The notes beneath the pieces are model-generated. The model did no database searches. It saw only the letters and a program-made list of their open reading frames with translations, and had not been told where the DNA came from. The position numbers were made by a program, and so were the translations under genes. A stretch of DNA of 62,448 bases from Coriobacteriales bacterium (lineage in GTDB: Bacteria > Actinomycetota > Coriobacteriia > Coriobacteriales > UBA8131). How positions within the stretch are numbered: the stretch's first letter is position 1; every line of letters begins with the position of its first letter. The stretch is taken from the NCBI GenBank assembly GCA_031268525.1, contig JAIRXA010000042.1, forward strand, positions 1 through 62,448, given 5' to 3'. Shown here in pieces: positions 1 to 62,448 of this stretch.

Positions 1-647
1 CGCCGAAGAGACGAAGACCTGATAGAAGAGCTCGGCGTTCACCGGCATCTCGTTGAGCCTGACCAGCGCTCCCTGCTCAAGAAGAGCCGTCTCATCGAGA
101 ACCTCTCCCGCAGCCAGAGCCGCCTTAAGCTCAGGGTCGGTGATCTGCGAAACATCGACAAAACGCGAAAGGGCAGCCTGCCCCGAGGAGGTCAGATAGT
201 CGCGAGGGAGATAGTAGCCGGAATCGATGATGGTTTGCAGATTTACATCTTCGATAGCGGAGATATCCATGAACTCGAGCTGGCCGGTCTGGCCAATCGT
301 GTTGAGGGCCTGCGTCTGATCGAGAATGCCGGGAATCTGAACGAGAAGCTGGTTGCCTCCTTGCACCTGGACGCTTGCTTCGGACGCCCCAAGCAGGTTC
401 ACGCGGCGATCGACGATCTCCTGAGCGGCATTTATCTCCTCTGTTGAGACGCTCGATCCATCCGTCTTGCTCGCCTGAAGCACGACAGAAAGCCCGCCCT
501 GCACATCGAGGCCTTGGGTGATCTTCTTATCAGGTGGATAAAACATCACGACGGAGCCAACGAGCAGCACAAGCAACAAGACAAGTAACGTGATATGGGG
601 TCGCTTCTGCGACGGCTTCTTCTTTACCTTGAATCTTCTGTCAGCCA
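1..647 (-). CDS. secD: Protein translocase subunit SecD, N-terminal part (gene runs off the left edge)
   Basis: Own minus-strand translation from ATG 645-647 gives MADRRFKVKKKPSQKRPHITLLVLLLVLLVGS (TM anchor). It continues GLDVQGGLSVVLQ...RRVNLLGASEASVQVQGGNQLLVQIPG...GQTGQLEF, typical SecD periplasmic-domain motifs. Open to the window edge and downstream of queA-tgt. Confidence 0.8.
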
Positions 648-756
648 TGTTCTCCTCTTTACCGGTGAGCCTCAAAACGCTCATGAAGGCATCCGTATTA
701 AAGCCTCCCAGAAAAATGAGAGACGATAAAGACAGATTCTATCAGTATATCCTATC

Positions 757-3125
<2,369 letters not shown>

Positions 3126-3139
<14 letters not shown>

Positions 3140-3836
3140 CGCGGGTCCCCTGAGGATTCAGAGCCGACGTCCTGCTCACGGTTCCCTCTGTTTCCGTCGC
3201 CCCGTGCTCCACGTGCCGCTCCTCTCGCCGTGCCGCACGCCGTGCTGCACGCTCCAGTTCCGCCTCGCGCCGTGATGACGCACAGCCACAGTAATTCTGA
3301 CGATACATGCCCCGCTCACGAGAGAGCCGTGTCGCCTCGGGATAATCCGCACGATAGTCGACAAACAGGGAGACGAGTCCCAGCGAGGTTGCCGCACACT
3401 CCAATTCTTCGGCGATGACTTCGGTAAACTGCCAGGGACTGACGCTCAGACTCGTTGCGATTGCCCTGATCCCCTGTTCGCGGGCGGTCTGTGCCAGACG
3501 AGTAAAGCGCAGGCGATAGCACCTACGACATCGCTCCTGGCGCTGTTCGCGCATCTCGAGAGATTCCGAGACGCCCTCCACGCAGGGAAAAATACCCTCA
3601 TTACCTGCGATGGCCGCATGAAAGGCCTCGGGGTCGTAGGAACCCTCTATCACGGCAAGACCCGTATCCTCGGCAAAATCGCGAAAGCCTGTACGGCGGC
3701 GTTCATATTCCTCCGCCGGCTCGATATTCGGATTGCCATACCAGGCAACAGGCTCGTATCCCGCCTCGCGCAGCCGTCGTAAGGGCATGAGCGAACAGGG
3801 TCCGCAGCAGATATGTATGAGGACTTTATGCATCAA
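3126..3836 (-). CDS. queH: Epoxyqueuosine reductase QueH (DUF208 family)
   Basis: N-terminal LIHICCGPCS and later YCGC cysteine motifs are typical of DUF208/QueH. Overlaps the queA start by 14 nt, suggesting an operon. Arg/Glu-rich C-terminal tail. Confidence 0.8.
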
Positions 3837-3886
3837 AGGATTATACTAACACCATACGCAAAAGACGGGGGAGGTTAACGATTGTC

Positions 3887-4936
3887 ATGGAAGTTTCTCG
3901 TAGCAAGATAGCCTGGGCGGCCGGCGGTTTTCTCGTCGGTATGCTGCTGCTGCTTTTTGGCGGCGGGTATGTACAGTATACTCTGGGTATGTGGGGCTTG
4001 GTCATCACCGAGCTTGGCATTCTCGTCTTTGCCATCGTCAGCGCGCTGGTCAGCCGCCTCGATCTACGAGCCGTTTTTCGTATCAGACGCGGAAGAGCCT
4101 GGCAGTGGCGCGGATGCCTGTATATCTATCTTGGAACCTTCTTCATAACCTACGCCTGCTCAATGGTTCTCTCGGCGCTCTTCCCGCAGATGACGGAGGT
4201 CAGCGAGTCTCTGACAGGCTTCATCACCTCAGGTCCCTATATCTTTGCACTCATCGCCGTATCTATCCTGCCGGGAATCTGCGAGGAGGCCTGGCATCGA
4301 GGAACCCTGCTGAGCAGCCTCGGTTCTCTCAAAAGTATCGTGTTACGGGTTGTCATCATGGGCCTCGTCTTCGGACTGTTTCACCTCGACCTGTTCCGCT
4401 TCCTTCCGACCATGGTGCTTGGTATGGGACTGAGCTATATGCGCATAAAGACCGACAACATGCTGATGCCGATGACCTTCCATGCGGTGAATAATCTGAT
4501 TCCCATAAGCATCAGTTTCCTGCTGCTGCCTCTTGCCCAGACGATGGAAGCACAGACGGTCGGCGGCACGGATCCTGTGCTTGGAACAGCGACAGTCATT
4601 GCCTTCACGACATTTTCTCTGGCGTCAGGCATTTTGTTCATCCACCTGGGGAGACGGCGATTGAGCGATCGTCCACAGGCGGGGGCACCACGGCAAGCAA
4701 GCACGTTACAGCCACCACCACCAAGCACACCTCCGTTGACTATCTCCTCATCGGCATCAGTGCTGGTGCCGATGACAAACGAACAGGTGGCTGAGTATCA
4801 TGCGGCTGAACAGCGCGCCCGCCGGACGACGGTCATCATCGTCGTCGTCTGTTGCTCGGTCGTTTTGCTGTCGTGCCTTGCCTGCTTCGGAGTAGCTCTG
4901 TTGGAGGCGGTCGACGTCTTGCAGACGTCCGCCTAA
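3887..4936 (+). CDS. CPBP (CAAX) family intramembrane metalloprotease with a long C-terminal extension
   Basis: Multi-TM protein with EEAWHRG, FGLFH and FHAVNN motifs. A Pro-rich linker (QPPPPSTPP) and a further TM helix follow at the C-terminus. Confidence 0.8.
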   Translation: MEVSRSKIAWAAGGFLVGMLLLLFGGGYVQYTLGMWGLVITELGILVFAIVSALVSRLDLRAVFRIRRGRAWQWRGCLYIYLGTFFITYACSMVLSALFPQMTEVSESLTGFITSGPYIFALIAVSILPGICEEAWHRGTLLSSLGSLKSIVLRVVIMGLVFGLFHLDLFRFLPTMVLGMGLSYMRIKTDNMLMPMTFHAVNNLIPISISFLLLPLAQTMEAQTVGGTDPVLGTATVIAFTTFSLASGILFIHLGRRRLSDRPQAGAPRQASTLQPPPPSTPPLTISSSASVLVPMTNEQVAEYHAAEQRARRTTVIIVVVCCSVVLLSCLACFGVALLEAVDVLQTSA

Positions 4937-4990
4937 GCATCAAGGGGCGGCTTGTCATCGGGCCACTTGAACACAAAATATCGTGTGAAT

Positions 4991-5018
4991 CAAAGAAGGC
5001 GACCTGTTGGTCGCCTTC
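4991..5018 (-). terminator. Intrinsic terminator downstream of csp
   Basis: Hairpin gaaggcgacc/tgtt/ggtcgccttc (4995-5018). On the minus strand it is followed by tttg. Confidence 0.6.
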
Positions 5019-5043
5019 CCCTGTGTTGGATGTCAGTATCTGA

Positions 5044-5247
5044 CTAGACCTTGCGGACGTTGCTCGCCTGGAGCTTGCCATTCTGGCCGGTGGTGATATC
5101 AAACTCCACCAACGCGTCCTCTTCGAGGGTCTTGAACCCATCGGACTGGATTTCCGAATAGTGGACGAACAAGTCGTCCCCGTCATCCCGAGAGATGAAC
5201 CCATAGCCTTTATCCGGATTGAACCACTTGACTTTCCCTTCAGCCAT
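5044..5247 (-). CDS. Cold-shock protein (CspA family)
   Basis: [33 protein letters not shown] carries the RNP1/RNP2 motifs. Start trimmed to ATG 5245-5247 (67 aa); the ORF-track extension is unlikely. Confidence 0.93.
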
Positions 5248-5460
5248 GTCTTGCCTTTCTTTCTGCCCACTGGGCAAACCACAAACGACACAGGTTTCAA
5301 CCAAGAAACCTGGGCCGCGAACCAATGAGCTCGTTTGAGCTCTTGAGAGATTTTACCATATTGTTACCTGATCGCTCCGTAAATCTGTATTTTTCTGATT
5401 CTTCTGCGGATTTTCCCTGGATTTTTGCCCTCAAAACAGCGGACGAAACACCGGGTGGGG

Positions 5461-7959
5461 CTATTCACCGATTTTTACGAGAGGAGCATAGCCAAGAAGC
5501 AGCTTCTTGGTCGAACCACTCTTGTGAAACTCGATGGTGATCGCCTCGCCGTCGACCGCAAGCACCACTCCCCTGCCAAAGGTTTTATGATCGATCTCGT
5601 CACCGACCGAAAAGATGAGCGATTCGCGGATGTTGCGCATGGCTTCGCGTTCGGCATTCGCCGTATCGTTTGTGGTGCCACTCGAACCGAAGACTCTGCT
5701 CTCTCCGAGCTCCTTCCTTGAGCCTGAGCCAAAGGTGCCCTGTCGATCACCACGTTTCTCCCAGCCAAAACCGCGATAGGATTGCGAGCCGACTCCGCTG
5801 ATCTTGAGCAATGTCACAGGAATCTCGGCAACAAAGCGCGAGCGCGGATTGGTCTGGGTACGACCAAAGAGATTGCGCGTCTGGGCATGAGTGACGAACA
5901 GGAGCTCACGTGCTCGCGTGATGGCGACATAGGCAAGACGTCGCTCTTCCTCGACGCCACTCTCCGCCTCAAAGGCGGCGACATGAGGGAAGAGCGATTC
6001 CTCGAGTCCAGCAATGAAGACAACGGGGAATTCAAGGCCCTTGGCAGAATGAATGGTCATGAGGGTGAGATAGTCCTCCCCTGCAAGCAGACTGTCGAGG
6101 TCCGAACGAAGGGCCAGCCACTCCATGAAGGCAATGAGTTGAGGAGCAGGGGCGTCGGAAGCGAGATCGGACGTGGCGTCCACGAGCCCTGGTGCGGGAT
6201 CGGCAGGATCGGACGTGGTGTCCACGAGCCCTGGTGCGGGATCGGCAGGATCAGCGAGCCCTGGTGCGGGATCACCGATATCACCGGGTTCGCCGAGCTC
6301 GGTGGGATTGTCAACAGTATCAACAAAAGCTGGAGCGAGAATGGAGGTCTCATCGGCCGATGAGGGATCATCTTCGAGCTCATCGACCTCATCCTCGGTG
6401 TGAATCTCATCGTATTCCTGAGTAACGCCGAAGAACTCCTGAATGTTTTCGATGCGTCCACGCGCCTCGTCGTTGTGCTCCGCTTCAAGTGCAGCGATAA
6501 GACCACTGCGCTCGACCAGCATCTCGACTATGCTGCGCAGGTCACCGCGATAGCCGCGTGCATCCTTTATCAGCTGGCAGAAGCGTGCGAGCTCATCACG
6601 CGCCCTCCTTGACAGGCTGTCCTCCGCACACACAAGCTCGGCTGCCTCCAGAAAACTCACACCGTCATCCCAGGCACGCGCAAGGATATCGGATTCTGCC
6701 TTCTTGCCCAAACCACGCTTGGGAACATTGAGTATACGACGTGCGGCGATATCGTCCCGTGGGTTTACCACAAGCTTCAGATAGGCCATGACATCGCGAA
6801 TCTCCGCGCGGTCAAAGAAGCGTGTGCCGCCGACGATACGATAGGGCACGCCAGCTCGCAGCAACTTGTCTTCCAGCACACGCGATTGGGCGTTCGTGCG
6901 ATAAAAGACCGCAAACTGCCGATACGCGCGCCCCTCGCGGTGTAGTCGTTCAACTTCCGAGGCGATCCAGCGCCCCTCGTCGCGCTCGTCTGCGGCTTGG
7001 TAAAGGGCGATCTGCTCGCCTTTTGATCCTTCGGTGTAGAGGCGTTTGGACTTACGGTTGGCGTTGTTGGCAATAAGCGCGTTGGCTGCATCGAGGATGG
7101 TCGCGGTCGAACGGTAGTTGCGTTCCAGTCGCACGACCCTCGCGTCGGGATAATCCTGCTCGAACTCCAGGATATTGCGAATGTCGGCACCACGCCAGGA
7201 GTAGATCGACTGATCATCGTCACCAACCACCATCAGATTGCGCGTCGCGGCGGCCAGCAGGGTGCAGATGCGATACTGGGCATGGTTGGTATCCTGATAC
7301 TCATCGACGAGCAGGTACTGAAAACGCCTCTGGTAGGCGCCCAGTACCTCTGGGTTATCGCGCAAGAGCAACCAGGCATTGAGAAGCAGGTCGTCAAAAT
7401 CCATCGCATCGGATTGTCGCAGACGCGCCTGGAGCGCCTGGTAGAGCCGCGCAACCAGGCGAGTATACGCGTTGTCTGCCTGCGCCTCATACGCATCGGG
7501 AGTCAGTAGTTCGTTTTTCGCCTGCGAGATACTGGCGCGGATCCGGTTGATCGGGAACTGTCGAGGATCGACATTTGCCTGTGCGTAGAGCTCTTTGAAC
7601 AGACGCTTGCTGTCGTCCTCATCATAGATAGAGAAATTCCGGGTATAACCCAGCAGGGTTGCATCCTGCCGAAGCAGACGCACGCACATCGCATGAAAGG
7701 TCTGCACCCACATGCCGCGTAGACCACCCGCCAGCAGCTCGGAAAGACGCTCGCGCATCTCAGCTGCTGCTTTATTCGTAAAGGTGATCGCGAGTATCTG
7801 GTAAGGCGAGACGCCGATATCCTCGATGAGGTGTGCAATGCGGTAAGTCAAAACGCGCGTCTTACCGCTGCCGGCACCCGCGAGCACCAACAGAGGCCCC
7901 TCGGTCGTCTCAACCGCTCTACGCTGCTCCGTATTCAGACTTGAGAGATCGACAGCCAT
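5461..7959 (-). CDS. pcrA: ATP-dependent DNA helicase PcrA/UvrD family, with a repetitive acidic/Pro-rich insertion
   Basis: LNTEQRRAVE, AGAGSGKT (Walker A), DEYQDTN, TIHSAKGLEF and VAITRA helicase motifs. An insertion (PAPGLADPADPAPGLVDTTSDPADPAPGLVD) lies before motif V. Confidence 0.92.
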   Translation of the reverse strand: MAVDLSSLNTEQRRAVETTEGPLLVLAGAGSGKTRVLTYRIAHLIEDIGVSPYQILAITFTNKAAAEMRERLSELLAGGLRGMWVQTFHAMCVRLLRQDATLLGYTRNFSIYDEDDSKRLFKELYAQANVDPRQFPINRIRASISQAKNELLTPDAYEAQADNAYTRLVARLYQALQARLRQSDAMDFDDLLLNAWLLLRDNPEVLGAYQRRFQYLLVDEYQDTNHAQYRICTLLAAATRNLMVVGDDDQSIYSWRGADIRNILEFEQDYPDARVVRLERNYRSTATILDAANALIANNANRKSKRLYTEGSKGEQIALYQAADERDEGRWIASEVERLHREGRAYRQFAVFYRTNAQSRVLEDKLLRAGVPYRIVGGTRFFDRAEIRDVMAYLKLVVNPRDDIAARRILNVPKRGLGKKAESDILARAWDDGVSFLEAAELVCAEDSLSRRARDELARFCQLIKDARGYRGDLRSIVEMLVERSGLIAALEAEHNDEARGRIENIQEFFGVTQEYDEIHTEDEVDELEDDPSSADETSILAPAFVDTVDNPTELGEPGDIGDPAPGLADPADPAPGLVDTTSDPADPAPGLVDATSDLASDAPAPQLIAFMEWLALRSDLDSLLAGEDYLTLMTIHSAKGLEFPVVFIAGLEESLFPHVAAFEAESGVEEERRLAYVAITRARELLFVTHAQTRNLFGRTQTNPRSRFVAEIPVTLLKISGVGSQSYRGFGWEKRGDRQGTFGSGSRKELGESRVFGSSGTTNDTANAEREAMRNIRESLIFSVGDEIDHKTFGRGVVLAVDGEAITIEFHKSGSTKKLLLGYAPLVKIGE
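6165..6279. repeat. About 2.7 copies of a 42-bp tandem repeat inside pcrA
   Basis: gatcggacgtggcgtccacgagccctggtgcgggatcggcag (6165-6206) is repeated at 6207-6248 with one mismatch. A partial third copy follows. Confidence 0.9.
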
Positions 7960-7962
7960 CCT

Positions 7963-8742
7963 CTAGACAATCGTCTTTCCGACCGCGGCGGCTATGACGC
8001 GCAGTTCATCCATCAACGACGCGAAGGCTGCGAGCGTCAACTGTTGAGGTCCGTCAGATTTCGCCTGCTGTGGATTGGGGTGCACCTCGATCATCAACGA
8101 ATCGCAACCAGCGGCGATGGCGGCCTTGGCCAGCGAGGGAATCAGGTCAGCCTGACCGGCAGGGTGAGAAACATCCACACAGATCGGGAGCAGGGATCGT
8201 TTGTGAATGACGGGCACCGCCGAGATATCGAGGGTAAAGCGTGTCGCCGTCTCAAAGGTGCGCAGACCGCGCTCGCAGAGCATAATGTTGGGATTGCCAC
8301 CCTGGGTGAGGTATTCGGCCGCGGAGAGCCATTCGTCGATAGTCGCCGCCATACCCCGCTTGAAGAGGACGGGAGCGTGGTTTTCGGCCGTTGCCGAACC
8401 CACGCGCTTGAGCAGATCGAAGTTGGCCATGTTGCGCGTGCCGATCTGCAATGCGTCTACATAAGACATGACCAGATCGACATGCGCCGTATCCATGACC
8501 TCGGTCAGGGTTCCCAAGCCATGCTTCTTGCCCGTATCGGCCATCAGCTTCAGGCCTTCTTCGCCCAGACCCTGGAAGGAGTACGGGCTGGTTCGTGGCT
8601 TGAAGGCACCGCCGCGTATCCAATGCAGCCCCAGGTCGGCCAGGGCAGCACCAACCAGCTCCATCTGCTCGGCATCTTCGATGGAGCAGGGGCCAGCAAG
8701 CATCGTGATCGTGCCGGACTGGTGATAGGGAACATAGCTCAT
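7963..8742 (-). CDS. aroF: 3-deoxy-7-phosphoheptulonate (DAHP) synthase, short class I-beta type
   Basis: 259 aa with GPCSIE, RGGAFKPRTSPYSFQG, LCERG and DVSH motifs. Start overlaps the chorismate mutase stop. Confidence 0.88.
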   Translation of the reverse strand: MSYVPYHQSGTITMLAGPCSIEDAEQMELVGAALADLGLHWIRGGAFKPRTSPYSFQGLGEEGLKLMADTGKKHGLGTLTEVMDTAHVDLVMSYVDALQIGTRNMANFDLLKRVGSATAENHAPVLFKRGMAATIDEWLSAAEYLTQGGNPNIMLCERGLRTFETATRFTLDISAVPVIHKRSLLPICVDVSHPAGQADLIPSLAKAAIAAGCDSLMIEVHPNPQQAKSDGPQQLTLAAFASLMDELRVIAAAVGKTIV

Positions 8743-9014
8743 CCGTGCATCTCCTTTGCGACGCGCAGGATGGTCTCCCAGATCGTGCGTAGATCGTCCG
8801 AGTACAAAGGCCCACGGTTGTAATGCGCCACCCGCTCAAAGATTTCCTCCTCGCGCTTCGGGTCATAGAGCGCAAGCTGGGCATTGGGTTTAAGCGCCCG
8901 AATCGCCAGTGACTTCTCGGCGCGTTGATTCAAGAGGGCAACGATCTGACTGTCGATGGTGTCGATATCGGCTCTCAGACTTTCGATGTCTTTTAGGGCT
9001 TGTTCCTCAGCCAT
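8739..9014 (-). CDS. Chorismate mutase (AroQ-type, stand-alone)
   Basis: LRADIDTIDSQIVALLNQRAEKSLAIRALK...YDPKREEEIFERV is a typical AroQ helical pattern. Start set to ATG 9012-9014; the longer ORF-track start at 9143 is possible but unsupported. Confidence 0.8.
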   Translation of the reverse strand: MAEEQALKDIESLRADIDTIDSQIVALLNQRAEKSLAIRALKPNAQLALYDPKREEEIFERVAHYNRGPLYSDDLRTIWETILRVAKEMHG

Positions 9015-9156
9015 ACAACAACCCTTCTCTTGGTACCTTTGGTTCATTTGTGCGGATTCGTAGTCTAGCATAGAGTGAAAGGGTGCAGGAGGAATTGTGA
9101 GCAGCACGTCGGGAACCAGACATGAGCGCTCTTTATCGATCACTGAATAATTACTC

Positions 9157-9414
9157 TTAAAAGACCACGGATTTGTACGTAAAGTTCAGGCAGTTACTGC
9201 AAGGAAGTACGGCGGATATCTCATTAGGGTCGGTGGTCGCACGTCCGTTGCCGCACGCGACATAGCTGCCCCAAGTCTGGTAGTAGGTCCTCGCCACATA
9301 ATTGGCGCAATGTTCACGATCATGCGGTGCTTCGGCTTTTCCTGATGCCGACGATCCGCCACTCACTTGCTCAAGCTCTTTGTCCGACAACGCCTTTTCG
9401 TCCAATTCGCTCAT
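9157..9414 (-). CDS. Double-glycine-leader peptide precursor (class II bacteriocin / signalling-peptide-like), 85 aa
   Basis: The leader MSELDEKALSDKELEQVSGG matches the LSxxELxxIxGG double-glycine consensus. The 65-aa core has 4 Cys. A strong RBS (aaggaga) lies 6 nt upstream of ATG 9412-9414. Confidence 0.7.
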   Translation of the reverse strand: MSELDEKALSDKELEQVSGGSSASGKAEAPHDREHCANYVARTYYQTWGSYVACGNGRATTDPNEISAVLPCSNCLNFTYKSVVF

Positions 9415-9761
9415 GGTGTTCTCCTTCGATCAGCGACTCCCTGATTCTCATGCGATGAAAACTTGCCCAGAGCCGCAAGACTTCTATTGATTTCCACTAT
9501 ACTACATTATGTTAACGGCCTGCTCATTACCAATATTCATAAACAATACCTTTGTCGCCTTAGTATGCCTTGAGCAGAGATCTCTGAAGAGGCAGCTCTG
9601 CTCAAAAATCAAAACGGTCTGTAGTAAAATGACACGGCAAGGACTTAAGATAAACTGAGATTTTCTCGCCGCTTTGATCAGATGAGAGGCATTGCCATGA
9701 AACTCAATGCGGAAATTATCGCGCAGAATCTTCAGAAGGCGATGGATGTTCAAATTATAGG

Positions 9762-9773
9762 CCCCCCCCCCCC
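9762..9773. repeat. Poly-C homopolymer (12 nt) at the frame junction of the PucR-type regulator gene
   Basis: 9761-9780 reads gccccccccccccagaaact. The upstream frame (ATG 9697) and the downstream frame (ORF 9845-11245) meet exactly here, one nucleotide out of register. Confidence 0.95.
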
Positions 9774-9844
9774 AGAAACTTTCACTGAGGCATACCTGCT
9801 TTCTCGAAAAGGATACCGTACTGGAATCGGATTCTGTCTACCTG

Positions 9845-11245
9845 ATGGAACATGCTGACCCGGGCAGAGTTCCGTTACTGCCAGAGGGTTGCCTTCTGGT
9901 CGTTATCGACGAAGATCCGACCAATCTGGGGAAATGGCGCTATTCCAGCACGGTCAATAATCTGACGCTCCTGGTGGTAAAGAACCGGATTAAGATTACT
10001 GCAGTCTGCAACCACATCCTCAAAATCTTTGAACACTTCACAACATGGGAGAATCAACTCAGAGAAATTATTCAAGGTTCTGGAAACATAAAGGAAATGA
10101 TTACCATAAGCGTACCGAATTTCGAAAATCCAATTGGCGTGGTAGATCAAAAAATGCAGGTCATAACTTCTGTGGATATCGTGGATTCGCAGTTTGCTGA
10201 AACATCAATGAAATACTCTGTCAATGACAGGCCGACCTTTCCCAAAGACATACCGGCGGAGCTGATCATGAAAAATCACATCAAATATAAGGCAAAGCGT
10301 GTTCCCTATTTTTATGTGGATAAATCGATTTACTCTGTCAATCTGTTTTCTGACGATGACTATATCGGCTCGGTAAGTCTCGCAGCCAAATTTCGACCAT
10401 TGACACATGCCGACATGGCTCTATTTGAATTTTTGGCAGAATTTTTACGTGAAGGATTATTGAAGCTCACGCCCGTTAAGGTTCATGAGAAAACCTGCCT
10501 GAGAAGTGTATTCATCAGTCTGTTGAAGAAAGCTGAAGTCAATGGAAAAGCCATCAAGGAGGCTTATCGGGGCCTCGATGACAAGCATCAATTTACAATC
10601 CTATGTCTTTATAACTCAACAATACATAGAGACATTCCCCCTGAATATATATGCGAACAGATAGAGCTCAGAATAGACGGATCATTGGCGACCTGCGTAG
10701 ATTCGGAGATTGTTATCCTTCTGAGTCTTGATGCACGGCAAAGCAATCTCGAGGATGCAATTCGCGGAATTTCCAGTTTTCTCGCAGAGTTCGATTTCCT
10801 GGCGGGCGTCAGCAACATATTCACCGAATTGGAAGACGTGTATTTCAATTATCTCCAGGCAAAATATGCGTTAGCAATAGGTTCTGGGACCAAGGCGGGT
10901 CAATCCTATTATCTTTTTCAAGAATTTGCCCTGTTATATCTTCTCAATAAAATGCTGGAAGACTTACCGCCCAGGTTCTTCGTGCCACCAAAGTTGATGC
11001 TCCTGAGCAGCTCTGGCAATACTTCAGGTGCAGAATACTGGAAAACACTGCATGTTTATCTGAAGAATTCCATGAACGTAACGCTTACTGCCAATGAACT
11101 TGGAATTACTCGAGGCTCCCTGTACAAACGCCTGGAAAAGATACATAAAATTCTGGGCATCGATCTGTACAACGCGAAATACCGATTGTATGTCGAAATC
11201 TGCATGAGTCTCATCGAATGGAACATCGAAAGCAAACAGGGGTAG
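9845..11245 (+). CDS. PucR/CdaR-family transcriptional regulator; as assembled it lacks its probable first ~49 codons, which lie in another frame from ATG 9697
   Basis: The C-terminal HTH (MNVTLTANELGITRGSLYKRLEKIHKILGIDL) is typical of the PucR C-terminal domain. There is no RBS before ATG 9845, but gagagg lies 8 nt before ATG 9697. This frame is open back to 9761. Confidence 0.8.
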   Translation: MEHADPGRVPLLPEGCLLVVIDEDPTNLGKWRYSSTVNNLTLLVVKNRIKITAVCNHILKIFEHFTTWENQLREIIQGSGNIKEMITISVPNFENPIGVVDQKMQVITSVDIVDSQFAETSMKYSVNDRPTFPKDIPAELIMKNHIKYKAKRVPYFYVDKSIYSVNLFSDDDYIGSVSLAAKFRPLTHADMALFEFLAEFLREGLLKLTPVKVHEKTCLRSVFISLLKKAEVNGKAIKEAYRGLDDKHQFTILCLYNSTIHRDIPPEYICEQIELRIDGSLATCVDSEIVILLSLDARQSNLEDAIRGISSFLAEFDFLAGVSNIFTELEDVYFNYLQAKYALAIGSGTKAGQSYYLFQEFALLYLLNKMLEDLPPRFFVPPKLMLLSSSGNTSGAEYWKTLHVYLKNSMNVTLTANELGITRGSLYKRLEKIHKILGIDLYNAKYRLYVEICMSLIEWNIESKQG

Positions 11246-11296
11246 AAAGGTTCTGAGACGGCATTATCGCTACAGATGCCTATCGTTTCATCGATA

Positions 11297-11348
11297 GAAA
11301 AATACCCAATAATGCCATGGCGCATTTGCAACCATGGCATTATTGGGT
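11297..11348 (-). terminator. Intrinsic terminator after the MDR dehydrogenase gene
   Basis: A 17-bp perfect stem, acccaataatgccatgg (11304-11320) / ccatggcattattgggt (11332-11348), is followed on the minus strand by attttt. Confidence 0.7.
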
Positions 11349-11369
11349 GTCGATAAGGCGAGGGGTACC

Positions 11370-12395
11370 TCAATAGACGATGGTGACCTTCTGAGATTCG
11401 GCAGGATTATTGGCCATCTTGAAAGCCTCAAGTATGTCATCCTGTTTGAACTGGTGTGATATAAGTGGAGCAAGATCGTATTTGTTTGATTTCATCATTT
11501 CAAGAACGTCAGGGGCAACATCTTCATAGCGACCATCGCCACATCCGCAGATACAGAGATCGTTATAGCAAACCTTTATGAGATCGAGTGTCTTTGGATG
11601 ATGGTGAACTCCTACGATCGATAAAACTGCACATCTTGATGCAAGTTCCATAAAGTAATCAACACCTACATCAACTGTCAGAGCATCTACATATAAATCT
11701 GCGCCACAGCCTTCGCCCATAAATTTCCGCTTCGTCCCAAACTCAGACTTAGCCCTTTCTGCAAGATCCTCGTTTTGAGGATTACAGACAAGGAAGCCAA
11801 AACTCTCTGCATTTTTCAGGCGATAATCAGAGATATCAACGACCATAACCCTATCGCAGCCATACCAATCCAGCATGATGGCAGAAGACATTCCAATAAT
11901 GCCTGCACCGAAAACTATGCCGGTTTTGCCCGGACCGGGATTCGTCCGTCTGGCCCCCTTTGTGCCGATGACAAAAGGTTCGAGAAGTACAGAAGAAAGG
12001 AGCGGTATATCCCTGTCGATCTTGATGGCGCTGAAATTAATCTCGAAATCTGGGATATGGACATATTCGGAAAAGCCACCGACGGTTGCTGTACGCATAT
12101 AGTCACGCTTGGCATTGCCCATATTGGGGAATACATGGTCCCCGATCTCGATATCCTTGACGTTCTTTCCAACCTCGATGACTTCACTTGTCATTTCATG
12201 CCCGAATTCAGAACCCTCCCAAATCATGTTGGCGTCGCCACCTAGATTGAAGGCAGCAAGATCGCCACCGCAAATTCCAGCTATTCTATTTTTCACAATT
12301 ACATCATTATCGCCGCATTGTGGATAAGGCAACTCCTCAATATCGATTTTCCCAATCCCTTTGTAGATTGCAGCTTTGTAGGTTTTTTGCGTCAT
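11370..12395 (-). CDS. Zinc-type medium-chain dehydrogenase/reductase (MDR family)
   Basis: GICGGDL (catalytic Cys), FGHE, a GDHV motif, and a GAGIIG Rossmann motif. No structural-zinc Cys cluster is visible. Confidence 0.85.
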   Translation of the reverse strand: MTQKTYKAAIYKGIGKIDIEELPYPQCGDNDVIVKNRIAGICGGDLAAFNLGGDANMIWEGSEFGHEMTSEVIEVGKNVKDIEIGDHVFPNMGNAKRDYMRTATVGGFSEYVHIPDFEINFSAIKIDRDIPLLSSVLLEPFVIGTKGARRTNPGPGKTGIVFGAGIIGMSSAIMLDWYGCDRVMVVDISDYRLKNAESFGFLVCNPQNEDLAERAKSEFGTKRKFMGEGCGADLYVDALTVDVGVDYFMELASRCAVLSIVGVHHHPKTLDLIKVCYNDLCICGCGDGRYEDVAPDVLEMMKSNKYDLAPLISHQFKQDDILEAFKMANNPAESQKVTIVY

Positions 12396-12438
12396 AGTCT
12401 ATTCTCCTTCATGCCTGTACCTGGAATCTGATATGTAT

Positions 12439-12498
12439 TTTGACCATCAAGCTGGCTGAAGAAATGCTCTATGGAACCAAGCCAGCTTGATGGTCAAA
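12439..12498. repeat. 19-bp perfect inverted repeat with a 22-nt loop, between the GcvT-like gene and the MDR gene
   Basis: Arms are tttgaccatcaagctggct (12439-12457) and agccagcttgatggtcaaa (12480-12498). No U-tract on either strand. Confidence 0.85.
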
Positions 12499-12525
12499 TA
12501 GTGCGTCAGTGACTGAATTGCAGAA

Positions 12526-13584
12526 TCATGCGAAAACTCTTTCGGTCAAAGTTCCTGAATATCCGTTAATGACAATGCGATCGCCGATCTTTGCCTTATC
12601 GGCATCGACAAGGGCAAAGCCGATGCTTCGTTCGGAGATGTAGCCATAGGTAAACTTTGTTACACGACCCACCTCTTCGCCACCCATCAATACCGGATGC
12701 CCCGAGCCGCCCCTGTCTTTGGGATGAATATGGACATCGTCCTCGTCTGTGATAAAGCCCAACAGAGTACGCTTTGGCCCTTCTTCTTTGATTTTCAACA
12801 AGGCTTCCTTACCGATAAAATCTTTATTCCAATCGACCCCATCAGCCAGACCAACCTCAAAGGGGTTTGCCCACTGGATATCGGCCATCAGATAGAAGCC
12901 CTTCTCCGTCGGAAGGCTTAAGGCCATAATCTGGAATTCCTGCACTTCGACAGCGCCGAAGTCCTTGCCAGTTTCAGCAAGCTTGGCTTCAATGGTTTCG
13001 CAGAACGCGGGAGAAACATAGATCTCATAGCCCACTTTCTCGCCGGTAAATCCACCCCTGTTGATTTTCACGGGGATGTCATCGATCTTGTTGTCAAGAA
13101 TCTGGAAGAATTTCTGATCATCAATATTCTTTTCAACAAGTGCATTAACCAAGTCTTTTGATTTGGGGCCCTGTACGGCATACATATCCCATTGGTCGGT
13201 GATGATTTCATAGGTAACATCATAGTCGCCCTTATGAGTATCAAGCCATCTCGTTAATTTGACAGCATACAGCGTTGAGACCCAGAATTTGTTTTCTTCG
13301 AGGCGAAATACAACCACATCATCAAGAATCTGAGCCTGCTCATTGAGCATGGTGGTGTATCTGGCACGGCTGACTTCCAAATTGGAAATGGGCTTCAGGT
13401 AAATCAAATCCAGGAAGGCGGCCGCATCCTTGCCGGTAACTTCGACCAGATGATGCGTGAAATAATACCAGCCCACGGTATTTCTTACCGCCTCATGCTC
13501 CCTACGCTTCCAATCATCGTATTTGTATACGTTTTTAAAGATTTTCATCTCATCGAATCTATAAGCGTCTTCGTTTTTAAACAT
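12526..13584 (-). CDS. Aminomethyltransferase (GcvT) family folate-binding protein
   Basis: 352 aa with GcvT-like architecture: VGWYYFTHHLVEVTGKDAAAFLD, YAVQGPKS, INRGGFTGEKVGYEIYV, and a C-terminal barrel GRVTKFTYGYISERSIGFALVD. Confidence 0.8.
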   Translation of the reverse strand: MFKNEDAYRFDEMKIFKNVYKYDDWKRREHEAVRNTVGWYYFTHHLVEVTGKDAAAFLDLIYLKPISNLEVSRARYTTMLNEQAQILDDVVVFRLEENKFWVSTLYAVKLTRWLDTHKGDYDVTYEIITDQWDMYAVQGPKSKDLVNALVEKNIDDQKFFQILDNKIDDIPVKINRGGFTGEKVGYEIYVSPAFCETIEAKLAETGKDFGAVEVQEFQIMALSLPTEKGFYLMADIQWANPFEVGLADGVDWNKDFIGKEALLKIKEEGPKRTLLGFITDEDDVHIHPKDRGGSGHPVLMGGEEVGRVTKFTYGYISERSIGFALVDADKAKIGDRIVINGYSGTLTERVFA

Positions 13585-13635
13585 GCTCGGTACACCCTTT
13601 CATCTAATAGAACTGTCTCTGAACAAGAGACAATA

Positions 13636-14961
13636 TTAGAGACAGAATTTGTCGACCTTCTTTGCGATCTTAATGCGGAACTTACCCTCGGGGACATCTT
13701 CTGTTTCTTCCCAGAGAGACCACGCGGAACCAATCAAAGTTTTGCTCATGCCATACCACATCGGAATGTAAGCATCCTTCATAAACGCCATGCCATTCTC
13801 GAATCTCTTGATATCAATGTCGTAGATGACATCGTCTTTGTTAAAGGCGACGATGTCGTACTGGTTCTTCCTGGCTTGCAGATAAACCTCTATGTAGGCG
13901 CCCAAAACACGACCGTCATTGACATCATTGGGAACGCCCAGCCAATCGCGAAGGCCCTTGACCGCATAGGCGTCAAGGAACATCATCTTTCCAACACCTC
14001 GAAACATCAACTCAAAGAGGGCGCTTACCTCTTCACGGGTGACTTCGCCTTTTTTAATCATGTCCTGAAGTGCGAACGTGACATAATCGCAGCCGAGGTT
14101 GCTTCCTGAGCTCACGTCATAGCCACCTCTGCCGCCACCTTCTCCGGCGGCGTTATACTCGGCACAGGTTCCTGTGCGATACTTGAACTCACAGTCTTCA
14201 CGAAACATCTGGAGGCCCCTATAATCGAGCTTTTCCTCCTCGGGGGTGTATTTAACGAGCTCCGGTGCAGCTAAAGGACCAAAGTTATCCCATTTTTCTC
14301 GTGGTGGCATGGGAAACTTGTCAGGGTTTTCGCCAATCATGCGACAATGTGGATCGCCACAACCTAAAGCCTCGACCATGGTCACGCGTAACTCTGGGCC
14401 GCGGTCCCTGCTGAATCTTTTCCATGAATCACCGAGCTTTTCCGTACCTGCCCAAGGAGAGGTATGGCAGATCTCTGTGCCTAAGATGTCCCAGGGGCAG
14501 GTATCCAATTCCTTTTCAAAGCGGAAAGAACCAAAGTCGTTGACGCGCCCAGCCATAAACAGACTCTCGTCACCATTATCGCCCGACATGGCCGTCGGAA
14601 AACAACCTCTCATGAAGGGAAAGACGTCCATGGTTACGGCTGTCGGTTTGCAAAAATTTCTGCCTTCAGGTTCAGGGGCGAACATTTTAATATAGAACTC
14701 ATCAGCAGTGTCACAGCAGCGGGTGACACGAGTTGCATAGTCAGGAATATAATGACGAAGTACCTCATAGAACACAGCGCCTACGCCCGCACGATGGCGA
14801 GCAATGAATACCATCGCATCATACAGAGAGATAAGTTTCTCCCAGGGAGTCTTTATAGCTGGATTATCGGGCAGATGACCTTTACCTATGTCGTTGGGTA
14901 AACGGGTGTCGATTGTATTACTCATAATGTCTAACAACTCCTTCCAGAATTTATCATTCAT
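13636..14961 (-). CDS. Hypothetical Cys-rich protein, 441 aa, no family recognised
   Basis: Long ORF 51 nt upstream of the GcvT-like gene on the same strand. It has about 19 Cys in clusters (TRCCDT, LGCGDPHCR, EDCEFKYRTGTCAEY) and a GEGGGRGGY tract. No TM helix or signal peptide is evident. Confidence 0.7.
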   Translation of the reverse strand: MNDKFWKELLDIMSNTIDTRLPNDIGKGHLPDNPAIKTPWEKLISLYDAMVFIARHRAGVGAVFYEVLRHYIPDYATRVTRCCDTADEFYIKMFAPEPEGRNFCKPTAVTMDVFPFMRGCFPTAMSGDNGDESLFMAGRVNDFGSFRFEKELDTCPWDILGTEICHTSPWAGTEKLGDSWKRFSRDRGPELRVTMVEALGCGDPHCRMIGENPDKFPMPPREKWDNFGPLAAPELVKYTPEEEKLDYRGLQMFREDCEFKYRTGTCAEYNAAGEGGGRGGYDVSSGSNLGCDYVTFALQDMIKKGEVTREEVSALFELMFRGVGKMMFLDAYAVKGLRDWLGVPNDVNDGRVLGAYIEVYLQARKNQYDIVAFNKDDVIYDIDIKRFENGMAFMKDAYIPMWYGMSKTLIGSAWSLWEETEDVPEGKFRIKIAKKVDKFCL

Positions 14962-15143
14962 TCAATGTGCTCTATCAGAACGTTGCTGCCTCTCTCCCTT
15001 CTCAAACCTATTCGTTTATTCAACCTGTTCCATAAGCATTTCTCTTTTTGCCTCCTCTCCTTCTGCTTATCGTGTTGATTCGAATTCAAGTTGATAGGAT
15101 TTTTTGATCCCACTCGCGGAAAGATTCACAACCTATGTTTTGT

Positions 15144-16568
15144 CTAGGCCTGCGGCTTTGATTTCACCAGGAACTGCCCCATGACCAAAGCTATGACAGC
15201 TATGGCAGTGGCAATGACGAGCGCTACGTTCATTCCCTGCGTAATGCCAAAACTGGCCATAATCAGTGTATAGACAGCCATGCCAATGCTTGAACCGAGA
15301 TTTTGTGCTGTCTGCACCAACGAATTGGCTTGAAATCGCAATTCAGGCTTGATTTGGATTTGCGGCGCAGTCGACGAGGTGACGTTTTGTTGTGCAGAAT
15401 ACAGACCCGCAATAAACATCAACACATAGACGATCGGGAGCGGCGTTTGAGGAGATAGGATGATTATGACCGCTATGGTTACCACGATTCTCACCAGGGT
15501 ACCCACGGTGATCAAACCACGAGCGCTGCCTTGGCGCACAATCAATTTCCCCAGAAATGGACTGATAAAAATGCCCGGCACGGCATAAATGGCTGTGCTG
15601 AACGCTGCGTAGAGACCGCCACCATCTAAAACACTGATAATATATGCAGGCATGAAAAATACCAGAGCATTGGCTGAAGTATTGATGAAGAAATTATAGA
15701 GGGCAAGAGCCACCGTATTACGATCTTTCAGCATTGCCAGGGGGATAAAGGCCTGTTCACGCTTTTTGGAAAAATCTACCAGCAGCATCACAAAACCAAC
15801 CATCGCCACCAAAATAAGTGCATGGGACAGAGGGCTTCCGAATGGAACGTAGGTAGTACCGAGCGATAATGTCATGACCAGTCCGAGCAATAACAAAGTG
15901 AGAGAAAATGCGCCAAGGGCATCAAATCCAACTTTCCCCTTAAGATGGGGAGCTGCCTGAGCCCGAGTGACCTTGACGCCGATCATGATGAAAAGTACTG
16001 CCAGCAGAAGCAGTGGCACACTGATGCGATACGCTACTCGCCAACCCAGAGTGTCGGTTATAAGTCCAATGATCGTTGGCCCAATAAACATACCTATGCT
16101 GGTCACGGTGCCAATAAAGCCAAGGTAGATTGCTGCCTGGCGTGCATTGTACATATCTCGGATCATAGAATACGCCACCACGAAAATGGAAGCGCTTACT
16201 GCTCCATAAAAGAAGTTGACAGCAATAATCACAAACATGTTTGGCGCAAAGGAAATAGCTGTAAAGATTGCAGCGCCCAGTGTTAATGAGCCGGCAAGAA
16301 GAGGGCGCTTCAGTGCTGGATTACCGGCACCCAGAAAACCGTAGATCGGCATGATGCAGATCGACATTGCACCACCAACGCTCGATACCAATGGGTAAAT
16401 ATCCATACCACCAATATCGAGTGCCGCCATGGGTAATAAGGTAAATGTGCCGGTTGAGATGAAGCGCGTAATCAAAGCTGCAAGGTATATACCAATAAGA
16501 GTGAGCCTCTTCTTCGAAGGGGAAGCCATCGCAAAGAGGTTAACCAGCTCTCTTTTCTGTGCATCCAT
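15144..16568 (-). CDS. MFS transporter (14-TM, DHA2-like), paralog 1
   Basis: 474 aa, hydrophobic throughout, with a GxLxDxxGWR-like motif (GLITDTLGWRVAY). Collinear with the two genes upstream. Confidence 0.85.
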   Translation of the reverse strand: MDAQKRELVNLFAMASPSKKRLTLIGIYLAALITRFISTGTFTLLPMAALDIGGMDIYPLVSSVGGAMSICIMPIYGFLGAGNPALKRPLLAGSLTLGAAIFTAISFAPNMFVIIAVNFFYGAVSASIFVVAYSMIRDMYNARQAAIYLGFIGTVTSIGMFIGPTIIGLITDTLGWRVAYRISVPLLLLAVLFIMIGVKVTRAQAAPHLKGKVGFDALGAFSLTLLLLGLVMTLSLGTTYVPFGSPLSHALILVAMVGFVMLLVDFSKKREQAFIPLAMLKDRNTVALALYNFFINTSANALVFFMPAYIISVLDGGGLYAAFSTAIYAVPGIFISPFLGKLIVRQGSARGLITVGTLVRIVVTIAVIIILSPQTPLPIVYVLMFIAGLYSAQQNVTSSTAPQIQIKPELRFQANSLVQTAQNLGSSIGMAVYTLIMASFGITQGMNVALVIATAIAVIALVMGQFLVKSKPQA

Positions 16569-16657
16569 GATATGCGCGCTTCTTTCCTGATAGATACGTT
16601 GCCACGATGGTTCAAGGTCCGGACAATTCTTTGATTGCCCATGTAGGGCTTCTTATC

Positions 16658-16692
16658 TTTCCCAGAGGCGCGTCAACGGCGCCTCTGGGAAA
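16658..16692 (-). other. 14-bp GC-rich hairpin just after the MFS paralog 2 stop
   Basis: tttcccagaggcgc / gcgcctctgggaaa with a 7-nt loop. The trailing U-tract is weak, so terminator function is uncertain. Confidence 0.5.
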
Positions 16693-16706
16693 TCCAGTCG
16701 TACCAA

Positions 16707-18182
16707 TCAGTGTTCTGTCTCTTTCGCAAGTGTTTCCGCCCTTGCTTTTATGTCTTCCTGCTCCTTCTCCTCGTTCCAATCAGGTTTCTTCATGATTATT
16801 CCGCAGATCATGAGTGCCACAGCTCCGGCAAGGGCCAGATAGAGCCCATAGGTCATGCCCTGTTCTTGCCCAAATGCTGTAATAATTGCGGTATACACAG
16901 GAATACTCAATACGCCACCGTAGGTCTGTCCGAGCTGGATGAGCGCATTGGATTGTTGCCGAACCTTAGGCTCGATCATGACCTGAGGTGCCGCGGTTGT
17001 AACAATGTTAGCCGCTGAAGCGTAAAGACCCGCAAGGAGCATCAGAAAATATACGACATAGATATTGGCGCCGGGAACAAGGACGAAAATGAAAACAATG
17101 GTAATAGCCACTCTCCAGGCTCCACTGAACCAGATAACGATAGGTTTAACCGTACCGGATTTTGCTACCCAACGACCAAATATCGGACCGAGGAAAAGGC
17201 CAACGACTGCATAGCACGACATCGCAATGCTTGAAGCACCGGCTCCAGTGCCAAGAACATAAATCAGGAACATGGGCAGGAAGAAGGAAAGGGCCATCGA
17301 AGAGAAGGGGCTGAAGAAGTTTGCTCCAAAGAGCGCAATGGTATTTCTGTTCTTGAACGCAGAAAGGGGAACTATGGCTGCATCTCTCTTTCTCCTGATG
17401 GTAATGATCAAAACAACCAGAGAGATGGCAGCAACCGCGAAAAGCAGATTATTGGCAAGAGTGCCAAATTTTATATAGTTGCCGCCGAGAGAGAGGGCGA
17501 CTATCAGGCTGGCGAGTAAAAAGCTCAGCGAAAGCGCCCCTATGAGATCGAACTTTCCCTGCACATACGATATCAATTTTCCTTCTTCTTTGGTAATGCG
17601 AGCACCAAAGAAGACTATGATGGCAGCGATGAGGAAGATTGTCGCCTGAAATCCTGTAACAAAGCGCCAGCTCGCCAGCTCAATCAAGCCACCCGTTAAA
17701 ACCGGACCTACCAACGAACCAACCGCAAGCATGGTTGCGAGAAAGCCCAGGTAAATTCCCGCTTGCTTTTGACTGAAGCAGTCTCTGATTATGGTATAGC
17801 CAAAGGTATACAGTGCAGCTGACGCGAAGCCAATCAAGACTGACGGAATAATAAAAGCCAACATATTCGGAGCAAGCGTACGACCCAGCAAGGCTACGAC
17901 ACCCAAGAGAAAGCCCACGACAAAGCCTGTTCGCTTAAGCGTAGGAAATTTTGCCCCGAGAAAGCCAAAGAGCGGCATTGTGGCAACGCTGATAGGGCCA
18001 ATCACTGATGCGGCAAGGGAGTAGATGTCTTCTCCGCCTATATCCTGTGCCGCCATCGGCAGAAGTATTGAGTTGCCCATTGCTATTGTGATGGATCCGA
18101 ACATTCCGATATAAACGCCAATTACCGTCAGCATTTTTCGTACTTGAGTATTATTTCGATAGGGATTTACCACGTCCATCAT
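16707..18182 (-). CDS. MFS transporter, paralog 2
   Basis: Very similar along its length to paralog 3, for example ITKEEGKLISYVQGKFDLIGAL and the tail MKKPDWNEEKEQ. Start trimmed to ATG 18180-18182, preceded by ggaga and matching paralog 3's MDAVNPY start. Confidence 0.85.
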   Translation of the reverse strand: MMDVVNPYRNNTQVRKMLTVIGVYIGMFGSITIAMGNSILLPMAAQDIGGEDIYSLAASVIGPISVATMPLFGFLGAKFPTLKRTGFVVGFLLGVVALLGRTLAPNMLAFIIPSVLIGFASAALYTFGYTIIRDCFSQKQAGIYLGFLATMLAVGSLVGPVLTGGLIELASWRFVTGFQATIFLIAAIIVFFGARITKEEGKLISYVQGKFDLIGALSLSFLLASLIVALSLGGNYIKFGTLANNLLFAVAAISLVVLIITIRRKRDAAIVPLSAFKNRNTIALFGANFFSPFSSMALSFFLPMFLIYVLGTGAGASSIAMSCYAVVGLFLGPIFGRWVAKSGTVKPIVIWFSGAWRVAITIVFIFVLVPGANIYVVYFLMLLAGLYASAANIVTTAAPQVMIEPKVRQQSNALIQLGQTYGGVLSIPVYTAIITAFGQEQGMTYGLYLALAGAVALMICGIIMKKPDWNEEKEQEDIKARAETLAKETEH

Positions 18183-18306
18183 TCTGTCTCCAAACCGTTT
18201 CTCGTTTCCGCAAGGTACGAAGAATGGCTGGACAGCGAGCTGCCGCCACTCTTCGTCATATTCTGTCTTTGCCAAAGACACCAAAAAACACGCTTCTGGG
18301 AATTAA

Positions 18307-19791
18307 TCACACCGAACTGTCGTTGTCCGTCTCTTTCGCAAGTGTGGCCGCTCTTGCCTGTATCGCTGCCTGTTCCTTTTCTTCATTCCAATCGGGTTTC
18401 TTCATGAAGAAACCCAGGATCATGAGCACGATTGCGCCCGTAAGAGCTATACAGAGACCGTAGGTCATGCCTTGTTCCAGACCAAATACCCCGATGATGG
18501 CTGTGTAGGTTGCAATACCCAATACGCCACCAAAGTTCTGCGTGAGCTGAATGAGTGCATTGGATTGTTGCCGAATGCTCGGTTCAATCATAATCTGAGG
18601 CGCTGTGGCAGAAGTAATGTTGTTTGCATTGGCATACATGCCCCCCAAAAACATCAGGGCATAGATGACATAGAGATTCGCTCCGGGAACAAGTACGAAG
18701 ATGAAAGCAATGGTAATGACTACTCTCCAGGCTCCACTGAACCAGATGACGATGGGCTTTGCCGTACCAACTCTTGCTACCCAACGACCAAATATGGGAC
18801 CGAGGAAAAGACCGAGGATTGCATAGCACGAAACCGCAATGCTCGAAGCACCGGCTCCAACACCGAGAATATAAATGAGAAACATGGGCAAGAAGAAGGA
18901 GAGTGCCATTGAATCGAAGGGACCGAGAAAGTTTGCTGCAGCAAGTGCAATGGTATTTCGACTCTTAAACGCAGAACGAGGCACTATGGCGGCGTCACCT
19001 TTCTTTCTGATGACAAAGATTAAAACAATTAAAGCGATCAATGCGGCAGCCAGGAGAAGTATGTTAAAAGGAGTACCGAATTTTATGTAGTTGCCACCAA
19101 GAGATAAGGCAACTATCAGGCCGCCGAGTAAAACGATAATCGCCAAGGCTCCTGCAAGGTCGAACTTCCCCTGTACATACGATATCAGTTTCCCCTCTTC
19201 CCTGGTGATGCGAGCACCGAAGAAGACTATGATGGCAGAAATAATGAAGAGTGTTGCCTGAAACGCTGGGACAGATCGCCAGCCAAACAACTCAATGAAA
19301 CCACCCGTTAAAACCGGACCTATCAACGAACCAACTGAGAACATCGATGCTACAAGTCCCAGATAAAACCCCGCCTGTTTTTGGCTGAAGCAATCTCTGA
19401 CCATTGAGTAACCAAATGTATAGAGCGCTCCTGATTCGATGCCAAGTAAGGCCGATGGAATGATAAAGGCGACCATATTCGGAGCAATGATTCGGCATAT
19501 CAGGGCTACAGCGCCCAATAGGAAGGCCGTACAAAAACCAATGCGCTTGATGTGGGGGAATTTTGCTCCGACATAGCCAAAAAGAGGCATTGCTACCACG
19601 CTCAAAATGCCACCTATTGTCGCAGCCAATGAGTAGATTTCTTCCCCTCCTATATCCTGCGCCGCTACCGGAAGCAGTATTGAGTTACCCATGGCAATCG
19701 TAATGGCGGAGACCATACCAACATAGATGCCGACGACTGTCAGCATCTTTCGCGCTTGAGAATTCTTCTGGTAGGGATTCACTGCGTCCAT
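18307..19791 (-). CDS. MFS transporter, paralog 3
   Basis: Start set to MDAVNPYQKNSQARKMLTV, with ggaga before ATG 19789-19791. ITREEGKLISYVQGKFDLAGAL and the tail MKKPDWNEEKEQ mirror paralog 2. Confidence 0.85.
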   Translation of the reverse strand: MDAVNPYQKNSQARKMLTVVGIYVGMVSAITIAMGNSILLPVAAQDIGGEEIYSLAATIGGILSVVAMPLFGYVGAKFPHIKRIGFCTAFLLGAVALICRIIAPNMVAFIIPSALLGIESGALYTFGYSMVRDCFSQKQAGFYLGLVASMFSVGSLIGPVLTGGFIELFGWRSVPAFQATLFIISAIIVFFGARITREEGKLISYVQGKFDLAGALAIIVLLGGLIVALSLGGNYIKFGTPFNILLLAAALIALIVLIFVIRKKGDAAIVPRSAFKSRNTIALAAANFLGPFDSMALSFFLPMFLIYILGVGAGASSIAVSCYAILGLFLGPIFGRWVARVGTAKPIVIWFSGAWRVVITIAFIFVLVPGANLYVIYALMFLGGMYANANNITSATAPQIMIEPSIRQQSNALIQLTQNFGGVLGIATYTAIIGVFGLEQGMTYGLCIALTGAIVLMILGFFMKKPDWNEEKEQAAIQARAATLAKETDNDSSV

Positions 19792-20577
19792 TATTCCGTC
19801 TCCAATCCTTTCTTGCTCGTATGTGGGCATGCATTGCAGCTCTCTGTCTTTTTATTGACTGGTTTGAACAGAGCAGCGACTGGCTAACGTATGTAACTCA
19901 TCGTTTCATATTCAGCTATCAAGGTGCACCTATAAAACTTCTTGAAATACCCCTTGACTTCCATGGTTGGGTCGCTCGAAGCCCTCTTATTCATATTCCT
20001 CTCAGTGATATCTACCCTCTCAATTGTCAGGTCAATCTCTCCTGCTTCTCTGGGAAACAGGATGGTAACCATTTGAAAACCATCTGTTATTCTTATTCAA
20101 AAATGCAGCATTTGATATACGGCAAACTGTTTCCCAAAAGCCCTGAATTGGTGCACACTTTATAACCTGAGCCCGCAGATGGGCAAAGCGGTTTATGCCT
20201 TTCTACCAGCACAAATAGCTCTTGTGATGTCTCCAGGATAATCTTTGCAGCGAAACGGCTTTTACGGGGAGGTGCCTTCCTGGGCATTACTTCCCTCTTC
20301 AAGCCACTCGGTTGAGGCGATGAGGCCGATCAGTTGTGTGCGTCCCGCCACCAAGTCCATCAATACCCTCTCAATACCACGCATGCTCGAAACAGGGGCA
20401 GCGACAGGCGGGAAACAAAATGTGCACCAAAACACACAGGTAAAGCAACAGCTTGCTGTCTAGGGAAAGGCACGTATTGAGGAGATAATGGAAGTACCTT
20501 GTGGCTGGGTATTTCTCGTACCCACCCCTGAAGGAGCAGGATGAAAGGTAGATTCTTTTCGAGAGGAGAAGCATTTC

Positions 20578-21585
20578 ATGCGAGCAGCCATTTATCATGA
20601 TATACAGGATGTTTCTATTGAAGAGATACCGGATCTTCGCTGTGGAGCCAGGGACGTTCTGGTCAGGAATGTCCGGGCAGGCATCTGCGGCTCTGATGTT
20701 ACCGGCTATTTTAAGGGTGGTAAATATGCCGGAATTTATGAGGATAGACAGTTTGGCCACGAAAATGCGGGTCGTATAGTTGAAGTCGGAAAAGATGTTG
20801 AAGGATTCGGCGTTGGAGATAAGGTCTTTGTCAATCCCAATAGAGCCATTGCGCCAGGCGAGGGAGATATGCTTGGCGCTTTTTCTGAATATATTCTCGT
20901 GCCGAACGCAGAGGCCAATTACAACATATTTCTACTCCCTGAAAACATGAGTTACGATGTCGCTGTTTTGATTGAGCCTTTTTCTGTTGGCATACATGGA
21001 TATAATGTTGCAGGCGTGAAGCCAGATGACCATGTCGTCGTTTATGGGGTTGGAACGATCGGCATCAGCAGTATCTGTGGCCTCCTTGCCAAAGGCATCA
21101 AACCGGTCGCGATGGTAAGAAGCAATGCCAAAAGAGAGTTTCTTGAGCGAGCGGGAGCCATCGTGTGCAATATCAATGAAGTAGACCGGTTTGAATTTTT
21201 GAGAGAAACATTCGGAACAACACTTCATAGAAATCGCTATCCTGCAATCGATGTCGATCTTGTCATTGACGCTGCAGGCGGTCCTGAAATCGTTGCGGAT
21301 TTCCTTCAAATGTGTAAGCCGAAATCAAAGTTGTCAGTTCTTGCTGTCGTTTTTGAGCCATTTCCTGTACCGATGGCCCGTCTTATGAGTTCAGAAACGA
21401 TAATCATGGGATCCTGTGGTTTTAACGAGGAAGATGTCCTTGAGGCCATCGATAATTTGACTTCAGGCAAGACGCTGATGCCTGGGATCATTACAAGCCA
21501 CTACAAACTCGATCAGATCAATGAGGCGATCGTAATGGCACAAAACCGTGAAAAATCAATTAAAGTTCTTATTGATATGGAGTAG
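20578..21585 (+). CDS. Zinc-type medium-chain dehydrogenase/reductase (MDR family), second copy
   Basis: GICGSDV, FGHENAG, GDKVFVNP and a GVGTIG Rossmann motif. Same subfamily look as 11370-12395. Confidence 0.85.
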   Translation: MRAAIYHDIQDVSIEEIPDLRCGARDVLVRNVRAGICGSDVTGYFKGGKYAGIYEDRQFGHENAGRIVEVGKDVEGFGVGDKVFVNPNRAIAPGEGDMLGAFSEYILVPNAEANYNIFLLPENMSYDVAVLIEPFSVGIHGYNVAGVKPDDHVVVYGVGTIGISSICGLLAKGIKPVAMVRSNAKREFLERAGAIVCNINEVDRFEFLRETFGTTLHRNRYPAIDVDLVIDAAGGPEIVADFLQMCKPKSKLSVLAVVFEPFPVPMARLMSSETIIMGSCGFNEEDVLEAIDNLTSGKTLMPGIITSHYKLDQINEAIVMAQNREKSIKVLIDME

Positions 21586-21651
21586 TCTCCTTCGACACGT
21601 AAGCCATATCACCTCGGTCGTGCTGGAAGATCACTACAGAAGGGATGCCTT

Positions 21652-22173
21652 GTGCACGAAACACTACTGAATAAATATGCAATAAACCATATCGGATATT
21701 ACGTTAAAGATCTTGAGTTGGCCTGTAGAGAACATTCTGCTCTTTTCGGATCGGGTCCGTTCTTTTACCTGGGCGAACACACAATGACGAGTATCGCGAG
21801 AGGCAGGGAATATGAATATACCTCCCGAGCGGCTTTCGGACAATTTGGAGACCTTCAGATAGAGTTCATTCAGGTGATCAGCGACAACCCCAGTGCCTAT
21901 AAAGAAATGGAACGATTCGGCCTCAATCATTTTTCAATCTGGGTTGATAACGTGGATAGCGCAATTGAAGAATTCGAGAACGCGGGCTATGAAATCGCGA
22001 TGCGACTGAAATCAAGCGGAGGTGCCGAGATCATCTACTTTGATGGTGTAGAAAAATGGGGGCACTATCTGGAAGTCAGCGCTCCTGCCGAGGGTATGTA
22101 TGAGTACTTCAAGAAGGCCGCTGAAGACTGGGATGGCTCAGAACCCTATCGTAGGCTCAATATGGGTAAGTAA
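21652..22173 (+). CDS. VOC (glyoxalase/bleomycin-resistance/dioxygenase) family protein
   Basis: INHIGYYVKDLE...FGLNHFSIWVDNVD...WGHYLEV shows the paired beta-alpha-beta-beta-beta module pattern. GTG start per the ORF track. Confidence 0.75.
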   Translation: MHETLLNKYAINHIGYYVKDLELACREHSALFGSGPFFYLGEHTMTSIARGREYEYTSRAAFGQFGDLQIEFIQVISDNPSAYKEMERFGLNHFSIWVDNVDSAIEEFENAGYEIAMRLKSSGGAEIIYFDGVEKWGHYLEVSAPAEGMYEYFKKAAEDWDGSEPYRRLNMGK

Positions 22174-22226
22174 GATAGCAGAATAAAAGTATAGTATCAT
22201 CTTCTGCCTGAGGCGATCCAGTGGGC

Positions 22227-22706
22227 CTATTTGTGATAGGGCTCGCCAGCCAGTATCTTGAAGGCGCGGTAGATCTGTTCGAGCGCAACGACGCGGGCGA
22301 GCTGATGCGGCAGGGTGATGGCGCCAAAGGACATGCGCGCATCGGCACGCTTGAGCAAGGCGGAATCGAGTCCATGCGAACCGCCAATGAGGAAACGTAT
22401 CTGGGCCTGCCCCCGTATCTGTCGATCGCCGATCAAGGCGGCGATCTCCTCGCTCGTAAACGATCGCCCTGTGCGATCGAGAGCCACGAGCAACTCGCCG
22501 CCCTTCAATCGCGCGGCGATGAGCTCGCCTTCACGCTGAAGAGCCTGACGGGGATCATCGCTGTCCCAGGACCCCCGATCACTGATTTCCTCAATCCTGA
22601 CCTCGGCATAACGCACCAGACGCGTCAGATACTCCTCGCATGCTTCCACCCAGTAAGGTTCCCTGAGCTTGCCGACCGCAGTGATCGTAATACGTGTCGA
22701 GGGCAT
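22227..22706 (-). CDS. rlmH: 23S rRNA (pseudouridine1915-N3)-methyltransferase RlmH
   Basis: 159 aa, typical RlmH/SPOUT: ITITAVGKLREPYW...IGGSHGL...SFGAITLPHQLARVVALEQIYRAF. Confidence 0.92.
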   Translation of the reverse strand: MPSTRITITAVGKLREPYWVEACEEYLTRLVRYAEVRIEEISDRGSWDSDDPRQALQREGELIAARLKGGELLVALDRTGRSFTSEEIAALIGDRQIRGQAQIRFLIGGSHGLDSALLKRADARMSFGAITLPHQLARVVALEQIYRAFKILAGEPYHK

Positions 22707-23434
22707 CAGCTGGCATCCTCGCTCAGCGTAAGCCGGGTGATCGAGCGCAGGTCCAACTCGCTACCCTCGCCGCCCTCACCGCCTTCAGCAGCAGCCCTGA
22801 GCAGCACCTCGGGTCGGATAGAGCCCTGCTCGCCGGATCGCAGGGTCATCGTGACCTCATAAAGCCCCGGCTCACCTGGCACAGGCATGAATTCAGGCGC
22901 TTGGATGATGGCGGTTTTGAGGTCGTAGGTCTTCAGTTTATTCTTACGCTTGACGCTCAACTCGCCTGTCTCCAACAGACGGGCCACCCCTGCACGCACA
23001 GTCTCTCTGAGCTCAGAAGACAGGGCGACCACCAACACATATGTTTCTACCACATGGGTCGCAGCCAGACCCCTGGCTTTTGGATCAACATACGACACAT
23101 CACGCACCTCCAGCCCCGGTGGGGCAACCTCTTGCAGAGCAATACGGGCGACGGGAGCCGGTACATACTCGGTCAGCCAAACGTCGAAGAGCTCGGCAAG
23201 GCCACAGGTCCCAACGGGTAGTGCCGGCCCGGGTGCATGGCGCATATGAGCAGAGAAGCCCTGAGTCACCACGGAGGGCAGTCCACTGCGGCGCACAAGG
23301 CGCTCCAGTGCCCGCGTGAGCTCGAGATGAGAGAGAAGTGCCAGCCGCCCTGTCTTTGCATAGCGTATCCTCAGGCGAAAATACCCCTCAGCCACGGCGC
23401 TCACCCGCCAGATCGTTGCTGGCACCCGTCGCAT
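22706..23434 (-). CDS. DUF2344-type protein (radical-SAM-linked)
   Basis: FRLRIRYAKTGRLALLSHLELTRALERLVRRSGLP is the usual N-terminus of this family, which partners the upstream radical SAM gene. Start uncertain: ATG 23434 or GTG 23395, both overlapping the upstream stop. Its stop overlaps the rlmH start by 1 nt. Confidence 0.75.
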   Translation of the reverse strand: MRRVPATIWRVSAVAEGYFRLRIRYAKTGRLALLSHLELTRALERLVRRSGLPSVVTQGFSAHMRHAPGPALPVGTCGLAELFDVWLTEYVPAPVARIALQEVAPPGLEVRDVSYVDPKARGLAATHVVETYVLVVALSSELRETVRAGVARLLETGELSVKRKNKLKTYDLKTAIIQAPEFMPVPGEPGLYEVTMTLRSGEQGSIRPEVLLRAAAEGGEGGEGSELDLRSITRLTLSEDAS

Positions 23435-25268
23435 CGCAGACACCACAGGCCGAGCAGTCTGCAAAACTGCAGTCCGCGGTCGTCTCCCCTGCAAGCGCAC
23501 GCGCACGTTCTCTGGCGAGCCAGCGGGCGTCAAGTCCCGCAGAGATGTGTCCCCAGGGCAGCGGCTCATTCACCTCGAAATTCCGTTCAGCCATCTCTGC
23601 CAGATCCTTGCCCGCCAGGACTGCTGCCCGCTCCCAGGCGGTCGCATCAAAGCGCTCGCTCCAGGCATCAAAGGTAGCCCCCGACCGGAAGGCAGCCTCG
23701 ATCAGCGTACTCCCATCCCTCCCGGCGCGTGCCAGAGCCGCCTCGATACGCGAGGCGGCAGGATCGTGCCAGTGTAGATCGATACCCTTATGGAGTCGCG
23801 CACTGCGCAGCAGCGTGACTCGTCGCTCAATTTCCTCCAAAGTGGGCTGTCCTTCCCACTGGAAGGGAGTCTGAGCCTTGGGTACGAAGACGGAAACGGA
23901 AACGCTCATGCGCACCTTGCTGCGTTGGTCATCGGCGACCGCCTCCTTCGCGGCGGCATAGGCACGATTTGCAAGTTCAACGATACCAAGCACATCTTCA
24001 TCGCGCTCTGACGGAAGCCCGAGCATGAAGTACAGTTTGCAGCGTCGCCAACCCGCCTCAAAAGCTCTTGTCACAGCGTCAAGCACATCCCCGTCGCTGA
24101 CATTTTTGTTGATACTGTCCCGCAGGCGTTGGGTACCTGCCTCGGGAGCAAAGGTCAATCCTGCCCTGCGCTGCCCAGCGACCAGATGCGCCATATCGAT
24201 CCCAAAGGCGTCGAGGCGCTGCGAGGGCAGACTGATACCAACACTCGTACCTTCCAGCACGCCGTTCAGGCGTCGCAGCAACTCCTCGATCCGCGAATGG
24301 TCGGTTGTAGAAAGTGAGGTCAGCGAGACTTCGTCAAAGCCCGTACAGGCAAGGCCCTCCGAGACAGCGCTGACGATGGTGTCTACTCGGCGCTCACGAA
24401 CGGGACGGCCCGTCATGCCCGCCTGGCAGAAGCGGCAACCACGCGCACAGCCACGCAGCACCTCGACCGTCAGGCGATCATGCGAAACCTCGGCATAGGG
24501 TACGATGACATCGGTGATGATGGGCCAGGAATCCAGGTTGCCGACGATACGCTTGGAGATACGCGAGGGAATACCCTGCCCAAGGGGCAGCAGTGCACCT
24601 GTCTCATCGGGGGCATACAGGGAAGGCACGTAGACACCCGGGATATGCGCCAGTTGCACAAACAGTTCCGAACGGCTCAGGCCCTCCTCAATACAGCGAC
24701 GATGCACGGCAATCAGCTCGGAGATGACCTCCTCGCCCTCGCCGATTACGAAGGCATCGAAGAAGGCGGCAATGGGCTCCGGGTTGTAGGCAACCGGTCC
24801 CCCACCGACGATGAGCGGCGTCAGGCCCTTGCGCTCATCGGCATGTAGAGGGATACCTGCCAGGTCAAGGGCCTCAAGGACATTCGTTGCCGCAAGTTCA
24901 TGAGACAGGGTGATTCCCAGGAAATCGAAGCCTGCAACCGAAGAGCAGCTCTCCAGAGAGAACAGGGGTATCCCTTGCTCGCGCATGAGCTGCGCCAGGT
25001 CGATCCAGGGCAGGAAGACACGCTCAGCGACACAGTCCTCAAGCCGCCAGATGGCGTCATACAGGATGGCAATCGCCTGATTTGCCTGGCCGATCTCATA
25101 GGTGTCAGGATAGAGCAGCGCTGCTCGATAGACAGGCTCTGGCGCCGTCGAACAGTCGGAAGAAAAGTCTACATGCCGTGCATTGTATTCATGGTCGATA
25201 TAGCGCGAGGGACGTTCGACGGTTGGCAGCAGGGGCTCCAGACGATCCCAGAGGGAGACGTCGCTCAT
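23388..25268 (-). CDS. Radical SAM protein with B12-binding-like N-terminal domain (uncharacterised housekeeping type)
   Basis: 626 aa with a CARGCRFCQAG (CxxxCxxC) motif. Immediately followed by the DUF2344 partner. Confidence 0.85.
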   Translation of the reverse strand: MSDVSLWDRLEPLLPTVERPSRYIDHEYNARHVDFSSDCSTAPEPVYRAALLYPDTYEIGQANQAIAILYDAIWRLEDCVAERVFLPWIDLAQLMREQGIPLFSLESCSSVAGFDFLGITLSHELAATNVLEALDLAGIPLHADERKGLTPLIVGGGPVAYNPEPIAAFFDAFVIGEGEEVISELIAVHRRCIEEGLSRSELFVQLAHIPGVYVPSLYAPDETGALLPLGQGIPSRISKRIVGNLDSWPIITDVIVPYAEVSHDRLTVEVLRGCARGCRFCQAGMTGRPVRERRVDTIVSAVSEGLACTGFDEVSLTSLSTTDHSRIEELLRRLNGVLEGTSVGISLPSQRLDAFGIDMAHLVAGQRRAGLTFAPEAGTQRLRDSINKNVSDGDVLDAVTRAFEAGWRRCKLYFMLGLPSERDEDVLGIVELANRAYAAAKEAVADDQRSKVRMSVSVSVFVPKAQTPFQWEGQPTLEEIERRVTLLRSARLHKGIDLHWHDPAASRIEAALARAGRDGSTLIEAAFRSGATFDAWSERFDATAWERAAVLAGKDLAEMAERNFEVNEPLPWGHISAGLDARWLARERARALAGETTADCSFADCSACGVCDATGASNDLAGERRG

Positions 25269-26317
25269 TTCCCCACAGCCCCCTCGATCGCATTCTCATA
25301 AGCACCCTTCCCCTCGGCCAAAGCCGCATCACTGCTGTTTTCGCCCGCCTCAAGCGCGCTCGCCCTCACCGCGATCTCGGCCCCGCGCTCCCCCACCGCG
25401 ATCTCATGTCTGTTGGGCCCGGCCTCATGACCGGCAGATATTCGCCGAAAATACAGGACGGCAGCCTCTCCAAGCGCGAAGGTCACCCCGTAGCCGACGC
25501 CCGCCTTGATTGCCCAGCCAAACACGGGAACGACACCGACCAGCCGACGGGCCAATGCGCGTGCGCCAAGACCACTGGCTACGAGTATTGCCAGCTCCTT
25601 CAGGCGAGTATTGTCGATCGGCTCGCCCCAGGCGACGGCTATCTGCAGGACCATTTTCATCTGGTTCAGGGTCAGGACCGGTAAATCGGCACCGGGGATA
25701 AAGAAGGCAGCAGCGATTGCAGCGTTTTGCAGGGAAGTCGCCTGGATACGATCTCTGACGTAGGCATCTCTCACGAACCTGCTGTTACGCGCAAAAGGCA
25801 GGGCAAGCTTGGGCAGGCGACGCACGATCCAGGTCCCCAGACGCTCGAAAAGCTGCACCGGGTCGCTCTCTGCACCACCTTCGATTCCACCCGTAGTCTC
25901 GTCGATGGCCAAGCCGATGATCGCGGAGGGATCGAGGAGGCCATGATGCTCGCCCACCGCAGCCAGAAGGCGCTTTGCGTCGCGAGTCAGGATGACCGCC
26001 GGCACTCCCGCCTTGAGGGCCGCGATCATGACATCGACCGTCGCGGGATCGTCGACCACGCACAGGATGAGGAGGTCGCAGTCCTCCTCGATTGCAGACG
26101 CCTTGTCGTCCAACAGCCCGACTCGTACCCGCAGACTCTCCGTGACGGGTCGCAATTGCTCCCGGGCGACCGCCAACAGCGCGGCATCGAGTGAGCGGTC
26201 AAGCAGTACGGTCAGATGCAATTCGCGTGTGCTTTCCTCAAAGGTCATTCCAAGAGCCGAAGCCACCGCTTTCGGACTCACCGGCAATCTCAGACCTTTT
26301 TTCGTTGTGGCAGCCAT
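25265..26317 (-). CDS. Hypothetical protein with DUF697-like C-terminal membrane-associated domain
   Basis: Start trimmed to ATG 26315-26317 (MAATTKKGLRL, RBS gagaggtgga), because the ORF-track extension overlaps rodA by 277 nt. The C-terminal NAAIAAAFFIPGADLPVLTLNQMKMVLQIA...GWAIKAGVGYGVTFALG resembles DUF697. Confidence 0.5.
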   Translation of the reverse strand: MAATTKKGLRLPVSPKAVASALGMTFEESTRELHLTVLLDRSLDAALLAVAREQLRPVTESLRVRVGLLDDKASAIEEDCDLLILCVVDDPATVDVMIAALKAGVPAVILTRDAKRLLAAVGEHHGLLDPSAIIGLAIDETTGGIEGGAESDPVQLFERLGTWIVRRLPKLALPFARNSRFVRDAYVRDRIQATSLQNAAIAAAFFIPGADLPVLTLNQMKMVLQIAVAWGEPIDNTRLKELAILVASGLGARALARRLVGVVPVFGWAIKAGVGYGVTFALGEAAVLYFRRISAGHEAGPNRHEIAVGERGAEIAVRASALEAGENSSDAALAEGKGAYENAIEGAVGK

Positions 26318-26331
26318 CGCATCCACCTCTC

Positions 26332-27525
26332 TCAGGACTTCGTCGAGCGATGGGACCAGACAGACAGGATCAGTCCCAGAGCCATGAAATTGACGACCAT
26401 GAACGAGGAACCCCAGCTGACAAAAGGCAGTGGTATCCCCGTAATCGGCATCAATCCGCAGGTCATTCCAATGTTTTCCAGTATCTGGAAGAGCCACATA
26501 CCCAGGATGCCAATGACAACAAGCGAACCAAAGAACTCTTTGGCGCTCAAGGCAACCCACATGCTCAGACCGAGCAGTGCGGCATACAGCAGGATGAGTC
26601 CCAGACAACCGACGAATCCAAGCTCTTCCGCCAGTACGCAGAAGATGAAATCGGTCGGTGCCTCAGGCAGGAATCCGAGGCCAGACTGCGTTCCCATCCC
26701 CAGGCCTTTACCGAACAGTCCACCCGAGCCGATCGCGATTTTCGCCTGTTTGATATTATAACCCACCCCGCTGGGGTCGAGATCCTCGTTCATGAAGACG
26801 AGAAGCCTGTTCTTCTGGTAGTCCTTGAGAAAGACATCATGACCGACCATCGAATCAAGCAGTGGATCCACCAGAAAGGCGATGACGATCAACGCAATGA
26901 TCACGAGAACGGTGACCACGAGCCATTTCCAGTCAGCACCACCCGCGAACAGCACGGCGAATCCAATGGCAAAGAGCACCATGCCCGAACCCATGTCTGG
27001 CTGCAGCATGATACAGGCGATGGGAATGAGCAGAATACCGAGGCAGCGCAGGTAGCTGCGCAGCGAATCGATGCGCCCACCAGAGCGCCCCACAAGCGCC
27101 GCCATCATCAGGATGGTCACAAGCTTTGCGAGCTCTCCGGGCTGTATCTGCTGGCCAAAAAGACTGATCCAGCTCCGTGCCCCGTTGACCGTTACGCCAA
27201 TGATCGGGAAGAGAGGGGCAAGGATAAGCAGGATATCGATGATAAGCAGGGGTAGGAAAAAAGCGGAGATGCGGCGATAGTCAAGACGCCAGAGAACGAC
27301 GAGGAGTACCGCGCCGATGCCAACACCCGTCACCTGACGATTGAAGGTGTACTCAGGTGAGCCCGAGATCGCCGAGGAGAGGATGAGCAGGCCGTAACCG
27401 GTCAAGGCTGCGATGGTCAACAGCAGAGGTATGTTGGCAAGGTAAACAATTCGCTTGAGGCGCGCCGAGAAGGCCCCGGGAACCGCGAGCGGCGTAGGCG
27501 ATTCTATGCGAGGAGTGACCGGCAT
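26332..27525 (-). CDS. rodA: Peptidoglycan glycosyltransferase RodA (FtsW/RodA/SpoVE family)
   Basis: 397-aa polytopic protein with QPGELAKL, PDMGSG, LPEAPTDFIF and PLPFVSWGSS motifs. Follows the PBP2 gene. Confidence 0.88.
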   Translation of the reverse strand: MPVTPRIESPTPLAVPGAFSARLKRIVYLANIPLLLTIAALTGYGLLILSSAISGSPEYTFNRQVTGVGIGAVLLVVLWRLDYRRISAFFLPLLIIDILLILAPLFPIIGVTVNGARSWISLFGQQIQPGELAKLVTILMMAALVGRSGGRIDSLRSYLRCLGILLIPIACIMLQPDMGSGMVLFAIGFAVLFAGGADWKWLVVTVLVIIALIVIAFLVDPLLDSMVGHDVFLKDYQKNRLLVFMNEDLDPSGVGYNIKQAKIAIGSGGLFGKGLGMGTQSGLGFLPEAPTDFIFCVLAEELGFVGCLGLILLYAALLGLSMWVALSAKEFFGSLVVIGILGMWLFQILENIGMTCGLMPITGIPLPFVSWGSSFMVVNFMALGLILSVWSHRSTKS

Positions 27526-27534
27526 CTGATCGCC

Positions 27535-29610
27535 TCAGCGCTCCCTGCTGCCCTCAGAAACGACGATGTCGCCCAGATCGACCTCATACAGCGCTGCGAG
27601 GGTATGCTGGACTCCCAGAACCGCCGAGGAAGAACCCTCGCCAGACTGCTCGATGATGCATGCCACACAGTATTGAGGATCGTCACTGGGGGCATAGGCG
27701 ACAAACCACGAGGATTCAGCTTCTGCGGCGGCGACCTCAGCGGTGCCGCTCTTGCCTGAAGCCGGAACCGGAAGGGCATTGAAGTTCCCCCCAAATCGTT
27801 GGACAACCCGCCTGAGTCCGTCTTGGATACGTGCGAGATGGCCCGGACTGAAGGATGGCTGTATCGCGCTGTCCCGTGGTGCGTAACTGATGATGGTCTC
27901 ACCCTTACCGTCGATCACCTTGTCAAAGACATGGGGCGTAAGCATACGGCCCCGAGCAACACCCGCGTAACCATTCGCAATCTGCAGGGGAGTTACCAAC
28001 AGGTCGCCCTGACCGATGCAGAGGCTCGTCATGTCCCCTGGCTGCCAGCGCGCGTCTTCGGGCGTGTCGGAGAAGGCTTCCTTCTTCCAGGCAGCATCCG
28101 GCACCCGACCTTCCAGCTCACCCGGTAGATCGATACCGCTCACTGAGCCGAATCCCCAGGTTTTGAGATAGTCCTGGAGCTCGTTTTTTCTCACATTCTC
28201 ATCCTCGGCAGCCCAGCGTTCGTAGAACGTTGCGCCAACATTGTAAAAGTAGATATCACAGCTGTTGTTGATGGCTTCCTCCAGACCCAGGGTACCGTGT
28301 CCGTCTGGGAAAATCCAACAGCGTTGTCCCCACTGCTCGCCATAGTCTTCCCAGAATCCATTACAGGTGTACTGGGTATTATCGCCGATGATACCGCATT
28401 CCTCGCCAGCAAGCCCCGTAAAGGCCTTATAGGTCGATGCTGCCGGATAGAGACCGGCGATCGCTCTGTTCGTCAGAGGATAAAGCGACTCCCTGTTGGT
28501 CATTTCGTCCCAGAGATCCTGCGAGATACCGTTCGTAAACTCTTCGGGGCGAAAGGACGGATAGCTCGACATGGCAAGCACTCCTCCACCCTTGACATCC
28601 AGCGCGACGATCACACCGGCATTCGCGTACTCAAAGCCTCTGTCGCGCGAGGAGGTGATGATCTCTGCCAGAACGCGGTCGGTCCGTCTCTGAAGATCAA
28701 GATCGATGGTCAGGCAGACATCGGCACCATTCTCCGGTGGCACCTCACTGACAAGTGCGGTCGGATTGCCGTCAACGTCGACCCGATAGGTACGCGTTCC
28801 CCGGATGCCCTGAAGCAGGGTCTCGAAGGCATATTCAGCACCGCTCTTACCAATATAGTCACCGCTCTCATACTGGATGCCCTCAGGGGGAGCAAGCAGA
28901 TCGGATTCTGCCACCGGGCCGATATAGCCGAGCAGGTGTGCGGCGAGCGTTCCGTAGGAATAACTGCGTTGCGTACGCTCCTCGACCTTTACATCCGCAA
29001 AGAGAGTCGGATGCTCCCTGATATAGGCGACCGCACGCTGTGAGGCATCGCTGGCAAGCACGCGGTCACTCTGCATGTCAAGCGTATCGTCAAGGAGATT
29101 CCGGCGCAGGATGCCGATCGGGATACCGAGCACGAGAGAGAGACGATAGACGAGGTTGCGGTCGTCGAGAATCGCCCGTGGCGCAGCGACGCTCAGGGAA
29201 GGACGGTTTCCGATAAGCTCGCGCCCCTTACGATCCAAAAGACGTCCGCGCGTGGCAGGCACCGAGACCTCAGAGGTCATATTCTCCTCCGCAAGTTTCG
29301 TATAGGTGTCGCCCGAGAGCAGCTGAATGGACCACAGGCGGGCGAGAAGAACGCCGAAGACGCCTGCGACGAAGGCAGCGAAGACATAGAACCGTCCCTT
29401 GCCCTCGCGTCGCCGGATTGTCTCATGGGGGTTATGCTTTCGTACGCCCGATATGCCAACGCCATCGGGTGCACCGTGACGCCCAAAGCTCCGCCTGACC
29501 ACCGATAACTTCTCACGACGTCCTCTATAACGAAACAGAGCAATCAAGAAAGCGACAACGAGAATAAAGACTACAACTCCCAGAAGGATTGCCAGCGTAA
29601 GCGTATTCAT
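27535..29610 (-). CDS. mrdA: Penicillin-binding protein 2 (elongation transpeptidase)
   Basis: 691 aa with an N-terminal TM anchor, the STYK active-site motif (PAASTYKAF) and KSGTAE. Sits between mreD and rodA. Confidence 0.88.
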   Translation of the reverse strand: MNTLTLAILLGVVVFILVVAFLIALFRYRGRREKLSVVRRSFGRHGAPDGVGISGVRKHNPHETIRRREGKGRFYVFAAFVAGVFGVLLARLWSIQLLSGDTYTKLAEENMTSEVSVPATRGRLLDRKGRELIGNRPSLSVAAPRAILDDRNLVYRLSLVLGIPIGILRRNLLDDTLDMQSDRVLASDASQRAVAYIREHPTLFADVKVEERTQRSYSYGTLAAHLLGYIGPVAESDLLAPPEGIQYESGDYIGKSGAEYAFETLLQGIRGTRTYRVDVDGNPTALVSEVPPENGADVCLTIDLDLQRRTDRVLAEIITSSRDRGFEYANAGVIVALDVKGGGVLAMSSYPSFRPEEFTNGISQDLWDEMTNRESLYPLTNRAIAGLYPAASTYKAFTGLAGEECGIIGDNTQYTCNGFWEDYGEQWGQRCWIFPDGHGTLGLEEAINNSCDIYFYNVGATFYERWAAEDENVRKNELQDYLKTWGFGSVSGIDLPGELEGRVPDAAWKKEAFSDTPEDARWQPGDMTSLCIGQGDLLVTPLQIANGYAGVARGRMLTPHVFDKVIDGKGETIISYAPRDSAIQPSFSPGHLARIQDGLRRVVQRFGGNFNALPVPASGKSGTAEVAAAEAESSWFVAYAPSDDPQYCVACIIEQSGEGSSSAVLGVQHTLAALYEVDLGDIVVSEGSRER

Positions 29611-29612
29611 CC

Positions 29613-30149
29613 TCAGTCAAACTTGCCCTTGAGAAGCCCCGCGTTCTGCCGCTTACGTGAAGCATTTGCGAAGTGCTGGAGAATGGGAAAAAGGATCAGG
29701 CCGACCAGGGAGTCGTACAGAGCGCCTGGCAGGGCGCGTCGCAACAGCGAGCTCAGGAAATCGGTATCGTAGCCAATGATCGAATACAGGACGTTATGAA
29801 GTAACTCACCGGCAAAGGCTGCGAGCAGGAGCACGATGACCTGCATGACCCAGTTGTCCTGGAAGATATCCTTGCGAAAGGAACTGACGCCATAACTGAG
29901 CAGCGCCATGACCAGTGACATACCGCCCACGGGACCCGATGTCGCCAGATCGAAGACGAGGCCCAGGACGAAGCCAACAATGGTAGCGGAAATCACCTCG
30001 CTGCGCATCGCCACGAGAACCACCGCAACGAGTACGATGTTTGGCACGACGCCACCGATGGCGATATGCGGCGCAATGATGATCTGCAAAAGCACAGCTG
30101 CGATGGTGACGACGGGCAGAAGGATCGGTGGAGAAGACGGGCCTGTCAC
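29613..30149 (-). CDS. mreD: Rod shape-determining protein MreD
   Basis: 178-aa polytopic protein directly after mreC (2-nt gap). Its position and hydrophobic profile are typical. Confidence 0.75.
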   Translation of the reverse strand: MTGPSSPPILLPVVTIAAVLLQIIIAPHIAIGGVVPNIVLVAVVLVAMRSEVISATIVGFVLGLVFDLATSGPVGGMSLVMALLSYGVSSFRKDIFQDNWVMQVIVLLLAAFAGELLHNVLYSIIGYDTDFLSSLLRRALPGALYDSLVGLILFPILQHFANASRKRQNAGLLKGKFD

Positions 30150-30150
30150 C

Positions 30151-31050
30151 TCAGGCCTCCTTCTGCGTCAAGCGGTTCTCGTCGTCACGAATGGCGTCAG
30201 GGTTTGGCTGTATCTCAGATTCGCTGCCCGTCAGAACCAGCACCTCTTCAAAAATTGCTACGCGGGTCTGGGGCTTGACGATGATGGTCTGCGAGACATC
30301 GGAGGACAGAAACTCGACCGAGGCGACCTCACCGAGCGGGATGCCCTTTGGATAGACGCCTCCAGCTCCGGAAGTGATGATGGCATCCCCAGGCTTCACC
30401 TCGACATCGAGACCGATGAATCGCAGATAGAGCAAGCCCTCCACCGACCCCGTGACGATACCTTCAGCCCTGCTTGCCTGGAGAAAACAGGCAACGCCGC
30501 TGCGTTCATCGGTGATGAGTCGAACCGTCGAGCTGTAGAGACTGACACTCTCGATCTGACCGATCAGGCCGTTGGGGCTCATGACCGGCATACCGATCGC
30601 CAAGCCAAGCGCGGAACCCTTGTTGATGGTAATCATCTGATTCCAGGAATCCGTGCTGCGCGAGATGATCCGTGCTCCAACCGATTCGAGGCCATAGACC
30701 TCTCGGAGCTCCAAGAGTTGCGAAAGTCGCTCGTTTTCCTGTCGGTATTCCTCAAGACGAATGGCGGCAGCCTCAAGTTCCTCGTTTTGCTGCATCAGTT
30801 CATCGAGAGTCTCAGGGCTTGCTGTCATGTTGTCGATGCTCGTGGAAGCCGAGCGCAAGGGCGTGGAAACGAAGGCGCCCAGTTGTTCGAGCGGTGCCGT
30901 GACAAGGCCAAAACCAGAACGAACCGTATGCAGGGGACCAGTAACGCCCTCACGCACCCAGATCGTCATCAACGCGATAGAGATCAGACACAGGACGACA
31001 AGTACGAGTCCCGCTGGAATTCTGACTGACTTTTTTTGATTGAGCGCCAT
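30151..31050 (-). CDS. mreC: Rod shape-determining protein MreC
   Basis: N-terminal TM, a coiled-coil (LDELMQQNEELEAAAIRLEEYRQENERL) and beta-rich domains (GMPVMSPNGLIGQI, GGVYPKGIPLGEV). Confidence 0.88.
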   Translation of the reverse strand: MALNQKKSVRIPAGLVLVVLCLISIALMTIWVREGVTGPLHTVRSGFGLVTAPLEQLGAFVSTPLRSASTSIDNMTASPETLDELMQQNEELEAAAIRLEEYRQENERLSQLLELREVYGLESVGARIISRSTDSWNQMITINKGSALGLAIGMPVMSPNGLIGQIESVSLYSSTVRLITDERSGVACFLQASRAEGIVTGSVEGLLYLRFIGLDVEVKPGDAIITSGAGGVYPKGIPLGEVASVEFLSSDVSQTIIVKPQTRVAIFEEVLVLTGSESEIQPNPDAIRDDENRLTQKEA

Positions 31051-31091
31051 GGGACTTAAAGGGCCCTTCCAAGCAATTAATCGGCACTTCC

Positions 31092-32132
31092 CTAGCGTTG
31101 GGTATAGGAGCGCTGCAGCGCCGTGGGGTTCTCCAGCGCAATCGCGCAGCCCGCCACGACATTCGTCAAAGCGGTCTCTGAGACATAGACGGGCACCTCA
31201 AGCTCATGCGCCAGAAAAGAATCGAGCATCCTGAGGAGCCCGCCGCCGCCCGTAAGCAGTACGCCGTTGCGGATGATATCGGCCGCAAGATCAGGATCGG
31301 TTTCCAGGAAAGTCTCCTTGATGGCGATCAGTATCTCCTGGAGCGGCCCCTTGATGCCCTCTCGCACATCCTCGGACTGGATGGTCTCGCTGCGAGGCAA
31401 ATTCGTGGTCAGATCGCGCCCGGATATCTCCATATCGAGCTCACCGGTGTTGATAGGCATGGCCGAACCGATTGCTATCTTTATATCTTCAGCGGTACGC
31501 ACGCCGATGTTGAGGCCATAGACCTCTCGGACATGGCGCGCAACTGCCTCGTCAAACTCGTTGCCAGCTATGCGCAGCGAACGCGAGGTGACGATGCCTC
31601 CCAGCGAAATGACCGCAACCTCCGTCGTGCCGCCACCGATGTCGACGACCATTGAGCCCGTCGGCTCCTCGACCGGCAGACCGGCCCCGATGGCAGCCGC
31701 CATCGGCTCCTCGATGAGGAATGCCTGACGGGCACCAGCCTGGATCGTTGCCTCAAAGACAGCGCGTTTCTCAACCGAGGTCACGCCACAGGGAATGCAG
31801 ATGACGATGCGTGGCTTGGGTTGCCAGAAACGGGTCTTTGGATTGGCCTTGCGGATGAAATAGGACAGCATCGCCTCGGTAACGTCGTAATCGGCGATAA
31901 CTCCATCGGCAAGCGGGCGTTCAACGGAAATATTGCCCGGATTACGACCGATCATTTCGCGCGCCTCGGTGCCAACAGACAGCACACGGTTGGCCTCGTT
32001 GTCGATAGCGACAACAGAGGGTTCATTGAGTACAATTCCTTCGCCACTGATCGCAACCAGTGTGTTTGCCGTGCCGAGGTCGATGGCCATATCGACGCTC
32101 CACTGGCTAAATAGATTATCGAGGATCGACAT
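31092..32132 (-). CDS. mreB: Rod shape-determining actin-like protein MreB
   Basis: DLGTANTLV, VVICIPCGVTSVEKRA, VVDIGGGTTEVAVISLGG and LTGGGGLL motifs. Confidence 0.95.
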   Translation of the reverse strand: MSILDNLFSQWSVDMAIDLGTANTLVAISGEGIVLNEPSVVAIDNEANRVLSVGTEAREMIGRNPGNISVERPLADGVIADYDVTEAMLSYFIRKANPKTRFWQPKPRIVICIPCGVTSVEKRAVFEATIQAGARQAFLIEEPMAAAIGAGLPVEEPTGSMVVDIGGGTTEVAVISLGGIVTSRSLRIAGNEFDEAVARHVREVYGLNIGVRTAEDIKIAIGSAMPINTGELDMEISGRDLTTNLPRSETIQSEDVREGIKGPLQEILIAIKETFLETDPDLAADIIRNGVLLTGGGGLLRMLDSFLAHELEVPVYVSETALTNVVAGCAIALENPTALQRSYTQR

Positions 32133-32302
32133 CGATACCTGTTCTCTCCAAAAATGATTAAGTCGTCACTACTTTTCGTACGTGTCAGCCGACAATTGTA
32201 TCATAAGGCGCTTCGTGCCAGGAAACCATGGGAATACCAGAGGGAGCATTTTCAATCAGCTTGCAACTTTCAAAAAACAGCGGCCATCGCCGTGTCCATC
32301 GT

Positions 32303-33631
32303 CTAGCCTGCCTCTGAAGCCGAGGCGAAGGCAAAAACAATCTCATAGATGCGCCAACTGAGCAGATCGCGCGCCAGGGTGATACGGTAATGTATGATTC
32401 CGCCCTCAGCAAGATTGACGCGGACCAGAGCGGTCGAGACCTCCATCGATCGTTCGACCGAAACGATGCTGATATCCGAGGAGGGCGCCACACCATCAAG
32501 AATGCGCTCGATGACCATGGGATCGACTCCGTCGCCAACAACCCAATACGGGCTGACATCCTTGCCCTGGGCCTGCGCATCAAAGAAGTCGGTGATGATC
32601 TTTTCCTGGGTGGGGAATCCATAGCCCTGGGTGTAGAGAAAGACGGCGGTACCCAGAAGCGCGATGAGTGCGATGACGAAGCCACAGAAGACCTTCAGGC
32701 CCGTGTGCTTGAGCTTGCGTACCTTGCGCATCTGGCTCTTGCTCATACGCATCAAATCGGCATCGGTCGCAGTAAAGAAGCCGGTGTTTTCCGCTGCAGG
32801 AACGCCACCAGCGCCATAGCCCTCAGCCTGGCCAAAATTCTCACCTTCGCTCATGGGCACATCGTAGACACTGGTGTCGAGCCCTGAGTAATCGGGTTCA
32901 CCGTACGCAAGATCACCTCCTCCGAGGGAGAGGTTTGCGCGCTCATAGTCTTCCCGCCCACGACCTGAGAGGGTATAGGAGCCATCGCGGAGGGCGTCTT
33001 CAAAGGCAGCGAGTGCCTCGGGGTAGCGCTGTGCCGCGGCATACGCGCTGCCCAACTGCTCGTAGGTCTTGTTCAGGACCTGTCCGCTGGCCTTAAAGTC
33101 GATGATCGCCAGATAGGCCTCAACGGCATCCAGAGGCCGCTCCAGTGACATGAAGGTGACTCCGAGGTTGTTGAGTGCCTTGATGGGATTGGGATTGCCC
33201 TCGTCCAACGCCGCCTTGCGATAGGCCGAACCAGCCTCAACCAGCATACCGAGTCGCGAATAGGCATTACCAAGACCAAGCTGCGCCTTGTAGGGAGTGT
33301 GGTAGTCGGCTTCGGCGAGGGCCTGATCAAAGCAGGCGATCGCCTCCTGGTTGCGCTTCAGACCGTTGAGTGTCGTCCCTATGTTCACGAGAACTCCACC
33401 ACGATCCGCATACCTGTCGTCTTCCAGGGCCTTGCGATAGGTCGCCAGTGCCTCGTTGAGGTTGCGCATCTTGAGCAGACAATTGCCCAGGCGATGATAG
33501 ACCAGGCCAGCATCGCCTGGCCCAAAACTCGCAAAATCTTCCTTCAGGCAGCGATAGAAGCCGCGGAGCGCACTTGGATAATCTCCTGAACGGTAGGCAA
33601 CGGTCGCTTGCTCATAGTTCACGCTTTGCAC
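32303..33631 (-). CDS. TPR-repeat protein with a single TM helix and a C-terminal domain
   Basis: It has several TPR-like repeats, such as ALATYRKALEDD and AGSAYRKAALDEGNP. The TM is VFCGFVIALIALLGTAVFLY. Heads the mre cluster. Confidence 0.7.
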   Translation of the reverse strand: MQSVNYEQATVAYRSGDYPSALRGFYRCLKEDFASFGPGDAGLVYHRLGNCLLKMRNLNEALATYRKALEDDRYADRGGVLVNIGTTLNGLKRNQEAIACFDQALAEADYHTPYKAQLGLGNAYSRLGMLVEAGSAYRKAALDEGNPNPIKALNNLGVTFMSLERPLDAVEAYLAIIDFKASGQVLNKTYEQLGSAYAAAQRYPEALAAFEDALRDGSYTLSGRGREDYERANLSLGGGDLAYGEPDYSGLDTSVYDVPMSEGENFGQAEGYGAGGVPAAENTGFFTATDADLMRMSKSQMRKVRKLKHTGLKVFCGFVIALIALLGTAVFLYTQGYGFPTQEKIITDFFDAQAQGKDVSPYWVVGDGVDPMVIERILDGVAPSSDISIVSVERSMEVSTALVRVNLAEGGIIHYRITLARDLLSWRIYEIVFAFASASEAG

Positions 33632-33645
33632 GATAGCACCCCTCT

Positions 33646-34182
33646 TTATGCCGTGCCCTCTATCGTAATCGAGACGATCTCGTCACCCTTGCCAAGGGAA
33701 TGGATAATTTTAAGGTCCTCGGCACCGAGCGCGTCTCCGAAAACCGTATAGCCGCTGTCGAGAGCAGGTTGCGGACCCAGGCAGAAGTAGAATTGAGAAC
33801 CCGCGGAATCTGGCATTTGGGAACGTGCCATTGCCAGCGTGCCGTCCTTATGCTGGTTATTTGGGTTGACGGTCCACTCGCCCTTGATGCTGTAGCCTGG
33901 ATTGCCCGTACCCGCAGGGCCTCCTGGCCCCACCTTATCGGCGCGCACCTCATCGGACGTGAGGTCGCGCGTATTCGGGCAACCGCCCTGAATGACGAAG
34001 CCTGGTACATACCGATGGAATTTCAGGCCGTTGTAAAAGCCCTTTTCGGCAAGCTCAACAAAGTTGGCAACATGGATAGGGGCTTCTTTGCCAGCAAGTT
34101 TGACTCGGATGGTTCCCACGCTGGTCTCGATAACCGCGATCTCATCACCACTTGGTTGATAGGCAGGTGTATACAGAGCCAT
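33646..34182 (-). CDS. Peptidyl-prolyl cis-trans isomerase (cyclophilin type)
   Basis: FHRYVPGFVIQGG, GTLAMAR...DSAGSQFYF and YTVFG motifs. Confidence 0.92.
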   Translation of the reverse strand: MALYTPAYQPSGDEIAVIETSVGTIRVKLAGKEAPIHVANFVELAEKGFYNGLKFHRYVPGFVIQGGCPNTRDLTSDEVRADKVGPGGPAGTGNPGYSIKGEWTVNPNNQHKDGTLAMARSQMPDSAGSQFYFCLGPQPALDSGYTVFGDALGAEDLKIIHSLGKGDEIVSITIEGTA

Positions 34183-34212
34183 GAATCCTCCTCAACATCA
34201 GTACGCGCGCGT

Positions 34213-34288
34213 TGGTGCCCCTTGCAGGATTCGAACCTGCGGCCTTCTGCTCCGGAGGCAGACGCTCTATCCCCTGAGCTAAAGGGGC
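34213..34288 (-). tRNA. tRNA-Arg (anticodon CCG)
   Basis: The reverse complement GCCCCTTTAGCTCAGGGGATAGAGCGTCTGCCTCCGGAGCAGAAGGCCGCAGGTTCGAATCCTGCAAGGGGCACCA folds as a cloverleaf. Anticodon loop is CTCCGGA; encoded CCA. Confidence 0.9.
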
Positions 34289-34368
34289 ACGATGGGCGGC
34301 AGGAACCGCCTGGACGATTTTACTACAGTTCCAGCTTGAGGGAGCGCAAGGATTAGCGTGCAGACGAA

Positions 34369-34542
34369 TTAGAGCGTGATGGACTCCAGTGGACAGGAAT
34401 TCACACAGGCTCCGCATTCAATACAGGCGTCCTCATCATTGATGACCGCCATACCGTCTGCCAGATCAATGAGTTCCAGGGGGCAGGTATCCACGCAGGT
34501 ACCGCAACCGATACAGGTCGCTTGGTCGATCTTGATAGACAT
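34369..34542 (-). CDS. 2x[4Fe-4S] ferredoxin, 57 aa
   Basis: MSIKIDQATCIGCGTCVDTCP...CIECGACVNSCP carries two CxxCxxCxxxCP motifs. Start trimmed to ATG 34540-34542 behind the RBS ggaggaggggagg. Confidence 0.88.
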   Translation of the reverse strand: MSIKIDQATCIGCGTCVDTCPLELIDLADGMAVINDEDACIECGACVNSCPLESITL

Positions 34543-34730
34543 GGTCACCTCCCCTCCTCCAAGATTTCGTTTCCAATGGACACAGTGTGACGGAAAAGAG
34601 GCCGTCATGTCTGCTCACAGTCAAGTTGAAGCCCCGGAACCGATGCGGCAATCCGGTAAACGGCGGGCCCGGCATCCGTGGAGCGGCGCAATCGGCTACA
34701 ATGGAAGAGCACAGGTGAGAGGATGAGCCC

Positions 34731-35348
34731 ATGAAGGAAATCTCAACGGTCTCCATACGGATGGCCAGAAAAGAGGACGCCCTGGCGATCCTCGACATCT
34801 ATCGGCCCTACATCACTGATACCGCGATAACCTTCGTTTCCCGTATCCCCACGGTGACAGATATCGAGAAAAAGATGGCCGATATCATGCGCCAATACCC
34901 CTATCTGGTCTGCGAGATCGACGGAGGGGTCGTTGGATTCGCCTACGCGAACAAGATGCGTCCCCACGACGCCTATCGCTGGAATGCTGAGCTATCCATC
35001 TATGTATCCTCGCAACACCATGGGCACGGCATAGCCACCGCGCTGTATACCGCTCTGTTCCATATCCTCAAGGCGCAGGGCTTTTGTAATCTCTACGCAG
35101 CAATAACGATCCCCAATGAGCAGAGTATCGCGCTGCACCGACGCTTTGGTTTCCGCGAGCTTGTCGTCCACGAGGCAGACGGCTACAAACTGGGAGCCTG
35201 GCGCGACGTCCTGTGGATGCTCTACCGCATAGAAGGCGCCGCCGACCCCGGCGAACATGGATTCCCCCTTCGTCTGGCGAAGGTGCGCAAGAATGATATC
35301 GACACCGCCCTGGGTATGGCAACGGCACTGTTGAGTGGAGCACAATGA
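34731..35348 (+). CDS. GNAT-family N-acetyltransferase (phosphinothricin-acetyltransferase-like)
   Basis: IRMARKEDALAILDIY...GFAYA...YRW...ELSIYV...HGHGIATALY...SIALHRRFGF is the PAT-like GNAT pattern. Confidence 0.8.
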   Translation: MKEISTVSIRMARKEDALAILDIYRPYITDTAITFVSRIPTVTDIEKKMADIMRQYPYLVCEIDGGVVGFAYANKMRPHDAYRWNAELSIYVSSQHHGHGIATALYTALFHILKAQGFCNLYAAITIPNEQSIALHRRFGFRELVVHEADGYKLGAWRDVLWMLYRIEGAADPGEHGFPLRLAKVRKNDIDTALGMATALLSGAQ

Positions 35349-36364
35349 GCACGGAACCTTCAAGGGAGTATGCATTCGAGCAGACACTGCGACCCCTACT
35401 GGGCTCGGCAACTCCTGTGCCTGCAGGCTTTTTTGTCGGCAGCGTCGAGAACGATACCGCGGGGACAGGATGCACGGTCATTGGCTGCCCCGAGGGCGCC
35501 AGCGCTGGGGTTGCGGTACGCGGCGGGGCACCAGCGACGCGGGAAACGGACCTGCTCGCCCCCGAAAACACCGTCAAGGCAATCCATGCCGTCATGGTCA
35601 GCGGAGGCAGTGCCTACGGTCTGGATGCCGCCTCGGGCGCGGTGCGTTGGCTTGAGGAACATTCGGCTGGGTTTGAGCTCGCTGGGCACATCGTGCCTAT
35701 AGTCTGTGGTGCAAGCATCTTTGATCTGAGTCTCGGTGATGGTTCTGTTCGGCCGGATGCTGCAATGGGATATGCTGCCTGCGAGGCGGGCGCCGAGGCG
35801 AATGAGCGGGCCATCCGTTGCGGTAATATCGGCGCTGGATGCGGGGCAAGTGTTGGAAAGCTTTTTGGCGAACAGTCGGCAATGAAGGCGGGACTCGGTG
35901 CCGCAGGATTTGAGCTGGAAGGCCTGATCGTCAGCGCTCTTGTCGTCGTGAACGCCTTGGGAAATATCTATGACCGGTTCGCGGGAACATGGATTGCGGG
36001 GCCCCGCAATCCACAGGACCCACAACGGATTGTCGATCCCTATGAGGCCCTTTCTATTGTTTCTCCCTATCCCTCAGCAGGCCACAACACCACCATCGCC
36101 TGCGTGATCACCAATGCAGCCCTCGAAAAACCCACCATGGGGCGAGTGGCCAGCATGGCGCATGATGGTTTTGCGCGCGCCATCGAGCCGGTACATACCT
36201 CTGCCGACGGTGATGCGATCTTCGCGCTTGCCTGTGGTAGCATCTCCGCTCCTGCAGATATCGTCGGCTGTTTTGCCGCATTGGCTGTTGAGCATGCCAT
36301 TCATGTGGCTATTCGAGAGGCAGAGGCCGCCTACGGCCTTCCCGCCAACCGTGATCTCAGATAA
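35345..36364 (+). CDS. P1/S58 (DmpA-type) family aminopeptidase-like protein
   Basis: GTGCTVI...GGAPATRETDLL...AVMVSGGSAYGLDAA...NTTIACVITNAAL...DGDAIFAL are the family hallmarks. 4-nt overlap with the GNAT gene. Confidence 0.8.
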   Translation: MSTEPSREYAFEQTLRPLLGSATPVPAGFFVGSVENDTAGTGCTVIGCPEGASAGVAVRGGAPATRETDLLAPENTVKAIHAVMVSGGSAYGLDAASGAVRWLEEHSAGFELAGHIVPIVCGASIFDLSLGDGSVRPDAAMGYAACEAGAEANERAIRCGNIGAGCGASVGKLFGEQSAMKAGLGAAGFELEGLIVSALVVVNALGNIYDRFAGTWIAGPRNPQDPQRIVDPYEALSIVSPYPSAGHNTTIACVITNAALEKPTMGRVASMAHDGFARAIEPVHTSADGDAIFALACGSISAPADIVGCFAALAVEHAIHVAIREAEAAYGLPANRDLR

Positions 36365-36394
36365 GACCGCTCGAACAGGAAGGAACCTCAGGCC

Positions 36395-37135
36395 TTGACT
36401 CACCTATCCTGGCAAAATGGTTACATCCGCAATGATGACGCCGCCCTGTATTACGAAGTGCACCAGGGTATACCCGACGACGCCCCTCTCCTGTTTCTGC
36501 TTCATGGCAACCGGGAGGATATGCATGTCTTCGATGGGCATATCGAAGGTCTGCTCCCCTACTATACGGTTATCACCGTGGACACGCGCGGACAGGGCAA
36601 GTCAGCACGAGGCACACGCGACCTGTCCTATGACCTGTTTGCCGAGGACCTCTTCACGCTGGTGAACAAGTTGCATATCGGCACCTTTCTCATACTCGGA
36701 TTCTCAGATGGAGCCAATATCGCGATGGAGCTTGCCCTGCGCCATCAGGAACGGCTCGCAGCAATGATCCTGGTCGGGGGAAATCTCTTTCCCGATGGGC
36801 TCCAGGCGATGTTTCGCGTGAGCTTGAAACTGCACTTGTTCGGCGAGAGACTCAAAAACTTCATACAACGCGACAAGCACGGCCATGGGGAGCTTACCAA
36901 CCTGATGCTCACCTCACCCTCCATTGATCCCGAGCGCCTGAAAACCATCACGGTTCCAACGCTGATCATCAATGGTGAGAAGGATATCGTCACCGATGAA
37001 CACGGTGTCCTGATCGCCACATCCCTGCCGAATGCGCGCCGTGTCGTCATTGGCGGTGCAAGCCATTTCGTGATGAAGGATGCCCCCGAGGAATTTGATC
37101 GCCTCGTGCTTGAGTTTCTTCTTGAAGAGGATTAG
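36395..37135 (+). CDS. Alpha/beta-fold hydrolase
   Basis: LLHGN, the nucleophile elbow GFSDGA, and a C-terminal ASHFVM. TTG start per the ORF track. Confidence 0.8.
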   Translation: MTHLSWQNGYIRNDDAALYYEVHQGIPDDAPLLFLLHGNREDMHVFDGHIEGLLPYYTVITVDTRGQGKSARGTRDLSYDLFAEDLFTLVNKLHIGTFLILGFSDGANIAMELALRHQERLAAMILVGGNLFPDGLQAMFRVSLKLHLFGERLKNFIQRDKHGHGELTNLMLTSPSIDPERLKTITVPTLIINGEKDIVTDEHGVLIATSLPNARRVVIGGASHFVMKDAPEEFDRLVLEFLLEED

Positions 37136-38205
37136 TTAAAGCCAAAGACCCTTTGGGATGCCCGATAGCCACCGATTGCGAGAACGTGGCCGACAGGACC
37201 AGGCAGATTGGCGCTCAACCCGAGTAATGAGCCGCGGATGCGCGGGTAGATATCCGGGTCGTGCTCTTTGAGGTAGGCCCAGATACCCTGTCGCAAGTCC
37301 TCGGCATCCTCACGCTCTGAGAGCCGTAGGAAGACCGAGCAGATCGTCATCATCATCGTCAGATACTGAACCATGTAGGTGCGTAGGCGTTCATTTTCTA
37401 CGTCCTTCATCAGCCTGAAGGCGTCGATCATCGTGCGCGTCACGCTCAACTGTTGTTCGATACACCCGATCATCGTCTGCTCGTTAACCGATTGGCCCTC
37501 ACGTCCGATATGGTAGCGATAGAGATCAATATCGAGATAAAGCATCGTTTGAACAGCAGGCAGGGGCGCATAGACAAAAACATTATCGACATAGAAGGTC
37601 TTGCGCGGCAGACGCAGGCCGATGTCATGCAGGAGTTGGGTACGATAGATGACTGCATGCATCAGCAGGTTTTGCGACGGAGCAAAACGCCCGACCTCAT
37701 CCCAGCCGAAAACGTGTCCTCGCGGCAAAACTCTGGTATAGCGAATCGGCTTACGTGTACCCCCATCGACCTTTTCATAGACATAATTGGCAATGATCAT
37801 ATCGACCTCCTGCCCGGTAGCGCGCAGTCGCTGCAGCTGGTCGAGCAGAGTGTGAAGCGCGTCGGCATCAAGCCAATCATCTGAATCGACGACCTTGAAC
37901 CAGACGCCCCGAGCGTTGTCGAGCCCCGTATTGACCGCTTCGCCGTGTCCGCCGTTGGCCTGGTGCACCACAGAAATCAGATCGGGATGGCGTCGTGCCC
38001 AATCATCGGCTTTTTGAGCCGTGCCATCCCGGGCCGAACCGTCGTCTACCAGAATGATCTCGATGACGTCACGATAGTTCTCGCAGCCCTTGAGGATGCT
38101 CTCGATACAGACGTCCATATAGGCGGCTGCGTTATAGCAGGGCACGGCAAAGCTGATGAGGGGTTGCGAAGGCGGGGCAGGCGATGGCTTATCGAAGGAG
38201 ATCAT
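37132..38205 (-). CDS. Family-2 glycosyltransferase
   Basis: Start trimmed to ATG 38203-38205 (MISFDKPS...ISFAVPCYNAAAYM, DDGSARD, VDSDDW). The 559-aa ORF-track version overlaps glf in another frame. Confidence 0.8.
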   Translation of the reverse strand: MISFDKPSPAPPSQPLISFAVPCYNAAAYMDVCIESILKGCENYRDVIEIILVDDGSARDGTAQKADDWARRHPDLISVVHQANGGHGEAVNTGLDNARGVWFKVVDSDDWLDADALHTLLDQLQRLRATGQEVDMIIANYVYEKVDGGTRKPIRYTRVLPRGHVFGWDEVGRFAPSQNLLMHAVIYRTQLLHDIGLRLPRKTFYVDNVFVYAPLPAVQTMLYLDIDLYRYHIGREGQSVNEQTMIGCIEQQLSVTRTMIDAFRLMKDVENERLRTYMVQYLTMMMTICSVFLRLSEREDAEDLRQGIWAYLKEHDPDIYPRIRGSLLGLSANLPGPVGHVLAIGGYRASQRVFGFN

Positions 38206-39427
38206 CAGCCAGCTCCAGAGCTCGAAGTACGATCTGATCCATATTGTAGTAACGGTATTCAGCGAGCCGCCCGAGAGGATGAAAGCCTGACAGGCGCGTA
38301 AAGAGCATACGATAACGCTCGTATCGCTCCTGGTTTTCCTTGCCGACAATCGGGTAGTAGGCTGTCTGCGCAGGCGAACCATCGTAGGCCAGGGAATACT
38401 CTTCAAGCACCGTTGAGAGGGCGATGTCCTGCGCGGTAAGCCAGGTGAATTCCGTCGTACGCGTATAGGCTTCACTGACCGTGAAATTGATGGTCGCAGC
38501 CGCCTGCACGGGATTACGGTCATAGTGGCGGTAGACGAGGTCGAGCGTACGATAGGGCAACAGGCCAAAGCGTTGCTCGGCAAGTTCATCGAGTGCTCCC
38601 GTGTAGATGACGAGGCCTTCGAAGGGCTGACCGGCCAGTCGAACGGCGGTAAAGGGCGCGTCGCTGGTTCCTGTCTCCTCAAAAGCGATGATCTCACGCG
38701 CCTCGTAACCGAGGTGCACCGTGATGTTGGGATGGTCAAGCATCTTCTCAAACAGAGCGGTATAGCCATCGCACGGCATGCCCTGCCAGGGATCCTGAAA
38801 GTAACGATCATCGTAATCGACGAGCACGGGAACGCGCGCAGTGATCAAAGGGTCAATCTGCTCGGGAGTACTGCCCCACTGCTTCATCGTGTACTGCAGG
38901 AAGATATTTTCATAGACGTAGTCAGCAAGCTCGTGGAGGAGAGGGTCTGCGGCCTTGCGCAGCTCAATGATCGGCACCCGGGCGCCCAGACCGTAGCGCG
39001 CTTTGAGCAGGTCGGTGAGTTGCCTGGCGCGATCGGGTGCAAAAGCGGCCTCGATGGAGCTGAGGCTGAAGGGCACGGGCAGCAGTTGACCATGAACGTT
39101 TGCTAACACTTTATGCTCGTAGGCGCGCCACGCGGTAAAACGCGTAAGCCATTCATGAACACGCTCAGAAGCAGTATGGTAGATATGCGGGCCATAGGTA
39201 TGTATGAGCACGCCCGTCTCATCGAGGCAGTCGTAGGCGTTGCCGCCGATATGGGCGCGCATCTCGATGAGGGCGACACGCATTCCTCCACGTTCGGCCA
39301 ACTCGCGGGCGATAACACTCCCCGCAAACCCCGCGCCGACAATGAGCGCGTCGCAGGCCACAGGCGCACCACGGTTTTGTTCGCTCACTTTCTGAGGGGC
39401 TTCCCGGTAAAAAATCGTCGCCGACAC
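38189..39427 (-). CDS. glf: UDP-galactopyranose mutase
   Basis: IVGAGFAGS, GGNAYD, HIYHT, YTMKQWG and YRYYNMDQ motifs. Confidence 0.9.
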   Translation of the reverse strand: MSATIFYREAPQKVSEQNRGAPVACDALIVGAGFAGSVIARELAERGGMRVALIEMRAHIGGNAYDCLDETGVLIHTYGPHIYHTASERVHEWLTRFTAWRAYEHKVLANVHGQLLPVPFSLSSIEAAFAPDRARQLTDLLKARYGLGARVPIIELRKAADPLLHELADYVYENIFLQYTMKQWGSTPEQIDPLITARVPVLVDYDDRYFQDPWQGMPCDGYTALFEKMLDHPNITVHLGYEAREIIAFEETGTSDAPFTAVRLAGQPFEGLVIYTGALDELAEQRFGLLPYRTLDLVYRHYDRNPVQAAATINFTVSEAYTRTTEFTWLTAQDIALSTVLEEYSLAYDGSPAQTAYYPIVGKENQERYERYRMLFTRLSGFHPLGRLAEYRYYNMDQIVLRALELADDLLR

Positions 39428-39540
39428 GTCTTTGTCCCGTCTCGTTTATCGCTCACCATCCTGACCATTGTACCGCAGGACGACACTATGGCGTATCATG
39501 TGTATACCTATGGACACACTGACACGGAAAGGACATCACC

Positions 39541-40542
39541 GTGAGTACCTTCACCGAACAGATCATGCAGCGAGCAGCCGCTGACCGCAAGACAATCGTC
39601 TTGCCAGAGGGATCCGATCCTCGCACACTGAGCGCAGCTGCCCGTGCGCGAGATGCCGGTATTGCCGATCTGGTCGTCCTGGCAAACGAGGCCGCCCTTG
39701 CATCCTGCGAAGAGGACCTCAGTGGTATTCGCATCGTTGACCCTGCTACCTCGCCATACAGGGAGGACTTTGCCCATACCCTCTATGAGCAGCGTAAAAG
39801 CAAGGGCGTCTCGCTTGAGGACTGTCGTCGTCTGGTCATCGATGAACTCTACCATGGCGTGATGATGGTGAAGACGGGACAGGCAGATGGCATGGTCGCT
39901 GGCGCGGCGCACGCGACGAGCGACGTCTTACGCCCCTGTCTTCAGATACTCAAGACGGCACCCAATTCCCAACTGGTATCGGCCTTCTTTGTCATCATCG
40001 TACCGGACTGCGTCTATGGCGCCAATGGGGCTTTCATTTTTGCCGACAGCGGCCTGGTGCAGTATCCCAACAGCGAAGAACTGGCCCATATCGCCATCAG
40101 TTCCGCACATTCCTTCCGTTCGCTTATTGGCGGCGAACCGGTGGTCGCTCTGTTATCGCATTCCACAAAGGGCAGCGCAAAGGGGCCGTCCATCGACAAA
40201 GTTCGGGACGCTGTCGCTCTCGTCGACACGCTTGCGCCCGATCTGCTGGTCGACGGGGAATTTCAGCTCGATGCCGCCCTCGTGCCTTCGGTCGGAGAGA
40301 TGAAAGCACCTGGTAGTCCGGTTGCAGGCCATGCGAATGTCCTGGTCTTCCCCGATCTCGATTCAGGCAATATCGCCTACAAACTTGCGCAGCGACTCGC
40401 AAAGGCTGAAGCCTACGGCCCGATCACCCAGGGGCTTGCACGACCCGTCAATGACCTCTCGCGTGGAGCATCGCCCGACGATATCGTCGGGGTCATTGCC
40501 ATAACCGCAGTTCAGGCGCAGGCTTCTCCCCGCCCCAGCTGA
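39541..40542 (+). CDS. pta: Phosphate acetyltransferase
   Basis: IVLPEGSDPRTL, MVKTGQADGMVAGA, LSHSTKGS and FPDLDSGNIAYK motifs. GTG start. Confidence 0.92.
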   Translation: MSTFTEQIMQRAAADRKTIVLPEGSDPRTLSAAARARDAGIADLVVLANEAALASCEEDLSGIRIVDPATSPYREDFAHTLYEQRKSKGVSLEDCRRLVIDELYHGVMMVKTGQADGMVAGAAHATSDVLRPCLQILKTAPNSQLVSAFFVIIVPDCVYGANGAFIFADSGLVQYPNSEELAHIAISSAHSFRSLIGGEPVVALLSHSTKGSAKGPSIDKVRDAVALVDTLAPDLLVDGEFQLDAALVPSVGEMKAPGSPVAGHANVLVFPDLDSGNIAYKLAQRLAKAEAYGPITQGLARPVNDLSRGASPDDIVGVIAITAVQAQASPRPS

Positions 40543-40556
40543 GAACAAAGCGTGTG

Positions 40557-41756
40557 TCAGCCCCTTGCCGCCCACAGGGCAAGGGCATCCTTGGCGATGA
40601 GGAGCTCTTCATTGGTGGGAATGACAAGCAAGGTGACGGACGAGTCGTCGGTCGAGATGACACGGTCGGCGCCGCGCAGGGCATTACGCCGCTCATCGAG
40701 CACGATTCCAAAACCCTCAAGCCCACTGAGTACCATCTGTCGTAGAATACTGTCGTTCTCGCCCACGCCTGCCGTCATGACGATGGCGTCAACGCCGCCC
40801 ATGCTGAAGGCATACTGGCCGATATAGCGTCGTATTGCATTCGCGTATATCTCCAGAGCAAGTTCTGCGCGCTCATCGCTATCTGCAACGGCGGTATGAA
40901 CATCTCGGATATCGTTTGAGATCCCCGTCAGACCCAAAAGCCCCGATTCCCGGTTCATCAATCGATCTACCTCCTCGGCGGACATACCGAGCTCCGTGAT
41001 CAGATACACCACGATCGCAGGATCGATGGAACCACAACGCGTACCCATGACCACGCCATCAAGCGGCGTAAAGCCCATTGAGGTATCGACTGAATGCCCT
41101 CGATCAACGGCGGTCAGAGAGCAGCCATTGCCGAGGTGGCAGGTGATGATGCGCAGATCTTCGAGTGGACGCTCAAGTATCTCGGCTGCACGAGCGGCTA
41201 CATAGCGGTGCGACGTGCCATGAAAGCCGTACTTGCGAATGCGATGCTGCGTGTAGAGTGTATCCGGTAAGGCGTAGCGAAAGGCACGAGGCGGTATCGT
41301 TTGATGAAAAGCCGTATCAAAGACGGCAACCTGCAAGGCTGCAGGGATGAGGGTCTGACAGGCTTCGATGCCCGTCAGAGCGGCAGGATTGTGCAGAGGA
41401 GCAAGTGGTACACATTCCTTAATCTTTGCGATGACATCCTCGTCTATGACGACCGACTTGACGAAGGCCTCGCCGCCATGCACCACCCGATGCCCGACGG
41501 CGATGATCTCTTCCAGATTGGCAAGAGCAACTGAGGAAGGGTCGAGCAGATTTTCGAGAACCGCTCGCACGGCAGCCAGATGGTCAAAAAGCGGCAGAGT
41601 GTCGGTTCGAGCAGCGTCGCCCAGACCGTGACTGTAAAAGGAATCGGGTGAACCGACTTTCTCACAGAGGCCCTTGTCGACGATTGCCAGACTCTCGCTG
41701 TCGAGCAGCTGGTATTTCAGCGAGGAAGAGCCGGTATTCATTACCAGAACATACAT
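40557..41756 (-). CDS. ackA: Acetate kinase
   Basis: VLVMNTGSSSLKYQL, GHRVVHGG, FDTAFHQT, YGFHGTSH and TCHLGNG motifs. Confidence 0.95.
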   Translation of the reverse strand: MYVLVMNTGSSSLKYQLLDSESLAIVDKGLCEKVGSPDSFYSHGLGDAARTDTLPLFDHLAAVRAVLENLLDPSSVALANLEEIIAVGHRVVHGGEAFVKSVVIDEDVIAKIKECVPLAPLHNPAALTGIEACQTLIPAALQVAVFDTAFHQTIPPRAFRYALPDTLYTQHRIRKYGFHGTSHRYVAARAAEILERPLEDLRIITCHLGNGCSLTAVDRGHSVDTSMGFTPLDGVVMGTRCGSIDPAIVVYLITELGMSAEEVDRLMNRESGLLGLTGISNDIRDVHTAVADSDERAELALEIYANAIRRYIGQYAFSMGGVDAIVMTAGVGENDSILRQMVLSGLEGFGIVLDERRNALRGADRVISTDDSSVTLLVIPTNEELLIAKDALALWAARG

Positions 41757-41766
41757 TACGTGCCTC

Positions 41767-42114
41767 CTAATCGGCCGGTCCCATACGAATGGGCATCAGT
41801 GCCCCCCCGAGTACGTGTACATGGAGATGGTGTACCGTCTGTCTACCATCATCGCCGGTGTTGACGATGATGCGATAGCCTTTCTCGTCCACACCCTTGA
41901 GTCGTGCAACGGTCGCGACGGTAGCAAAGAGATGGCCCAGGAGGGGCTCTGGCACTTCGTCGCCAATGTGGCTGTAATGGTGCTTCGGTATGATCAGGAC
42001 GTGTACCGGCATCTGAGGATTTGCGTCCTCAAAGGCAATGACCTGATCATCCTCATAGACGATCCTGGCGGAAATCTCACCTTGTGCAATCGCACAGAAA
42101 ATGCAGTCCGGCAT
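41767..42114 (-). CDS. HIT-family (histidine triad) protein
   Basis: CIFCAI...PVHVLIIPKHH...QTVHHLHVHVLGG carries the HxHxHxx motif. Confidence 0.9.
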   Translation of the reverse strand: MPDCIFCAIAQGEISARIVYEDDQVIAFEDANPQMPVHVLIIPKHHYSHIGDEVPEPLLGHLFATVATVARLKGVDEKGYRIIVNTGDDGRQTVHHLHVHVLGGALMPIRMGPAD

Positions 42115-42130
42115 CCGTTCTCCTCTTTCT

Positions 42131-42397
42131 TCAGCTCAGGTTGGTATCGACCTCGTCGTCGCTTTCCGGTTCAAGCTCCCCCATCAGGACGCTTACTCGC
42201 TGCTGGGCCTGAGTCAGGCGCTCCCTGAGGCTGCGCAGCAGGGCGACTCCCCGTTCGTAGCGCTCAAGACTCTCTTCGAGCTCCAGGCTGTCGTCCTCCA
42301 GAGCACGAACGATAAGTTCCAACTCATCAGAAGCGTCTCGAAAGCTCAATTGGTTCACATCGGGGATCTGCGGCTGTCGCGCTGTCCCATCCTTCAT
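42131..42397 (-). CDS. xseB: Exodeoxyribonuclease VII small subunit
   Basis: SFRDASDELELIVRALEDDSLELEESLERYERGVAL is typical XseB. Start trimmed to the ATG abutting the xseA stop. Confidence 0.85.
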   Translation of the reverse strand: MKDGTARQPQIPDVNQLSFRDASDELELIVRALEDDSLELEESLERYERGVALLRSLRERLTQAQQRVSVLMGELEPESDDEVDTNLS

Positions 42398-42398
42398 G

Positions 42399-43682
42399 TC
42401 ACTCACCTCGTGTCTCCTCGTCTGTCGTCCGTCCTTCAACCCTGCACGCCAGAAGGCCGTCCCTGAGTCTCAGGTCGATACGCGCTCCCCAGTCTACCGC
42501 ATCAACACTCGATACGATATGCCCGTCCTCGTCACAGGCAACAGCATACCCCCGAGCGAGCACCGCGAGAGGAGAGAGGCTTTCGAGCTTCGCCGTCAGA
42601 ATACCCAGAACGTTCGCACGGTCAGCAATGAGCCCCCTGCCGAGTGCCTTCATCCGAGCTTCTCCTCCACCGAGGAACGAGCTGCTGCGCCCCAGACGAT
42701 CATCGAGCGCCGTCGTGAGGCGCATCTGCGCCATCTCCAAGGCCAGTTCGCGCCGCAGCAGAGGGTGCTTGGGGTCAGTAAGCACGGGACGGGTCTCAAA
42801 ATTGGCAAGGTGGGCTGCCCAGCGAGCAAGGCGGGTCCGCTTCCCGTGGCGCATCCGACGCGCCTGGCTGTCGAGGTGCAGCAACAACTCGGTACCGTCG
42901 GGACTCACGCGCTCGGCTGCCGCAGTCGGTGTCGAGGCGCGTGCACTGGCCACCATGTCGGCAATGGTGGTATCCGGCTCATGCCCGATGCCGGTAACGA
43001 TGGGCACCGGAGAAGTGGCAATGACTCGGGCAAGTGCCTCATCGTTGAAAGGCATGAGGTCTTCGTAGGAGCCGCCGCCACGTACCAGAAGGGTGACCTC
43101 CACGCCAGCCTGTGCGGTTGCGTGGAGGCCGTCGATCAGCGCCTCGACTGCGTGTGCGCCCTCAACGGGCACACCAGCCAGTACTATCTGGGCCAGAGGG
43201 AAGCGGCGACGCAGGGTTCGCAAGACATCGTGAACCGCTTTTCCACGTGGAGAGGTCACGAGCCCGATTCTCAAGGGCGCTATCGGTATCGGGAGTTTAC
43301 GAGCGGGGTCCATGAGGCCCAAAGCCTCAAGTCGAACGGCAAGCTCGGCCACCTTCAGGCGTAAGGCACCCTCCCCCGCCAGACGCAGGGTTCGAACCTC
43401 AAAGTTCAGACGCCCCTTCGGCGCATAGAGCGAAAAGGCGCCCGCCGCCTCAACGAGCATCCCCTGTCTGATCGCAAACTGTGTCTGAGCAAGATTGTTC
43501 TTCCATATCAGACAGGGCAAAGCCGACTGCTCATCAGCAAGAGTAAAGTAGACCGCCTTATAGCCAGGCTTATCGGAGACTTCCGAGACCTCGCCGAGAA
43601 CCGTCATACTGATCTTTTGGAGCGAAGCCTTGGCGACCTTGAGTGCCTGGCTTACCGAAAGCGTTTCGGGATTTTCGCTCAA
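42399..43682 (-). CDS. xseA: Exodeoxyribonuclease VII large subunit
   Basis: N-terminal OB-fold region (YFTLADEQSALPCLIWK), GLVTSPRGKAVHDV, RGGGSYEDL and TGIGHEPD motifs. Confidence 0.9.
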   Translation of the reverse strand: MSENPETLSVSQALKVAKASLQKISMTVLGEVSEVSDKPGYKAVYFTLADEQSALPCLIWKNNLAQTQFAIRQGMLVEAAGAFSLYAPKGRLNFEVRTLRLAGEGALRLKVAELAVRLEALGLMDPARKLPIPIAPLRIGLVTSPRGKAVHDVLRTLRRRFPLAQIVLAGVPVEGAHAVEALIDGLHATAQAGVEVTLLVRGGGSYEDLMPFNDEALARVIATSPVPIVTGIGHEPDTTIADMVASARASTPTAAAERVSPDGTELLLHLDSQARRMRHGKRTRLARWAAHLANFETRPVLTDPKHPLLRRELALEMAQMRLTTALDDRLGRSSSFLGGGEARMKALGRGLIADRANVLGILTAKLESLSPLAVLARGYAVACDEDGHIVSSVDAVDWGARIDLRLRDGLLACRVEGRTTDEETRGE

Positions 43683-44347
43683 CGGCGTGCCATACCGATG
43701 AGATAGAGGAGCTGGAGAACCGAAATCAAAGCGGCGGCAATATAGGTCATGGCCGCAGCGCGTAAAACCCGCTTTGCGCCGCCCTGCTCCTGGGGCGGCA
43801 GATAGGTGCTCGTACTCACATACGCCAGAGCGCGGCTTGAGGCATTCAGCTCAACAGGCAGTGTGACCATTTGAAAAATGATGACGGCGACGTAGAGGAT
43901 AATGCCGAGCCAGAACAGCTCGAGCACTCCAACGATGAGCCCTATGATCATGACAAAGATCCAGATATTGGAGGCAATTGACACAGCCGGCACGAGGCTT
44001 GCGCGAATGCGTGCGGGAGCATAGCCCTGAGCATGCTGGACAGCATGTCCTACCTCATGGCAGGCAATCGCCGTTGCAGCGACACTGGCTGTCCCATAGA
44101 CCGACTCAGACAGGGAGACGACATTGGTCCGCGGGTCGAAGTGATCGGAGAGCTTGCCGGGAATCATCTGGATGGCAATATGCGAAAGCCCGTGCGCATC
44201 AAGCATTCGACGAGCAGCCAGCGCGCCCGTCAGCCCCGTACTGATCGGGATCTTGTTCCACTTCCGATACGACAGATTTATATATGCCTGAGTACCCAGC
44301 CCCAAGACAAGCATGGCAAGAACCAGAAGCACCCACGAAATATCCAT
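43679..44347 (-). CDS. Membrane zinc metallopeptidase (YugP-like)
   Basis: HEVGHAVQH (HExxH) lies between an N-terminal TM and C-terminal TM helices. 222 aa. Confidence 0.8.
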   Translation of the reverse strand: MDISWVLLVLAMLVLGLGTQAYINLSYRKWNKIPISTGLTGALAARRMLDAHGLSHIAIQMIPGKLSDHFDPRTNVVSLSESVYGTASVAATAIACHEVGHAVQHAQGYAPARIRASLVPAVSIASNIWIFVMIIGLIVGVLELFWLGIILYVAVIIFQMVTLPVELNASSRALAYVSTSTYLPPQEQGGAKRVLRAAAMTYIAAALISVLQLLYLIGMARR

Positions 44348-44470
44348 CTACGCTCAACTCCCACCCGTGTTCTCATGATCCTGCATTTCCTGCATTCAGC
44401 CACGAATCGTTCCTGGCAAACGCGCCTACCAATACTACCTCAGAATCGATCATTTGAGGAGACGGTAGGT

Positions 44471-45652
44471 CTATTGAGATAAAGTGGTCACCTGTAGTTT
44501 GCCAGCATGAAAGCTCAAGGCCAGACGTCCCTCAAGCAAGGCAAGGAGCTCTTCGCCGATCAGGTCACGCCGCCAACCTCTGAACAGATCCAGATCCTTC
44601 TCCCCTGCTGCAAGTGCCTTGAGCTCGGAGGCTGAGGCAAGATAGGAAGGCGCGATGTGCAGTTCGTGGGCTCGCAGACGCACGAGTGCGTTCATCAGGT
44701 CATGCGCCGCCGCGTTATCGACCTTCGGTGTGTTGGCATGGAGGCGCCTGGGCCATTGATCGTCAGGGAGGAGACGCGCCTCCTCGAGTGTCGTCAGAAT
44801 CTCCGTCGCCCACAGTCGACCGAGTCGATCACGCAGGCCACGAATACGAAAGAGCGACTCCAGATCGGCGGGGTCAGCACGAACAAGCTCGACAAGCAAT
44901 TCATCGGACATGATCCACTTGCGTGGCAGGTTGCGTTTCTGCGCGGTAGATTCACGCCATGCGGCCAACTCTCTGAGTCGAGCCAGCTGTCCAGAGTTCA
45001 AAGAGGTCGCATGTTTGACCTTATGCCACATTTCCCGGGGCTCATTGACGGTTTCGGCCACCTGTGCCATATGTTCAAAATCCTGCTCAAGCCAGGCGAG
45101 TCGTCCTACATCTGCCAATTCGTCGATCATGTGATCGTAGATGTTGGGAAGATAGCGCACATCATCGGCGGCATACGCAAGCTGGCGAGGGGTCAGGGGC
45201 CGCGCAGACCAGTCCGAAAAGGTATCCATCTTTGCGAGATCGATTCCCTGATAGCGCTTCACCAACACAGCAAGCGATGCCTGCAGTGGGAGCCCCAGCA
45301 GCATGGAGGCCCACTGTGTGTCGAAAACCGGACGCGCCGAAACCCCGATCTCCTGAAAGAGAATCGCACGATCCTGGTCGCCCGCATGAAAGACTTTCGC
45401 CACGGAGGTATCGGCGAAGCAGGGTTTGAGAATACCCAAATCGACCTGCGCAAGCGGGTCGATGAGCACCAGCTGCTCGCGAGTCGCCAGCTGTAGAAGG
45501 CACAGCTGTGGATAGTAGGTCTTCTCCCGCAGGAACTCCGTATCGATAGCCAGCACATCCGTGCCTGCGATGCGTTCGCAAAAGCTCGTCAGGGCTTCGT
45601 CTGTCTCGATCCAGCAGACGTCTGGCCTCTGCCGTCGTACCCCTGGTGCCAT
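44471..45652 (-). CDS. rnd: Ribonuclease D
   Basis: It has a DEDDy exonuclease domain (AIDTEF...KVFHAGDQD...AADDVRYL) followed by an HRDC-like region. Start trimmed to MAPGVRRQ (ATG 45650-45652). Confidence 0.8.
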   Translation of the reverse strand: MAPGVRRQRPDVCWIETDEALTSFCERIAGTDVLAIDTEFLREKTYYPQLCLLQLATREQLVLIDPLAQVDLGILKPCFADTSVAKVFHAGDQDRAILFQEIGVSARPVFDTQWASMLLGLPLQASLAVLVKRYQGIDLAKMDTFSDWSARPLTPRQLAYAADDVRYLPNIYDHMIDELADVGRLAWLEQDFEHMAQVAETVNEPREMWHKVKHATSLNSGQLARLRELAAWRESTAQKRNLPRKWIMSDELLVELVRADPADLESLFRIRGLRDRLGRLWATEILTTLEEARLLPDDQWPRRLHANTPKVDNAAAHDLMNALVRLRAHELHIAPSYLASASELKALAAGEKDLDLFRGWRRDLIGEELLALLEGRLALSFHAGKLQVTTLSQ

Positions 45653-45740
45653 CGGACCTCGTTTCCCCTGTTCGTCTGTGAAAAATGCTGGGATAATGGT
45701 AGCACGACAAGGCGAGTAGTAAGGCCACAAAGGAGTACGC

Positions 45741-46661
45741 ATGGACATCCTGATCATCAATAACCTGTCTTCTGGTCTACGTGACGGAGCGATCTATGAG
45801 TTTGTACGTAAATTGGTATGCGATGGTGATCGTATCATGATGCGTTGCACAGATGGGCATACGCCGATCGGTGAAATGCTGAACGATGCGCGCTCCTTTG
45901 ACCTCGTGGTTGCCTCGGGCAGCGACAGCATGATCGCAGCCGTTTGTTATGAGCTCCGCAACAGCGGTGTTGCAATCCTTCCCTTCCCCGCAGGCACCAG
46001 CAATCTACTCGCAACCAACCTCGACATGCCCGACGAACCCGGCGCGATAGCTGCCCTCGCACGTGAGCATCTTGCCCTTGATTTCGATCTCGCCGAGATA
46101 AGCTATGAACAGGGAGGATCTGTACAAACCAGAGGTTTTGCCATCATTGCAGGCGCCGGCTACGACGCAACGATCATGGAGACAGCCAGGCAGCTCAAAG
46201 AGGCTCTTGGTCCAGGCGCCTATATCGCGAGCGCCTTTGCAAACCCCAACCCACGACTTTCACATTTCACGGTTACCCTCGATGACAAGACAATAGAAAC
46301 CGATGCCATTGCGGTTTTGTTGTTGAACTTCGCGAAGATATATCCCGACATCTCAATTACCCATGGCAATAACGCCCGTGATGGTTTGCTTGAAGTAGCG
46401 ATCATCAAACCACAGAACACCGTTGAACTCCTGCCAGCCTTCATCGCTGCCTTTCGCGATCGCAGTGGTGGTTTTCCCAGCAGAACCGACGCCATTGAAA
46501 CCTATCGTACGCATACGGTGCGTGTCGAATCCGAGCAGCTGCTGCATATTCAACATGATGGCGAGGCCCTGGGAGCAAGCACGCCACTTGAAGCGCATAT
46601 CCTGCCAGGTGCCACGCGGCTTATCGTCAGCCGGGAGGCCCTTGAGCGACTTTCAGTCTGA
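45741..46661 (+). CDS. Diacylglycerol/lipid kinase family protein (YegS/BmrU-like)
   Basis: ILIINNLSSG, VVASGSDSMIAAV, FPAGTSNLLA and GAGYDA motifs. Confidence 0.8.
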   Translation: MDILIINNLSSGLRDGAIYEFVRKLVCDGDRIMMRCTDGHTPIGEMLNDARSFDLVVASGSDSMIAAVCYELRNSGVAILPFPAGTSNLLATNLDMPDEPGAIAALAREHLALDFDLAEISYEQGGSVQTRGFAIIAGAGYDATIMETARQLKEALGPGAYIASAFANPNPRLSHFTVTLDDKTIETDAIAVLLLNFAKIYPDISITHGNNARDGLLEVAIIKPQNTVELLPAFIAAFRDRSGGFPSRTDAIETYRTHTVRVESEQLLHIQHDGEALGASTPLEAHILPGATRLIVSREALERLSV

Positions 46662-47825
46662 AGGAAAGCGAGACGAAGAGAAGGCTGCTGCTGCATATCC
46701 AGCGGTGATACCCGATGCCCAAGCCCAGTGCAGGTTGTATCCGCCACAGGGGCCATCGACATCCAAGCACTCGCCTGCGGCAAAGAGTCCAGGGTAATCG
46801 TAGGCCTCAAGCCTGTCTGCTCTGAAGGCCGCAACCTGATAACCCCCTCGCAGTACCTGTGCCTGCTCGGGTTTTGGCGCAGCATTCATCCTGACCTGCC
46901 AGTGTTTGAGCGCATGGGCAAGCCTGTGGGAATTCGCGTAACTATCCCGAAAGAGCCTGCCGATACGCGGGTGGAGCATACCGTCGTAAAAGCTCTGCGT
47001 GTCATACCCACCCAAACTCTCCCTGCGTGCGCCAAGAAAAGCGGCCAACCCGTCTTCCGTATCCTCAGGGAAGAGATCGATGGAGATATGATCGCCCCTG
47101 CGAGCATATCGACTGAGATTGAAGGCGACGATACCCGAGAGTCCATAATTCCTGAATAACAGCTCCCCGTATTCGCAGAACAACTCGCGTTCGTTGCGAC
47201 TGAGAGAGAGCTGCGCCGACACCCGAACTCCGTCAAGCCCCCTGATGGCTGCGGTGTCGGTTCCAAGCGGTCCGAGTATCGGTGCGGTTTCCTGATAGGA
47301 AAGCCCCCCGATATCCACGGATCGTGAGCCACCATGAGCGAGAATCACAGCTCTGCTGCAGAGGCTCTCGCCAGAAGCGAGGTGCAGGACAAATCCCTCT
47401 CCAGCAGACTCGACATGTTCAGGCTGGCACTCACAACGTAGTTCGACATCGAGTTCGGCAATGCGATGGCGAAGCACATCAAGCACCGAGTTCGCCATGC
47501 GAGTGCGCGGATAGACCCAGCCTCGCTCGTCAGCCTCAGTCATAAGGCCCCGTTCATCAAACCATGCGCGGACAGCGGCGGCATCCCAGCGTCCGAGAAC
47601 GTTGGAAGCGAAGTCCTGATTACGATAGGTGCCCAAAGGCAGTGCGGCACCTATTGCATCGTTTGTGAGGTTGCAGCGTCCGTTACCCGTCTTGAGTATG
47701 CTCTGGCCAATGCGCGCCTGTCGTTCCAACACGACGACCCGCACACCCTGCTCGGCTGCCGTGATGGCGGCGGCAAGCCCGGCGGCGCCTGCTCCAATCA
47801 CACATGCCTCGAGTGTATCGCTCAT
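46653..47825 (-). CDS. HI0933/BaiN-like NAD(P)/FAD-dependent oxidoreductase
   Basis: VIGAGAAGLAAA, ILKTGNGRCNLTN, and C-terminal AGECLDVDGPCGGYNLHWAWASG. Start trimmed to MSDTLEAC. Confidence 0.8.
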   Translation of the reverse strand: MSDTLEACVIGAGAAGLAAAITAAEQGVRVVVLERQARIGQSILKTGNGRCNLTNDAIGAALPLGTYRNQDFASNVLGRWDAAAVRAWFDERGLMTEADERGWVYPRTRMANSVLDVLRHRIAELDVELRCECQPEHVESAGEGFVLHLASGESLCSRAVILAHGGSRSVDIGGLSYQETAPILGPLGTDTAAIRGLDGVRVSAQLSLSRNERELFCEYGELLFRNYGLSGIVAFNLSRYARRGDHISIDLFPEDTEDGLAAFLGARRESLGGYDTQSFYDGMLHPRIGRLFRDSYANSHRLAHALKHWQVRMNAAPKPEQAQVLRGGYQVAAFRADRLEAYDYPGLFAAGECLDVDGPCGGYNLHWAWASGITAGYAAAAFSSSRFPSD

Positions 47826-47949
47826 ACACACTCCGATCACGACAACCAACAGAGGGACGATTGAAGAATACTACACCTTGCTATCCTACCGCTTGATAGC
47901 CTTTGCTTCCCTAAAGAAAATTCGCTATGCCAGTTGGTGGTCTTTTCTT

Positions 47950-47992
47950 TTTGCCGAAGCAAAAGCCGCTCTGCGTGTACACAGAGCGGCTT
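47950..47992 (-). terminator. Terminator-like hairpin in an ORF-poor region
   Basis: aagccgctctg (47963-47973) / cagagcggctt (47982-47992), followed on the minus strand by ttttgctt. No annotated minus-strand gene lies upstream of it. Confidence 0.5.
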
Positions 47993-48374
47993 GGTTGCAA
48001 TGAGGCGTGCTCCTTTGACCATCCGTGAGGAAAGCCCGGCCTCGCCTATAGATAATATATCACCGACGCTTCTGGACTTCAATCACGTCACTCGCGTCAC
48101 TTTTCCATCTTTAGCAATCATGATGATCCGGTAGATGCTCTTCCTTTGCGTGAGATACCGCGATAGCTCGGAGGCAATCCTTTTATCGTCGAGCTAGGGA
48201 AGTGTGGCGAGACAAAAAAAGTACCTTTGCTTTTTGCTTTTTGCTTTTTGTCTTGCGTTCGTATGCAGAGAGCCGTAGGGTCGAGCGTAGGTTCCGCTCC
48301 TACAGATTCGTCCCTGCAGGTCCGTCCGATCCGCACCTACGATCCACTCCCGTTTTTGCCCGCGTAGGACTGTA

Positions 48375-48446
48375 TTTCGCTGTTAATGCGCGCGAAAGAC
48401 AACCGCTGAGGAGAAAATCGGTTGACTTTCGCGCGCATTAACGAAA
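48375..48446. repeat. Long imperfect inverted repeat / hairpin (about 28-bp arms, 13-nt loop)
   Basis: tttcgctgttaatgcgcgcgaaagacaaccg ... cggttgactttcgcgcgcattaacgaaa. The core 17 bp, gttaatgcgcgcgaaag, is perfect. Confidence 0.85.
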
Positions 48447-48638
48447 CTTTTGGCTCTCCGCCACCACTTAAAATAAATCTCCGCTCTCACATAGTCGCCA
48501 AAGTCCTACGCATTCTGAAGATATCATCCGGCAAAAAAATTCGTCCTATGGACCAGAGTAAACATCCAACTATGCAGATCATATCACGCAAAATCAACAG
48601 GCCTGAAGTCGATGAGCTTCTGGCCTGCAAAAATGACG

Positions 48639-48683
48639 TGGTGCGCGATACTGGATTTGAACCAGTGGCCCCTACCGTGTCAG
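48639..48683 (-). pseudogene. Orphan 3' half of a tRNA-Val gene (att-like duplicate)
   Basis: tggtgcgcgatactggatttgaaccagtggcccctaccgtgtca aligns with the 3' 45 nt of tRNA-Val at 52297-52341 (5 differences). The sequence beyond cannot form the anticodon stem, D-arm or acceptor 5' strand. Confidence 0.8.
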
Positions 48684-49017
48684 TCGCTCCATCGAGCGCA
48701 TCAGCATGTACCAGTACGAAGCAGAAAGGCCTATCTATCTGCAAGAATGGATGCTGCGACTTCGCGCAGCATGACGTGCAAGGAGTTTATGCACAGGTTG
48801 CAAGTCCCGTTGTCCCACATATATCTACACAGGATATCCAAACGTTGTAGTGTGGCTCCTGAATGGACTGCACCGGCTTGGGTATCAAGAGGCGTGCACC
48901 TCGGCACTCACGTCTCCTGTCAACTGCGCAATTTTGATGCTCGTGACAGCTTTGTTGGTGTGGTAGAATTATGAGAATTAAGAAATAGAATAAAATTAAT
49001 AGATTTGAGGTGCTTTC

Positions 49018-49278
49018 ATGGATACAGCCAAGGTAACATCAAACGGTCAGGTCACTATACCGATAGACTTCCGCAGGCTTCTGAATATCAAGCCCGGAAA
49101 CAAGGTGTTGTTCTTTCAGCGGGAAAACGGTGATGTGGTCATAGAAAACGTCTCGATTGTTGCCCTGCGCAAAGCGCAGTCGGCATTTGCTGGAGCCGCC
49201 GTTGATTTTGGCTACGAGAGCACAGATGACGTCTTGGATGACGTGATGACCACTCGTTACGGGGATAGCCATACATGA
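49018..49278 (+). CDS. AbrB/MazE/SpoVT-family antitoxin
   Basis: KVTSNGQVTIPIDFRRLLNIKPGNKVLF is a SpoVT-AbrB swapped-hairpin motif. 86 aa. The stop overlaps the PIN gene start (ATGA). Confidence 0.8.
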   Translation: MDTAKVTSNGQVTIPIDFRRLLNIKPGNKVLFFQRENGDVVIENVSIVALRKAQSAFAGAAVDFGYESTDDVLDDVMTTRYGDSHT

Positions 49279-49664
49279 GGGTAATGATAGATACCAACGT
49301 CTTCATGTCCGCACTCATGTTCCCCTCGTCGACGCCATCTGGTGCGATGCAGCTTGTGATGGAGAGACACGAGTTGGTACTTTGCGACTACATAGTCAAT
49401 GAACTCAGGAACAAGATCGGCCTAAAACGACCCGATCTTGTTCCTGCGTTGAATGAGTTGCTTGATACGATGCCTTACGAGAACGTCTCGGGGACAGGTG
49501 ATCCCACCCCTGCCATCAAAGACCCAAAGGACGCACCGATACTGGATGCTGCCATCGCGGGAAACGTCGGTGTCGTCATCAGCGGCGACAAGCATTTTAA
49601 GAGTCTGTCTCTAACAAAGCCAAGAGTGAACAGTCCGGCAGATTTCCTTAAAAAGAACAGATAA
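49275..49664 (+). CDS. PIN-domain toxin (TA system)
   Basis: MRVMIDTNVFMSAL (first acidic residue), PKDAPILDAAIAG...VISGDKHF. 129 aa, translationally coupled to the antitoxin. Confidence 0.8.
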   Translation: MRVMIDTNVFMSALMFPSSTPSGAMQLVMERHELVLCDYIVNELRNKIGLKRPDLVPALNELLDTMPYENVSGTGDPTPAIKDPKDAPILDAAIAGNVGVVISGDKHFKSLSLTKPRVNSPADFLKKNR

Positions 49665-49772
49665 CCTTGGGAGAGCCTGGGGGACGACGCAGGAGTCAGT
49701 GGTAGGAGGTGGGGCAAGGTAGTCTGTCGGTTTTGTGACGTTTTACAGGCTTTTGAGACAGCCCATTTTTCG

Positions 49773-50822
49773 CTATACACTTTTCAGGGGAACTGCTTTT
49801 GCCAGCTTTCGTTGTTTAGTAAGGATCTGGTCGAAATCATAGTCCTCAATATCAATTTCAACACAGAGCACTCCATTGATGACACGAGATTTACGTAATA
49901 GTTCTTCTGCGTCAAGCTTCATTTGTTCATAATACTTCTTCTGTTGAGAGGACAGACAACTAACAGGTACAACGACAACTCTTCTTGTCGAGATGTCATT
50001 TCCGAAGAGGTATTTATTGATGCAATCGTCAAACATTTCAAAACAAATCGATGCCGTTGCCATCATCAAAGTCACTACGGCAATAAAAATGACAGTCGCT
50101 GTCGAATTGAAGTTGTCTGAGAATACCTGAGATACAATTATCCAAAGCGCTCCGAAACCTGCAAGAACTTTAGATAGATAAGCAGTAAGCTTAATCCTTA
50201 CGGACGAATTTGCAAACTTGCATAAAATGCTAAAATATATTATGAACATAGAAATAAGTATGATAAAACTTACAAATATTATAATTATATTTATTATAAA
50301 TTTACTATCAAATGTATTTAAATATATTAAGAAACCCTCAAATACCCAAGCGATTACCACCATAATTAACAGCACGATCGACGCAATCAGTAAGGGTGAA
50401 ACCAGGATCACAGGAAAACTACCAAGCATCGATTCGATGGAACAATAATCCCTGAGACACATTTTTCTACAAGTGTGCAGAGGGCCAATTATATATGCAA
50501 CAAAGGCAAAAATTTCAAGAGTAGCATTAACGAAAATAAGAGCAGGACTTGGTGGATTGCACACAGTAATTACTATCGAGATAACAATGCAAATAGTGCC
50601 CATCAAGCTTAGAGCCATTACTATCCAAGTTTTGTTTCTTTTTTCGGACTTGCCTGCATATCCTTTCATGATTTCAAGTTGCTTTCTCCATCTTTTTGCG
50701 CAGAATCGAAAGCCGAGCTTCATATCGCTTCCATAATGCTGCCTTCCGCTCGAGAAAAAAAACGAGGAGTAATCGTCAAACTGGTTTGAAGTTTCATTCT
50801 GTTTCTTTTTGGATCTTTTCAC
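49773..50822 (-). CDS. Hypothetical polytopic membrane protein, very AT-rich gene
   Basis: 349 aa with a basic N-terminus, about 6 hydrophobic segments, and a charged ~90-aa C-terminal region. GTG start with ggaggt 5 nt upstream. No family recognised. Confidence 0.65.
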   Translation of the reverse strand: MKRSKKKQNETSNQFDDYSSFFFSSGRQHYGSDMKLGFRFCAKRWRKQLEIMKGYAGKSEKRNKTWIVMALSLMGTICIVISIVITVCNPPSPALIFVNATLEIFAFVAYIIGPLHTCRKMCLRDYCSIESMLGSFPVILVSPLLIASIVLLIMVVIAWVFEGFLIYLNTFDSKFIINIIIIFVSFIILISMFIIYFSILCKFANSSVRIKLTAYLSKVLAGFGALWIIVSQVFSDNFNSTATVIFIAVVTLMMATASICFEMFDDCINKYLFGNDISTRRVVVVPVSCLSSQQKKYYEQMKLDAEELLRKSRVINGVLCVEIDIEDYDFDQILTKQRKLAKAVPLKSV

Positions 50823-50853
50823 TTTTTACCTCCACACTACCAGTATGACTACC

Positions 50854-51309
50854 TTAATTCCGCCAATCTATCATCCATTTTTCGAGACTTCGTTCTGGCG
50901 TGCGATGGCCAAAGAGTAGAGTGTCATGTTCGGTCAAAGCTTGCACTGCAAGAAATCCCTGTAGGACAACATAAGCTGAAAGCCCATTCGATTTCTGGTC
51001 TACATCGTTGTAGATAAACTCACCCTTACGAAAGAAAGACGGTTTGCAGATTCCTTTGGAATTTGCTTTCTCTTGAGCGCAGATGGCATTTAGATAACAT
51101 ATTTGTTGCAGAGGGCACAGTGGTGAAGCTTTGCTTTCCGAAGTGTGTTGGTCGTGTAACTCATGTACTCCGCGCTCTATCATCCCCGTCACACCCTTCG
51201 GTTCTCTTGTGGGGAGCATTCTTAATGTCTGGATGTCATCCAGTGTATCAAATTCCTGCATTGTGCGTATCGACACTATTGCATTTTCCTGAAGACCGAT
51301 AATTTGCAA
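50854..51309 (-). CDS. Hypothetical protein, up to 151 aa (start uncertain: TTG 51309 or ATG 51261)
   Basis: The ORF lies 31 nt upstream of the membrane-protein gene on the same strand. No motif recognised; it could be a gene remnant. Confidence 0.4.
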   Translation of the reverse strand: MQIIGLQENAIVSIRTMQEFDTLDDIQTLRMLPTREPKGVTGMIERGVHELHDQHTSESKASPLCPLQQICYLNAICAQEKANSKGICKPSFFRKGEFIYNDVDQKSNGLSAYVVLQGFLAVQALTEHDTLLFGHRTPERSLEKWMIDWRN

Positions 51310-51413
51310 AGCTGAAACTTGTCTTAGAAATTCAGTCCACCGAGTTCAGCTCTATAGGGAAGGAGGAAGACGGCTTCCTCCTGCGGGCAACTAATGAATG
51401 GAGGATATTGCAC

Positions 51414-52124
51414 ATGAAACCGACGGAACGCGGGCAGAAAACAGTATACGTATCAGGGTCACCATCGACGGATCGCAAACTAAATAGACGTGACTTCCTG
51501 AGAATGGGAACAGCAGGCGCTGCGCTCTTGGCGACGGCAGGCGTTGTAGGCTGTGCTCCGCAATCAGAGCAGGTTGCGGATGGTGCTGTCACTTCTGGTG
51601 GCAAGATTCCAGAGACTTGGGATCGGGAAACTGAAATCCTCGTCGTCGGTGGCGGTGGTGGCGGCATGATTGCGGCCTGCAACAACTGGTACACCACAGC
51701 AACAGCACGAAGGCAAGAAGTTTCGATGCTTGAGTATGAAACCCTTGAAGAACTTGCCAAAGCCATGGAGGTACCCGCAGGCACTCTGAAAGCAGCCATA
51801 GATCGCTACAACAGTTTTGTGAGTGCAGGTTCCGACGAGGACTTCGGTCGGTTGCTCAGACAGGTAGAGCAACTTAATACGCCGCCGTTTCGCGCCATCC
51901 GCATGGCACCACGACATTATACGACCTATGGAGGCATAGCTATCGGTGCAGAATGCCATGTGCTCTCCCGTGACGACTCGCCCATCCCAGGACTGTATGC
52001 GGCGGGAACCTGTTGCGGCTCCAGCGTGGAACAGGAGGGTATCTACTATGAAGGTGGTGTTGGACAGACCCTGACCCAAGGCTGTATCTGCGCCGAAGTA
52101 GCAACCGCAGAACAGATGGGGTAG
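51414..52124 (+). pseudogene. Internally deleted paralog of the Tat-exported FAD-dependent reductase
   Basis: It keeps the Tat/lipobox signal (RRDFLRMGTAGAALLATAGVVGC) and the GxGxxG start (ILVVGGGGGGMIAA). It then joins directly to the C-terminal ~130 aa (LEELAKAMEVPAGTLKAAIDRYN...PGLYAAGT). About 300 aa of the middle are missing relative to 53689-55308. Confidence 0.75.
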
Positions 52125-52245
52125 AGAGTCGGGCGTGTCAGGGAGACACGTGTCAGCGCGTGTCAGGGTAAGTTGAATTCCATAATGATACACTGCAATA
52201 CATGCTCCCTGATTGGTATTGGACGTCGTTTCGGGGCTCATGCGC

Positions 52246-52284
52246 ACGAAAACAAACAGGCCAGAAGCTCATCAGCTTCTGACC
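52246..52284 (-). terminator. Intrinsic terminator after tRNA-Val
   Basis: Minus-strand hairpin ggtcagaagct/gatg/agcttctggcc, followed by tgtttgttttcg. Confidence 0.65.
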
Positions 52285-52296
52285 TGCGAAGATACA

Positions 52297-52372
52297 TGGT
52301 GCGCGATGTTGGATTTGAACCAACGACCCCTACCGTGTCAAGGTAGTGCTCATCCCCCTGAGCTAATCGCGC
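52297..52372 (-). tRNA. tRNA-Val (anticodon GAC)
   Basis: Reverse complement is GCGCGATTAGCTCAGGGGGATGAGCACTACCTTGACACGGTAGGGGTCGTTGGTTCAAATCCAACATCGCGCACCA. Clean cloverleaf with anticodon loop TTGACAC. Confidence 0.9.
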
Positions 52373-52562
52373 ATGAGGTCGCCTACAACAACACTGTAGA
52401 AGCGACGCGGGACAGTGTATCATAAAAGACCTTACCGAAAGGTGTCGCTTTCTTATCAGCTTACCAGTTTGCCCGTTTGCCCGTTTTGCCTTTTGCGTTT
52501 CTGTTCTGCCAGAATTGGCGCGAATATGCCTTTCTTGAGTAACGGGATTCTCGACAGAGGGA

Positions 52563-53564
52563 GTGGCCATGGCAACCAGACTTGAAGACTTACAGGATGT
52601 CGATGTGCTCGTCATGACGATTATCCGCGACGACTTGGACTTGCTCACCGATTTTCTTATTATCGAGTACGATCGTCAGTATCCTGATACGGCGGTCTCG
52701 CTTCTTACCAAACCAGAGCGACGACAGCTCATCCAAAAGGGCACCGACCGCGTCCTCCTCGCCTTTACCCTAAGCCCCGGGGAGTTGGCGCGTGAGGACA
52801 TGATTTACCCTCTCACCACGAGCCAGTCGCATACCTTACTCGATGACAGAATATTTCTAAGCAGTATCGATAATGACTTTTTCGTATTTGAAGTGTTTTT
52901 AAGTCATGTGCTGGAACGGATCGAGTCCGACGACACGCTGCAAAGACAGGTTATCCTCTCACTTTTTCGAGCATTTTCAGTGATGATGCGCGCTAATGTC
53001 ATCCGCCAACTTGATGGACTCGCGCTGAATATCGAGGAAATGAGTGCCGCAAAACGCTCCCAGGAGCAGCTTGCCTTTGCACGGCAGCTTCAAAAGCAAC
53101 TTACGCAGACAAGCACCGTGCTTACCAAAGAAATCGACGACTTTGGTAAGAAGCACGCAGAGCTGAACGGTGAGCTTGACTTTTTCACTGCGAAGATGAA
53201 GATGCTCACCAAAGACCTGTTCGAAGAAGCCTGTTTGGACATCAGCGAGCCAGAAAGACCAGTAGAACTGGTGGAGGCTTTATTGAACCCTGCCAAAATC
53301 CCCCAGAAAAGCGCACTGCCAAACAGAGATGCAGAGGAAGCAAGGCTTGTTGATGCTGGACTTACTGTACGCGAACAGCAGATCGCAGCCTTGGTTACCG
53401 AGGGCCTTTCCAATAAGGAGATCGCCTCACGCCTCCATATTACCGAGAGCACAGTCAAAAACCACCTACGTAAGATATTTGAACGCCTTGCTATTACCAA
53501 ACGTACACAACTGGCCGTGTTTGGTGCTTATCGCAAAGCCCTGGGGATCAAGCTGCCTTACTGA
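52563..53564 (+). CDS. LuxR-family transcriptional regulator (soluble N-terminal domain of unknown type)
   Basis: C-terminal HTH: LTVREQQIAALVTEGLSNKEIASRLHITESTVKNHLRKIFERL. GTG 52563 or ATG 52569 start. Confidence 0.85.
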   Translation: MAMATRLEDLQDVDVLVMTIIRDDLDLLTDFLIIEYDRQYPDTAVSLLTKPERRQLIQKGTDRVLLAFTLSPGELAREDMIYPLTTSQSHTLLDDRIFLSSIDNDFFVFEVFLSHVLERIESDDTLQRQVILSLFRAFSVMMRANVIRQLDGLALNIEEMSAAKRSQEQLAFARQLQKQLTQTSTVLTKEIDDFGKKHAELNGELDFFTAKMKMLTKDLFEEACLDISEPERPVELVEALLNPAKIPQKSALPNRDAEEARLVDAGLTVREQQIAALVTEGLSNKEIASRLHITESTVKNHLRKIFERLAITKRTQLAVFGAYRKALGIKLPY

Positions 53565-53688
53565 GTAGTACGAAAGTACTAAAACATCGGCAACTACAGC
53601 GTAAGAAACTGTACAACGGTGTCTGTTGACTCCCCGCTGTGACCGATAGCATTCTTCCTGTCTTATTCGTTGCAAAATAGGAGGAAGT

Positions 53689-55308
53689 ATGCAGGACAAA
53701 CAGCAGGGGGATTGGGTGAGCAGGCGGTCTTTCCTGGCAGGAGTTACCGGCATGGCGGCACTCGGTGTCGTTGGTGGGCTTACAGCCTGCGCACCGGCCA
53801 CAACAAATGCTGGCGGCTCGAACAACGAAACGGCTTCGGTGACGAGCGGAGGCGCGCTACCAGCAAACTGGGATCTGACGTGTGACATCTTGGTGATTGG
53901 CGGTGGCGGCAGTGGCCTTACCGCAGCAGCCAAGGCCGCAGAACTCGGGAACAAGGTCATCCTCGCCGAGAAGATGGAGCGCGTAGGCGGTGACACAGCA
54001 TTGTCGTCGCAGGTCGTGCAAGGGATATGGACACCCTCGTATGAAGAAGGCGACACGAAGGAAATCTATTTGGAGGATCTCAAACAAAGCCACTGGGCAA
54101 CCGAGAAGGGCGAGATGGGGGTGGCGCTGCCAAGCGAATTCCCTCTCACCAACGCCTGGCTCGACAACTGTCCAGAAATGTATGACTGGGCAGAAGCTGG
54201 GGGCATGAGCTGGAGTGCGGTAACTTCACCGTATGCCTGTTACTATCCGCAACCACAATGGGACACCAAGCACACCCGTCATTATGCGCCCGCCGGAGGT
54301 TCACTCATTACGGTACTGCAAAACATTGCCGAAGGGGCCGGGGTTGATATTCAGATTCGAACGCCCGTCATCGAACTTATAGCCAAGGACTCCGGGAGAG
54401 TCGTGGGAGCGTGGGCCCTGGATGCCAACGAACGGATTATCGCCATCAAGGCAACAAAAGCCCTTGTCCTTGCTACCGGTGGCTTTAACGCAGACAGGGG
54501 CATGATGAGTCGTTATCTGCCGCTTCAAGGTATGGGATTTTGCGGAGGAGGCGACGGCAACACCGGAGATGGGCACCTCTTTGTCAAGGCGCTGGGTGGT
54601 GCGCTCAATGATATGTCGCTTGGTTCGCATTGGATGGTATACGACGATGTATCGCCCTCGGTGCTCTATAACGGGGCTTCGATGATCTTTTACGGCGGCG
54701 CAGAAGGTCAGGCAGATGCCACTGATCTCCCCTTCCTGCTTATCAACATGAATGGCGAGCGATTCATGGCCGAGACGATGGGCTACAAATGGGTAGGCTA
54801 TCACACCAACAATCAGCCCTACCACCTCAATCATATCGTCTTTGATTCTGGGACAGTGTGCCAAAAATGGTTCGAGACGGCAACGACCCGCTACCCCGAT
54901 GTCAAATACTACAGTGCCGAAACTCTTGACGAATTGGCTCAGCAGATGCAGGTTCCGGCTGAGACACTCGCGACTACCATACAGCGCTATAACCAACTGG
55001 TTGATACGGGCGTTGATGAGGACTTCGGTCGCTCAATGCGCGGCGTGGGCAAATTGGAAACACCACCTTTCCGTGCGGTGCGGATGCGGCCACGCCATTA
55101 CACTACGTACGGAGGCGTTGGTATCGACACCTCCTGTCGTGTTCTCAAAGAGGACGGGTCGATCATTCCGGGACTCTATGCTGCGGGAACCGTCTGTGGC
55201 ACACTCGTCGAGCAGGAAGGTCTCTATTATCAGGGCGGCAACGGTCAGGCACTGACCTTTGGCTACCTGGCTGGTAAGACGGCAGCAACCGAAGAGTCGT
55301 GGGAGTAG
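53689..55308 (+). CDS. Tat-exported lipoprotein, FAD-dependent oxidoreductase of the fumarate-reductase/flavocytochrome flavoprotein family
   Basis: Twin-arginine signal SRRSFLAGVTGMAALGVVGGLTAC (lipobox Cys), ILVIGGGGSGLTAA dinucleotide motif, and C-terminal PGLYAAGT. RBS aggagga. Confidence 0.85.
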   Translation: MQDKQQGDWVSRRSFLAGVTGMAALGVVGGLTACAPATTNAGGSNNETASVTSGGALPANWDLTCDILVIGGGGSGLTAAAKAAELGNKVILAEKMERVGGDTALSSQVVQGIWTPSYEEGDTKEIYLEDLKQSHWATEKGEMGVALPSEFPLTNAWLDNCPEMYDWAEAGGMSWSAVTSPYACYYPQPQWDTKHTRHYAPAGGSLITVLQNIAEGAGVDIQIRTPVIELIAKDSGRVVGAWALDANERIIAIKATKALVLATGGFNADRGMMSRYLPLQGMGFCGGGDGNTGDGHLFVKALGGALNDMSLGSHWMVYDDVSPSVLYNGASMIFYGGAEGQADATDLPFLLINMNGERFMAETMGYKWVGYHTNNQPYHLNHIVFDSGTVCQKWFETATTRYPDVKYYSAETLDELAQQMQVPAETLATTIQRYNQLVDTGVDEDFGRSMRGVGKLETPPFRAVRMRPRHYTTYGGVGIDTSCRVLKEDGSIIPGLYAAGTVCGTLVEQEGLYYQGGNGQALTFGYLAGKTAATEESWE

Positions 55309-55335
55309 CATGCACTGCGAGACATAATCGAGCAG

Positions 55336-55369
55336 GCAGACAGGCGAGAACCCTCGCCTGTCTGCTTTT
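55336..55369 (+). terminator. Intrinsic terminator after the flavin reductase gene
   Basis: gcagacaggcgag / aacc / ctcgcctgtctgc, followed by tttt. Confidence 0.8.
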
Positions 55370-55423
55370 GGCCACTCACTGAACCATCATTCTGGCAGAC
55401 TATCCCAGTAGTTCTCATTTTCT

Positions 55424-55666
55424 CTAGTTCTTGCCTGATTTCAGGAAGTAGCGCACCAGGAGAATGGTACCGATAACCACTGCCACAACCAATACGACAG
55501 CGGCAATGAGAACAATGGGAGCGAATGCCGATTCCGCTGGGCTTGGCTCAATGACAATATCAGCACTTGGTCGTGGCTCGATGACAATATCTCCAAAGGC
55601 AACAGAGGGAAGAGCGAGTGACGCCGAGAGTACTCCTGCAAGAGCCAGGGATAGGTGCTTGAGCAT
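55424..55666 (-). CDS. Small secreted, C-terminally anchored protein with a tandem decapeptide repeat
   Basis: 80 aa: signal peptide MLKHLSLALAGVLSASLALPSVAFG, then DIVIEPRPSA/DIVIEPSPAE, then the TM IVLIAAVVLVVAVVIGTILLV. Confidence 0.55.
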   Translation of the reverse strand: MLKHLSLALAGVLSASLALPSVAFGDIVIEPRPSADIVIEPSPAESAFAPIVLIAAVVLVVAVVIGTILLVRYFLKSGKN

Positions 55667-55678
55667 TTGATATCCTCC

Positions 55679-56056
55679 CTACATCAGAAGTGAGAGCAAA
55701 ACGCCGAATCCACATGAAAGAGCATTGACAATAAAGGCAAAAAGGTAGGGCCTGACAAAGCCGCTGCCATACCGCTGATAATAATACCCCTCTACAGCTA
55801 TCGCAGATAGCTCAAGAACAATGAGAGCAAAGATCGGTGTGATGGGCAGGTAGGCCGCGGCAATCCAATAGAGGAGGACGACCACGGGATTGGTGATGAT
55901 GTTCACGCACAGGACCAGAATCAGGTCCTTGCGCGAGAACTGCTCTATGAGGGGCTTGTAGGAGAGGAGTCGCGCCACAAGAAGATAGAAGCCTGTTTCA
56001 AAAATGAGCGTCAGAAAAAGGGAGACCACCAGGGCAACGAATATGTTTGTTGTCAT
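55679..56056 (-). CDS. Hypothetical 4-TM membrane protein
   Basis: 125 aa, hydrophobic. 4-nt overlap with the upstream transporter-like gene. Confidence 0.55.
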   Translation of the reverse strand: MTTNIFVALVVSLFLTLIFETGFYLLVARLLSYKPLIEQFSRKDLILVLCVNIITNPVVVLLYWIAAAYLPITPIFALIVLELSAIAVEGYYYQRYGSGFVRPYLFAFIVNALSCGFGVLLSLLM

Positions 56057-57138
56057 CGTTTTGCTTTTCTCAGAGCATATACCAGTAATACCAGAGACAG
56101 GATTGAGAGAAGGGGGAATATTCCTGAAAAGCCTTCGGGAACGCCGACTCCCAGATGCACGGGCAGAAAGCCAAGAAACAGGCCGAAGGTCAGTAATCCA
56201 AACGAGAATCCCCGTGCGCCGGGAAATTCCTTCGCCATGGCCCAGAGTGTTATGGGCATCGTCATATTGAACGCAAAGACCGCCAGAAGGCCAGCGATGG
56301 GGAGAGGGGAAACGAGGAATAGGACTGCCGCAAGACCGAGGGACACCGAGGATACCTTGACTGGCCCAAAACGGTCAGCAAGGAAGCCGCCCGCTGTTTT
56401 TCCCAGTACCACGGCGCCGACCAGGAGGATTCCCCAGTGCCCCAGACTCTTCCAGGGGAAGTCCAACGAAAGTCCTACGAACGAACGTATGATAACCACC
56501 AAAAACAGGCAGACGGCTACCATGAGAAGCGGCGAGGATCCTGCTCTCCCGATCGATACCACAGCGTTATCCCGATATGCTCCGGGAAACAGTCTTCGCA
56601 CTGCAAGAAGCGCGCCAGCAGTAAGCATCAGGATACCGACAAGGGGGGAAACGGGCATGAGGGCAGCTCTGCCAACAAGAGCTCCCAGGAAAAGACCCAG
56701 AGCCCCCGGTGAGACGAATACACCGAGTGGACCACTCCTTCTCTCGCTGACATTCAACACATCTATTCCCCCGCCGAGGTGAAAGAGCGCATTCCCAAGC
56801 CCGAGTAAAATCACCACTGACACAGGGATCGGGCCCACACAGAAGGCCGTTGCGATCAAAAGGCATCCAATGCCTGCACAGAGAGCATTGCGATTCAGCC
56901 TGTCGGCAAGGAGTCCTAGGGGCATCTGCATTGCAAAGGCACAGAAATTGTAGAGGAGGATACAGAAAGCGACCTCGGTTGTACCGATAATCATGCGAAA
57001 TATCAGGAATGCACAGGCAAAGTCAACGAGAAAGTGAGCGACGGAGTAAACAGCGACCATTGGCCAGATCTTTTGCCGCGCATCAAGTGATACTGTTCGC
57101 ACAGATGGCTCCCTGCGGTTTTTAATCCCAGATTCCAA
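56053..57138 (-). CDS. MFS-like transporter (short, about 10-12 TM)
   Basis: PLGLLADRLNR and GGFLADRFGP resemble duplicated MFS motif A. 361 aa, polytopic. Confidence 0.65.
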   Translation of the reverse strand: MESGIKNRREPSVRTVSLDARQKIWPMVAVYSVAHFLVDFACAFLIFRMIIGTTEVAFCILLYNFCAFAMQMPLGLLADRLNRNALCAGIGCLLIATAFCVGPIPVSVVILLGLGNALFHLGGGIDVLNVSERRSGPLGVFVSPGALGLFLGALVGRAALMPVSPLVGILMLTAGALLAVRRLFPGAYRDNAVVSIGRAGSSPLLMVAVCLFLVVIIRSFVGLSLDFPWKSLGHWGILLVGAVVLGKTAGGFLADRFGPVKVSSVSLGLAAVLFLVSPLPIAGLLAVFAFNMTMPITLWAMAKEFPGARGFSFGLLTFGLFLGFLPVHLGVGVPEGFSGIFPLLSILSLVLLVYALRKAKR

Positions 57139-57174
57139 GAGGACAGATTCCTGAGCAGAGCCTTGATATCAACC

Positions 57175-57248
57175 TGGAGGCGACGACCGGATTCGAACCG
57201 GTGATGAAGGCTTTGCAGGCCTCTGCCTTACCACTTGGCCACGTCGCC
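57175..57248 (-). tRNA. tRNA-Cys (anticodon GCA)
   Basis: Reverse complement is GGCGACGTGGCCAAGTGGTAAGGCAGAGGCCTGCAAAGCCTTCATCACCGGTTCGAATCCGGTCGTCGCCTCCA. Anticodon loop CTGCAAA. Confidence 0.88.
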
Positions 57249-57257
57249 TTACAACAA

Positions 57258-57285
57258 CAGACCACGCGATGATGCGCGTGGTCTG
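57258..57285 (-). other. 11-bp hairpin in the tRNA-Gly/tRNA-Cys spacer
   Basis: cagaccacgcg / atgatg / cgcgtggtctg. On the minus strand it is followed by ttgttgt. Confidence 0.5.
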
Positions 57286-57294
57286 TCGATATCG

Positions 57295-57370
57295 TGGAGC
57301 GGACAACGGGACTCGAACCCGCGACCCCAACCTTGGCAAGGTTGTGCTCTACCAACTGAGCCATGTCCGC
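57295..57370 (-). tRNA. tRNA-Gly (anticodon GCC)
   Basis: Reverse complement is GCGGACATGGCTCAGTTGGTAGAGCACAACCTTGCCAAGGTTGGGGTCGCGGGTTCGAGTCCCGTTGTCCGCTCCA. Anticodon loop TTGCCAA. Confidence 0.9.
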
Positions 57371-57500
57371 ATTGCGCAAGGAAGTATTCTACTGAAATCC
57401 GCACGTATGAGCAAGTGCCAATCAGATGAAGGACCCACCAGAGACCCCCATGCGTCAGACAAACTACCGGGAAAACGCCCCTCTCCCCTACTATTCCCCG

Positions 57501-58304
57501 CTACTCGATGCGGATCTCCAAAGACAGGAAGTAGTCGTCGCCTGAGATGGAGGTAATGTCTACGAGCGAACCCCAAAATATCATCTTTCCCGTAATACGC
57601 AGGTCTTCACGCTGGATATAGTCTACGAGTTTCTCGATGGCCCGCGCTCGACCATTGTCGCGGTTTTGATAGACCACACAGACATACCTGCCCCGAGGTA
57701 GGACGAACTCCGCGTAGGGTGCGCCGGCGTCCTCGCCCGTCCCTACATGGATTCGCCCCGGACTGGTGAACTCCAGCGTCGAGGGATCGATGTCGCGAAG
57801 GAGGTAATAGGTAAAATCATAGTGGTTGCCTGCATCGACGATGCTGGCACGTGCTTTGATCAGCGCCTGTTCGATGTCTGCCGCACTATCCGGCTTGACA
57901 TAGATACGTCGCTCGCCCCGCTCTTCCACTGCAGGTTGATAGGTCACCAAATCCTCGCGTAAGGTAATCGCGTGCAGCTTCTTGGTGAGGAACTCCTTGC
58001 GCTTGTTCAACTCGTCGATTTCTGAATCGATCTCAGCGGACTGCTGCTTCAGAAAGGTGGTGAGCATCTCGGGGTCGTTGCCATGCGCGACATATTCCTT
58101 AATGGTTTTCAGGGGCAGACCCGTTGCCTTACCAAGACAACGAATCAAATCCAGCCGGAACATATCTTGAAGGGAATAATAGCGATAGTTGGTCTCGGGA
58201 TCCGTATAATGCGGCGTCACGAGCCCGATAGTCTCGTAGTACCTGATCGTTCGGATAGGCAGGCTCAACAGCTTGGAGACCTGCCCGATCATATAGAGCG
58301 CCAT
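57501..58304 (-). CDS. MerR-family regulator with GyrI-like effector-binding C-terminal domain
   Basis: MALYMIGQVSKLLSLPIRTIRYYETIGLVTP...YRYY is a MerR HTH. It is followed by a coiled-coil and a C-terminal domain of about 150 aa. Start trimmed from 58367. Confidence 0.8.
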   Translation of the reverse strand: MALYMIGQVSKLLSLPIRTIRYYETIGLVTPHYTDPETNYRYYSLQDMFRLDLIRCLGKATGLPLKTIKEYVAHGNDPEMLTTFLKQQSAEIDSEIDELNKRKEFLTKKLHAITLREDLVTYQPAVEERGERRIYVKPDSAADIEQALIKARASIVDAGNHYDFTYYLLRDIDPSTLEFTSPGRIHVGTGEDAGAPYAEFVLPRGRYVCVVYQNRDNGRARAIEKLVDYIQREDLRITGKMIFWGSLVDITSISGDDYFLSLEIRIE

Positions 58305-58462
58305 CGGGGAGATCCTTCTCTCAAACTCTCCAATAGAGACAGGGTTTATCTCCGAGTATTCAAGCATGTTTCAGCTGGAAACACAAGCAGGAAAGGGCAG
58401 CCCCAAGCCAGCCCTTTCCCGAACTTTTCCGATTCGCTTTTTGCCGCGCGCAAGGACTCTGC

Positions 58463-58762
58463 TCAGATGCGTTTGGCCTCAAACTTGCACTTGCCTACCG
58501 CCATCTTGGCGATGCCACTCATCGAGTCGCCCTCGACCTTGCCGGTCAGCGTAAAGGTAAAGCTCCCCATGGCTGGTACCGGAAAATCCACCTTGAACCT
58601 GAAGTCGTCTCCGCTGACGCTTCCCTCATAGATCTCGGTATTCCAACCGCTCTCCGCGCTGAACTTGCCTGTCAGCGCCTCGCCGTCCTCGACCGCCTCA
58701 AAAACCACAATCTTGGCGCCCATGGGCGAATGCAGTACCATATCCCATTTTCCTGCAAGCAT
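58463..58762 (-). CDS. Hypothetical small beta-rich protein, 99 aa
   Basis: Begins 19 nt after the stop of the 904-aa gene, with RBS gaggag. No motif recognised. Alternating hydrophobic pattern (FRFKVDFPV, FTFTLTGKVEG). Confidence 0.55.
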   Translation of the reverse strand: MLAGKWDMVLHSPMGAKIVVFEAVEDGEALTGKFSAESGWNTEIYEGSVSGDDFRFKVDFPVPAMGSFTFTLTGKVEGDSMSGIAKMAVGKCKFEAKRI

Positions 58763-58781
58763 TTTGGATCCTTTCTCCTCG

Positions 58782-61496
58782 TCAGATCAACAATGTCAAA
58801 TCGCCTGCCGGATAGGTCACGCAGGGATGGATATACCCATAGCGCATGTCCGACTTGCGTAAACTCGCGAGTCCCGGGTGGAATACCTCGCCATCCATGA
58901 GCCTTGAGCGACAGACGCCACACTCACCGCTACGGCAGTGATTCTTCTTGGTGATCCCGGCCTTTTCGAGCGCGAACAGGATCGATTCGCCTGCGACCGC
59001 TGGTAGACTGCGGCCATCCGTAAGTGTGATGGTGAACACATCGTCCGGATTGATGCCCTGCGGCCAACCCGCCAGCTTCCAGGGCTCTTTGGGCGCCGAC
59101 GGTACTTCCTTGCGAATCTTTCGCCGCGCTACCTCGAGCTTCTCGAGTTCGGGGACCACGAAATCATACATCGCCTGTGGCCCGCAGAGGAAGAGGGTGT
59201 AATCCTGTGGATCGCCGAGCTCCTCTTTGATGAGCTCGGCCGTGATGAACCCGGTACGGACGTGTGAAGCCATGTCCACTTCCGGTTCCGAAATGACGGG
59301 CACCAGACGGAAGTTCTCGCGTACTGCGGCGAGCTTCTCAAGCCTGTCCACAAAGATCACGTCGTCCTCTTTTGCGCAGCCGTAGAGCAACACGATCTCC
59401 TCGTCATCGGAAAACTTCTCAGAGTCTGTTTCAAGCATACTCATGAACGGTGTGATGCCGCTGCCTCCTGCTATGAAGCACAGTTTCCTGCCATGCACCG
59501 GCCTGAAGCGATAGAAGGTGCCCAGCGGCCCCGTGGACGTCAAGACGTCTCCAACCTTGAGATCGTTCAGGAGGAAATCGGATACGAACCCGTCCTTACT
59601 CTCGCGCACCGTTATCTCATAGAAACCACGCTCTGTCTCCGGAGACGAGATGCTGTAGGCGCGACTGGTATGGATGCCCTTGACACAGACACTCAGATTC
59701 AGGTACTGGCCGGCTACGAAAGGCGGAATGTAGCCATCTACCGGCGCGAGCTTGATCGACTTGGCGCTTGCCGTCTCGGTGCGGATGGCAACAACCTTGA
59801 GCTTGATGCTGTCGGGGTGAAGGGTATTGACCTCGTTACGAACCTTGCCCTTACGAACGCGATGGTCGAAATTGTAGGTCCGCCCTACTTCCAGCTCAGC
59901 CATGATCTTGTCGTAGTGCTTCATCTTGCTGAAGTCATGCCTGACCGGGTGCACGCCCTCCCGCATATCCTTGAGAACGACACGGGCCGCCGTGTAGCCG
60001 CCCATGAAGGTCGTGTGGAATCCACCAAACATGAATGACGCGCCACAGAAATACAGTCCACCTATCGGCGACCGGGCATCCAGTTTGGAGGCGATGAGGT
60101 CCTTCATGTGGCTGTCTACGCCATAGATACCGCCATTGATCGACCCAATGTAACGCTGGAGCGTCATCGGCGTAAAGATCTCGATCTCCTCGATGTGGTC
60201 TTTGACCTCAGGATAGAAATCGTAGAAGTAATCGAGCATCTTCTCAGCGTACTTGAATTTGACGTCGTGGTACTGCTCCGGCGGGTACTCGACAAAGGGA
60301 TCGGTGACCTTACTTGTCAGAACCGTCAGCACACAGGTGCCCTCTTCACTGTAATCGGGGTCATCGATATTGTAGACGGACACATACTCCAGGGGCACGT
60401 AATCGAGTTGCCTGAGGTTGTACTCGTAGCGCTGTGGCTTCATGGTTCCCGGAGCGGGCATCAAAAAGCTCGTTGCGTTCTCCAGCCCGACCTCCTCGGC
60501 CGTGCAGTCCAGCCCAATGTTCATGCCGAAGATACCCTGACTGGGATTGGATACGCGCAGGTCGGCGTAGAGATCCTCCGGCACCAGATCATTGTCGATC
60601 AGGTCGATGTAGGCATTGATCCTGCCCACGTTACAGAGTACGACCGGTGCATGGAAGGTCTCGCCGGATTCCGTCTCCACGCCCTTGACGATGTTATCCT
60701 CGACTATGATCTTCTTTACGCGGGTGTTCAGCTTCAGAGTGCCACCCAGATCGATGAAGGTATTGGTCACCGCGGCGGTCATCGACGCCGAGGTGCCCTT
60801 GACGTTCCAGGAGCCGCCTGTGCGCTCATACAGTGCCGCGAGTATGGGGAAGGGGATCCGCTCGATGGGGATGCCGAGATAGCCGTACAGGCATTGGTAG
60901 ACACCCTTGAGCATCGCGTTTTCGAAATATTTGTTGAGCATCTCCAAGCCTGTGACCTGACCATACTCAAACAGGCAGGGAAACTCCTCCTGAGTGATGG
61001 GCCTGTCTTCGGCAACAAAGTCGTAGAGCCGCATGAACTCCAGACCGGTACGCTCAACCAGATCCTGATACTGAGCGATTGCCTCTTTCTCGGTGTTGAA
61101 GAAGTCCTGAAGTTCACCGACAAAGCCCTCGCGAGTATTGGGCAGGGCGATCTCGCCCATGCCCTTGAAGGCGAGCCTGAAGGCCTCTTCCTGCGGCACG
61201 AACTCGATCTTGTCCCAGACCCCCAGAGTCTCGAACAGGCGTCTGAGATAGCCCTTTTCACCCGTGTAGATATCGCCGACGCCATAGAGCTGGTGTAAGC
61301 CTGTCTCAAACTCGAAGCGCCCACGCACGAAGGAGGAGCCACATCCACCTGTGATGTCGTGCTGCTCCAACAGGAGCGTCTTCTTTCCCGCCTTCTGTAG
61401 CGTCAGTGCTCCCGCGTTGCCACCGTTGCCAGCTCCGATAACGATGACGTCATACTCTGTTTCCATCAAAGCAATCACCTCCGATTTCTCTTCCAA
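58782..61496 (-). CDS. Fusion protein: CrtI/phytoene-desaturase-like FAD oxidoreductase + FNR-type flavin reductase + plant-type [2Fe-2S] ferredoxin
   Basis: The N-terminus has YDVIVIGAGNGGNAGA...LLEQHDITGGCG, and the CrtI-like region runs about 530 aa. The middle has RAYSISS (RxYS) and FIAGGSGITP. The C-terminus has CRSGECGVCRSRL...29 aa...C (Cx4Cx2Cx29C). Confidence 0.8.
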   Translation of the reverse strand: MEEKSEVIALMETEYDVIVIGAGNGGNAGALTLQKAGKKTLLLEQHDITGGCGSSFVRGRFEFETGLHQLYGVGDIYTGEKGYLRRLFETLGVWDKIEFVPQEEAFRLAFKGMGEIALPNTREGFVGELQDFFNTEKEAIAQYQDLVERTGLEFMRLYDFVAEDRPITQEEFPCLFEYGQVTGLEMLNKYFENAMLKGVYQCLYGYLGIPIERIPFPILAALYERTGGSWNVKGTSASMTAAVTNTFIDLGGTLKLNTRVKKIIVEDNIVKGVETESGETFHAPVVLCNVGRINAYIDLIDNDLVPEDLYADLRVSNPSQGIFGMNIGLDCTAEEVGLENATSFLMPAPGTMKPQRYEYNLRQLDYVPLEYVSVYNIDDPDYSEEGTCVLTVLTSKVTDPFVEYPPEQYHDVKFKYAEKMLDYFYDFYPEVKDHIEEIEIFTPMTLQRYIGSINGGIYGVDSHMKDLIASKLDARSPIGGLYFCGASFMFGGFHTTFMGGYTAARVVLKDMREGVHPVRHDFSKMKHYDKIMAELEVGRTYNFDHRVRKGKVRNEVNTLHPDSIKLKVVAIRTETASAKSIKLAPVDGYIPPFVAGQYLNLSVCVKGIHTSRAYSISSPETERGFYEITVRESKDGFVSDFLLNDLKVGDVLTSTGPLGTFYRFRPVHGRKLCFIAGGSGITPFMSMLETDSEKFSDDEEIVLLYGCAKEDDVIFVDRLEKLAAVRENFRLVPVISEPEVDMASHVRTGFITAELIKEELGDPQDYTLFLCGPQAMYDFVVPELEKLEVARRKIRKEVPSAPKEPWKLAGWPQGINPDDVFTITLTDGRSLPAVAGESILFALEKAGITKKNHCRSGECGVCRSRLMDGEVFHPGLASLRKSDMRYGYIHPCVTYPAGDLTLLI

Positions 61497-61752
61497 GGGT
61501 CATGATAGTGACCTTGGACCTCTGCCTCGAGCTGCCTGGCAAGCTCATTAAACGTATCTTTGCCCTACTGAATATGTTCAGATTACCCGGATGAAATCTG
61601 CCCCGCTGGACAGCAACATACAGCCTCTACCAACTGGAGAGTCAAGCTGGTGGATTCTCTTGTCTCGTTCTGGTTCTGCCTGGCGCAGGGAAGCAAACAG
61701 GGGAAACGACCCTGTGGCAGCGCCTTATCTCTGGGACCGCACGGGAGACTGG

Positions 61753-62448
61753 CTACCCACGAATCCGCTGGGGCTTCAGGAAGATAGACGTCTCGAGTAG
61801 ATAATCATCAGAACTCATCGCATGAAGCTCGTTGATCGGATATATCTGATAGATAGGCCCCTTCAGATCGAGAGCCTGATTTTCGGCAAAGGTCTTCAGG
61901 CGCGCTGGGAGTTCACCCACCGAGCCATACCCACCGCGCTGATAGGTAAGCAGGTATTGGCCGGCAGGGCTCTTATCCCTGCCGTCCGGGTCGATGAGGA
62001 AAAACCGAGTCGGGCGAGAGGGGCTTGCGCAGAAGTCTTCAAAGCTGTTGAAATAACCACCGATCGGGTAGGACTTGTTCAGCTTGAACTTCGTGGCAAA
62101 ACGATAGAATTTCGCAAACCCACGGTAATAGTCCTCTTCACCCTGGAAATCGTTTATGGGGCCCAGAGTTATTCGCCTGCTCTCGCGGTACTCGAAAACA
62201 ATATCCTGTTCGTTTCGCGGTATCGCGTCCTGAAGAAGAAAGCGCAGGGTGCCGATGAGCGTCAGAGCATCGCATACCTTTCGCAATTCGCTGTTAAGCT
62301 GACGCTCCTGACTTGAAAACAGCTGGGTGATGCTCTCGATGTTTCGCTTCTGCACCAGGGCTTTGATTTCCTTGAGGGGTATCTTCATATTACGCAAGGT
62401 ATCGATAAGCTTGACCATCTGTATCTGTTCGAGTTGATAATAGCGATA
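61753..62448 (-). CDS. MerR-family regulator with GyrI-like C-terminal domain (N-terminus beyond the right edge)
   Basis: The frame stays open to the window end: YRYYQLEQIQMVKLIDTLRNMKIPLKEIKALV is the end of a MerR HTH plus dimerisation helix. The C-terminal effector-binding-like domain follows. Confidence 0.75.
   Translation of the reverse strand, partial: YRYYQLEQIQMVKLIDTLRNMKIPLKEIKALVQKRNIESITQLFSSQERQLNSELRKVCDALTLIGTLRFLLQDAIPRNEQDIVFEYRESRRITLGPINDFQGEEDYYRGFAKFYRFATKFKLNKSYPIGGYFNSFEDFCASPSRPTRFFLIDPDGRDKSPAGQYLLTYQRGGYGSVGELPARLKTFAENQALDLKGPIYQIYPINELHAMSSDDYLLETSIFLKPQRIRG

What the first reader, a model, noticed from the sequence alone, without database searches (positions are those of the whole stretch)
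9157..9414. Orphan double-glycine-leader peptide gene with a 4-Cys, 65-aa core and no transporter, immunity or maturase partner in view
The first 20 residues, MSELDEKALSDKELEQVSGG, fit the double-glycine leader consensus (LSxxELxxIxGG). That leader marks class II bacteriocins, some lanthipeptides and peptide pheromones, which are cleaved by C39-peptidase ABC exporters. The predicted mature peptide, SSASGKAEAPHDREHCANYVARTYYQTWGSYVACGNGRATTDPNEISAVLPCSNCLNFTYKSVVF, has four Cys (two possible disulfides) and an aromatic-rich centre. The gene has a strong RBS and sits at the island/core junction. No C39 ABC transporter, immunity protein or modification enzyme occurs within the window. Such peptides are, to my knowledge, poorly described in this kind of high-G+C anaerobic actinobacterium.
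Basis: partly seen in the sequence, partly recalled or inferred. Interest (0 to 1): 0.65.

Follow-up and report, generated by a model that had tools for sequence, protein, structure and literature searches.

The report
Singleton double-glycine-leader secreted peptide gene
A small gene in a gut-type Coriobacteriales contig encodes an 85-residue peptide with a textbook "double-glycine" export leader, but its 65-residue cargo resembles nothing in about 15 billion known proteins and no exporter lies on the contig, so it is a credible but unverifiable orphan of an already known kind.

Summary
The ORF is real and is as described, on the minus strand at 9157-9414. It has an AAGGAG ribosome-binding site 6 nt before the ATG. 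Its first 20 residues pass NCBIfam's double-glycine leader model (TIGR01847, 17.4 bits against a cutoff of 15.7), with hydrophobic residues at -4, -7 and -12.

No ABC transporter, C39 peptidase or RiPP maturase is encoded anywhere on the 62-kb contig. The gene lies at the edge of a 13.2-kb low-GC insertion between rlmH and chorismate mutase, which are adjacent in relatives.

The 65-aa core has no homolog in any collection searched: 5.8e9 protein clusters, a full HMMER scan of 1.84e9 representatives, GTDB genomes, JGI metagenomes, IMG/VR, plasmids, phages and PDB. The core is neutral (pI 6.7) and hydrophilic, so it does not look like a typical cationic, pore-forming class II bacteriocin.

The best reading is a genuine precursor that a peptidase-containing ABC exporter (PCAT) encoded elsewhere in the genome would cleave and export. 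Its function is unknown. Comparative evidence cannot go further, because the organism is represented only by this assembly.

Verdict: a new singleton member of a known kind, of moderate-to-low interest.

The parts
9157..9414 (-). 85-aa precursor peptide gene: ATG at 9414-9412, stop codon TAA at 9159-9157
   Evidence: Searches give the ORF. It has the best codon log-likelihood of the six frames and is a local GC peak. It is present as a called protein in NCBI, JGI and nr, as a singleton cluster.
9355..9414 (-). Double-glycine leader, residues 1-20 (MSELDEKALSDKELEQVSGG). It has V(-4), L(-7), L(-12), E(-8), S(-11), and net charge -4.5.
   Evidence: TIGR01847 scores 17.4 bits against a cutoff of 15.7 on residues 7-20. 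The regex rarity test is, the charge is, and the recognition rule is from PMC10885120.
9160..9354 (-). Predicted 65-aa core (7.08 kDa, pI 6.66, GRAVY -0.40). Cys at precursor positions 36, 54, 72 and 75, with HxxxHC and CxxC elements. Low-confidence helix plus three-strand topology.
   Evidence: Physico-chemistry. AlphaFold2 on the full precursor and on the core alone gives the same topology at pLDDT 53-56. No homolog was found.
9421..9426 (-). Shine-Dalgarno AAGGAG, 6 nt upstream of the ATG
   Evidence: Only 39 of 2193 ATGs in the window have an SD of 6 nt or more at a spacing of 3-12 nt.
9506..9533 (-). Promoter-like site (TTGGTA, 16 nt spacer, CATAAT) in the AT-rich 430-bp region shared with the divergent PucR-family regulator gene
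   Evidence: This is a consensus match only (9 of 12 positions), not evidence of function.
9015..22226 (.). 13.2-kb low-GC (42-50%) insertion between chorismate mutase and rlmH. The peptide gene lies at its chorismate-mutase-proximal edge. The rest encodes a PucR-like regulator, two ADHs, a GcvT-like demethylase, a conserved unknown 441-aa protein, three MFS transporters and a glyoxalase.
   Evidence: GC profile. In relatives, rlmH and the chorismate mutase gene are 37-165 bp apart. Gene content. Related operons without the peptide occur on L064 and L065.

Best explanation
The ORF is a genuine, strain-specific gene for a double-glycine-leader precursor peptide.

Inferred mechanism: the acidic, amphipathic 20-residue leader docks through V-4, L-7 and L-12 into the C39 peptidase domain of a peptidase-containing ABC transporter (PCAT) encoded elsewhere in the genome. 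The leader is cut after Gly19-Gly20, and the 65-residue core, starting SSASGK, is exported.

The core is a neutral, hydrophilic, Cys4 mini-protein. It is probably a small alpha+beta fold held by disulfides or a metal. That makes a receptor-targeted antagonistic or signalling peptide more likely than a cationic pore-former.

What is shown: the ORF, its RBS, leader-family membership, its position in an insertion, the absence of partner genes on the contig, and the absence of homologs.

What is inferred: expression, cleavage, export in trans, the fold and the biological activity.
For: - ORF and sequence.
- Strong SD at ideal spacing, found at only 1.8% of ATGs.
- TIGR01847 above its curated cutoff.
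- The strict motif has only one other occurrence in 906 kb of six-frame translation, and that one is internal to a large protein.
- Hydrophobic residues at -4, -7 and -12, as required by LahT/ComA-type C39 domains (PMC10885120).
- The core length of 65 aa is within the interquartile range (34-69 aa) of GG-type class II cores (PMC12648112).
- The coding frame is the best of six, and GC peaks over the ORF.
- The ORF fills an otherwise non-coding 830-bp gap.
- It is already called as a protein in NCBI, JGI and nr.
- GG-cleaved precursors are known in the related Eggerthella lenta (PMC4289311).
Against: - No PCAT, or any ABC ATPase, is on the 62-kb contig, and the rest of the genome cannot be examined.
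- There is not one homolog, so purifying selection cannot be tested.
- The residue at -15 is Glu rather than the hydrophobic residue of the ComA motif.
- The core is neutral and hydrophilic, unlike typical class II bacteriocins.
- No immunity gene is adjacent.
- The structure models have low confidence and match no known fold.
- No expression data are available.
Confidence: 0.55

Rival explanations
1. The gene is an orphaned or decaying passenger. It was once a GG-leader peptide gene and was carried in with, or next to, the 13-kb horizontally acquired island. It now has no cognate exporter or immunity gene, so it is non-functional or not exported in this host.
For: - It lies inside inserted DNA between rlmH and chorismate mutase, which are adjacent in relatives.
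- No partner genes are on the contig.
- Its GC content (52.7%, GC3 0.59) matches neither the island (43-49%) nor the core genome (55-62%) exactly.
- It is a singleton with no homolog anywhere.
- The neighbouring PucR-like regulator gene is itself split by a poly-C frameshift.
Against: - The ORF is intact, with a perfect leader and a strong RBS.
- Related copies of the island operon on L064 and L065 show no such peptide, so it is not demonstrably island cargo.
- By general knowledge of pneumococcal blp/cib peptides exported by ComAB/BlpAB, GG-leader genes distant from their exporters are common and functional.
Confidence: 0.2
2. It is a RiPP precursor rather than an unmodified peptide. The core, with 12 Ser/Thr and 4 Cys, would be modified by enzymes encoded elsewhere, for example a class II lanthipeptide synthetase or a radical-SAM thioether-forming enzyme, before PCAT cleavage.
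For: - GG leaders of this ELxxVSGG type are shared with class II lanthipeptides and other RiPPs (PMC10885120).
- There is a weak leader-only hit to the TIGR04149 rSAM-target family, E = 0.15.
- The core is rich in Ser/Thr and has 4 Cys.
Against: - No LanM, cyclodehydratase or RiPP-type rSAM enzyme is on the contig.
- The only radical-SAM gene (23388-25268) is the housekeeping TIGR03960/TIGR03936 pair. It is conserved next to rodA and PBP2 in relatives that lack the peptide.
- A 65-aa core is long for a lanthipeptide or sactipeptide.
- The Cys spacing (x17, x17, x2) fits no known class. It is not the nested Cx6C pairs of glycocins.
Confidence: 0.12
3. There is no secreted peptide. The ORF is either a spurious call in a promoter-rich intergenic region, or a small cytoplasmic (possibly zinc-binding) protein whose N-terminus resembles a GG leader by chance.
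For: - There is no homolog and therefore no conservation evidence.
- The codon log-likelihood is best of the six frames but still slightly negative against background.
- HxxxHC and CxxC elements could form a zinc knuckle in a cytoplasmic protein (from the sequence).
- The TIGR01847 model has only 15 positions.
Against: - A curated-cutoff leader hit, exact N-terminal placement, a strong RBS and an intergenic location together are improbable by chance.
- The leader-like segment is followed by a flexible Ser/Gly/Ala linker, as in true precursors.
Confidence: 0.13

Closest known systems
Double-glycine-leader (TIGR01847 'bacteriocin_sig') precursors exported by C39-peptidase ABC transporters: class II bacteriocins and related peptides
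   Same: The leader matches the LSxxELxxVxGG consensus above the curated cutoff. It has hydrophobic residues at -4, -7 and -12 and is acidic and amphipathic. The core length of 65 aa is within the reported interquartile range of 34-69 aa.
   Different: No PCAT, accessory or immunity gene is nearby. The core is neutral and hydrophilic rather than cationic and amphiphilic. It has no similarity to any class IIa-d family and lacks the YGNGV box.
CtA, the roughly 90-residue GG-leader substrate of Clostridium thermocellum PCAT1
   Same: It is a comparably long GG-leader cargo of unknown function that a PCAT threads and cleaves (PMC10885120). This shows that a 65-aa core is a plausible PCAT substrate.
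   Different: CtA is encoded next to its transporter. This gene is not, and there is no sequence similarity (one search found no relatives at all).
NHLP/Nif11-type GG-cleaved precursors of Eggerthella lenta (Elen_2949, Elen_2953, Elen_2954)
   Same: They come from the same bacterial class (Coriobacteriia), are cleaved at a VAGG/VSGG-type motif, and have Cys/Ser/Thr-containing cores of 50-59 aa (PMC4289311).
   Different: Those have leaders of about 71 aa, homologous to nitrile hydratase or Nif11, and sit in clusters with secretion and modification genes. Here the leader is a short 20-aa class-II type, and the gene is solitary.
'Orphan' bacteriocin-like peptide genes of streptococci, exported in trans by ComAB/BlpAB (general knowledge, not tested here)
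   Same: This is a GG-leader gene located away from the exporter that would process it.
   Different: Those peptides are short, cationic or hydrophobic, usually paired with immunity genes, and under ComE/BlpR control. None of that is seen here.

Membership tests
Double-glycine leader peptides / PCAT substrates | N-terminal leader matching the GG-leader profile (TIGR01847) at or above the curated cutoff | tested here: met
   17.4 bits against a cutoff of 15.7, residues 7-20, E = 0.0049
Double-glycine leader peptides / PCAT substrates | Hydrophobic residues at -4, -7 and -12 (and -15 in the ComA motif) on an amphipathic helix, ending in GG, GA or GS | tested here: met
   V17 (-4), L14 (-7) and L9 (-12), then G19-G20. 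Position -15 is Glu, so the extended ComA motif is not fully met. Rule from PMC10885120; sequence.
Double-glycine leader peptides / PCAT substrates | A cognate C39-peptidase ABC exporter encoded in the cluster or genome | tested here: not met
   The whole 62-kb contig has no ABC Walker A, LSGGQ or C39 Cys motif in any frame, and Pfam scans of 30 large ORFs found none. The rest of the genome cannot be tested with these tools.
Double-glycine leader peptides / PCAT substrates | Cleavage after GG and export of the core | not testable with these tools
   Needs biochemistry or mass spectrometry.
Class II (unmodified) bacteriocins | Cationic, amphiphilic or hydrophobic membrane-active core | tested here: not met
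   Core pI 6.66, charge -0.4 at pH 7, GRAVY -0.40, maximum Kyte-Doolittle (15-residue window) 0.91
Class II (unmodified) bacteriocins | Adjacent immunity gene | tested here: not met
   There is no small membrane-protein ORF beside the gene. The CPBP/Rce1-like gene 4.2 kb away is a syntenic core gene, 71% identical and in the same position between csp and queH in relative L068, which lacks the peptide.
Class II (unmodified) bacteriocins | Core homologous to a known subclass (pediocin box YGNGV, lactococcin, and so on) | tested here: not met
   Pfam and NCBIfam hits are sub-threshold and leader-only. No PDB sequence hit.
Class II lanthipeptides / other RiPPs with GG leaders | Maturase (LanM, a RiPP-type rSAM enzyme, cyclodehydratase, glycosyltransferase) in the gene neighbourhood | tested here: not met
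   None is on the contig. The rSAM gene at 23388-25268 is TIGR03960, paired with TIGR03936, and is conserved in relatives without the peptide.
Glycocins | Two nested disulfides from paired Cx6C motifs in a helix-loop-helix | tested here: not met
   The Cys spacing is C-x17-C-x17-C-x2-C.
GG-leader peptide pheromones (ComC/BlpC type) | Short mature peptide (about 17-30 aa) with an adjacent two-component sensor | tested here: not met
   The mature part is 65 aa. There is no histidine kinase or response regulator nearby. The Pfam ComC hit is 13.1 bits against a cutoff of 20.4.

The most novel reading that the evidence does not exclude
The core founds a previously unseen family of neutral, hydrophilic, Cys4 alpha+beta mini-proteins of about 7 kDa. 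They would be stabilised by disulfides or zinc and exported through a PCAT by uncultured gut Coriobacteriales. They would act by specific receptor binding, as a toxin or a signal, rather than by membrane permeabilisation. This would extend the range of cargo that GG-leader/PCAT systems carry in anaerobic Actinomycetota.
Probability: 0.2. Interest if true: 0.5.

Novelty: new member of a known kind. Interest (0 to 1): 0.3.

Why it matters
If it is expressed and exported, this would be one of very few GG-leader peptides from Coriobacteriales. Its core is unrelated to any known bacteriocin or RiPP, so it would be a candidate narrow-spectrum antagonist or signal from an uncultured gut anaerobe. It would also be another example of a long, folded PCAT cargo.

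As it stands, it is a single sequence with no relatives and no partner genes in view. Hypervariable singleton GG-leader cores are common in genome mining: tens of thousands have been predicted. The finding adds a data point rather than a new principle.

Tried and rejected
1. **Homology searches.** None found a relative.
   - The word-indexed search of 5.8e9 clusters returned only the query.
   - The full phmmer scan of 1.84e9 representatives returned only the query.
   - The exact-sequence lookup found nothing.
   - The GTDB genome scan found nothing, and so did IMG/VR.
   - tblastn against plasmids and phages gave only chance hits at E of 3 or higher.
   - The PDB sequence search gave only chance hits.
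   - The JGI metagenome scan gave one hit, L063. It lies inside a B12-binding radical-SAM gene and is spurious.

2. **Syntenic loci.** Sixty-two chorismate-mutase loci from Coriobacteriia carry no peptide homolog. In the closest ones the space upstream of chorismate mutase is occupied by rlmH.

3. **Island origin.** The unk441-GcvT-MFS-ADH operon recurs at 75-78% nucleotide identity on L064 and L065, without the peptide. The 91-aa ORF on L065 that weakly matched the peptide is a CxxC zinc-ribbon-like protein with no GG leader.

4. **Island boundary.** I looked for a duplicated rlmH 3' end or att repeats at the boundary and found none.

5. **CPBP/Rce1-like gene as an immunity candidate.** Rejected, because it is syntenic core in L068.

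6. **The radical-SAM gene as a maturase.** Rejected, because it is the housekeeping TIGR03960.

7. **Aromatic-operon leader or attenuator upstream of chorismate mutase/DAHP synthase.** Rejected. The ORF is 85 codons long, its aromatic content is ordinary (9.4%), there is no terminator or stable structure downstream (z = +0.8), and there is no Rfam hit.

8. **Structure.** AlphaFold2 on the precursor and on the core alone gave low confidence, pLDDT 53 and 56. Foldseek against PDB returned nothing with E below 2.

9. **Strain comparison.** Not possible. Every window protein except Csp is a singleton at 90% identity.

10. **A wasted search.** The PucR homolog search used too strict an E-value cutoff and returned only the query.

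Full report
**Observation**

The window is a whole 62,448-bp contig. The collection reports the window's own proteins as coming from a longest contig of 62,448 bp.

- The ORF listing returns a minus-strand ORF at 9157..9414, ATG start, 85 aa. Its sequence is MSELDEKALSDKELEQVSGGSSASGKAEAPHDREHCANYVARTYYQTWGSYVACGNGRATTDPNEISAVLPCSNCLNFTYKSVVF.
- The minus-strand sequence upstream of the ATG reads GAAGGAGAACACC-ATG. That is an AAGGAG Shine-Dalgarno 6 nt before the start. Only 39 of 2193 ATGs in the window (1.8%) have a 6-mer SD at a usable spacing.
- The ORF occupies most of an otherwise non-coding 830-bp gap between chorismate mutase (8739-9014, minus) and a PucR-family regulator gene (plus).
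- Its frame has the best codon log-likelihood of the six: -5.2 and -4.0, against -8 to -52 for the others.
- It forms a local GC peak of 53-57% between flanks of 41-46%.
- It has been called as a protein in NCBI, JGI and nr.

**Is the leader real?**

- NCBIfam TIGR01847 ('bacteriocin_sig', a 15-position model) matches residues 7-20 at 17.4 bits. This is above the curated cutoff of 15.7.
- Other hits fall on the same 14-20 residues and are below threshold. They are cerein 7B/lactobin, the LSEI_2386 family, EntF, CTB, TIGR04149, and Pfam ComC and Lactococcin.
- A strict regular expression for LSxxELxxVxGG-type leaders occurs twice in 906 kb of six-frame translation (11,666 stop-free segments of 40 aa or more). 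One hit is this ORF. The other is internal to a large protein.
- The leader has V at -4, L at -7 and L at -12, the three hydrophobic positions seen in the LahT147-LahA cocrystal. LahT150 cannot remove leaders that lack them (PMC10885120). It also has E at -8 and S at -11.
- Position -15 is Glu, not the Phe of the ComA motif.
- The leader is acidic, with charge -4.5.
- I conclude that the double-glycine leader is a genuine feature and not chance.

**Surroundings**

The organism is a member of the Coriobacteriia. The neighbouring chorismate mutase is at most 69% identical to Coriobacteriales and Eggerthellales MAGs. Csp clusters with Coriobacteriales MAG proteins.

- In the closest loci (L001, L002, L004) the gene order is PBP2-RodA-x-rSAM(TIGR03960)-TIGR03936-RlmH-CM-DAHPS-PcrA. 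Only 37-165 bp lie between rlmH and the chorismate mutase gene.
- In the window, rlmH is at 22227-22706 and the chorismate mutase gene starts at 9014. The 13.2 kb between them is therefore an insertion.
- Its GC content is 42-50%, against 55-62% for core genes.
- It encodes a PucR/CdaR-like regulator, two Zn-ADHs, a GcvT-like THF-dependent demethylase homolog, a conserved unknown 441-aa protein, three MFS transporters and a glyoxalase. This is a catabolic island, not a bacteriocin locus.
- The peptide gene is the last gene at the chorismate-mutase-proximal edge.
- Its GC content (52.7%, GC3 0.59) is intermediate, so its source is unclear.
- Related copies of the island operon occur on JGI contigs L064 and L065, at 75-78% nucleotide identity and 49% GC. 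As far as those contigs extend, they carry no such peptide.
- No flanking direct repeats or mobility genes were found.

**Partner genes**

- No frame of the contig contains an ABC Walker A (GxxGxGK[ST]T), an LSGGQ signature or a C39 catalytic-Cys motif.
- Pfam scans of 30 large ORFs found no ABC transporter or Peptidase_C39 domain.
- The only radical-SAM gene is TIGR03960 with its TIGR03936 partner. Both are conserved in relatives that lack the peptide.
- A CPBP/Rce1-like protease lies 4.2 kb away, and this family is sometimes linked to bacteriocin immunity. Here it is a syntenic core gene, 71% identical and in the same position between csp and queH in relative L068.
- No second GG-leader ORF exists on the contig.

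**The core**

- It is 65 aa and 7080.7 Da, with pI 6.66, net charge about 0, GRAVY -0.40 and no hydrophobic stretch.
- The four Cys are spaced x17, x17 and x2. An HxxxHC element and a CxxC element could equally suggest metal binding.
- AlphaFold2 without an alignment gives the same helix-hairpin-strand-short-helix topology for the precursor and for the core alone. Confidence is low at pLDDT 53 and 56, reaching about 70-75 over precursor residues 50-75.
- Foldseek against PDB finds nothing with E below 2.
- No homolog was found in any collection.

**Interpretation**

The most likely reading (about 0.55) is a real precursor that a PCAT encoded on another contig would cleave after Gly19-Gly20 and export.

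- The length is compatible with known PCAT cargo. GG-type class II cores have an interquartile range of 34-69 aa (PMC12648112). PCAT1 has been studied with the peptide substrate CtA, which is encoded near it (PMC10885120).
- The core's neutral, hydrophilic character argues against a classical pore-forming class II bacteriocin. It favours a folded peptide that acts through a receptor, or a signal. This step is inference.

The rivals are:
- a passenger gene stranded by horizontal transfer (0.2);
- a RiPP precursor whose maturases lie elsewhere (0.12);
- a spurious or cytoplasmic small ORF with a chance leader (0.13).

No terminator or stable structure follows the gene. Transcription may therefore read through into the chorismate mutase and DAHP synthase genes. 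I found no evidence for an attenuator role.

**Comparison and novelty**

- GG-leader peptides are a known kind.
- They have been predicted in Actinomycetota at scale, with 3,801 unique class II sequences.
- GG-cleaved NHLP/Nif11 precursors are reported in Eggerthella lenta.
- This is therefore a new singleton member of a known kind with an unprecedented core. It is not a new kind of system.
- The organism has no close relative in any collection.
- Interest is 0.3.

Noticed in passing
window 9697-11245 (poly-C at 9762-9773): A run of 12 C, the only homopolymer of 8 nt or more in the window, splits a PucR/CdaR-family regulator gene. The N-terminal piece (MKLNAEIIAQNLQKAMDVQIIGPPPP...) and the 466-aa body (9845-11245) are in different frames, and a change of one C would fuse them. 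This is a possible phase-variable switch, a pseudogene or an assembly error. The gene is divergent from the peptide gene and shares its promoter region.
   Followed up: partly
window 9015-22226: A 13.2-kb low-GC catabolic island is inserted between rlmH and chorismate mutase. It encodes a GcvT-like THF-dependent demethylase homolog, a conserved family-less 441-aa partner protein, two ADHs, three tandem MFS transporters and a glyoxalase. The unk441-GcvT-MFS-ADH core recurs at 75-78% nucleotide identity on JGI contigs L064 and L065. The 441-aa protein has more than 150 relatives (40-85% identity), several of which are named from Treponema, Spirochaetales, Clostridia and Lachnospiraceae MAGs.
   Followed up: partly
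window 48636-52372: tRNA-Val(gac) at 52297-52372 (minus) has a 47-nt, 87%-identical direct repeat of its 3' part at 48636-48682. The two copies bracket a 3.66-kb low-GC segment. That segment carries an AbrB/SpoVT-like plus PIN toxin-antitoxin pair (49018-49664) and a 349-aa multi-TM protein with no family (49773-50822). It looks like the remnant of a tRNA-integrated element without an integrase.
   Followed up: partly
window 3887-4936 (+): A CPBP/Rce1-like intramembrane protease with a long Pro-rich C-terminal tail lies between csp and queH. It is conserved in the same place in relative L068 (71% identity), so it is a core gene and not a bacteriocin immunity partner.
   Followed up: yes
window 5044-9014 compared with L066-L071: In related Coriobacteriales, csp is preceded by recG-rsmD-coaD. 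In the window it is preceded by CM-DAHPS-pcrA. This indicates a rearrangement breakpoint between pcrA and csp, near 5250-5460.
   Followed up: no
window 25265-26608 (-) and 13636-14961 (-): Two sizeable ORFs (447 aa and 441 aa) have no Pfam or NCBIfam family. The 447-aa ORF lies between rodA and the TIGR03960 radical-SAM gene.
   Followed up: no

Follow-up and report, generated by a model that had tools for sequence, protein, structure and literature searches.

A poly-C tract at the frame break of a PucR/CdaR-type regulator gene is a candidate slippage switch for an acquired island in an uncultured Coriobacteriales bacterium

The window, i.e., the whole stretch of DNA that was analyzed, comprises 62,448 nt of contig JAIRXA010000042.1 from the Coriobacteriales assembly GCA_031268525.1. 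The left end of a low-GC block (∼9.1 to 22.2 kb; 42 to 49% GC versus 57 to 60% in the flanks) holds a gene for a transcriptional regulator whose reading frame breaks within an uninterrupted run of 12 cytosines (C12). The features of this locus are as follows.

9629 to 9656, + strand: promoter-like sequence ATGACA-16 nt-TAAACT, 5′ of the full-length ORF (consensus scan, 9/12 matches; weak evidence)
9684 to 9689, + strand: Shine-Dalgarno-like GAGAGG, 7 nt before ATG 9697 (read directly)
9697 to 9761, + strand: 5′ segment of the regulator gene, codons 1 to 21 and the first two bases of Gly22 (P0129 tblastn, family conservation)
9762 to 9773, + strand: C12 homopolymer, codons 22 to 26, in the least conserved loop of the N-terminal domain
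9774 to 11245, + strand: 3′ segment of the regulator gene, read in the +1 frame to the stop (what is left of the N-terminal domain plus the GAF-like, GGDEF-like, and HTH_30 regions)
9845 to 9847, + strand: ATG used in the public annotation (466 aa), internal Met50 of the 515-aa protein, with no Shine-Dalgarno sequence
9856 to 9858, + strand: TGA that ends the 53-aa C12 product, 11 nt past ATG 9845
11370 to 19830, − strand: presumed target operon encoding a Zn-dependent dehydrogenase, a GcvT-like folate-binding aminomethyltransferase, a 441-aa protein, and three MFS transporters (Pfam, NCBIfam, structure, synteny)
20578 to 22173, + strand: divergent gene pair that closes the low-GC island on the right, for a second Zn-dependent dehydrogenase and a glyoxalase-fold protein (Pfam, GC profile)

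Direct reading and recomputation placed the C12 homopolymer at 9762 to 9773, within the regulator ORF and exactly at its frame break, in the local order ...ATTATAGG-CCCCCCCCCCCC-AGAAACTTTC..., as had been claimed in a first-pass annotation of this DNA. The frames described there were also recovered: that opened by ATG 9697 (MKLNAEIIAQNLQKAMDVQIIGPPPP...) runs through the tract to TGA 9856 to 9858, giving 53 aa in the C12 assembly, and the long ORF in the +1 frame is open from stop to stop between 9761 and 11242. Only the spacing between GAGAGG and ATG 9697 needed correction, from 8 nt to 7. When the length of the tract was varied in silico, C11 gave an ORF of 515 aa and C14 one of 516 aa, in agreement with the fusion that had been proposed, and C10, C12, and C13 gave products of 29, 53, and 30 aa, respectively; on in silico translation, adding or removing units of the tract switches the product between full length and truncated. 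In the C11 reading, the tract is decoded as GG[C CCC CCC CCC C]AG, i.e., Gly22-Pro-Pro-Pro-Gln26. Besides the single shift, both halves of the gene are free of stop codons, and the lesion would therefore be recent or reversible.

Homologue comparisons show that a single gene, split within the C tract, underlies both ORFs. An initial protein search identified only four distant relatives (24 to 27% identity; 502 to 513 aa), covering 96 to 99% of the fused query, and their N termini (MKLNADII...) aligned with the short upstream ORF; a repeat search using the alignment returned the same five proteins and nothing further. Pattern-based scans of genome and metagenome contigs identified 109 loci, and ∼100 genes of 495 to 540 aa were found to start with MKLNA[DE]I[IV] or, where the start codon is GTG, with VKLNADII. 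Since this set was partly ascertained via the MKLNA peptide itself, an exhaustive HMMER search of 1.84 billion representative proteins was added, which yielded 122 relatives at an E value of ≤1e−30; most of the best 150 matches listed pair residue 1 of the query with their own residue 1. The closest of them start MMINAEIIAQNLTKSMDVQLMG...; the nearest relative (P0129; 38% identity), whose N terminus reads MMINAEIIAQNLTKSMDVQLMGVPSKSLKLKR..., aligned to the window by tblastn in two adjacent frames, with residues 1 to 24 on positions 9697 to 9768 (71% identity; E value, 2.6e−7) and residues 24 to 523 on positions 9767 to 11233 in the next frame (E value, 1e−101), the junction falling within the C run. 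These alignments from residue 1, by both HMMER and tblastn, bear out the earlier supposition that the N-terminal ∼49 aa are family sequence.

The length of the tract could also be compared with the family. The spacing G22-x5-L28 is identical in 53/53 aligned members and is reproduced only by C11 (GPPPQKL), which argues that the tract is native coding sequence and that the assembly is exactly +1. Residues M1 to I7, L12, and G22 show little or no variation across the family, and positions 23 to 27 are the least conserved among the first 60. Two homologues carry A9 (L007) and A8 (L010), encoding Lys-Lys-Lys, in the same loop, and the site thus appears to tolerate residues encoded by homopolymers. 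An origin of the tract as an inserted poly-G/C artifact was rejected, as its removal would shorten a linker of family-invariant length. None of the ∼100 homologues has a G/C tract of ≥7 nt in the gene, and such a switch has no family-level tradition. A look-up of contigs encoding the annotated 466-aa protein found none on record, and a search of metagenome contigs with the fused protein found no related loci. An alignment-based scan of genome and metagenome contigs returned only relatives of ≤32% identity, and no relative above 38% identity was found in the 1.84 billion representatives, the genome contigs, or the metagenome contigs. By cluster look-up, the regulator, the neighboring dehydrogenase, and UvrD were singletons among 15 billion proteins.

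From the family alignment, ATG 9697 is taken to be the start that gives the family N terminus (MKLNAEII). An ATG at 9682 was considered and excluded, as MKLNA corresponds to 9697. The product read from ATG 9845 (466 aa) is NCBI entry MDR1421595.1, [quoted passage not shown] The stretch 5′ of this codon, aatcggattctgtctacctg, contains no Shine-Dalgarno-like purine run, as had been noted in the first-pass annotation, and a start at 9845 was excluded given that the conserved family N terminus is located upstream. The same annotation had allowed for homologues that begin at the equivalent of 9845; they do not, and the upstream segment is conserved. Because the family aligns from residue 1 and the 22 upstream codons belong to the protein, the 9845 start is an artifact of the frameshift. 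The public annotation (466 aa from Met50) is wrong; it should give a 515-aa ORF and mark a frameshift or low-quality site within the C run.

The fused protein matched Pfam HTH_30 (PF13556) at residues 448 to 501 (E value, 5.6e−12; 45.7 bits against a cutoff of 27) and GGDEF_2 (PF17853) at residues 326 to 394 (26.6 bits against a cutoff of 24.5), with weak matches to NCBIfam CdaR, AdeR, and PmfR across its C-terminal half. Foldseek matched the C-terminal half to the C-terminal fragment of Rv2242 (E value, 5e−9) and to BAD_0249 (E value, 2e−7), and the middle part was GAF-like, matching the GAF domain of CodY. By its HTH_30 domain, GGDEF-like core, and fold, the regulator is a member of the PucR/CdaR family, and the earlier description of it as PucR-type is upheld by the same domains and Foldseek matches. 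The Pfam PucR N-terminal model (PF07905) had no match to the fused protein even at an E value of ≤1; membership holds despite this because not all proteins of the family have PF07905. An AlphaFold model, built on a shallow 5-sequence alignment (mean pLDDT, 70.7; residues 1 to 20 at 82 to 86), predicted an N-terminal α/β domain of ∼95 residues with a helix at 5 to 13 and strands at 18 to 21, 46 to 51, 66 to 70, and 90 to 94, in which the residues encoded by the tract form a surface loop after the strand at 18 to 21. This domain is specific to the subfamily. Judged by the model, a start at Met50 would remove the helix together with the strands at 18 to 21 and 46 to 51, two of the four listed.

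The presumed target genes of the regulator are all intact. When the proteins of the operon were compared by tblastn with the family loci, matches were obtained in 93 loci for the 441-aa protein and in 87 for the GcvT-like protein, and the gene for the 441-aa protein lies upstream of and divergent from the regulator gene in 89/104 loci. MFS transporters co-occur in two other loci only. A locus from the human gut (L087) has an operon of SDR, 441-aa protein, GcvT-like protein, and SDR, and in Clostridia bacterium MS499-83 (L005) almost all of the island is present, with two MFS genes and the second dehydrogenase among its genes; the homologue of this dehydrogenase (ADH2; 56% identity) adjoins the regulator there. 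This content of L005 fits a transfer of the island from Firmicutes. The closest relatives of the island are on two short JGI contigs (L110 and L111), where the counterparts of the 441-aa protein (P0010 and P0011) share 79 to 83% identity with it; the regulator is absent from both contigs.

Neither Pfam nor NCBIfam assigned the 441-aa protein to a family. Its structural model (pLDDT, 90) had weak best matches in Foldseek, of ∼155 aligned columns each, to the H-NOX/V4R (PoxR and MopR sensor)/Bet3 fold. It is a tandem V4R/H-NOX-like protein in which Cys155, Cys165, Cys201, His205, and Cys206 are invariant or nearly so. The module probably carries out folate-dependent demethylation and oxidation, and synteny suggests that the regulator is dedicated to the local control of this uncharacterized module. 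The first-pass annotation had assigned the regulator to an accessory island, at whose edge the GC profile places it, and had made it the presumed controller of the whole island. The latter stood in part: synteny links the regulator with the V4R-like, GcvT-like, and dehydrogenase module, whereas the MFS transporters accompany it in only two other loci, and any control of the whole island is suggested by synteny. What emerges is a widespread and uncharacterized gut module, defined by an MKLNADII-type regulator, a tandem V4R-like Cys protein, a GcvT-like enzyme, and a dehydrogenase.

The sequence features by which a phase-variable locus is recognized are present in the regulator gene, namely an uninterrupted repeat of slip-prone length inside an ORF and ON/OFF toggling by unit changes. 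The tract stands far outside chance expectation: the window has C runs of 6 (n = 3), 7 (n = 1), and 12 (n = 1) and G runs of up to 6, dinucleotide-preserving shuffles gave a mean of 0.06 C11 matches and reached C12 in 2/100, and no G/C run of ≥9 was present in 1.09 Mb from 111 related loci. On the other side, CCC makes up 36% of Pro codons in the core genes of the host, and in such a host an all-CCC Pro-Pro-Pro could arise without selection. The reading that we place first, and to which we give about half of our confidence, is that C12 is a true OFF allele of a slippage-driven switch in one genuine gene for a 515-aa PucR/CdaR regulator. Under this proposal, the gene would start at ATG 9697 and encode codons 22 to 26 as uninterrupted C's, with C11 as the in-frame ON length and the C12 of the assembly one slippage step away from it. 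At C12, translation would stop after 53 aa, and the remaining long ORF could be read only from Met50, without half of the N-terminal domain. A G/C run of 11 to 12 is long enough for slipped-strand mispairing to add and delete units frequently; slippage at such a length is expected because it is established for poly-G/C contingency loci. The gene should thereby flip reversibly between ON (C11, C14, and C8) and OFF (C10, C12, and C13), and switching of the regulator would set a stochastic expression state of the horizontally acquired catabolic and transport island. We infer the dominance of C12 in the sample, the reversibility of switching, and the control of the operon together with its direction. 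The tract of 11 to 12 C's should be hypermutable whether C12 is real or an error.

An error in the consensus or assembly is a possible, if doubtful, explanation of the extra C. The organism would then have C11 and an intact 515-aa gene, with the additional base introduced by sequencing, PCR stutter, or assembly. Much about the site would suit this: C11 yields a protein in full collinearity with the family, no error could be smaller than this +1, the remainder of the gene is undamaged, and the contig belongs to a MAG and is the single occurrence in the databases. A 12-base homopolymer is, moreover, the hardest type of site on any sequencing platform, and no other homopolymer in the window comes near it in length; C12 is the sole long one, the next G/C run being of 7.

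Against an error, the other homopolymers in the window, of 6 to 8 nt, all lie in intact ORFs, uninterrupted ORFs reach 905 codons, and a short-read consensus normally reports the majority length. No frame break was found at any other homopolymer of ≥6 nt in the window. As these long ORFs and homopolymers are intact, the assembly does not appear to be generally indel-ridden, and a generally error-prone long-read assembly was ruled out on the same grounds. If the extra C were an error, the tract itself would still be real and prone to slippage, and only the frame break would be artifactual.

Fixed inactivation, in which slippage after acquisition of the island left a young pseudogene that does not switch regularly, seems quite improbable. 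The island is foreign in composition, and its best homologues come from Clostridia (L005); regulators gained in this way are often lost, and no homologue has a comparable tract. However, there is a single lesion, it lies in a hypermutable tract one step from the family length, and the presumed target genes are all intact. A C12 allele would also revert at a high rate, which makes a fixed state mechanistically hard to sustain.

Least probable, and to our minds very unlikely, is that C12 is the native length and that full-length protein is made by recoding, either by +1 ribosomal frameshifting on CCC-C or by transcriptional slippage, for low and tunable expression. The downstream frame is indeed the +1 frame, the shift promoted by the slippery CCC-N proline codons (PMC7577736), the run holds several consecutive CCC-C contexts, and frameshifted "OFF" alleles of repeats can stay leaky via frameshift suppression (bioRxiv 10.64898/2026.04.01.715767). 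In such an event, the P-site tRNA-Pro would re-pair perfectly one base downstream, with poly-proline stalling helping. The frameshift is nevertheless found in no homologue, as the ∼100 genes inspected and the listed relatives are all single ORFs, and the 0-frame codons after the run (CCA GAA ACT) look by inspection neither rare nor like a stop. Rfam and tRNA scans identified nothing near the regulator locus, and no structural element was found nearby; poly-Pro stalling could substitute as a stimulatory element. Recoding would more plausibly add a leak to a DNA-level switch than serve as a designed mode of expression, and the C12 allele may not be fully silent.

The slippage switch and such a leak could be combined. 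An uncultured gut Coriobacteriales bacterium would then hedge its bets on a metabolic trait, not on one of surface or virulence, with a 5′ poly-C tract switching the regulator of an island, C12 being the only state rescuable by +1 slippage of tRNA-Pro on CCC-C, and expression being graded rather than binary; as a whole, we consider this picture unlikely. Most descriptions of phase variation concern surface and virulence genes in pathogens. A limited literature search, which is not proof of absence, had no case of homopolymer phase variation in Coriobacteriia among its 15 best matches. If the tract varies in the population, the locus would represent repeat-driven phase variation in this class and a commensal that switches a catabolic island via the island's own regulator.

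Among known regulators of the PucR/CdaR family, Rv2242 (PDB 9f80) and BAD_0249 (PDB 3onq) resemble the protein described here in having HTH_30, GGDEF-like, and GAF-like modules, and a neighborhood of catabolic operons is common to such regulators and this one. It differs from them in its N-terminal domain of ∼95 residues, which has no match to the Pfam PucR N-terminal model. The subfamily to which it belongs (N terminus MKLNA[DE]I[IV]; ∼500 aa) is uncharacterized and is tied to an operon for V4R-like and GcvT-like proteins.

By analogy, the architecture of the tract would be that of a standard contingency locus placed in a regulator gene, with mga, rmpA, and bvgS as parallels. The regulator gene bvgS of Bordetella pertussis contains a C-run. 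In hypervirulent Klebsiella pneumoniae, rmpA has a poly-G tract (bioRxiv 10.1101/2025.09.12.675794). Both share with the present gene a G/C homopolymer in a regulator gene, with ON/OFF consequences for a whole regulon, whereas they belong to pathogens and govern virulence or capsule traits, and the host here is an uncultured gut-type commensal with a catabolic and transport island. In mga of group A Streptococcus, a poly-C tract (c.1571C[8]) lies in the regulator ORF, and its reversible slipped-strand switching was demonstrated experimentally (PMC10330708). As proposed here, an uninterrupted poly-C run sits in the ORF of a transcriptional regulator, and a change of ±1 C shifts the frame and switches the regulon. 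The C8 of mga, however, is near the 3′ end and alters the C terminus, while the C11/12 tract occupies codons 22 to 26 and its OFF state would truncate almost the whole protein; the two regulators are also of different families (Mga versus PucR), and switching was established by experiment in mga and is proposed here from sequence.

Homopolymeric tracts at the 5′ end are general gene switches, as exemplified by the poly-A tract of inlA in Listeria (PMC2831843), and there is precedent within Actinobacteria in the homopolymer phase variation of the Mycobacterium tuberculosis complex, e.g., in glpK (PMC10334774; bioRxiv 10.1101/717272). The tract described here resembles these in its position at the 5′ end and in the early truncation that follows a frameshift, with frameshift rates orders of magnitude above those of point mutation. 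It differs in length and composition, the inlA- and glpK-type tracts being of 7 to 8 nt and mostly A/T, or C7, in contrast to C11/12 in the Coriobacteriales regulator gene.

A low-GC block and the small ORF at its left edge were delimited in the window as follows.

9100 to 22200, low-GC block (42 to 49% GC versus 57 to 60%)
9157 to 9414, minus strand, ORF of 85 aa, divergent from the PucR-type regulator gene at the left edge of the accessory island

No integrase or flanking tRNA was found for the block. Its closest full counterpart was locus L005 of Clostridia bacterium MS499-83, with protein identities of 67.5% (GcvT-like), 54 to 56% (MFS), and 56% (ADH2, the second Zn-dependent dehydrogenase of the island). 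This points to acquisition of the block from Firmicutes by horizontal transfer. The product of the 85-aa ORF begins with MSELDEKALSDKELEQVSGG, followed by a Cys-rich C-terminal part, and scored 17.4 bits against TIGR01847, the model for double-glycine bacteriocin leaders (cut-off, 15.7). A Pfam search returned no match. The ORF may encode a class II bacteriocin-like precursor.

In the C12 allele of the regulator gene, the 53-codon ORF ends at TGA 9856 to 9858, 11 nt past the internal ATG at 9845. We infer that termination followed by reinitiation here might conceivably give rise to some regulator lacking its N-terminal part. Homopolymers were also identified in two distant regulator homologues, both at nucleotide 70 of the gene, which corresponds to the variable loop carrying the C tract in the window.

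L007, 6070 to 6078, A9 run, in frame, Lys-Lys-Lys
L010, 6070 to 6077, A8 run, in frame, Lys-Lys-Lys

Repeats were also present elsewhere in the window.

48154 to 50825, second low-GC patch (GC down to 37.6%)
5461 to 7959, minus strand, UvrD/PcrA helicase gene

Of the four longest A/T runs in the window, three lie in the low-GC patch (A7 at 48214, A7 at 48533, and A8 at 50755 to 50762). Codons 5 to 7 (Lys-Lys-Lys) of a 349-aa membrane protein that is intact (MKRSKKKQNE...) are encoded by the A8 run, which is T8 on the coding strand; this run is a further 5′-proximal homopolymer, in frame and shorter than the C tract. Within the helicase gene lies a 42-bp tandem duplication (6165 to 6252; 2.1 copies, 97% identical), which is in frame because 42 is divisible by 3.

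The regulator is associated with an uncharacterized gene module that is widespread among Firmicutes and Coriobacteriia of the gut and rumen (loci L001 to L109).

12526 to 14961, minus strand, module genes in the window, with counterparts in these loci

The module comprises the PucR-type regulator (starting MKLNADII), a protein of ∼410 to 440 aa, a GcvT-like folate-binding enzyme, and an SDR or Zn-dependent dehydrogenase. The genes are arranged divergently in 89 of the 104 loci compared. The module suggests a pathway of folate-dependent demethylation. The ∼410- to 440-aa protein carries conserved Cys155, Cys165, Cys201, Cys206, and His205, and its predicted structure (pLDDT 90) gave weak Foldseek matches to H-NOX/V4R/Bet3-like domains.

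Follow-up and report, generated by a model that had tools for sequence, protein, structure and literature searches.

The window analysed here, a 62,448-nucleotide contig from a gut Coriobacteriales MAG, contains a 12.8-kb block (9.4–22.2 kb) across which G+C content falls from ∼0.58 to ∼0.46. The question is where this DNA came from and what its genes do. A sequence-only reading had taken the block for an accessory island encoding a regulated pathway of uptake and conversion, and had suggested import and demethylation/oxidation of a small molecule. The G+C content per 1-kb window is 0.54–0.60 up to 9 kb, 0.42–0.50 at 9–22 kb, and 0.57–0.62 past 22 kb. At 200-bp resolution the right edge lies at ∼22.2–22.3 kb, whereas on the left G+C changes gradually, between 8.9 and 9.5 kb. 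GC3 is 0.43–0.54 for the nine island genes and 0.62–0.72 for the flanking genes PcrA, DAHP synthase, chorismate mutase, RlmH, DUF2344, the radical-SAM gene and RodA. Codon usage also sets the island apart from its flanks (27% versus 3% of Arg codons are AGA; 60% versus 28% of Glu codons are GAA). The lower-G+C island is thus borne out by windowed G+C, GC3 and codon usage. Pfam and NCBIfam domain searches confirmed all nine genes and every domain assignment that had been made. The features are listed in Table 1.

Table 1. Features of the island and its borders (positions in the window)
Feature	Position	Strand	Remarks
Left junction	9144..9696	.	Composition ramp; holds 85-aa ORF
85-aa ORF	9157-9414	-	Between chorismate mutase and island; missing in relatives
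PucR-family regulator	9697..11245	+	Cassette-specific subfamily; HTH_30 + GGDEF_2
Run of 12 C	9762..9773	+	Sequence feature in PucR coding sequence; frameshift site
Inverted repeat I4	11304..11348	.	Perfect 17-bp, 100% complementary; between convergent PucR and MDR1
MDR1	11370..12395	-	Zinc-type medium-chain dehydrogenase, polyol / secondary-alcohol group; ADH_N + ADH_zinc_N
Inverted repeat I3	12439..12498	.	Perfect 19-bp, 100% complementary; GcvT-like/MDR1 intergenic
GcvT-like folate-binding protein (GcvTL)	12526..13584	-	Core component; 352 aa; GCV_T 1.1e-41, GCV_T_C 5e-10
V4R2	13636..14928	-	Core component; ORF extends to 14961
MFS1 transporter	15144..16568	-	474 aa; MFS_1
MFS2 transporter	16707..18284	-	525 aa; MFS_1
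MFS3 transporter	18307..19830	-	507 aa; MFS_1; first gene of minus-strand operon
Divergent intergenic region MFS3/MDR2	19831..20577	.	747 bp; from gene layout
MDR2	20578..21585	+	Second zinc-type medium-chain dehydrogenase; ADH_N + ADH_zinc_N
VOC-fold protein	21652..22173	+	173 aa; Glyoxalase_4 1.8e-13
Right junction	22174..22226	.	53 bp, VOC stop codon to rlmH stop codon; G+C climbs abruptly

The island is horizontally acquired, foreign DNA. On the left it is flanked by PcrA/UvrD, DAHP synthase and chorismate mutase, and on the right by rlmH, DUF2344, the radical-SAM gene, an unknown gene and RodA. The same flanks (G+C 0.59–0.60) are present without the block in L172 and L173, two relatives of the host, and the block is therefore accessory, as had been proposed. 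In L173, DUF2344 is followed by a 124-bp gap and then chorismate mutase, and in L172 a 1163-aa repeat protein stands at the island position. The predicted form of the empty site, chorismate mutase adjoining rlmH, was not what the relatives show: there chorismate mutase lies directly beside DUF2344, and the locus has no rlmH. The closest cassette encodes a V4R2 that is 79% identical, on a contig of 0.49 G+C. A search of the island borders gave no integrase, tRNA or flanking direct repeats, which would suit native DNA of chance unusual composition. However, that account is barely credible given two relatives with syntenic flanks and either nothing or other DNA at this site, a GC3 gap of 0.1–0.3 between island and flanks, and core genes whose closest homologues are found in Clostridia, Spirochaetes and unbinned contigs and not in Coriobacteriia.

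The gene set is no chance assembly, and its fixed unit is V4R2 plus the GcvT-like gene. V4R2 is encoded by at least 167 GTDB species of anaerobes. The GcvT-like gene adjoins V4R2 in 73 of 80 loci, and partial copies are present in two more; the remaining five have at most 610 bp of downstream sequence and so are not evaluable for this neighbour. The two genes lie on the same strand with a median gap of 31 bp, in the order V4R2 then GcvT-like in 69 of the 73 loci. In the most distant member of the V4R2 family, V4R2, the GcvT-like gene and an SDR gene are still together. Pairwise identities of the two proteins correlate (r = 0.75). In 78% of pairs V4R2 has diverged further than the GcvT-like protein, a pattern to be expected if specificity lies with V4R2. 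No fusion of the two occurs among 1.84 billion representatives, so it is gene order alone that argues for a complex.

Counting three genes on either side of 39 non-redundant loci gave 39 SDR, 25 PucR, 14 MFS, 10 MDR, 2 formate-THF ligase and 1 FolD neighbours; SDR is the commonest of these families, and MDR is also common. PanB-like hydroxymethyltransferase genes are present in three copies in each of the L015 and L019 cassettes. Up to three paralogous cassette copies occur in one genome, and the patchiness of the distribution suggests horizontal transfer. The MFS and VOC genes are missing from most cassettes, the minimal gut version lacks transporters altogether, and the MFS genes, the VOC gene and the second MDR gene form a variable periphery found in some relatives only. 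The eight or nine genes thus differ in standing: V4R2 and the GcvT-like gene are the constant pair, a family-specific PucR was found in 52 of 80 V4R2 loci, and SDR/MDR genes are the commonest other neighbours. The family libraries and literature searched contain no description of the gene set or of the V4R2/GcvT-like pairing, in agreement with the view that no characterised pathway has this gene set. The pairing recurs across at least 167 species.

V4R2 has no Pfam or NCBIfam match. Alignment with 31 homologues places its likely start at Met12 of the 441-aa ORF (ATG 14928), giving a protein of 430 aa, and the 157 homologues found make up a small, tight family without annotation. The conserved residues behind its description as Cys-rich are four Cys and a single His (C154, C164, C200, H204 and C205). 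From an AF2 model (pLDDT 87, pTM 0.85), V4R2 looks like a V4R/H-NOX/Bet3-like protein of two domains; it bears a Cys/Glu/His zinc-type motif as in phenol-sensor domains. Fold matches were obtained with the full-length protein and also with its C-terminal half, which, folded alone, had TM scores of ∼0.5–0.56 to Bet3, H-NOX and the MopR/PoxR/DmpR phenol-sensor domains; the Foldseek E-values were weak (∼1e-3). The N-terminal half has an E-x3-C-x4-C motif that aligns with the PoxR zinc motif, and a conserved Cys upstream of it. The link to V4R in sequence is confined to a ∼40-residue motif (E ∼0.05).

GcvTL (NCBI MDR1421597.1, named there "aminomethyltransferase family protein") falls below the NCBIfam cut-offs of GcvT, SoxA, Tdm, DmdA, DesA and LigM, and scores higher with the first three models than with the last three. 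It aligns with the Thermotoga maritima T-protein such that ILDD lies opposite IIDD, the second Asp of which we take to be the catalytic Asp96. The aligned Asp is also found in DmdA and so does not separate methyl from methylene transfer. Unlike LigM, DMGO and Tdm, the GcvT-like protein (∼340 aa) has no extra substrate domain. One-carbon transfer to tetrahydrofolate (THF) would be expected of it at the level of the family. Demethylation was too specific a term, as methyl, methylene and hydroxymethyl units all remain candidates. No GcvT-family enzyme is known to cleave a C-C bond.

The PucR gene is split by a +1 frameshift in this assembly, within the C12 run. The ORF as called spans 9845–11245 (466 aa), and the true start is the ATG at 9697. 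The upstream frame runs into a stop at ∼9856; the downstream frame, followed backwards, stays open through the run. Deletion of one C restores a gene of 515 aa whose product, beginning MKLNAEII..., aligns over its full length with the cassette PucR proteins of L015, L002, L004 and L012. With its regulator gene frameshifted, the cassette here may be silent or deregulated. Regulation is thus uncertain for this copy because of the frameshift. The PucR-type activator PmfR reportedly controls the THF-dependent demethylation operon purU-mabO-folD of pAO1, which would be a precedent for such control. The PmfR model gave a weak match in the island in the NCBIfam search.

MDR1, the last gene of the minus-strand operon, is under every NCBIfam equivalog cut-off; the proteins of known structure that come closest to it in sequence are sorbitol dehydrogenase, ketose reductase and threonine dehydrogenase. 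The I4 repeat beyond it is probably a bidirectional terminator. MDR2 is 32% identical to MDR1, its top NCBIfam match is the keto-inositol dehydrogenase IolM (109 bits versus a cut-off of 450), and in the PDB it is related to ketose reductase and butanediol dehydrogenase. MFS1 is 54% identical to the MFS proteins of the L015 cassette. MFS2 has 72% identity to MFS3 and 36% to MFS1 and, judged from these values, is a tandem duplicate of MFS3. Uptake had been proposed for the transporters. However, they score best with drug:H+ antiporter (DHA2) models and far under the cut-offs (for MFS1, DHA2/EmrB at 64 bits versus 230), and may transport in either direction. The 747-bp MFS3/MDR2 region presumably controls both transcription units; within it a riboswitch search found none, and a promoter scan performed no better than on shuffled sequence. 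The VOC protein has weak matches to methylmalonyl-CoA epimerase and PDB 3gm5, and its family also occurs in the L004, L007 and L015 cassettes.

Our best explanation, which we hold tentatively, is that the island is an acquired catabolic cassette whose core is a two-protein, THF-dependent unit that removes a one-carbon group from a plant-derived substrate. V4R2, whose two ligand-binding domains of the V4R/H-NOX/Bet3 type would form a pseudo-dimer stabilised by zinc, would bind a small molecule, probably a plant compound of hydrophobic or aromatic character, and would either hand it to its GcvT-like partner or free the one-carbon unit from it. The GcvT-like protein would bind THF and take up this unit. 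NAD(P)-dependent dehydrogenases, two MDR here and SDR in most relatives, would act on an alcohol or carbonyl of the substrate. They could do so before one-carbon removal, where the carbonyl formed would activate an adjacent hydroxymethyl or methoxy carbon, or afterwards, when they would oxidise the unmasked hydroxyl. The cassette-specific PucR would turn the operon on upon substrate, the MFS proteins would carry substrate in or product out, and the VOC protein might perform an isomerisation or lyase step. The analysis itself shows the foreign origin, the identity of the domains, the V4R2 fold and the constant pairing of V4R2 with the GcvT-like gene, the two diverging in a correlated way; from these we infer the physical complex, the THF dependence, the catabolic direction, the substrate and the kind of one-carbon unit. 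Against the scheme stand the known fold matches of V4R2, which are not enzymes, the weak Foldseek and V4R-motif E-values, the absence of a V4R2/GcvT-like fusion among the representatives searched, a GcvT family not known to cleave C-C bonds, MFS proteins that resemble efflux pumps and the frameshifted regulator of this copy.

Those fold matches with a known role (Bet3/TRAPP, H-NOX, MopR/PoxR/DmpR and BcsD) are all ligand binders, sensors or structural subunits, as they would be if V4R2 were a small-molecule sensor, acting allosterically on the GcvT-like protein or signalling to PucR, with the GcvT-like protein alone doing the one-carbon chemistry. Hydrophobic ligands are the presumed targets of V4R domains (PMC2253512), which in the literature view signal in cis or in trans. 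PucR is moreover the next commonest neighbour after the GcvT-like gene. We nevertheless consider a purely sensory V4R2 unlikely: its link to the GcvT-like gene (every evaluable locus, co-directional, closely spaced) is tighter than its link to PucR, the cassette PucR proteins (∼515–538 aa) have their own long N-terminal region before the HTH, and the GcvT-like protein, at its size, has no extra substrate domain of the LigM, DMGO or Tdm kind. Read as a detoxification or efflux island, the locus would export a toxin through three DHA2-like pumps, neutralise aldehydes with the VOC protein and the dehydrogenases, and trap formaldehyde on THF with V4R2 and the GcvT-like protein. Trapping of formaldehyde or iminium by GcvT-like domains is known in Tdm, DMGO and SoxA, and the antiporter matches, the VOC fold (glyoxalase/bleomycin-resistance) and a weak similarity of the MDR enzymes to formaldehyde dehydrogenases favour this function. 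It is made improbable by the low MFS scores, by the lack of MFS and VOC genes in most cassettes and by a minimal gut version without any transporter, and a cognate PucR and up to three cassette paralogues in one genome fit substrate-specific catabolism better.

Among the neighbours are substrate-responsive regulators of the PucR and LuxR types, transporters, an esterase and an aldehyde:ferredoxin oxidoreductase, and no recognisable biosynthetic core enzyme was seen at the loci examined. Together with the patchy distribution, this makes it quite improbable that the pathway runs in a synthetic direction, with a one-carbon unit of methylene-THF added to a keto compound that is then reduced, PanB/PanE-like, to a specialised metabolite or cofactor precursor, although the PanB-like paralogues of several related cassettes and the ketoreductase-type SDR as commonest partner would suit it. 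An ordinary glycine-cleavage T-protein with MDR1 as threonine dehydrogenase, in displaced threonine, glycine or serine catabolism, would account for the top NCBIfam matches of GcvTL (GcvT, 159 bits) and MDR1 (L-threonine 3-dehydrogenase, 118 bits). However, these scores fall far short of the curated cut-offs (300 and 380 bits, respectively), and the obligate partner of the GcvT-like protein is V4R2. No H-, P- or L-protein or 2-amino-3-ketobutyrate ligase was found by Pfam in the island and related cassettes or among the top-25 families of the 39 loci, and we give this assignment very little credence. Within the preferred THF-dependent catabolic cassette, methyl transfer from an aryl methyl ether, by analogy with LigM and DmdA, is possible but less likely than not. 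Capture of a one-carbon unit at the formaldehyde level after activation by a dehydrogenase, following the logic of Tdm, DMGO and PanB, is only slightly more probable.

ORF calling together with Pfam and NCBIfam searches reproduced the ORF list and domain assignments that the sequence-only reading had given for the island, and the coordinates are collected in the table below. The pair of genes at its center encodes a 441-aa protein, which together with its homologues we call V4R2, and an adjacent GCV_T-domain protein, here called GcvT-like. We use the term cassette for this core pair plus its surrounding genes in any genome. The lower G+C content claimed for the block held up in windowed G+C, GC3, and codon-usage profiles. 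In 1-kb windows, G+C is 0.54-0.60 up to 9 kb, 0.42-0.50 between 9 and 22 kb, and 0.57-0.62 beyond; at 200-bp resolution the right edge is sharp, at ~22.2-22.3 kb, and the left edge is a ramp from 8.9 to 9.5 kb. GC3 is 0.43-0.54 in the nine island genes versus 0.62-0.72 in the flank genes (PcrA, DAHP synthase, chorismate mutase, RlmH, DUF2344, the radical-SAM gene, and RodA). AGA makes up 27% of Arg codons in the island versus 3% in the flanks, and GAA 60% versus 28% of Glu codons. Three perfect inverted repeats in intergenic gaps of the island may be candidate terminators or operator-like sites. Promoter and terminator scans of the island performed no better than on shuffled sequence, and Rfam detected no riboswitch that would name a ligand in the island or in eight related loci.

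Positions of island features in the window and of features in relatives' loci (L172, L173) and related cassettes (L015, L019)
Feature	Sequence	Position	Strand	Remark
85-aa ORF	window	9157-9414	-	between chorismate mutase and island; G+C 0.53 (intermediate)
PucR regulator	window	9845-11245	+	ORF as called
Perfect inverted repeat, 17-bp arms	window	11304-11348		gap PucR/MDR1
MDR1, MDR dehydrogenase	window	11370-12395	-	
Perfect inverted repeat, 19-bp arms	window	12439-12498		gap GcvT-like/MDR1
GcvT-like	window	12526-13584	-	GCV_T + GCV_T_C
V4R2, 441-aa ORF	window	13636-14961	-	no Pfam or NCBIfam match
MFS1, MFS_1 transporter	window	15144-16568	-	
Perfect inverted repeat, 14-bp arms	window	16658-16692		gap MFS2/MFS1
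MFS2, MFS_1 transporter	window	16707-18284	-	
MFS3, MFS_1 transporter	window	18307-19830	-	
MDR2, second MDR dehydrogenase	window	20578-21585	+	
VOC protein	window	21652-22173	+	Glyoxalase_4
rlmH	window	22227-22706		between DUF2344 and island
Flg_new repeat protein, 1163 aa	L172	5168-8659		DUF2344/chorismate-mutase spot
Gap DUF2344/chorismate mutase	L173	8805-8929		
PanB-rich stretches	L015	6425-9606, 13949-17571		
PanB-rich stretches	L019	1744-3598, 8043-9877		

The PcrA protein of the window is identical to GenBank protein MDR1421591.1 of a Coriobacteriales MAG. Its next-best matches also belong to Coriobacteriales and Coriobacteriia, and it was through PcrA homologues that an empty-site comparison was obtained. 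With RlmH as the query for an empty site, JGI metagenomes had yielded only matches at or below 50% identity, and an exact look-up of the protein gave no match. The closest of these (assembly GCA_031277035.1, record JAISLY01) is 82% identical. From the accession series that JAISLY01 has in common with MAGs bearing termite-gut-like names, we tentatively infer a termite-gut origin for the host. In L173 (PcrA 65% identical) the gene order is MreB-MreC-MreD-PBP2-RodA-unknown-radical SAM-DUF2344, followed after 124 bp by chorismate mutase-DAHP synthase-PcrA. The same order is found in L172 (PcrA 82% identical), with a 1163-aa Flg_new repeat protein separating DUF2344 from chorismate mutase. G+C is 0.59-0.60 throughout both loci, and tblastn with all island proteins, RlmH, and the 85-aa ORF found no match within the 20-kb loci of either relative. 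The presence of these flanks without the island genes in two relatives shows that the block is accessory, as had been proposed, and that the DUF2344/chorismate-mutase junction is variable. The specific expectation of an empty site with chorismate mutase next to rlmH proved wrong, because rlmH is missing from the locus in both relatives.

The DUF2344/chorismate-mutase junction looks like a recurrent insertion site, because it holds rlmH and the island here and the Flg_new repeat protein in L172. No integrase, tRNA, or flanking direct repeat was found at the island borders; integrase, DUF6076, and excisionase-like genes adjoin related minimal cassettes, including the commonest human-gut cassette. 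The 85-aa ORF has no Pfam family, is missing from the locus in L172 and L173, and scores only below threshold against a double-glycine bacteriocin leader model. The core pair has its nearest relative (V4R2 79% identical) on a contig of 5.7 kb, arranged V4R2, GcvT-like, MFS, MDR; at 0.49 G+C, the composition of this contig matches the island and not the host.

The regulator is assigned to the PucR family by its profile scores (HTH_30, 45.9 bits against a cut-off of 27; GGDEF_2, 26.8 bits against 24.5). The ATG at 9697 opens MKLNAEIIAQNLQKAMDVQIIGPPPP... and then runs into a stop, and the 466-aa PucR frame is open backwards through a C12 run at 9762-9773 (gene span 9697-11245). Removal of one C yields a 515-aa PucR that is colinear over its entire length with the regulators of four related cassettes (L015, L002, L004, and L012). 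This end-to-end alignment indicates that the regulators are cassette-specific orthologues. The window PucR could be mis-assembled through a homopolymer error, inactivated as a pseudogene, or switchable by slipped-strand on/off variation. The window copy of the cassette is horizontally acquired and possibly deregulated.

V4R2 is, as judged by sequence searches, a small, tight family. Among 5.8 billion clustered proteins there are 157 homologues, nearly all named "hypothetical protein"; none of the 120 homologues listed has a precomputed Pfam domain, and one (P0031) bears the UniRef name '4-vinyl reductase 4VR domain' protein. A search with a family profile through all 1.84 billion representatives returned 160 proteins and no fusions or remote relatives; the longest match is 453 aa, and so none is long enough for fusion with another domain. 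The V4R2 protein of the window is itself missing from the 5.8-billion-cluster collection (best match 83% identical), in which the PcrA and GcvT-like proteins of the contig have matches at 100%; the public record may lack a call for this gene or call it differently. V4R2 is encoded in 167 species among GTDB species representatives, and a single genome can have as many as three copies. Gut Clostridia make up the majority (Blautia, Lachnospiraceae, Oscillospiraceae, Merdimonas, Mogibacterium, Cuneatibacter, Laedolimicola, and Bilifractor), and further carriers are Spirochaetes, Desulfosarcina, Eubacteriaceae, Fusibacter, Sporosalibacterium, Alkalibacter, Paratissierella, and two Coriobacteriia-like MAGs.

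A GcvT-like gene adjoins V4R2 in 73 of 80 fetched loci, with a partial copy in 2 more; the remaining 5 loci have 610 bp or less of downstream sequence. The two genes are on the same strand, in the order V4R2 to GcvT-like in 69 of the 73, with a median gap of 31 bp. PucR is present in 52 of the 80 loci. A Pfam census of 39 non-redundant loci, covering three genes per side, counted 39 SDR, 25 PucR (HTH_30), 14 MFS_1, 10 MDR, and 6 LuxR-type (GerE) genes, two genes each for formate-THF ligase, PanB-like (Pantoate_transf), and trigger-factor-C-like proteins, and one each for FolD and a Cpn60-like protein. With tblastn and Pfam, three divergent PanB-like paralogues were found in each of the loci L015 and L019, whereas L025 and L026 have a single one. 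In L015 and L019, the richest cassettes, the gene immediately upstream of V4R2 encodes a trigger-factor-C-terminal-domain protein, and L015 also has a Cpn60/TCP-1-type chaperonin; these extras hint at dedicated chaperones and several folate-linked one-carbon steps.

The same gene set recurs around the core pair elsewhere: PucR, GcvT-like, V4R2, SDR, MDR, and MFS in Desulfitobacterium chlororespirans; formate-THF ligase, PucR, GcvT-like, V4R2, MDR, MFS, and SDR in Eubacteriaceae ES2; PucR, SDR, VOC, MDR, MFS, V4R2, and GcvT-like in a gut metagenome lineage; and SDR, V4R2, and GcvT-like in Fusibacter. The cassette of one further lineage has an aldehyde:ferredoxin oxidoreductase in addition. The commonest human-gut cassette (216 blocks of the collection) is minimal, consisting of a divergent PucR followed by V4R2, GcvT-like, and SDR. 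The most distant full-length V4R2 member still has V4R2, GcvT-like, a hydrolase, and SDR together. Pairwise identities of V4R2 and GcvT-like correlate with r = 0.75 over 38 pairs, bearing in mind that any co-inherited genes correlate to some degree, and GcvT-like is the more conserved in 78% of pairwise comparisons. This pattern is as expected if GcvT-like provided invariant cofactor chemistry and V4R2 variable specificity.

An alignment of 32 V4R2 members has 48 invariant positions, among them a dense acidic/basic stretch, GD-GDE...GRVNDFG-YR-EKELD-C. The homologues begin at Met12 of the window ORF. Conserved residues include C154, C164, E196, C200, H204, and C205, of which C154, E196, C200, and C205 are invariant or nearly so. 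The AlphaFold2 model (pLDDT 87, pTM 0.85) consists of two successive helical-plus-β-hairpin modules at residues ~45-210 and ~280-433. With the full model, Foldseek searches of the PDB returned H-NOX, Bet3/TRAPP, and the MopR/PoxR/DmpR phenol-sensor domains at modest E values of 3e-3 and above. The C-terminal half modeled alone (pLDDT 85) returned Bet3, H-NOX, and MopR/PoxR/DmpR with TM scores of 0.45-0.58 and probabilities of 0.99-1.00; overall, E values of the fold matches are a modest 7e-4 to 1e-2. V4R2 has no Pfam match, V4R (PF02830) included, at E up to 1, and it is by structural similarity of a confident predicted model that we place it in the V4R/H-NOX/Bet3 fold group.

In the N-terminal half, the motif E-x3-C-x4-C aligns with "ECVGCGHPHCR" of PoxR at a profile E of ~0.05. 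In MopR/PoxR this motif forms the zinc site beside the phenol pocket. The two halves of V4R2 have no sequence similarity to each other that would reveal an internal duplication; it is from the predicted structure that two domains are described. No PDB sequence was matched by a C-terminal-half profile, and a match of the N-terminal half to an Fe-type butanol dehydrogenase (E = 0.02) was taken as chance, involving a helical stretch. Because of the fold matches and the PoxR motif alignment, V4R2 is described here as a putative pseudo-dimer of two V4R-type ligand-binding domains, the first with a zinc-type motif, on the basis of predicted structure and one short motif. Homology between V4R and Bet3 has been argued for, with hydrophobic molecules as the presumed ligands of V4R domains (PMC2253512).

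Pfam scores assign GcvT-like to the GcvT/aminomethyltransferase superfamily (GCV_T, 143 bits against a cut-off of 25.6; GCV_T_C, 39.6 bits against 25.9). Its best matches are true T-proteins (116 bits to that of T. maritima), followed by dimethylglycine dehydrogenase, DmdA, sarcosine oxidase alpha, and Tdm. It falls below every curated NCBIfam cut-off: in bits, and with the cut-off second, GcvT scores 159/300 (PRK00389), 122/236 (TIGR00528), and 87/459 (PRK13579), SoxA 148/1164, Tdm 130/1100, DmdA 110/410, DesA 80/800, and LigM 63/580. The DesA and LigM models align to the N-terminal ~200 residues alone. The sequence ILDD of GcvT-like lies opposite IIDD of the T. maritima T-protein (1woo), whose second Asp is the catalytic Asp96 (T. 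maritima numbering). DmdA also has an Asp at this position, and hence the residue does not discriminate between methyl-level and methylene-level transfer. Across cassettes GcvT-like proteins are 338-352 aa, the size of a T-protein. Family membership and, in some relatives, FolD, formate-THF ligase, and PanB-like neighbors suggest a putative role in one-carbon transfer to THF. On this reading the system would be a GcvT-family transferase that depends on THF and has a partner of a new type.

MDR1 and MDR2, the two medium-chain dehydrogenases of the island, are 32% identical. Both fall in the polyol/secondary-alcohol branch (sorbitol dehydrogenase, ketose reductase, and threonine, butanediol, and keto-inositol dehydrogenases), far below NCBIfam equivalog cut-offs. 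NCBIfam scans of five cassette SDR proteins gave generic matches, all below cut-offs; a coniferyl-alcohol dehydrogenase identity for a cassette SDR, at 170 bits against a cut-off of 242, was suggestive but not usable. The VOC protein weakly resembles methylmalonyl-CoA-epimerase-like members.

GcvT-like proteins, by family, accept a one-carbon unit on THF. Members of the family reach their substrates through an extension of their own (LigM and DesA), through fusion to a one-carbon-generating domain (DMGO, DMGDH, SoxA, and Tdm), or through a partner (the H-protein). The cassette GcvT-like protein has no such extension and has a constant neighbor with a predicted ligand-binding fold. In the simplest model, V4R2 would bind the substrate, the V4R2/GcvT-like pair would pass a one-carbon unit to THF, and an alcohol or carbonyl group of that substrate would be the target of the dehydrogenase. 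We put forward this two-component model tentatively, at a little under an even chance.

Two versions of the model can be envisaged. In one, the dehydrogenase would make a carbonyl β to a hydroxymethyl group, or to a similarly activated carbon, and the one-carbon unit would depart at the formaldehyde level and be trapped as methylene-THF. This version is favored because dehydrogenase genes are, after PucR, the commonest neighbors in the census and one is kept even in the minimal cassette, because richer cassettes include PanB-like paralogues, FolD, and formate-THF ligase, and because GcvT-like is closer to the methylene-forming members of its family; we consider it possible, on the doubtful side. 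In the other, a methyl group would be transferred from an aryl methyl ether, as in LigM, and the dehydrogenases would work on the substrate side chain. This is favored by the resemblance of V4R2 to phenol sensors, by neighbors that include esterases of a feruloyl-esterase-like family or aldehyde oxidoreductases, and by lignocellulose-rich habitats (termite, rumen, chicken, and high-fiber human guts, and sediments); we regard it as doubtful. Where one genome has several paralogous cassettes, every one with a separate PucR, the likely substrates would be a group of related compounds. Glycine/threonine catabolism, methylated cyclitols (pinitol), sphingoid bases, pantoate, methylxanthines, and steroids were set aside, none having specific support. 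A broader proposal, possible though speculative, is that V4R2 and GcvT-like would form an unrecognized class of corrinoid-independent, O2-independent, two-component THF-dependent enzymes with which anaerobes of guts and sediments take methyl or hydroxymethyl carbons off aromatic or alicyclic alcohols of plant origin.

Several known systems come close to the cassette. The LigM, DesA, DmdA, and dicamba demethylases have the same GCV_T folate-binding fold and, like the role proposed here, are catabolic, moving a methyl group from a plant or algal compound onto THF without corrinoid or O2. However, they are single polypeptides that bind their own substrates, LigM and DesA carrying at least 100 extra residues, whereas the T-protein-sized GcvT-like of the cassettes always occurs with a separate 410-440-aa partner. 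Tdm, dimethylglycine oxidase/dehydrogenase, sarcosine oxidase alpha, and MabO have a GcvT-like module that captures the one-carbon unit of a neighboring module and so keeps free formaldehyde out of the cell. The similarity of the cassette protein to the Tdm, dimethylglycine, and sarcosine enzymes is of the same order as that to GcvT, and the MabO operon is controlled by a PucR-type regulator, PmfR. In Tdm, DMGO, SoxA, and MabO the one-carbon unit comes from a fused FAD or DUF1989 domain, which depends on O2 or an electron acceptor; in the cassette the putative producing neighbor is separate and without a recognizable redox cofactor, and the hosts are strict anaerobes.

Another system that comes close is the V4R sensor domain of the phenol-responsive σ54 activators MopR/PoxR/DmpR, which resembles V4R2 in fold (TM ~0.45-0.53), in the aligned E-x3-C-x4-C motif, and in a conserved upstream Cys. 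Those domains are N-terminal parts of DNA-binding ATPases and form homodimers, whereas V4R2 is predicted to stand free as two diverged, fused copies that lack an output domain. Among the alternatives to the two-component model, a role of V4R2 as a pure sensor or allosteric subunit is considered unlikely. Less probable still is that the island is a detoxification and efflux block. MFS1-3 best match DHA2-type efflux models, at about a quarter of the cut-off (TIGR00711, 50-64 bits against 230), so that the NCBIfam threshold for membership in DHA2 (14-TMS drug:H+ antiporter) is not reached; a crude count gives them 13-15 hydropathy peaks. MFS2 and MFS3 (16707-19830) are tandem duplicates, 72% identical in protein and 73% in DNA over a 300-nt stretch, and MFS1 is 36% identical to each. 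None of the related cassettes examined has three consecutive MFS genes.

That the cassette runs biosynthetically is improbable. The pair PanB and PanE resembles it in logic, joining folate-linked one-carbon transfer beside a carbonyl to an NAD(P) ketoreductase/dehydrogenase, but PanB is of another fold family, needs no partner, and has a biosynthetic role, and the window contains no PanB-like gene. The glycine cleavage T-protein is the closest sequence relative of GcvT-like, and its arrangement with H-protein, a partner handing a one-carbon unit to a folate enzyme, is like that proposed for the cassette. The possibility that the GcvT-like gene is an ordinary glycine-cleavage gene is nevertheless nearly excluded by its scores and context. 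Pfam annotation of the island and related cassettes showed no H-, P-, or L-protein gene, nor did the 25 commonest families of the 39-locus census include one, the partner has a predicted V4R-type fold in place of the lipoyl carrier, and the cassette gene is accessory whereas that of the T-protein is housekeeping. The empty sites in the relatives leave only the slightest chance that the region is native DNA.

Taken singly, the folds are known. V4R2 is an unannotated family, and its obligatory pairing with GcvT-like, PucR, and a dehydrogenase is described neither in Pfam or NCBIfam nor in the searchable literature. We know of no earlier case in which a V4R/H-NOX/Bet3-fold protein serves as a substrate-binding or catalytic enzyme subunit instead of a sensor or scaffold, and V4R2 would, if the broader proposal is true, be the first. 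An unannotated protein family would thereby gain a function and the V4R fold a new use. To our knowledge, anaerobic one-carbon removal from dietary or lignin-derived compounds is attributed almost entirely to corrinoid-dependent methyltransferase systems. A corrinoid-free second route on a mobile cassette, carried by Blautia, Lachnospiraceae, Oscillospiraceae, termite-gut Clostridia and Spirochaetes, Desulfitobacterium, and others, would change how such transformations are predicted from metagenomes. Annotation pipelines currently label the core pair "hypothetical protein" and "aminomethyltransferase family protein"; even if the chemistry is ordinary, the V4R2/GcvT-like/PucR/dehydrogenase signature would be a clean marker. 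The system is experimentally reachable because several cultured species carry the cassette.

Two further observations concern other parts of the window. The DUF2344 ORF (22706-23569) and the radical-SAM ORF (23388-25268) overlap by 182 nt as mechanically called, the transcriptionally upstream radical-SAM gene ending inside the first part of the DUF2344 ORF; since the Pfam match begins at residue 65, DUF2344 probably starts downstream of the called position. A second low-G+C patch at 48000-52400, with a minimum of 0.376 at 50-51 kb, ends beside tRNA-Val (52297-52372). It contains a PIN-domain toxin gene (49275-49664) and three ORFs of 349, 151, and 155 aa that have no Pfam family, and is probably another small acquired block.

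Follow-up and report, generated by a model that had tools for sequence, protein, structure and literature searches.

Gene content of the locus

The window, i.e., the whole stretch of DNA analyzed, covers 62,448 nucleotides of a contig of a Coriobacteriales bacterium (JAIRXA010000042.1). Its reverse strand carries the gene of a Cys-rich protein, here called X441 (13636..14961; maximal open reading frame of 441 amino acids), followed on the same strand, after 51 nt, by the gene of a GcvT-like folate-binding protein of the aminomethyltransferase family, here called GcvTL (12526..13584; 352 amino acids; Pfam GCV_T and GCV_T_C). This arrangement, already described in the first-pass annotation, was borne out in all its parts by the ORF calls. 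Next comes a Zn-type alcohol/polyol dehydrogenase of the MDR type (11370..12395, reverse strand; Pfam ADH_N and ADH_zinc_N), which we consider the third component of the module, and then a PucR/CdaR-type transcriptional regulator on the forward strand (9845..11245; Pfam HTH_30 and GGDEF_2). Upstream of X441 there are three tandem MFS transporters on the reverse strand (15144-16568, 16707-18284, and 18307-19830; Pfam MFS_1) and, on the forward strand, genes for another MDR alcohol dehydrogenase (20578-21585; 32% identity with the one above) and for a VOC/glyoxalase-family protein (21652-22173), both recognized by Pfam. The GC profile places the window copy of the module in a low-GC island inside a high-GC genome, which suggests horizontal transfer.

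The true start of X441 is likely the ATG at 14925 (Met13), 36 nt downstream of the start of the maximal ORF, giving a protein of 429 amino acids, since the Shine-Dalgarno-like stretch GGAAGGAG precedes Met13 and since the closest homolog (P0001) also has 429 residues. The five motifs previously quoted for X441 are all present (RCCDT at residue 81, LGCGDPHCRMIG at 199, EDCEFKYRTGTCAEY at 255, GEGGGRGGY at 273, and NLGCDY at 288), and the lack of a transmembrane segment agrees with a top Kyte-Doolittle mean of 1.06 over 19 residues. The protein has 12 cysteines (2.7%), and the figure of about 19 given earlier was too high. The GEGGGRGGY tract is a lineage-specific insertion, missing from most homologs.

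The X441 family

No Pfam or NCBIfam model matches the window protein, nor did any Pfam model match the 44 aligned homologs even at an E value of ≤5. The earlier view of X441 as an orphan is nonetheless wrong, as 153 homologs were found at an E value of ≤1e-3 in a 90%-clustered database and the family occurs at 333 places in a collection of species-representative genomes. All these homologs are labelled hypothetical, save one UniRef entry named "4-vinyl reductase 4VR domain-containing." The family is compact, with full-length members of 397 to 441 amino acids, and no domain fusion of the "Rosetta stone" kind turned up when the profile was run exhaustively against 1.84 billion representatives (162 matches). 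A sequence search of the PDB, with both the single sequence and the profile, gave PoxR as the sole match, below significance, and Pfam, NCBIfam, and PDB sequence searches showed no similarity to aldolases, DUF1989, or flavoenzymes. Full-text literature searches on GcvT-like enzymes, V4R domains, and anaerobes found no paper on the family.

The hosts are anaerobic, largely gut bacteria, including many human-gut Lachnospiraceae, Blautia, and Oscillospiraceae, and the occurrence of two to three paralogous modules within one genome is common. Isolates with the module include Fusibacter paucivorans DSM 12116 (WP_213235091.1), Desulfitobacterium chlororespirans DSM 11544 (WP_072771663.1), Qiania dongpingensis, Laedolimicola ammoniilytica, and Cuneatibacter sp. 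NSJ-177. Hundreds of places, often several paralogous copies per genome, and a separate regulator for each copy make a pattern typically seen in catabolic enzyme families diversified by substrate.

The GcvT-like partner

GcvTL belongs to the GcvT/aminomethyltransferase superfamily, as both Pfam domains score above their gathering cutoffs (GCV_T, PF01571, E value of 1.1e-41 and 143.2 bits against a cutoff of 25.6; GCV_T_C, E value of 5e-10 and 39.6 bits against 25.9). The motifs DDVV, RxGFTGEKxGYE, and NPxEVGL are invariant across the family, the DD pair of GcvTL being D88 and D89. The nearest PDB entries are true T-proteins, 1WOO (E value of 1.5e-32) and 1YX2, with further matches to dimethylglycine dehydrogenase (DMGDH), SoxA, and Tdm.

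The scores against the NCBIfam GcvT models are far below their cutoffs (TIGR00528, 122.4 against 235.85 bits; NF001567, 159.1 against 300 bits), and neither gcvH nor gcvP was seen in the window neighborhood or among the conserved neighbors of the module. By both measures, GcvTL falls outside the T-proteins of glycine cleavage proper. The protein is likewise far below the cutoffs of the NCBIfam demethylase models (LigM, 63 against 580 bits; DesA, 80 against 800 bits; DmdA, 110 against 410 bits) and of the Tdm model (130 against 1100 bits). A sister clade of GcvT-like proteins, 45 to 51% identical, was found without X441; it follows that a T-like enzyme of this sort need not depend on an X441-type partner.

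Linkage and co-divergence of X441 and GcvTL

In 70 of the 80 genome loci, GcvTL is the direct same-strand neighbor of X441; with four more loci in which a contig end cuts GcvTL, the pairing amounts to 74/80, and the median intergenic gap is 31 nt. The co-occurrence of X441 homologs with GcvT-like genes, whose survey across genomes had been proposed as a check, is thus a conserved neighborhood. The order of the two genes is reversed in L008, L018, and L019, where they still adjoin, and distant X441 members with 25 to 30% identity keep the pairing (e.g., L081 and L084); L034 and L039 have X441 without GcvTL despite enough room. When the search was seeded with GcvTL, X441 was found immediately upstream in 61/80 metagenome loci. 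Roughly 130 linked pairs of X441 and GcvTL are available. Furthermore, the distance matrices of the two proteins are correlated with an r of 0.90 (Mantel P = 0.001).

The position of the window copy in a low-GC island could suggest that the adjacency is meaningless and that X441 merely co-travels on mobile islands. We find this explanation hardly credible, since the pairing holds across Clostridia, Spirochaetia, Desulfobacterota, Anaerolineales, and Coriobacteriia MAGs down to about 25 to 30% identity, with gene order kept, short gaps, and independent paralogous copies inside single genomes. Taken as comparative evidence, the linkage and co-divergence argue strongly that X441 would work as the dedicated partner of GcvTL.

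Predicted fold and conserved cysteine site of X441

The AlphaFold (AF2) model of X441 has a pLDDT of 88 and a pTM of 0.87. Structure prediction combined with a fold search, which the first-pass annotation had recommended, led to the V4R/Bet3/H-NOX fold superfamily (PMC2253512), and the assignment is made by superposition of the predicted model on solved members. In particular, the full-length model matched H-NOX, Bet3, PoxR, MopR, and DmpR with a Foldseek probability of ~1.0, H-NOX being among the best matches at 18 to 19% identity. According to the model, X441 is made of two tandem ligand-binding-fold domains of this superfamily. Domain A (residues ~33 to 215; 14317..14865, reverse strand) is predicted as a helical bundle with a V4R-like beta-beta-alpha-beta-beta arrangement in the AF2 secondary structure, and it holds 46 of the positions conserved at ≥90% in the family. 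Domain B (residues ~276 to 436; 13654..14136, reverse strand) is the second V4R/Bet3/H-NOX-like domain; modeled alone, it reached a pLDDT of 89 and matched Bet3 (E value of 5.5e-4, TM score of 0.56) and MopR and PoxR (TM scores of 0.50 to 0.55). Comparison of the two domains with hhalign detected no similarity, so that an internal duplication was not seen, and Pfam V4R (PF02830) matched none of the 44 family members at an E value of ≤5. X441 also has a conserved KIDKFC tail.

The conserved cysteines outline a putative metal (Zn) site in domain A (14344..14499, reverse strand), formed by C155, C165, E197, C201, H205, and C206 within the motifs RxEKELDxCPWD...GSExCR and EAxGCGDxHCR, with a cysteine spacing of C-x9-C-x35-C-x4-C. 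Among the 44 homologs, C155 is conserved in 44, C165 in 43, C201 in 39, H205 in 42, and C206 in 44; C83, C257, and C440 are kept in 35 to 38, and the other cysteines are not conserved. Hence, of the cysteines on which the earlier proposal of metal binding relied, C155, C165, C201, and C206 proved conserved (at least 39/44), and the remaining ones fell below that level. Since these four cluster in the sequence, metal binding by X441 appears plausible.

The Zn site of V4R domains of the MopR/PoxR type consists of Cys, Glu, Cys, and Cys around an E-x-x-C...GCG..HC motif, and in V4R sensor domains this Zn is structural. The X441 profile pairs the conserved motif MVEAKGCGDLHCRIV with ELECVGCGHPHCRIL of the PoxR V4R domain, at an E value of 0.21 that is not significant alone; in this alignment, the two proteins would have the motif E..GCG..HCR in common. 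The PoxR stretch aligned to the Cys motif of X441 is ELECVGCGHPHCRILG, and this stretch in PoxR/MopR is one that we take to be the Zn-binding site. The putative Zn site of X441 is probably structural. The suggestion of a metal- or Fe-S-binding protein is retained as plausible for the Cys cluster, which aligns, below significance, with a V4R Zn site, and loses ground for Fe-S, as no recognizable Fe-S motif occurs: the ferredoxin-type CxxCxxC is found in 0/44 family members, although a noncanonical cluster may be present.

The same data bear on the possibility that X441 carries a tetrapyrrole, a corrinoid, or a [4Fe-4S] cluster on its four conserved cysteines and serves as a redox or methyl carrier between the substrate and GcvTL. 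Heme is the ligand of H-NOX, one of the top fold matches, and BchJ has a link to intermediates of chlorophyll; besides, the site offers four conserved cysteines and one histidine, and Fe-S and corrinoid chemistry is common in strict anaerobes such as the hosts. We nevertheless consider such a carrier quite improbable, given that the CxxCxxC motif is missing, that the propionate-binding motif YxSxR, which marks H-NOX heme sensors together with a proximal His, occurs in only 2/44 family members, that the alignment puts the Cys motif on a Zn site, and that genes for corrinoid activation, B12 binding, or ferredoxin are not conserved around the module.

The fold matches also raise the hypothesis that X441 stands outside the chemistry, as a small-molecule sensor that regulates PucR or gates GcvTL. 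V4R domains occur in XylR, DmpR, PoxR, and the archaeal Msr/MsvR regulators, and both X441 domains are predicted to have the fold of the V4R sensors XylR, DmpR, MopR, and PoxR. Moreover, most of the 80 loci have a PucR-like gene at a distance of no more than a few kilobases, and the sister clade of GcvTL manages without X441. Different from those sensors, X441 has two domains in one chain, no AAA+/HTH output, and an enzyme-operon setting, and Pfam and NCBIfam recognized in it no DNA-binding or signalling output domain. In addition, its gene is separated from GcvTL by ~15 to 60 nt, whereas the PucR-like gene is usually on the opposite strand, X441 diverges in step with GcvTL, and it is kept in L084, where the regulator is of the LysR type. 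We therefore regard a purely sensory role as improbable, albeit slightly less so than that of a cofactor carrier. The PucR/CdaR-type gene of the window probably regulates the module.

A variable dehydrogenase as third component

In most other loci, an SDR is found where the window has its MDR dehydrogenase. The SDR lies inside the operon in 39 of the 51 resolvable operons, and an MDR alcohol dehydrogenase takes its place in other operons, the window included. The PDB entries nearest to the window MDR are sorbitol and threonine dehydrogenases, and its orthologs, with 57 to 62% identity, adjoin the module in L001 and L008. The earlier idea of a two-component system is sustained as regards X441 being a dedicated partner (adjacency in 74/80 loci and r of 0.90) and has to be amended for the conservation of a third component, an NAD(P) dehydrogenase.

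The distance matrix of the adjacent SDRs gave a correlation of 0.60, and their mean distance is 0.60 versus 0.40, the SDRs being far more divergent. Given this weaker correlation, compared with 0.90 for X441 and GcvTL, and the higher divergence, the module can be described as a constant core with a variable dehydrogenase. That the SDR is a methylene-THF dehydrogenase was ruled out, as the SDRs diverge more than the core and are interchangeable with MDR alcohol dehydrogenases. The divergence of the SDRs and their replacement by MDR enzymes point to variable substrates.

The dehydrogenase, as an obligatory neighbor, would fit a scheme in which the substrate is oxidized to be activated, and this leads to the alternative that X441 is the catalytic subunit, a Zn-dependent lyase or transferase making a C1 unit at the formaldehyde or iminium level, which GcvTL would merely trap on tetrahydrofolate (THF) like the GcvT-like domains of DMGDH, SoxA, and Tdm. 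Examples of such chemistry would be the Lewis-acid activation of an ether oxygen or, on a beta-hydroxy or beta-amino ketone supplied by the dehydrogenase, a cleavage of the retro-aldol or retro-Mannich type. The window enzyme is indeed of the polyol/threonine dehydrogenase type, DMGDH, SoxA, and Tdm are among the PDB matches of GcvTL, and in characterized systems a GcvT-like domain is often coupled to a separate catalytic domain. Furthermore, many invariant charged residues (R139, D142, R147, E149, K150, E151, D153, E197, R207, and E211) surround the Cys site; their presence in domain A would be as consistent with a catalytic or cofactor site as with an interface. Against this alternative, we know of no enzyme among the characterized proteins of the V4R/Bet3/H-NOX fold, all of them ligand binders or sensors, the equivalent V4R Zn is structural, and X441 resembles none of the aldolases, DUF1989 proteins, or flavoenzymes. 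A lyase or transferase of this kind is thus unlikely, although it ranks before the carrier and the sensor.

Comparison with known GcvT-like systems

GcvT-like folate domains are the standard cellular trap for reactive C1 fragments. GcvTL resembles GcvT of the GcvT/GcvH pair in consisting of GCV_T and GCV_T_C, in keeping the DD and folate-binding motifs, and in being encoded beside a dedicated, nonhomologous partner protein. The partner is different, X441 being a 430-amino-acid tandem V4R-like protein and not a lipoyl protein; indeed, no lipoyl or biotinyl attachment domain was recognized in it by Pfam or NCBIfam. Moreover, the P- and L-protein genes are not linked to the module, and an SDR or MDR dehydrogenase is linked instead.

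Dimethylglycine dehydrogenase/oxidase, the alpha subunit of sarcosine oxidase, and the TMAO demethylase Tdm, which come next among the PDB and NCBIfam matches of GcvTL, share with the proposed module the logic whereby a catalytic or binding part frees C1 at the formaldehyde level and a GcvT-like part traps it on THF. There, the partner is a flavin domain or DUF1989 (Zn/Fe) within the same chain, mostly with O2 or ETF linkage, whereas the module has a separate V4R-fold protein, strictly anaerobic hosts, and a nicotinamide dehydrogenase as the redox component. The THF-dependent, single-subunit demethylases and demethylenases of the GcvT family, namely the aryl O-demethylases LigM and DesA, DmdA, and SesA/BrdA, are comparable for the direct transfer of C1 from the substrate to THF, independent of O2 and corrinoids, and GcvT-family enzymes cleaving methylenedioxy groups have been described (PMC5547118). 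Different from GcvTL, which has 340 to 350 amino acids and is weakly similar to them, LigM, DesA, DmdA, and SesA/BrdA are partner free, with ~370 to 470 amino acids and a substrate pocket of their own.

To our knowledge, the GcvT-like systems described so far pair with a lipoyl carrier, with a flavin or metal oxidase domain, or with nothing, and no V4R protein is known to us as the partner of a folate enzyme. The novelty of the module would lie in a GcvT-like protein paired with an unnamed V4R-fold putative zinc protein and a nicotinamide dehydrogenase.

Proposed function of the module

We propose, with about even confidence for and against, that X441 and GcvTL are the invariant core, and an NAD(P) alcohol dehydrogenase the third component, of an O2-independent catabolic module moving a C1 unit from an imported organic compound to tetrahydrofolate. 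The analysis shows the family to which GcvTL belongs, the predicted fold and the conserved site of X441, the linkage of the two genes, and their co-divergence. We infer that X441 and GcvTL form a complex in which C1 is handed over to folate, and likewise infer what Zn does, which way the reaction runs, how oxidized the C1 unit is, and the class of substrate assumed here. The PucR regulators, the MFS transporters, and the two to three paralogous modules per genome indicate a catabolic character.

In the proposed mechanism, the substrate would be taken up by an MFS transporter and the operon induced by the PucR-type regulator. The SDR or MDR dehydrogenase, variable and substrate specific, would act on a hydroxyl or carbonyl of either substrate or product, by oxidation or reduction. 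The ligand pocket or pockets of X441 would hold the substrate, probably hydrophobic or aromatic, and X441 would dock on the T-protein-like enzyme, standing in for the aminomethyl-lipoyl arm that the H-protein provides in glycine cleavage, and might activate the leaving group as well. GcvTL, with its catalytic DD and folate-binding motifs kept, would then trap C1 on THF, most likely as 5,10-methylene-THF, which could be converted to formate and ATP via FolD, FchA, and FTHFS or enter acetogenesis. Since the characterized members of the fold superfamily are ligand binders, a catalytic role of X441 is unproven, presentation of the substrate in place of the H-protein being no less likely. Several substrates were considered, with none favored: the gamma-CH2OH of lignin side chains, methylenedioxy lignans or alkaloids, O-methyl sugars, polyols, and beta-amino alcohols.

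It is possible to go further and hypothesize, as a tentative reading that we would sooner expect to fail than to hold, that X441 represents a new enzyme class. No earlier member of the V4R/Bet3/H-NOX superfamily would have catalyzed a reaction or presented a substrate, and X441 would be to a T-protein-like enzyme the obligate partner that the H-protein is elsewhere. Together with the dehydrogenase, it would allow anaerobes of the gut, rumen, and termites to harvest formaldehyde-level C1 as methylene-THF, free of corrinoids and O2. If so, hydroxymethyl, methylenedioxy, aminomethyl, and methyl-ether groups of plant-derived compounds could be C1 sources, and the methylene-THF harvested would yield formate and ATP or acetate. 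We know of no such route in current maps of anaerobic C1 metabolism. The substrates, once identified, could explain the C1 trimming or demethylation of dietary and plant compounds by gut anaerobes that are non-acetogenic and by those that use no corrinoid systems, and their gain of ATP through formyl-THF synthetase. Furthermore, a function for X441 would annotate many proteins now called "hypothetical," all of one family, and for the first time place the V4R fold in an enzymatic setting.

Other genes in the neighborhood

Genes of folate C1 oxidation lie beside the module in only ~4/80 loci: FolT, FocA, FchA, FolD, and FTHFS adjoin it in L009, and subsets of them do so in L008, L044, and L047. 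MetF was not seen near the module among the loci examined. In L028, the module is flanked by genes of LigM/DesA-like THF demethylases, each with its own PucR gene. PanB-like, DsdA-like, and alpha/beta-hydrolase genes also occur among the neighbors of the module. A scan for promoters and terminators between 9 and 22.5 kb of the window gave no promoter excess and a weak terminator excess over shuffled sequences.

Some of the loci also have MFS genes with the module; those of L010 are 52 to 54% identical to the window copies, of which the two distal ones share 71% identity. The window transporters probably import the substrate. The second MDR alcohol dehydrogenase and the VOC/glyoxalase gene may be accessory genes; the two (20578..22173) sit at the edge of the low-GC island.

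The X441 protein and its family

In the window, the Cys-rich protein X441 is encoded by a minus-strand ORF of 441 aa (13636-14961), followed downstream, after a gap of 51 nt, by the same-strand gene of GcvTL, a GcvT-like folate protein of 352 aa (12526-13584, minus strand). The first-pass annotation, whose observation on this pair was largely correct, had described both genes and the gap as we find them, and all the X441 motifs that it quoted occur in the sequence; the approximately 19 cysteines that it attributed to X441 come to 12 on counting, and the GEGGGRGGY tract, though present in the window protein, is an insertion absent from most homologs. The lack of TM segments was confirmed, as the 19-residue mean hydropathy peaks at 1.06, below what a membrane helix would need. 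Translation probably begins at Met13 (ATG at 14925), giving 429 aa, since the ribosome-binding sequence GGAAGGAG lies upstream of it and the length then equals that of the closest homolog (429 aa); residue numbers refer here to the 441-aa form.

X441 has no match in Pfam or NCBIfam, and the 44 aligned homologs have none in Pfam even at E ≤ 5. It is not the orphan that had been supposed, since 153 homologs were recovered at E ≤ 1e-3 from a 90%-clustered protein collection, and 333 places encoding a relative came up when one genome of each species was scanned. The homologs are named hypothetical or uncharacterized everywhere, save for one UniRef entry (4-vinyl reductase 4VR domain-containing), and our literature searches turned up no paper on the family. 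Searched exhaustively with a profile, 1.84 billion representatives yielded only 162 matches, whose full-length members all measure 397 to 441 aa and among which no fusion to another domain occurs, so that, as judged from these searches, the family is compact, isolated, and of a single architecture. The hosts are anaerobes, including Lachnospiraceae (with many Blautia, Merdimonas, and Lachnotalea), Oscillospiraceae, Eubacteriaceae, Peptococcaceae, Desulfitobacterium, Fusibacter, termite-gut Spirochaetia and Treponema, Desulfosarcina, and Anaerolineales, together with MAGs labelled Atopobium and Cryptobacterium (Coriobacteriia genera). Of the metagenome matches, many stem from the human gut.

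Linkage of X441 with the GcvT-like protein

The window proteins were compared by tblastn with the 80 best genome loci of the 333 places. A GcvT-like gene, 48 to 67% identical to that of the window, lies directly beside X441 on the same strand in 70 of these 80 loci and is truncated by the contig end in 4 more; three others (L027, L043, and L069) have less than 350 nt of sequence downstream of X441, L043 being short upstream too, and in L009 the gene is 2.3 kb away, with a regulator in between. Despite sufficient room, it is missing from just two loci, L034 and L039. The intergenic distance has a median of 31 nt, and adjacency is kept where the gene order is swapped (L008, L018, and L019), as is the pairing in very distant members (P0137 in L081 and P0143 in L084). 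Furthermore, the pairwise distance matrices of the two proteins are correlated (r = 0.90, Mantel p = 0.001), and in several genomes the X441-GcvTL module is present as two or three paralogs, indicating that duplication and divergence affect the two genes together. The dedicated partnership first proposed is thus well supported by comparative genomics; that the adjacency is meaningless hitch-hiking is hardly credible beside this linkage.

In the reverse test, 80 metagenome loci were seeded with the GcvT-like protein alone; X441 was immediately upstream in 61, and 3 had no room for it. The other 16 belong to a sister GcvT-like clade, 45 to 51% identical, found solo in unrelated contexts. Every close relative of GcvTL is therefore linked to X441, and enzymes of the broader type can do without that partner. 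The sister clade (in metagenome loci L138 to L160, e.g., L147 at 4010-5041, without X441) is not canonical GcvT; by eye, its varied neighbours include NadA/B/C-like NAD biosynthesis, NiaR-like, and TRAP-type transporter genes.

GcvTL itself is clearly a member of the aminomethyltransferase superfamily by its Pfam matches (GCV_T, 1.1e-41; GCV_T_C, 5e-10), and genuine T-proteins are nearest to it (1WOO, 1.5e-32). The motifs IxDDVV, which holds the catalytic Asp of T-proteins, RxGFTGEKxGYE, and NPxEVGL are invariant in 71 sequences. Since these motifs are kept, while GcvTL falls below the NCBIfam equivalog cut-offs of GcvT, DmdA, LigM, DesA, and Tdm and no gcvH or gcvP is linked to it, its sequence marks it as a distinct subfamily with the predicted machinery to accept a methylene-level C1 unit on THF.

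Fold and conserved site of X441

The AlphaFold2 model of X441, obtained with the 44-sequence alignment (pLDDT 88.1, pTM 0.87), predicts two domains of the same architecture, domain A (residues ~33 to 215) and domain B (~276 to 436), each with four or five bundled helices followed by a beta-beta-alpha-beta-beta unit, joined by a 60-residue linker that is well ordered in the model; no sequence similarity between the two domains is detectable. Foldseek searches of the PDB returned a single fold class, whose members are H-NOX, TRAPP Bet3, and the V4R domains of the sensors PoxR, MopR, and DmpR (TM 0.4 to 0.56, normalised to the target; probability ~1). Domain B modelled by itself (pLDDT 89) matched Bet3 (E 5.5e-4, TM 0.56), MopR, and PoxR (TM 0.50 to 0.55). 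These folds constitute one recognised superfamily (PMC2253512). The predicted fold is thus shared with V4R proteins, but X441 does not match the Pfam V4R model and its tandem architecture is unique. The kinship with sensor domains would suit X441 being a sensor or regulator itself, which we consider distinctly unlikely given its close pairing with a folate enzyme.

Conservation peaks in domain A, where 46 positions are at least 90% conserved, with a charged cluster (R139, D142, R147, E149, K150, E151, D153, E197, R207, and E211) and all the strongly conserved cysteines, namely, C155 (44/44), C165 (43/44), C201 (39/44), and C206 (44/44), besides H205 (42/44). The family profile pairs MVEAKGCGDLHCRIV with ELECVGCGHPHCRIL of PoxR, an alignment that is not significant by itself (E = 0.21) and agrees with the fold result; in the MopR and PoxR structures, the zinc of the V4R domain is held by Glu and Cys ligands from this segment. 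The heme motif YxSxR of H-NOX occurs in only 2/44 sequences and the ferredoxin-type CxxCxxC in 0/44. The most fitting reading of the conserved cysteines is thus a putative V4R-type Zn site, and the Fe-S catalysis suggested at first is not supported; that X441 carries a tetrapyrrole, corrinoid, or Fe-S cofactor, as its H-NOX-like fold might allow, is very unlikely. A true Zn-dependent catalytic lyase, a sub-variant of the three-component system discussed below, would accommodate both the putative Zn site and the charged cluster and appears rather unlikely. As a separate observation, the last ten residues (window 13636-13665, minus strand) form a conserved basic tail, (R/K)IKIAKKIDKFC, in which D437 never varies and 38/44 homologs have the penultimate Cys; speculatively, it could be a flexible arm or an interface element.

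The dehydrogenase and the wider neighbourhood

The system is not restricted to the two components originally envisaged. When all neighbouring ORFs were clustered de novo, 39 of the 51 operons that could be resolved proved to include a classical SDR, placed immediately upstream of X441 or immediately downstream of GcvTL, and an MDR alcohol dehydrogenase (sorbitol/threonine dehydrogenase type) replaces it or is additional in other loci, the window included. Divergence is much greater among the SDRs (mean distance, 0.60) than in the core (0.40), which they follow only loosely (r = 0.60); this suggests that the X441-GcvTL machine is constant and the dehydrogenase working with it substrate-specific.

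A PucR/CdaR-type regulator, mostly divergent, is near the module in most loci, and MFS transporters adjoin it in a subset of them. In the window there are three, arranged in tandem (15144-19830, minus strand); the distal two are 71% identical to each other, indicating a recent local duplication, and ~36% identical to the proximal one. In L009, FolT, FocA, FchA, FolD, and FTHFS adjoin the module, a gene set that would suffice to take methylene-THF all the way to formate and its export, with gain of ATP; subsets occur in L008, L044, and L047, and no MetF was seen among the module neighbours. In L028, a Eubacteriaceae MAG, the SDR-X441-GcvTL module is flanked by two LigM/DesA-like homologs of THF-dependent aryl O-demethylases (4144-5466 and 16758-18137; 148 and 238 bits with the LigM model, under its cut-off), each with its own PucR gene, which hints at corrinoid-independent O-demethylation in an anaerobe. 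Paralogs of PanB-like ketopantoate hydroxymethyltransferase adjoin the module in L010, L013, L019, and L020, accompanied in L010, L013, and L019 by a trigger-factor-C-like gene and in L010 and L020 by a Cpn60/GroEL-like one. Occasional neighbours are an alpha/beta-hydrolase and DsdA-like dehydratases (D-serine dehydratase, by eye), the latter convergent with the SDR-X441-GcvTL operon in the Peptostreptococcales/Tissierellales isolates L012 (12429-13703) and L024, which may hint at a serine-like or hydroxymethyl product.

Proposed function and relation to known systems

As the best-supported reading, it is possible to hypothesize, with roughly even confidence, that X441, GcvTL, and the variable dehydrogenase make up a three-component catabolic module moving a C1 unit onto THF. 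The substrate would be imported and the PucR regulator would switch the operon on; the dehydrogenase would work on a hydroxyl or carbonyl of substrate or product, while X441, holding the substrate in its V4R-type pocket(s), would dock on GcvTL as H-protein does on T-protein, possibly with activation of the leaving group. GcvTL would then put the C1 unit onto THF, and FolD, FchA, and FTHFS would turn it into formate and ATP, or it would enter acetogenesis. Of this model, the analysis shows the fold and conserved site of X441, the gene linkage, the codivergence, and what the folate partner is; formation of a complex, the part played by the metal, the direction of the reaction, the oxidation level of the C1 unit, and the substrate are inferred.

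The logic resembles that of GcvT/GcvH and of DMGDH, SoxA, and Tdm, where a catalytic domain is fused to a GcvT-like one, and the outcome that of single-subunit THF demethylases/demethylenases, such as LigM, DmdA, and SesA/BrdA (PMC5547118). However, GcvTL is under the equivalog thresholds of GcvT, Tdm, LigM, and DmdA, X441 is no lipoyl protein and corresponds to no flavin or DUF1989 domain, and the redox partner is, different from all these systems, a nicotinamide dehydrogenase, which places the X441-GcvTL system outside these groups. Trapping of C1 units by a folate enzyme that has its own dedicated partner is thus of a known kind, and the protein family at the centre of this system is new. 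Conserved and widespread among gut anaerobes, the module is uncharacterised and lends itself well to testing.

Genomic context in the window

The whole module lies in a low-GC block (~10000-22000; GC, 0.43 to 0.49, versus 0.55 to 0.61 in the flanks), and consists here of the genes for the PucR regulator, two ADHs, GcvTL, X441, the three MFS transporters, and a VOC protein. On either side are genes of housekeeping appearance (by eye Tgt-, QueA-, and PcrA-like ORFs, besides chorismate mutase and a radical SAM protein), and this arrangement suggests that the block is an island acquired by horizontal transfer, the donor probably being Clostridia-like and of lower GC. At the edge of the island, an 85-aa ORF (9157-9414, minus strand) without a Pfam match looks like a bacteriocin or RiPP precursor, with a double-glycine-type leader (…LSDKELEQVSGG) and a Cys-containing core (HCANY…ACGNG…PCSNC). 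The 832-aa ORF at 5461-7959 (minus strand), of PcrA/UvrD-type helicase appearance by eye, contains a low-complexity acidic, proline-rich insertion with repeated DPAPGLVD-type units. A second low-GC stretch (0.44 to 0.49) occurs at 48000-52000 within a high-GC background.
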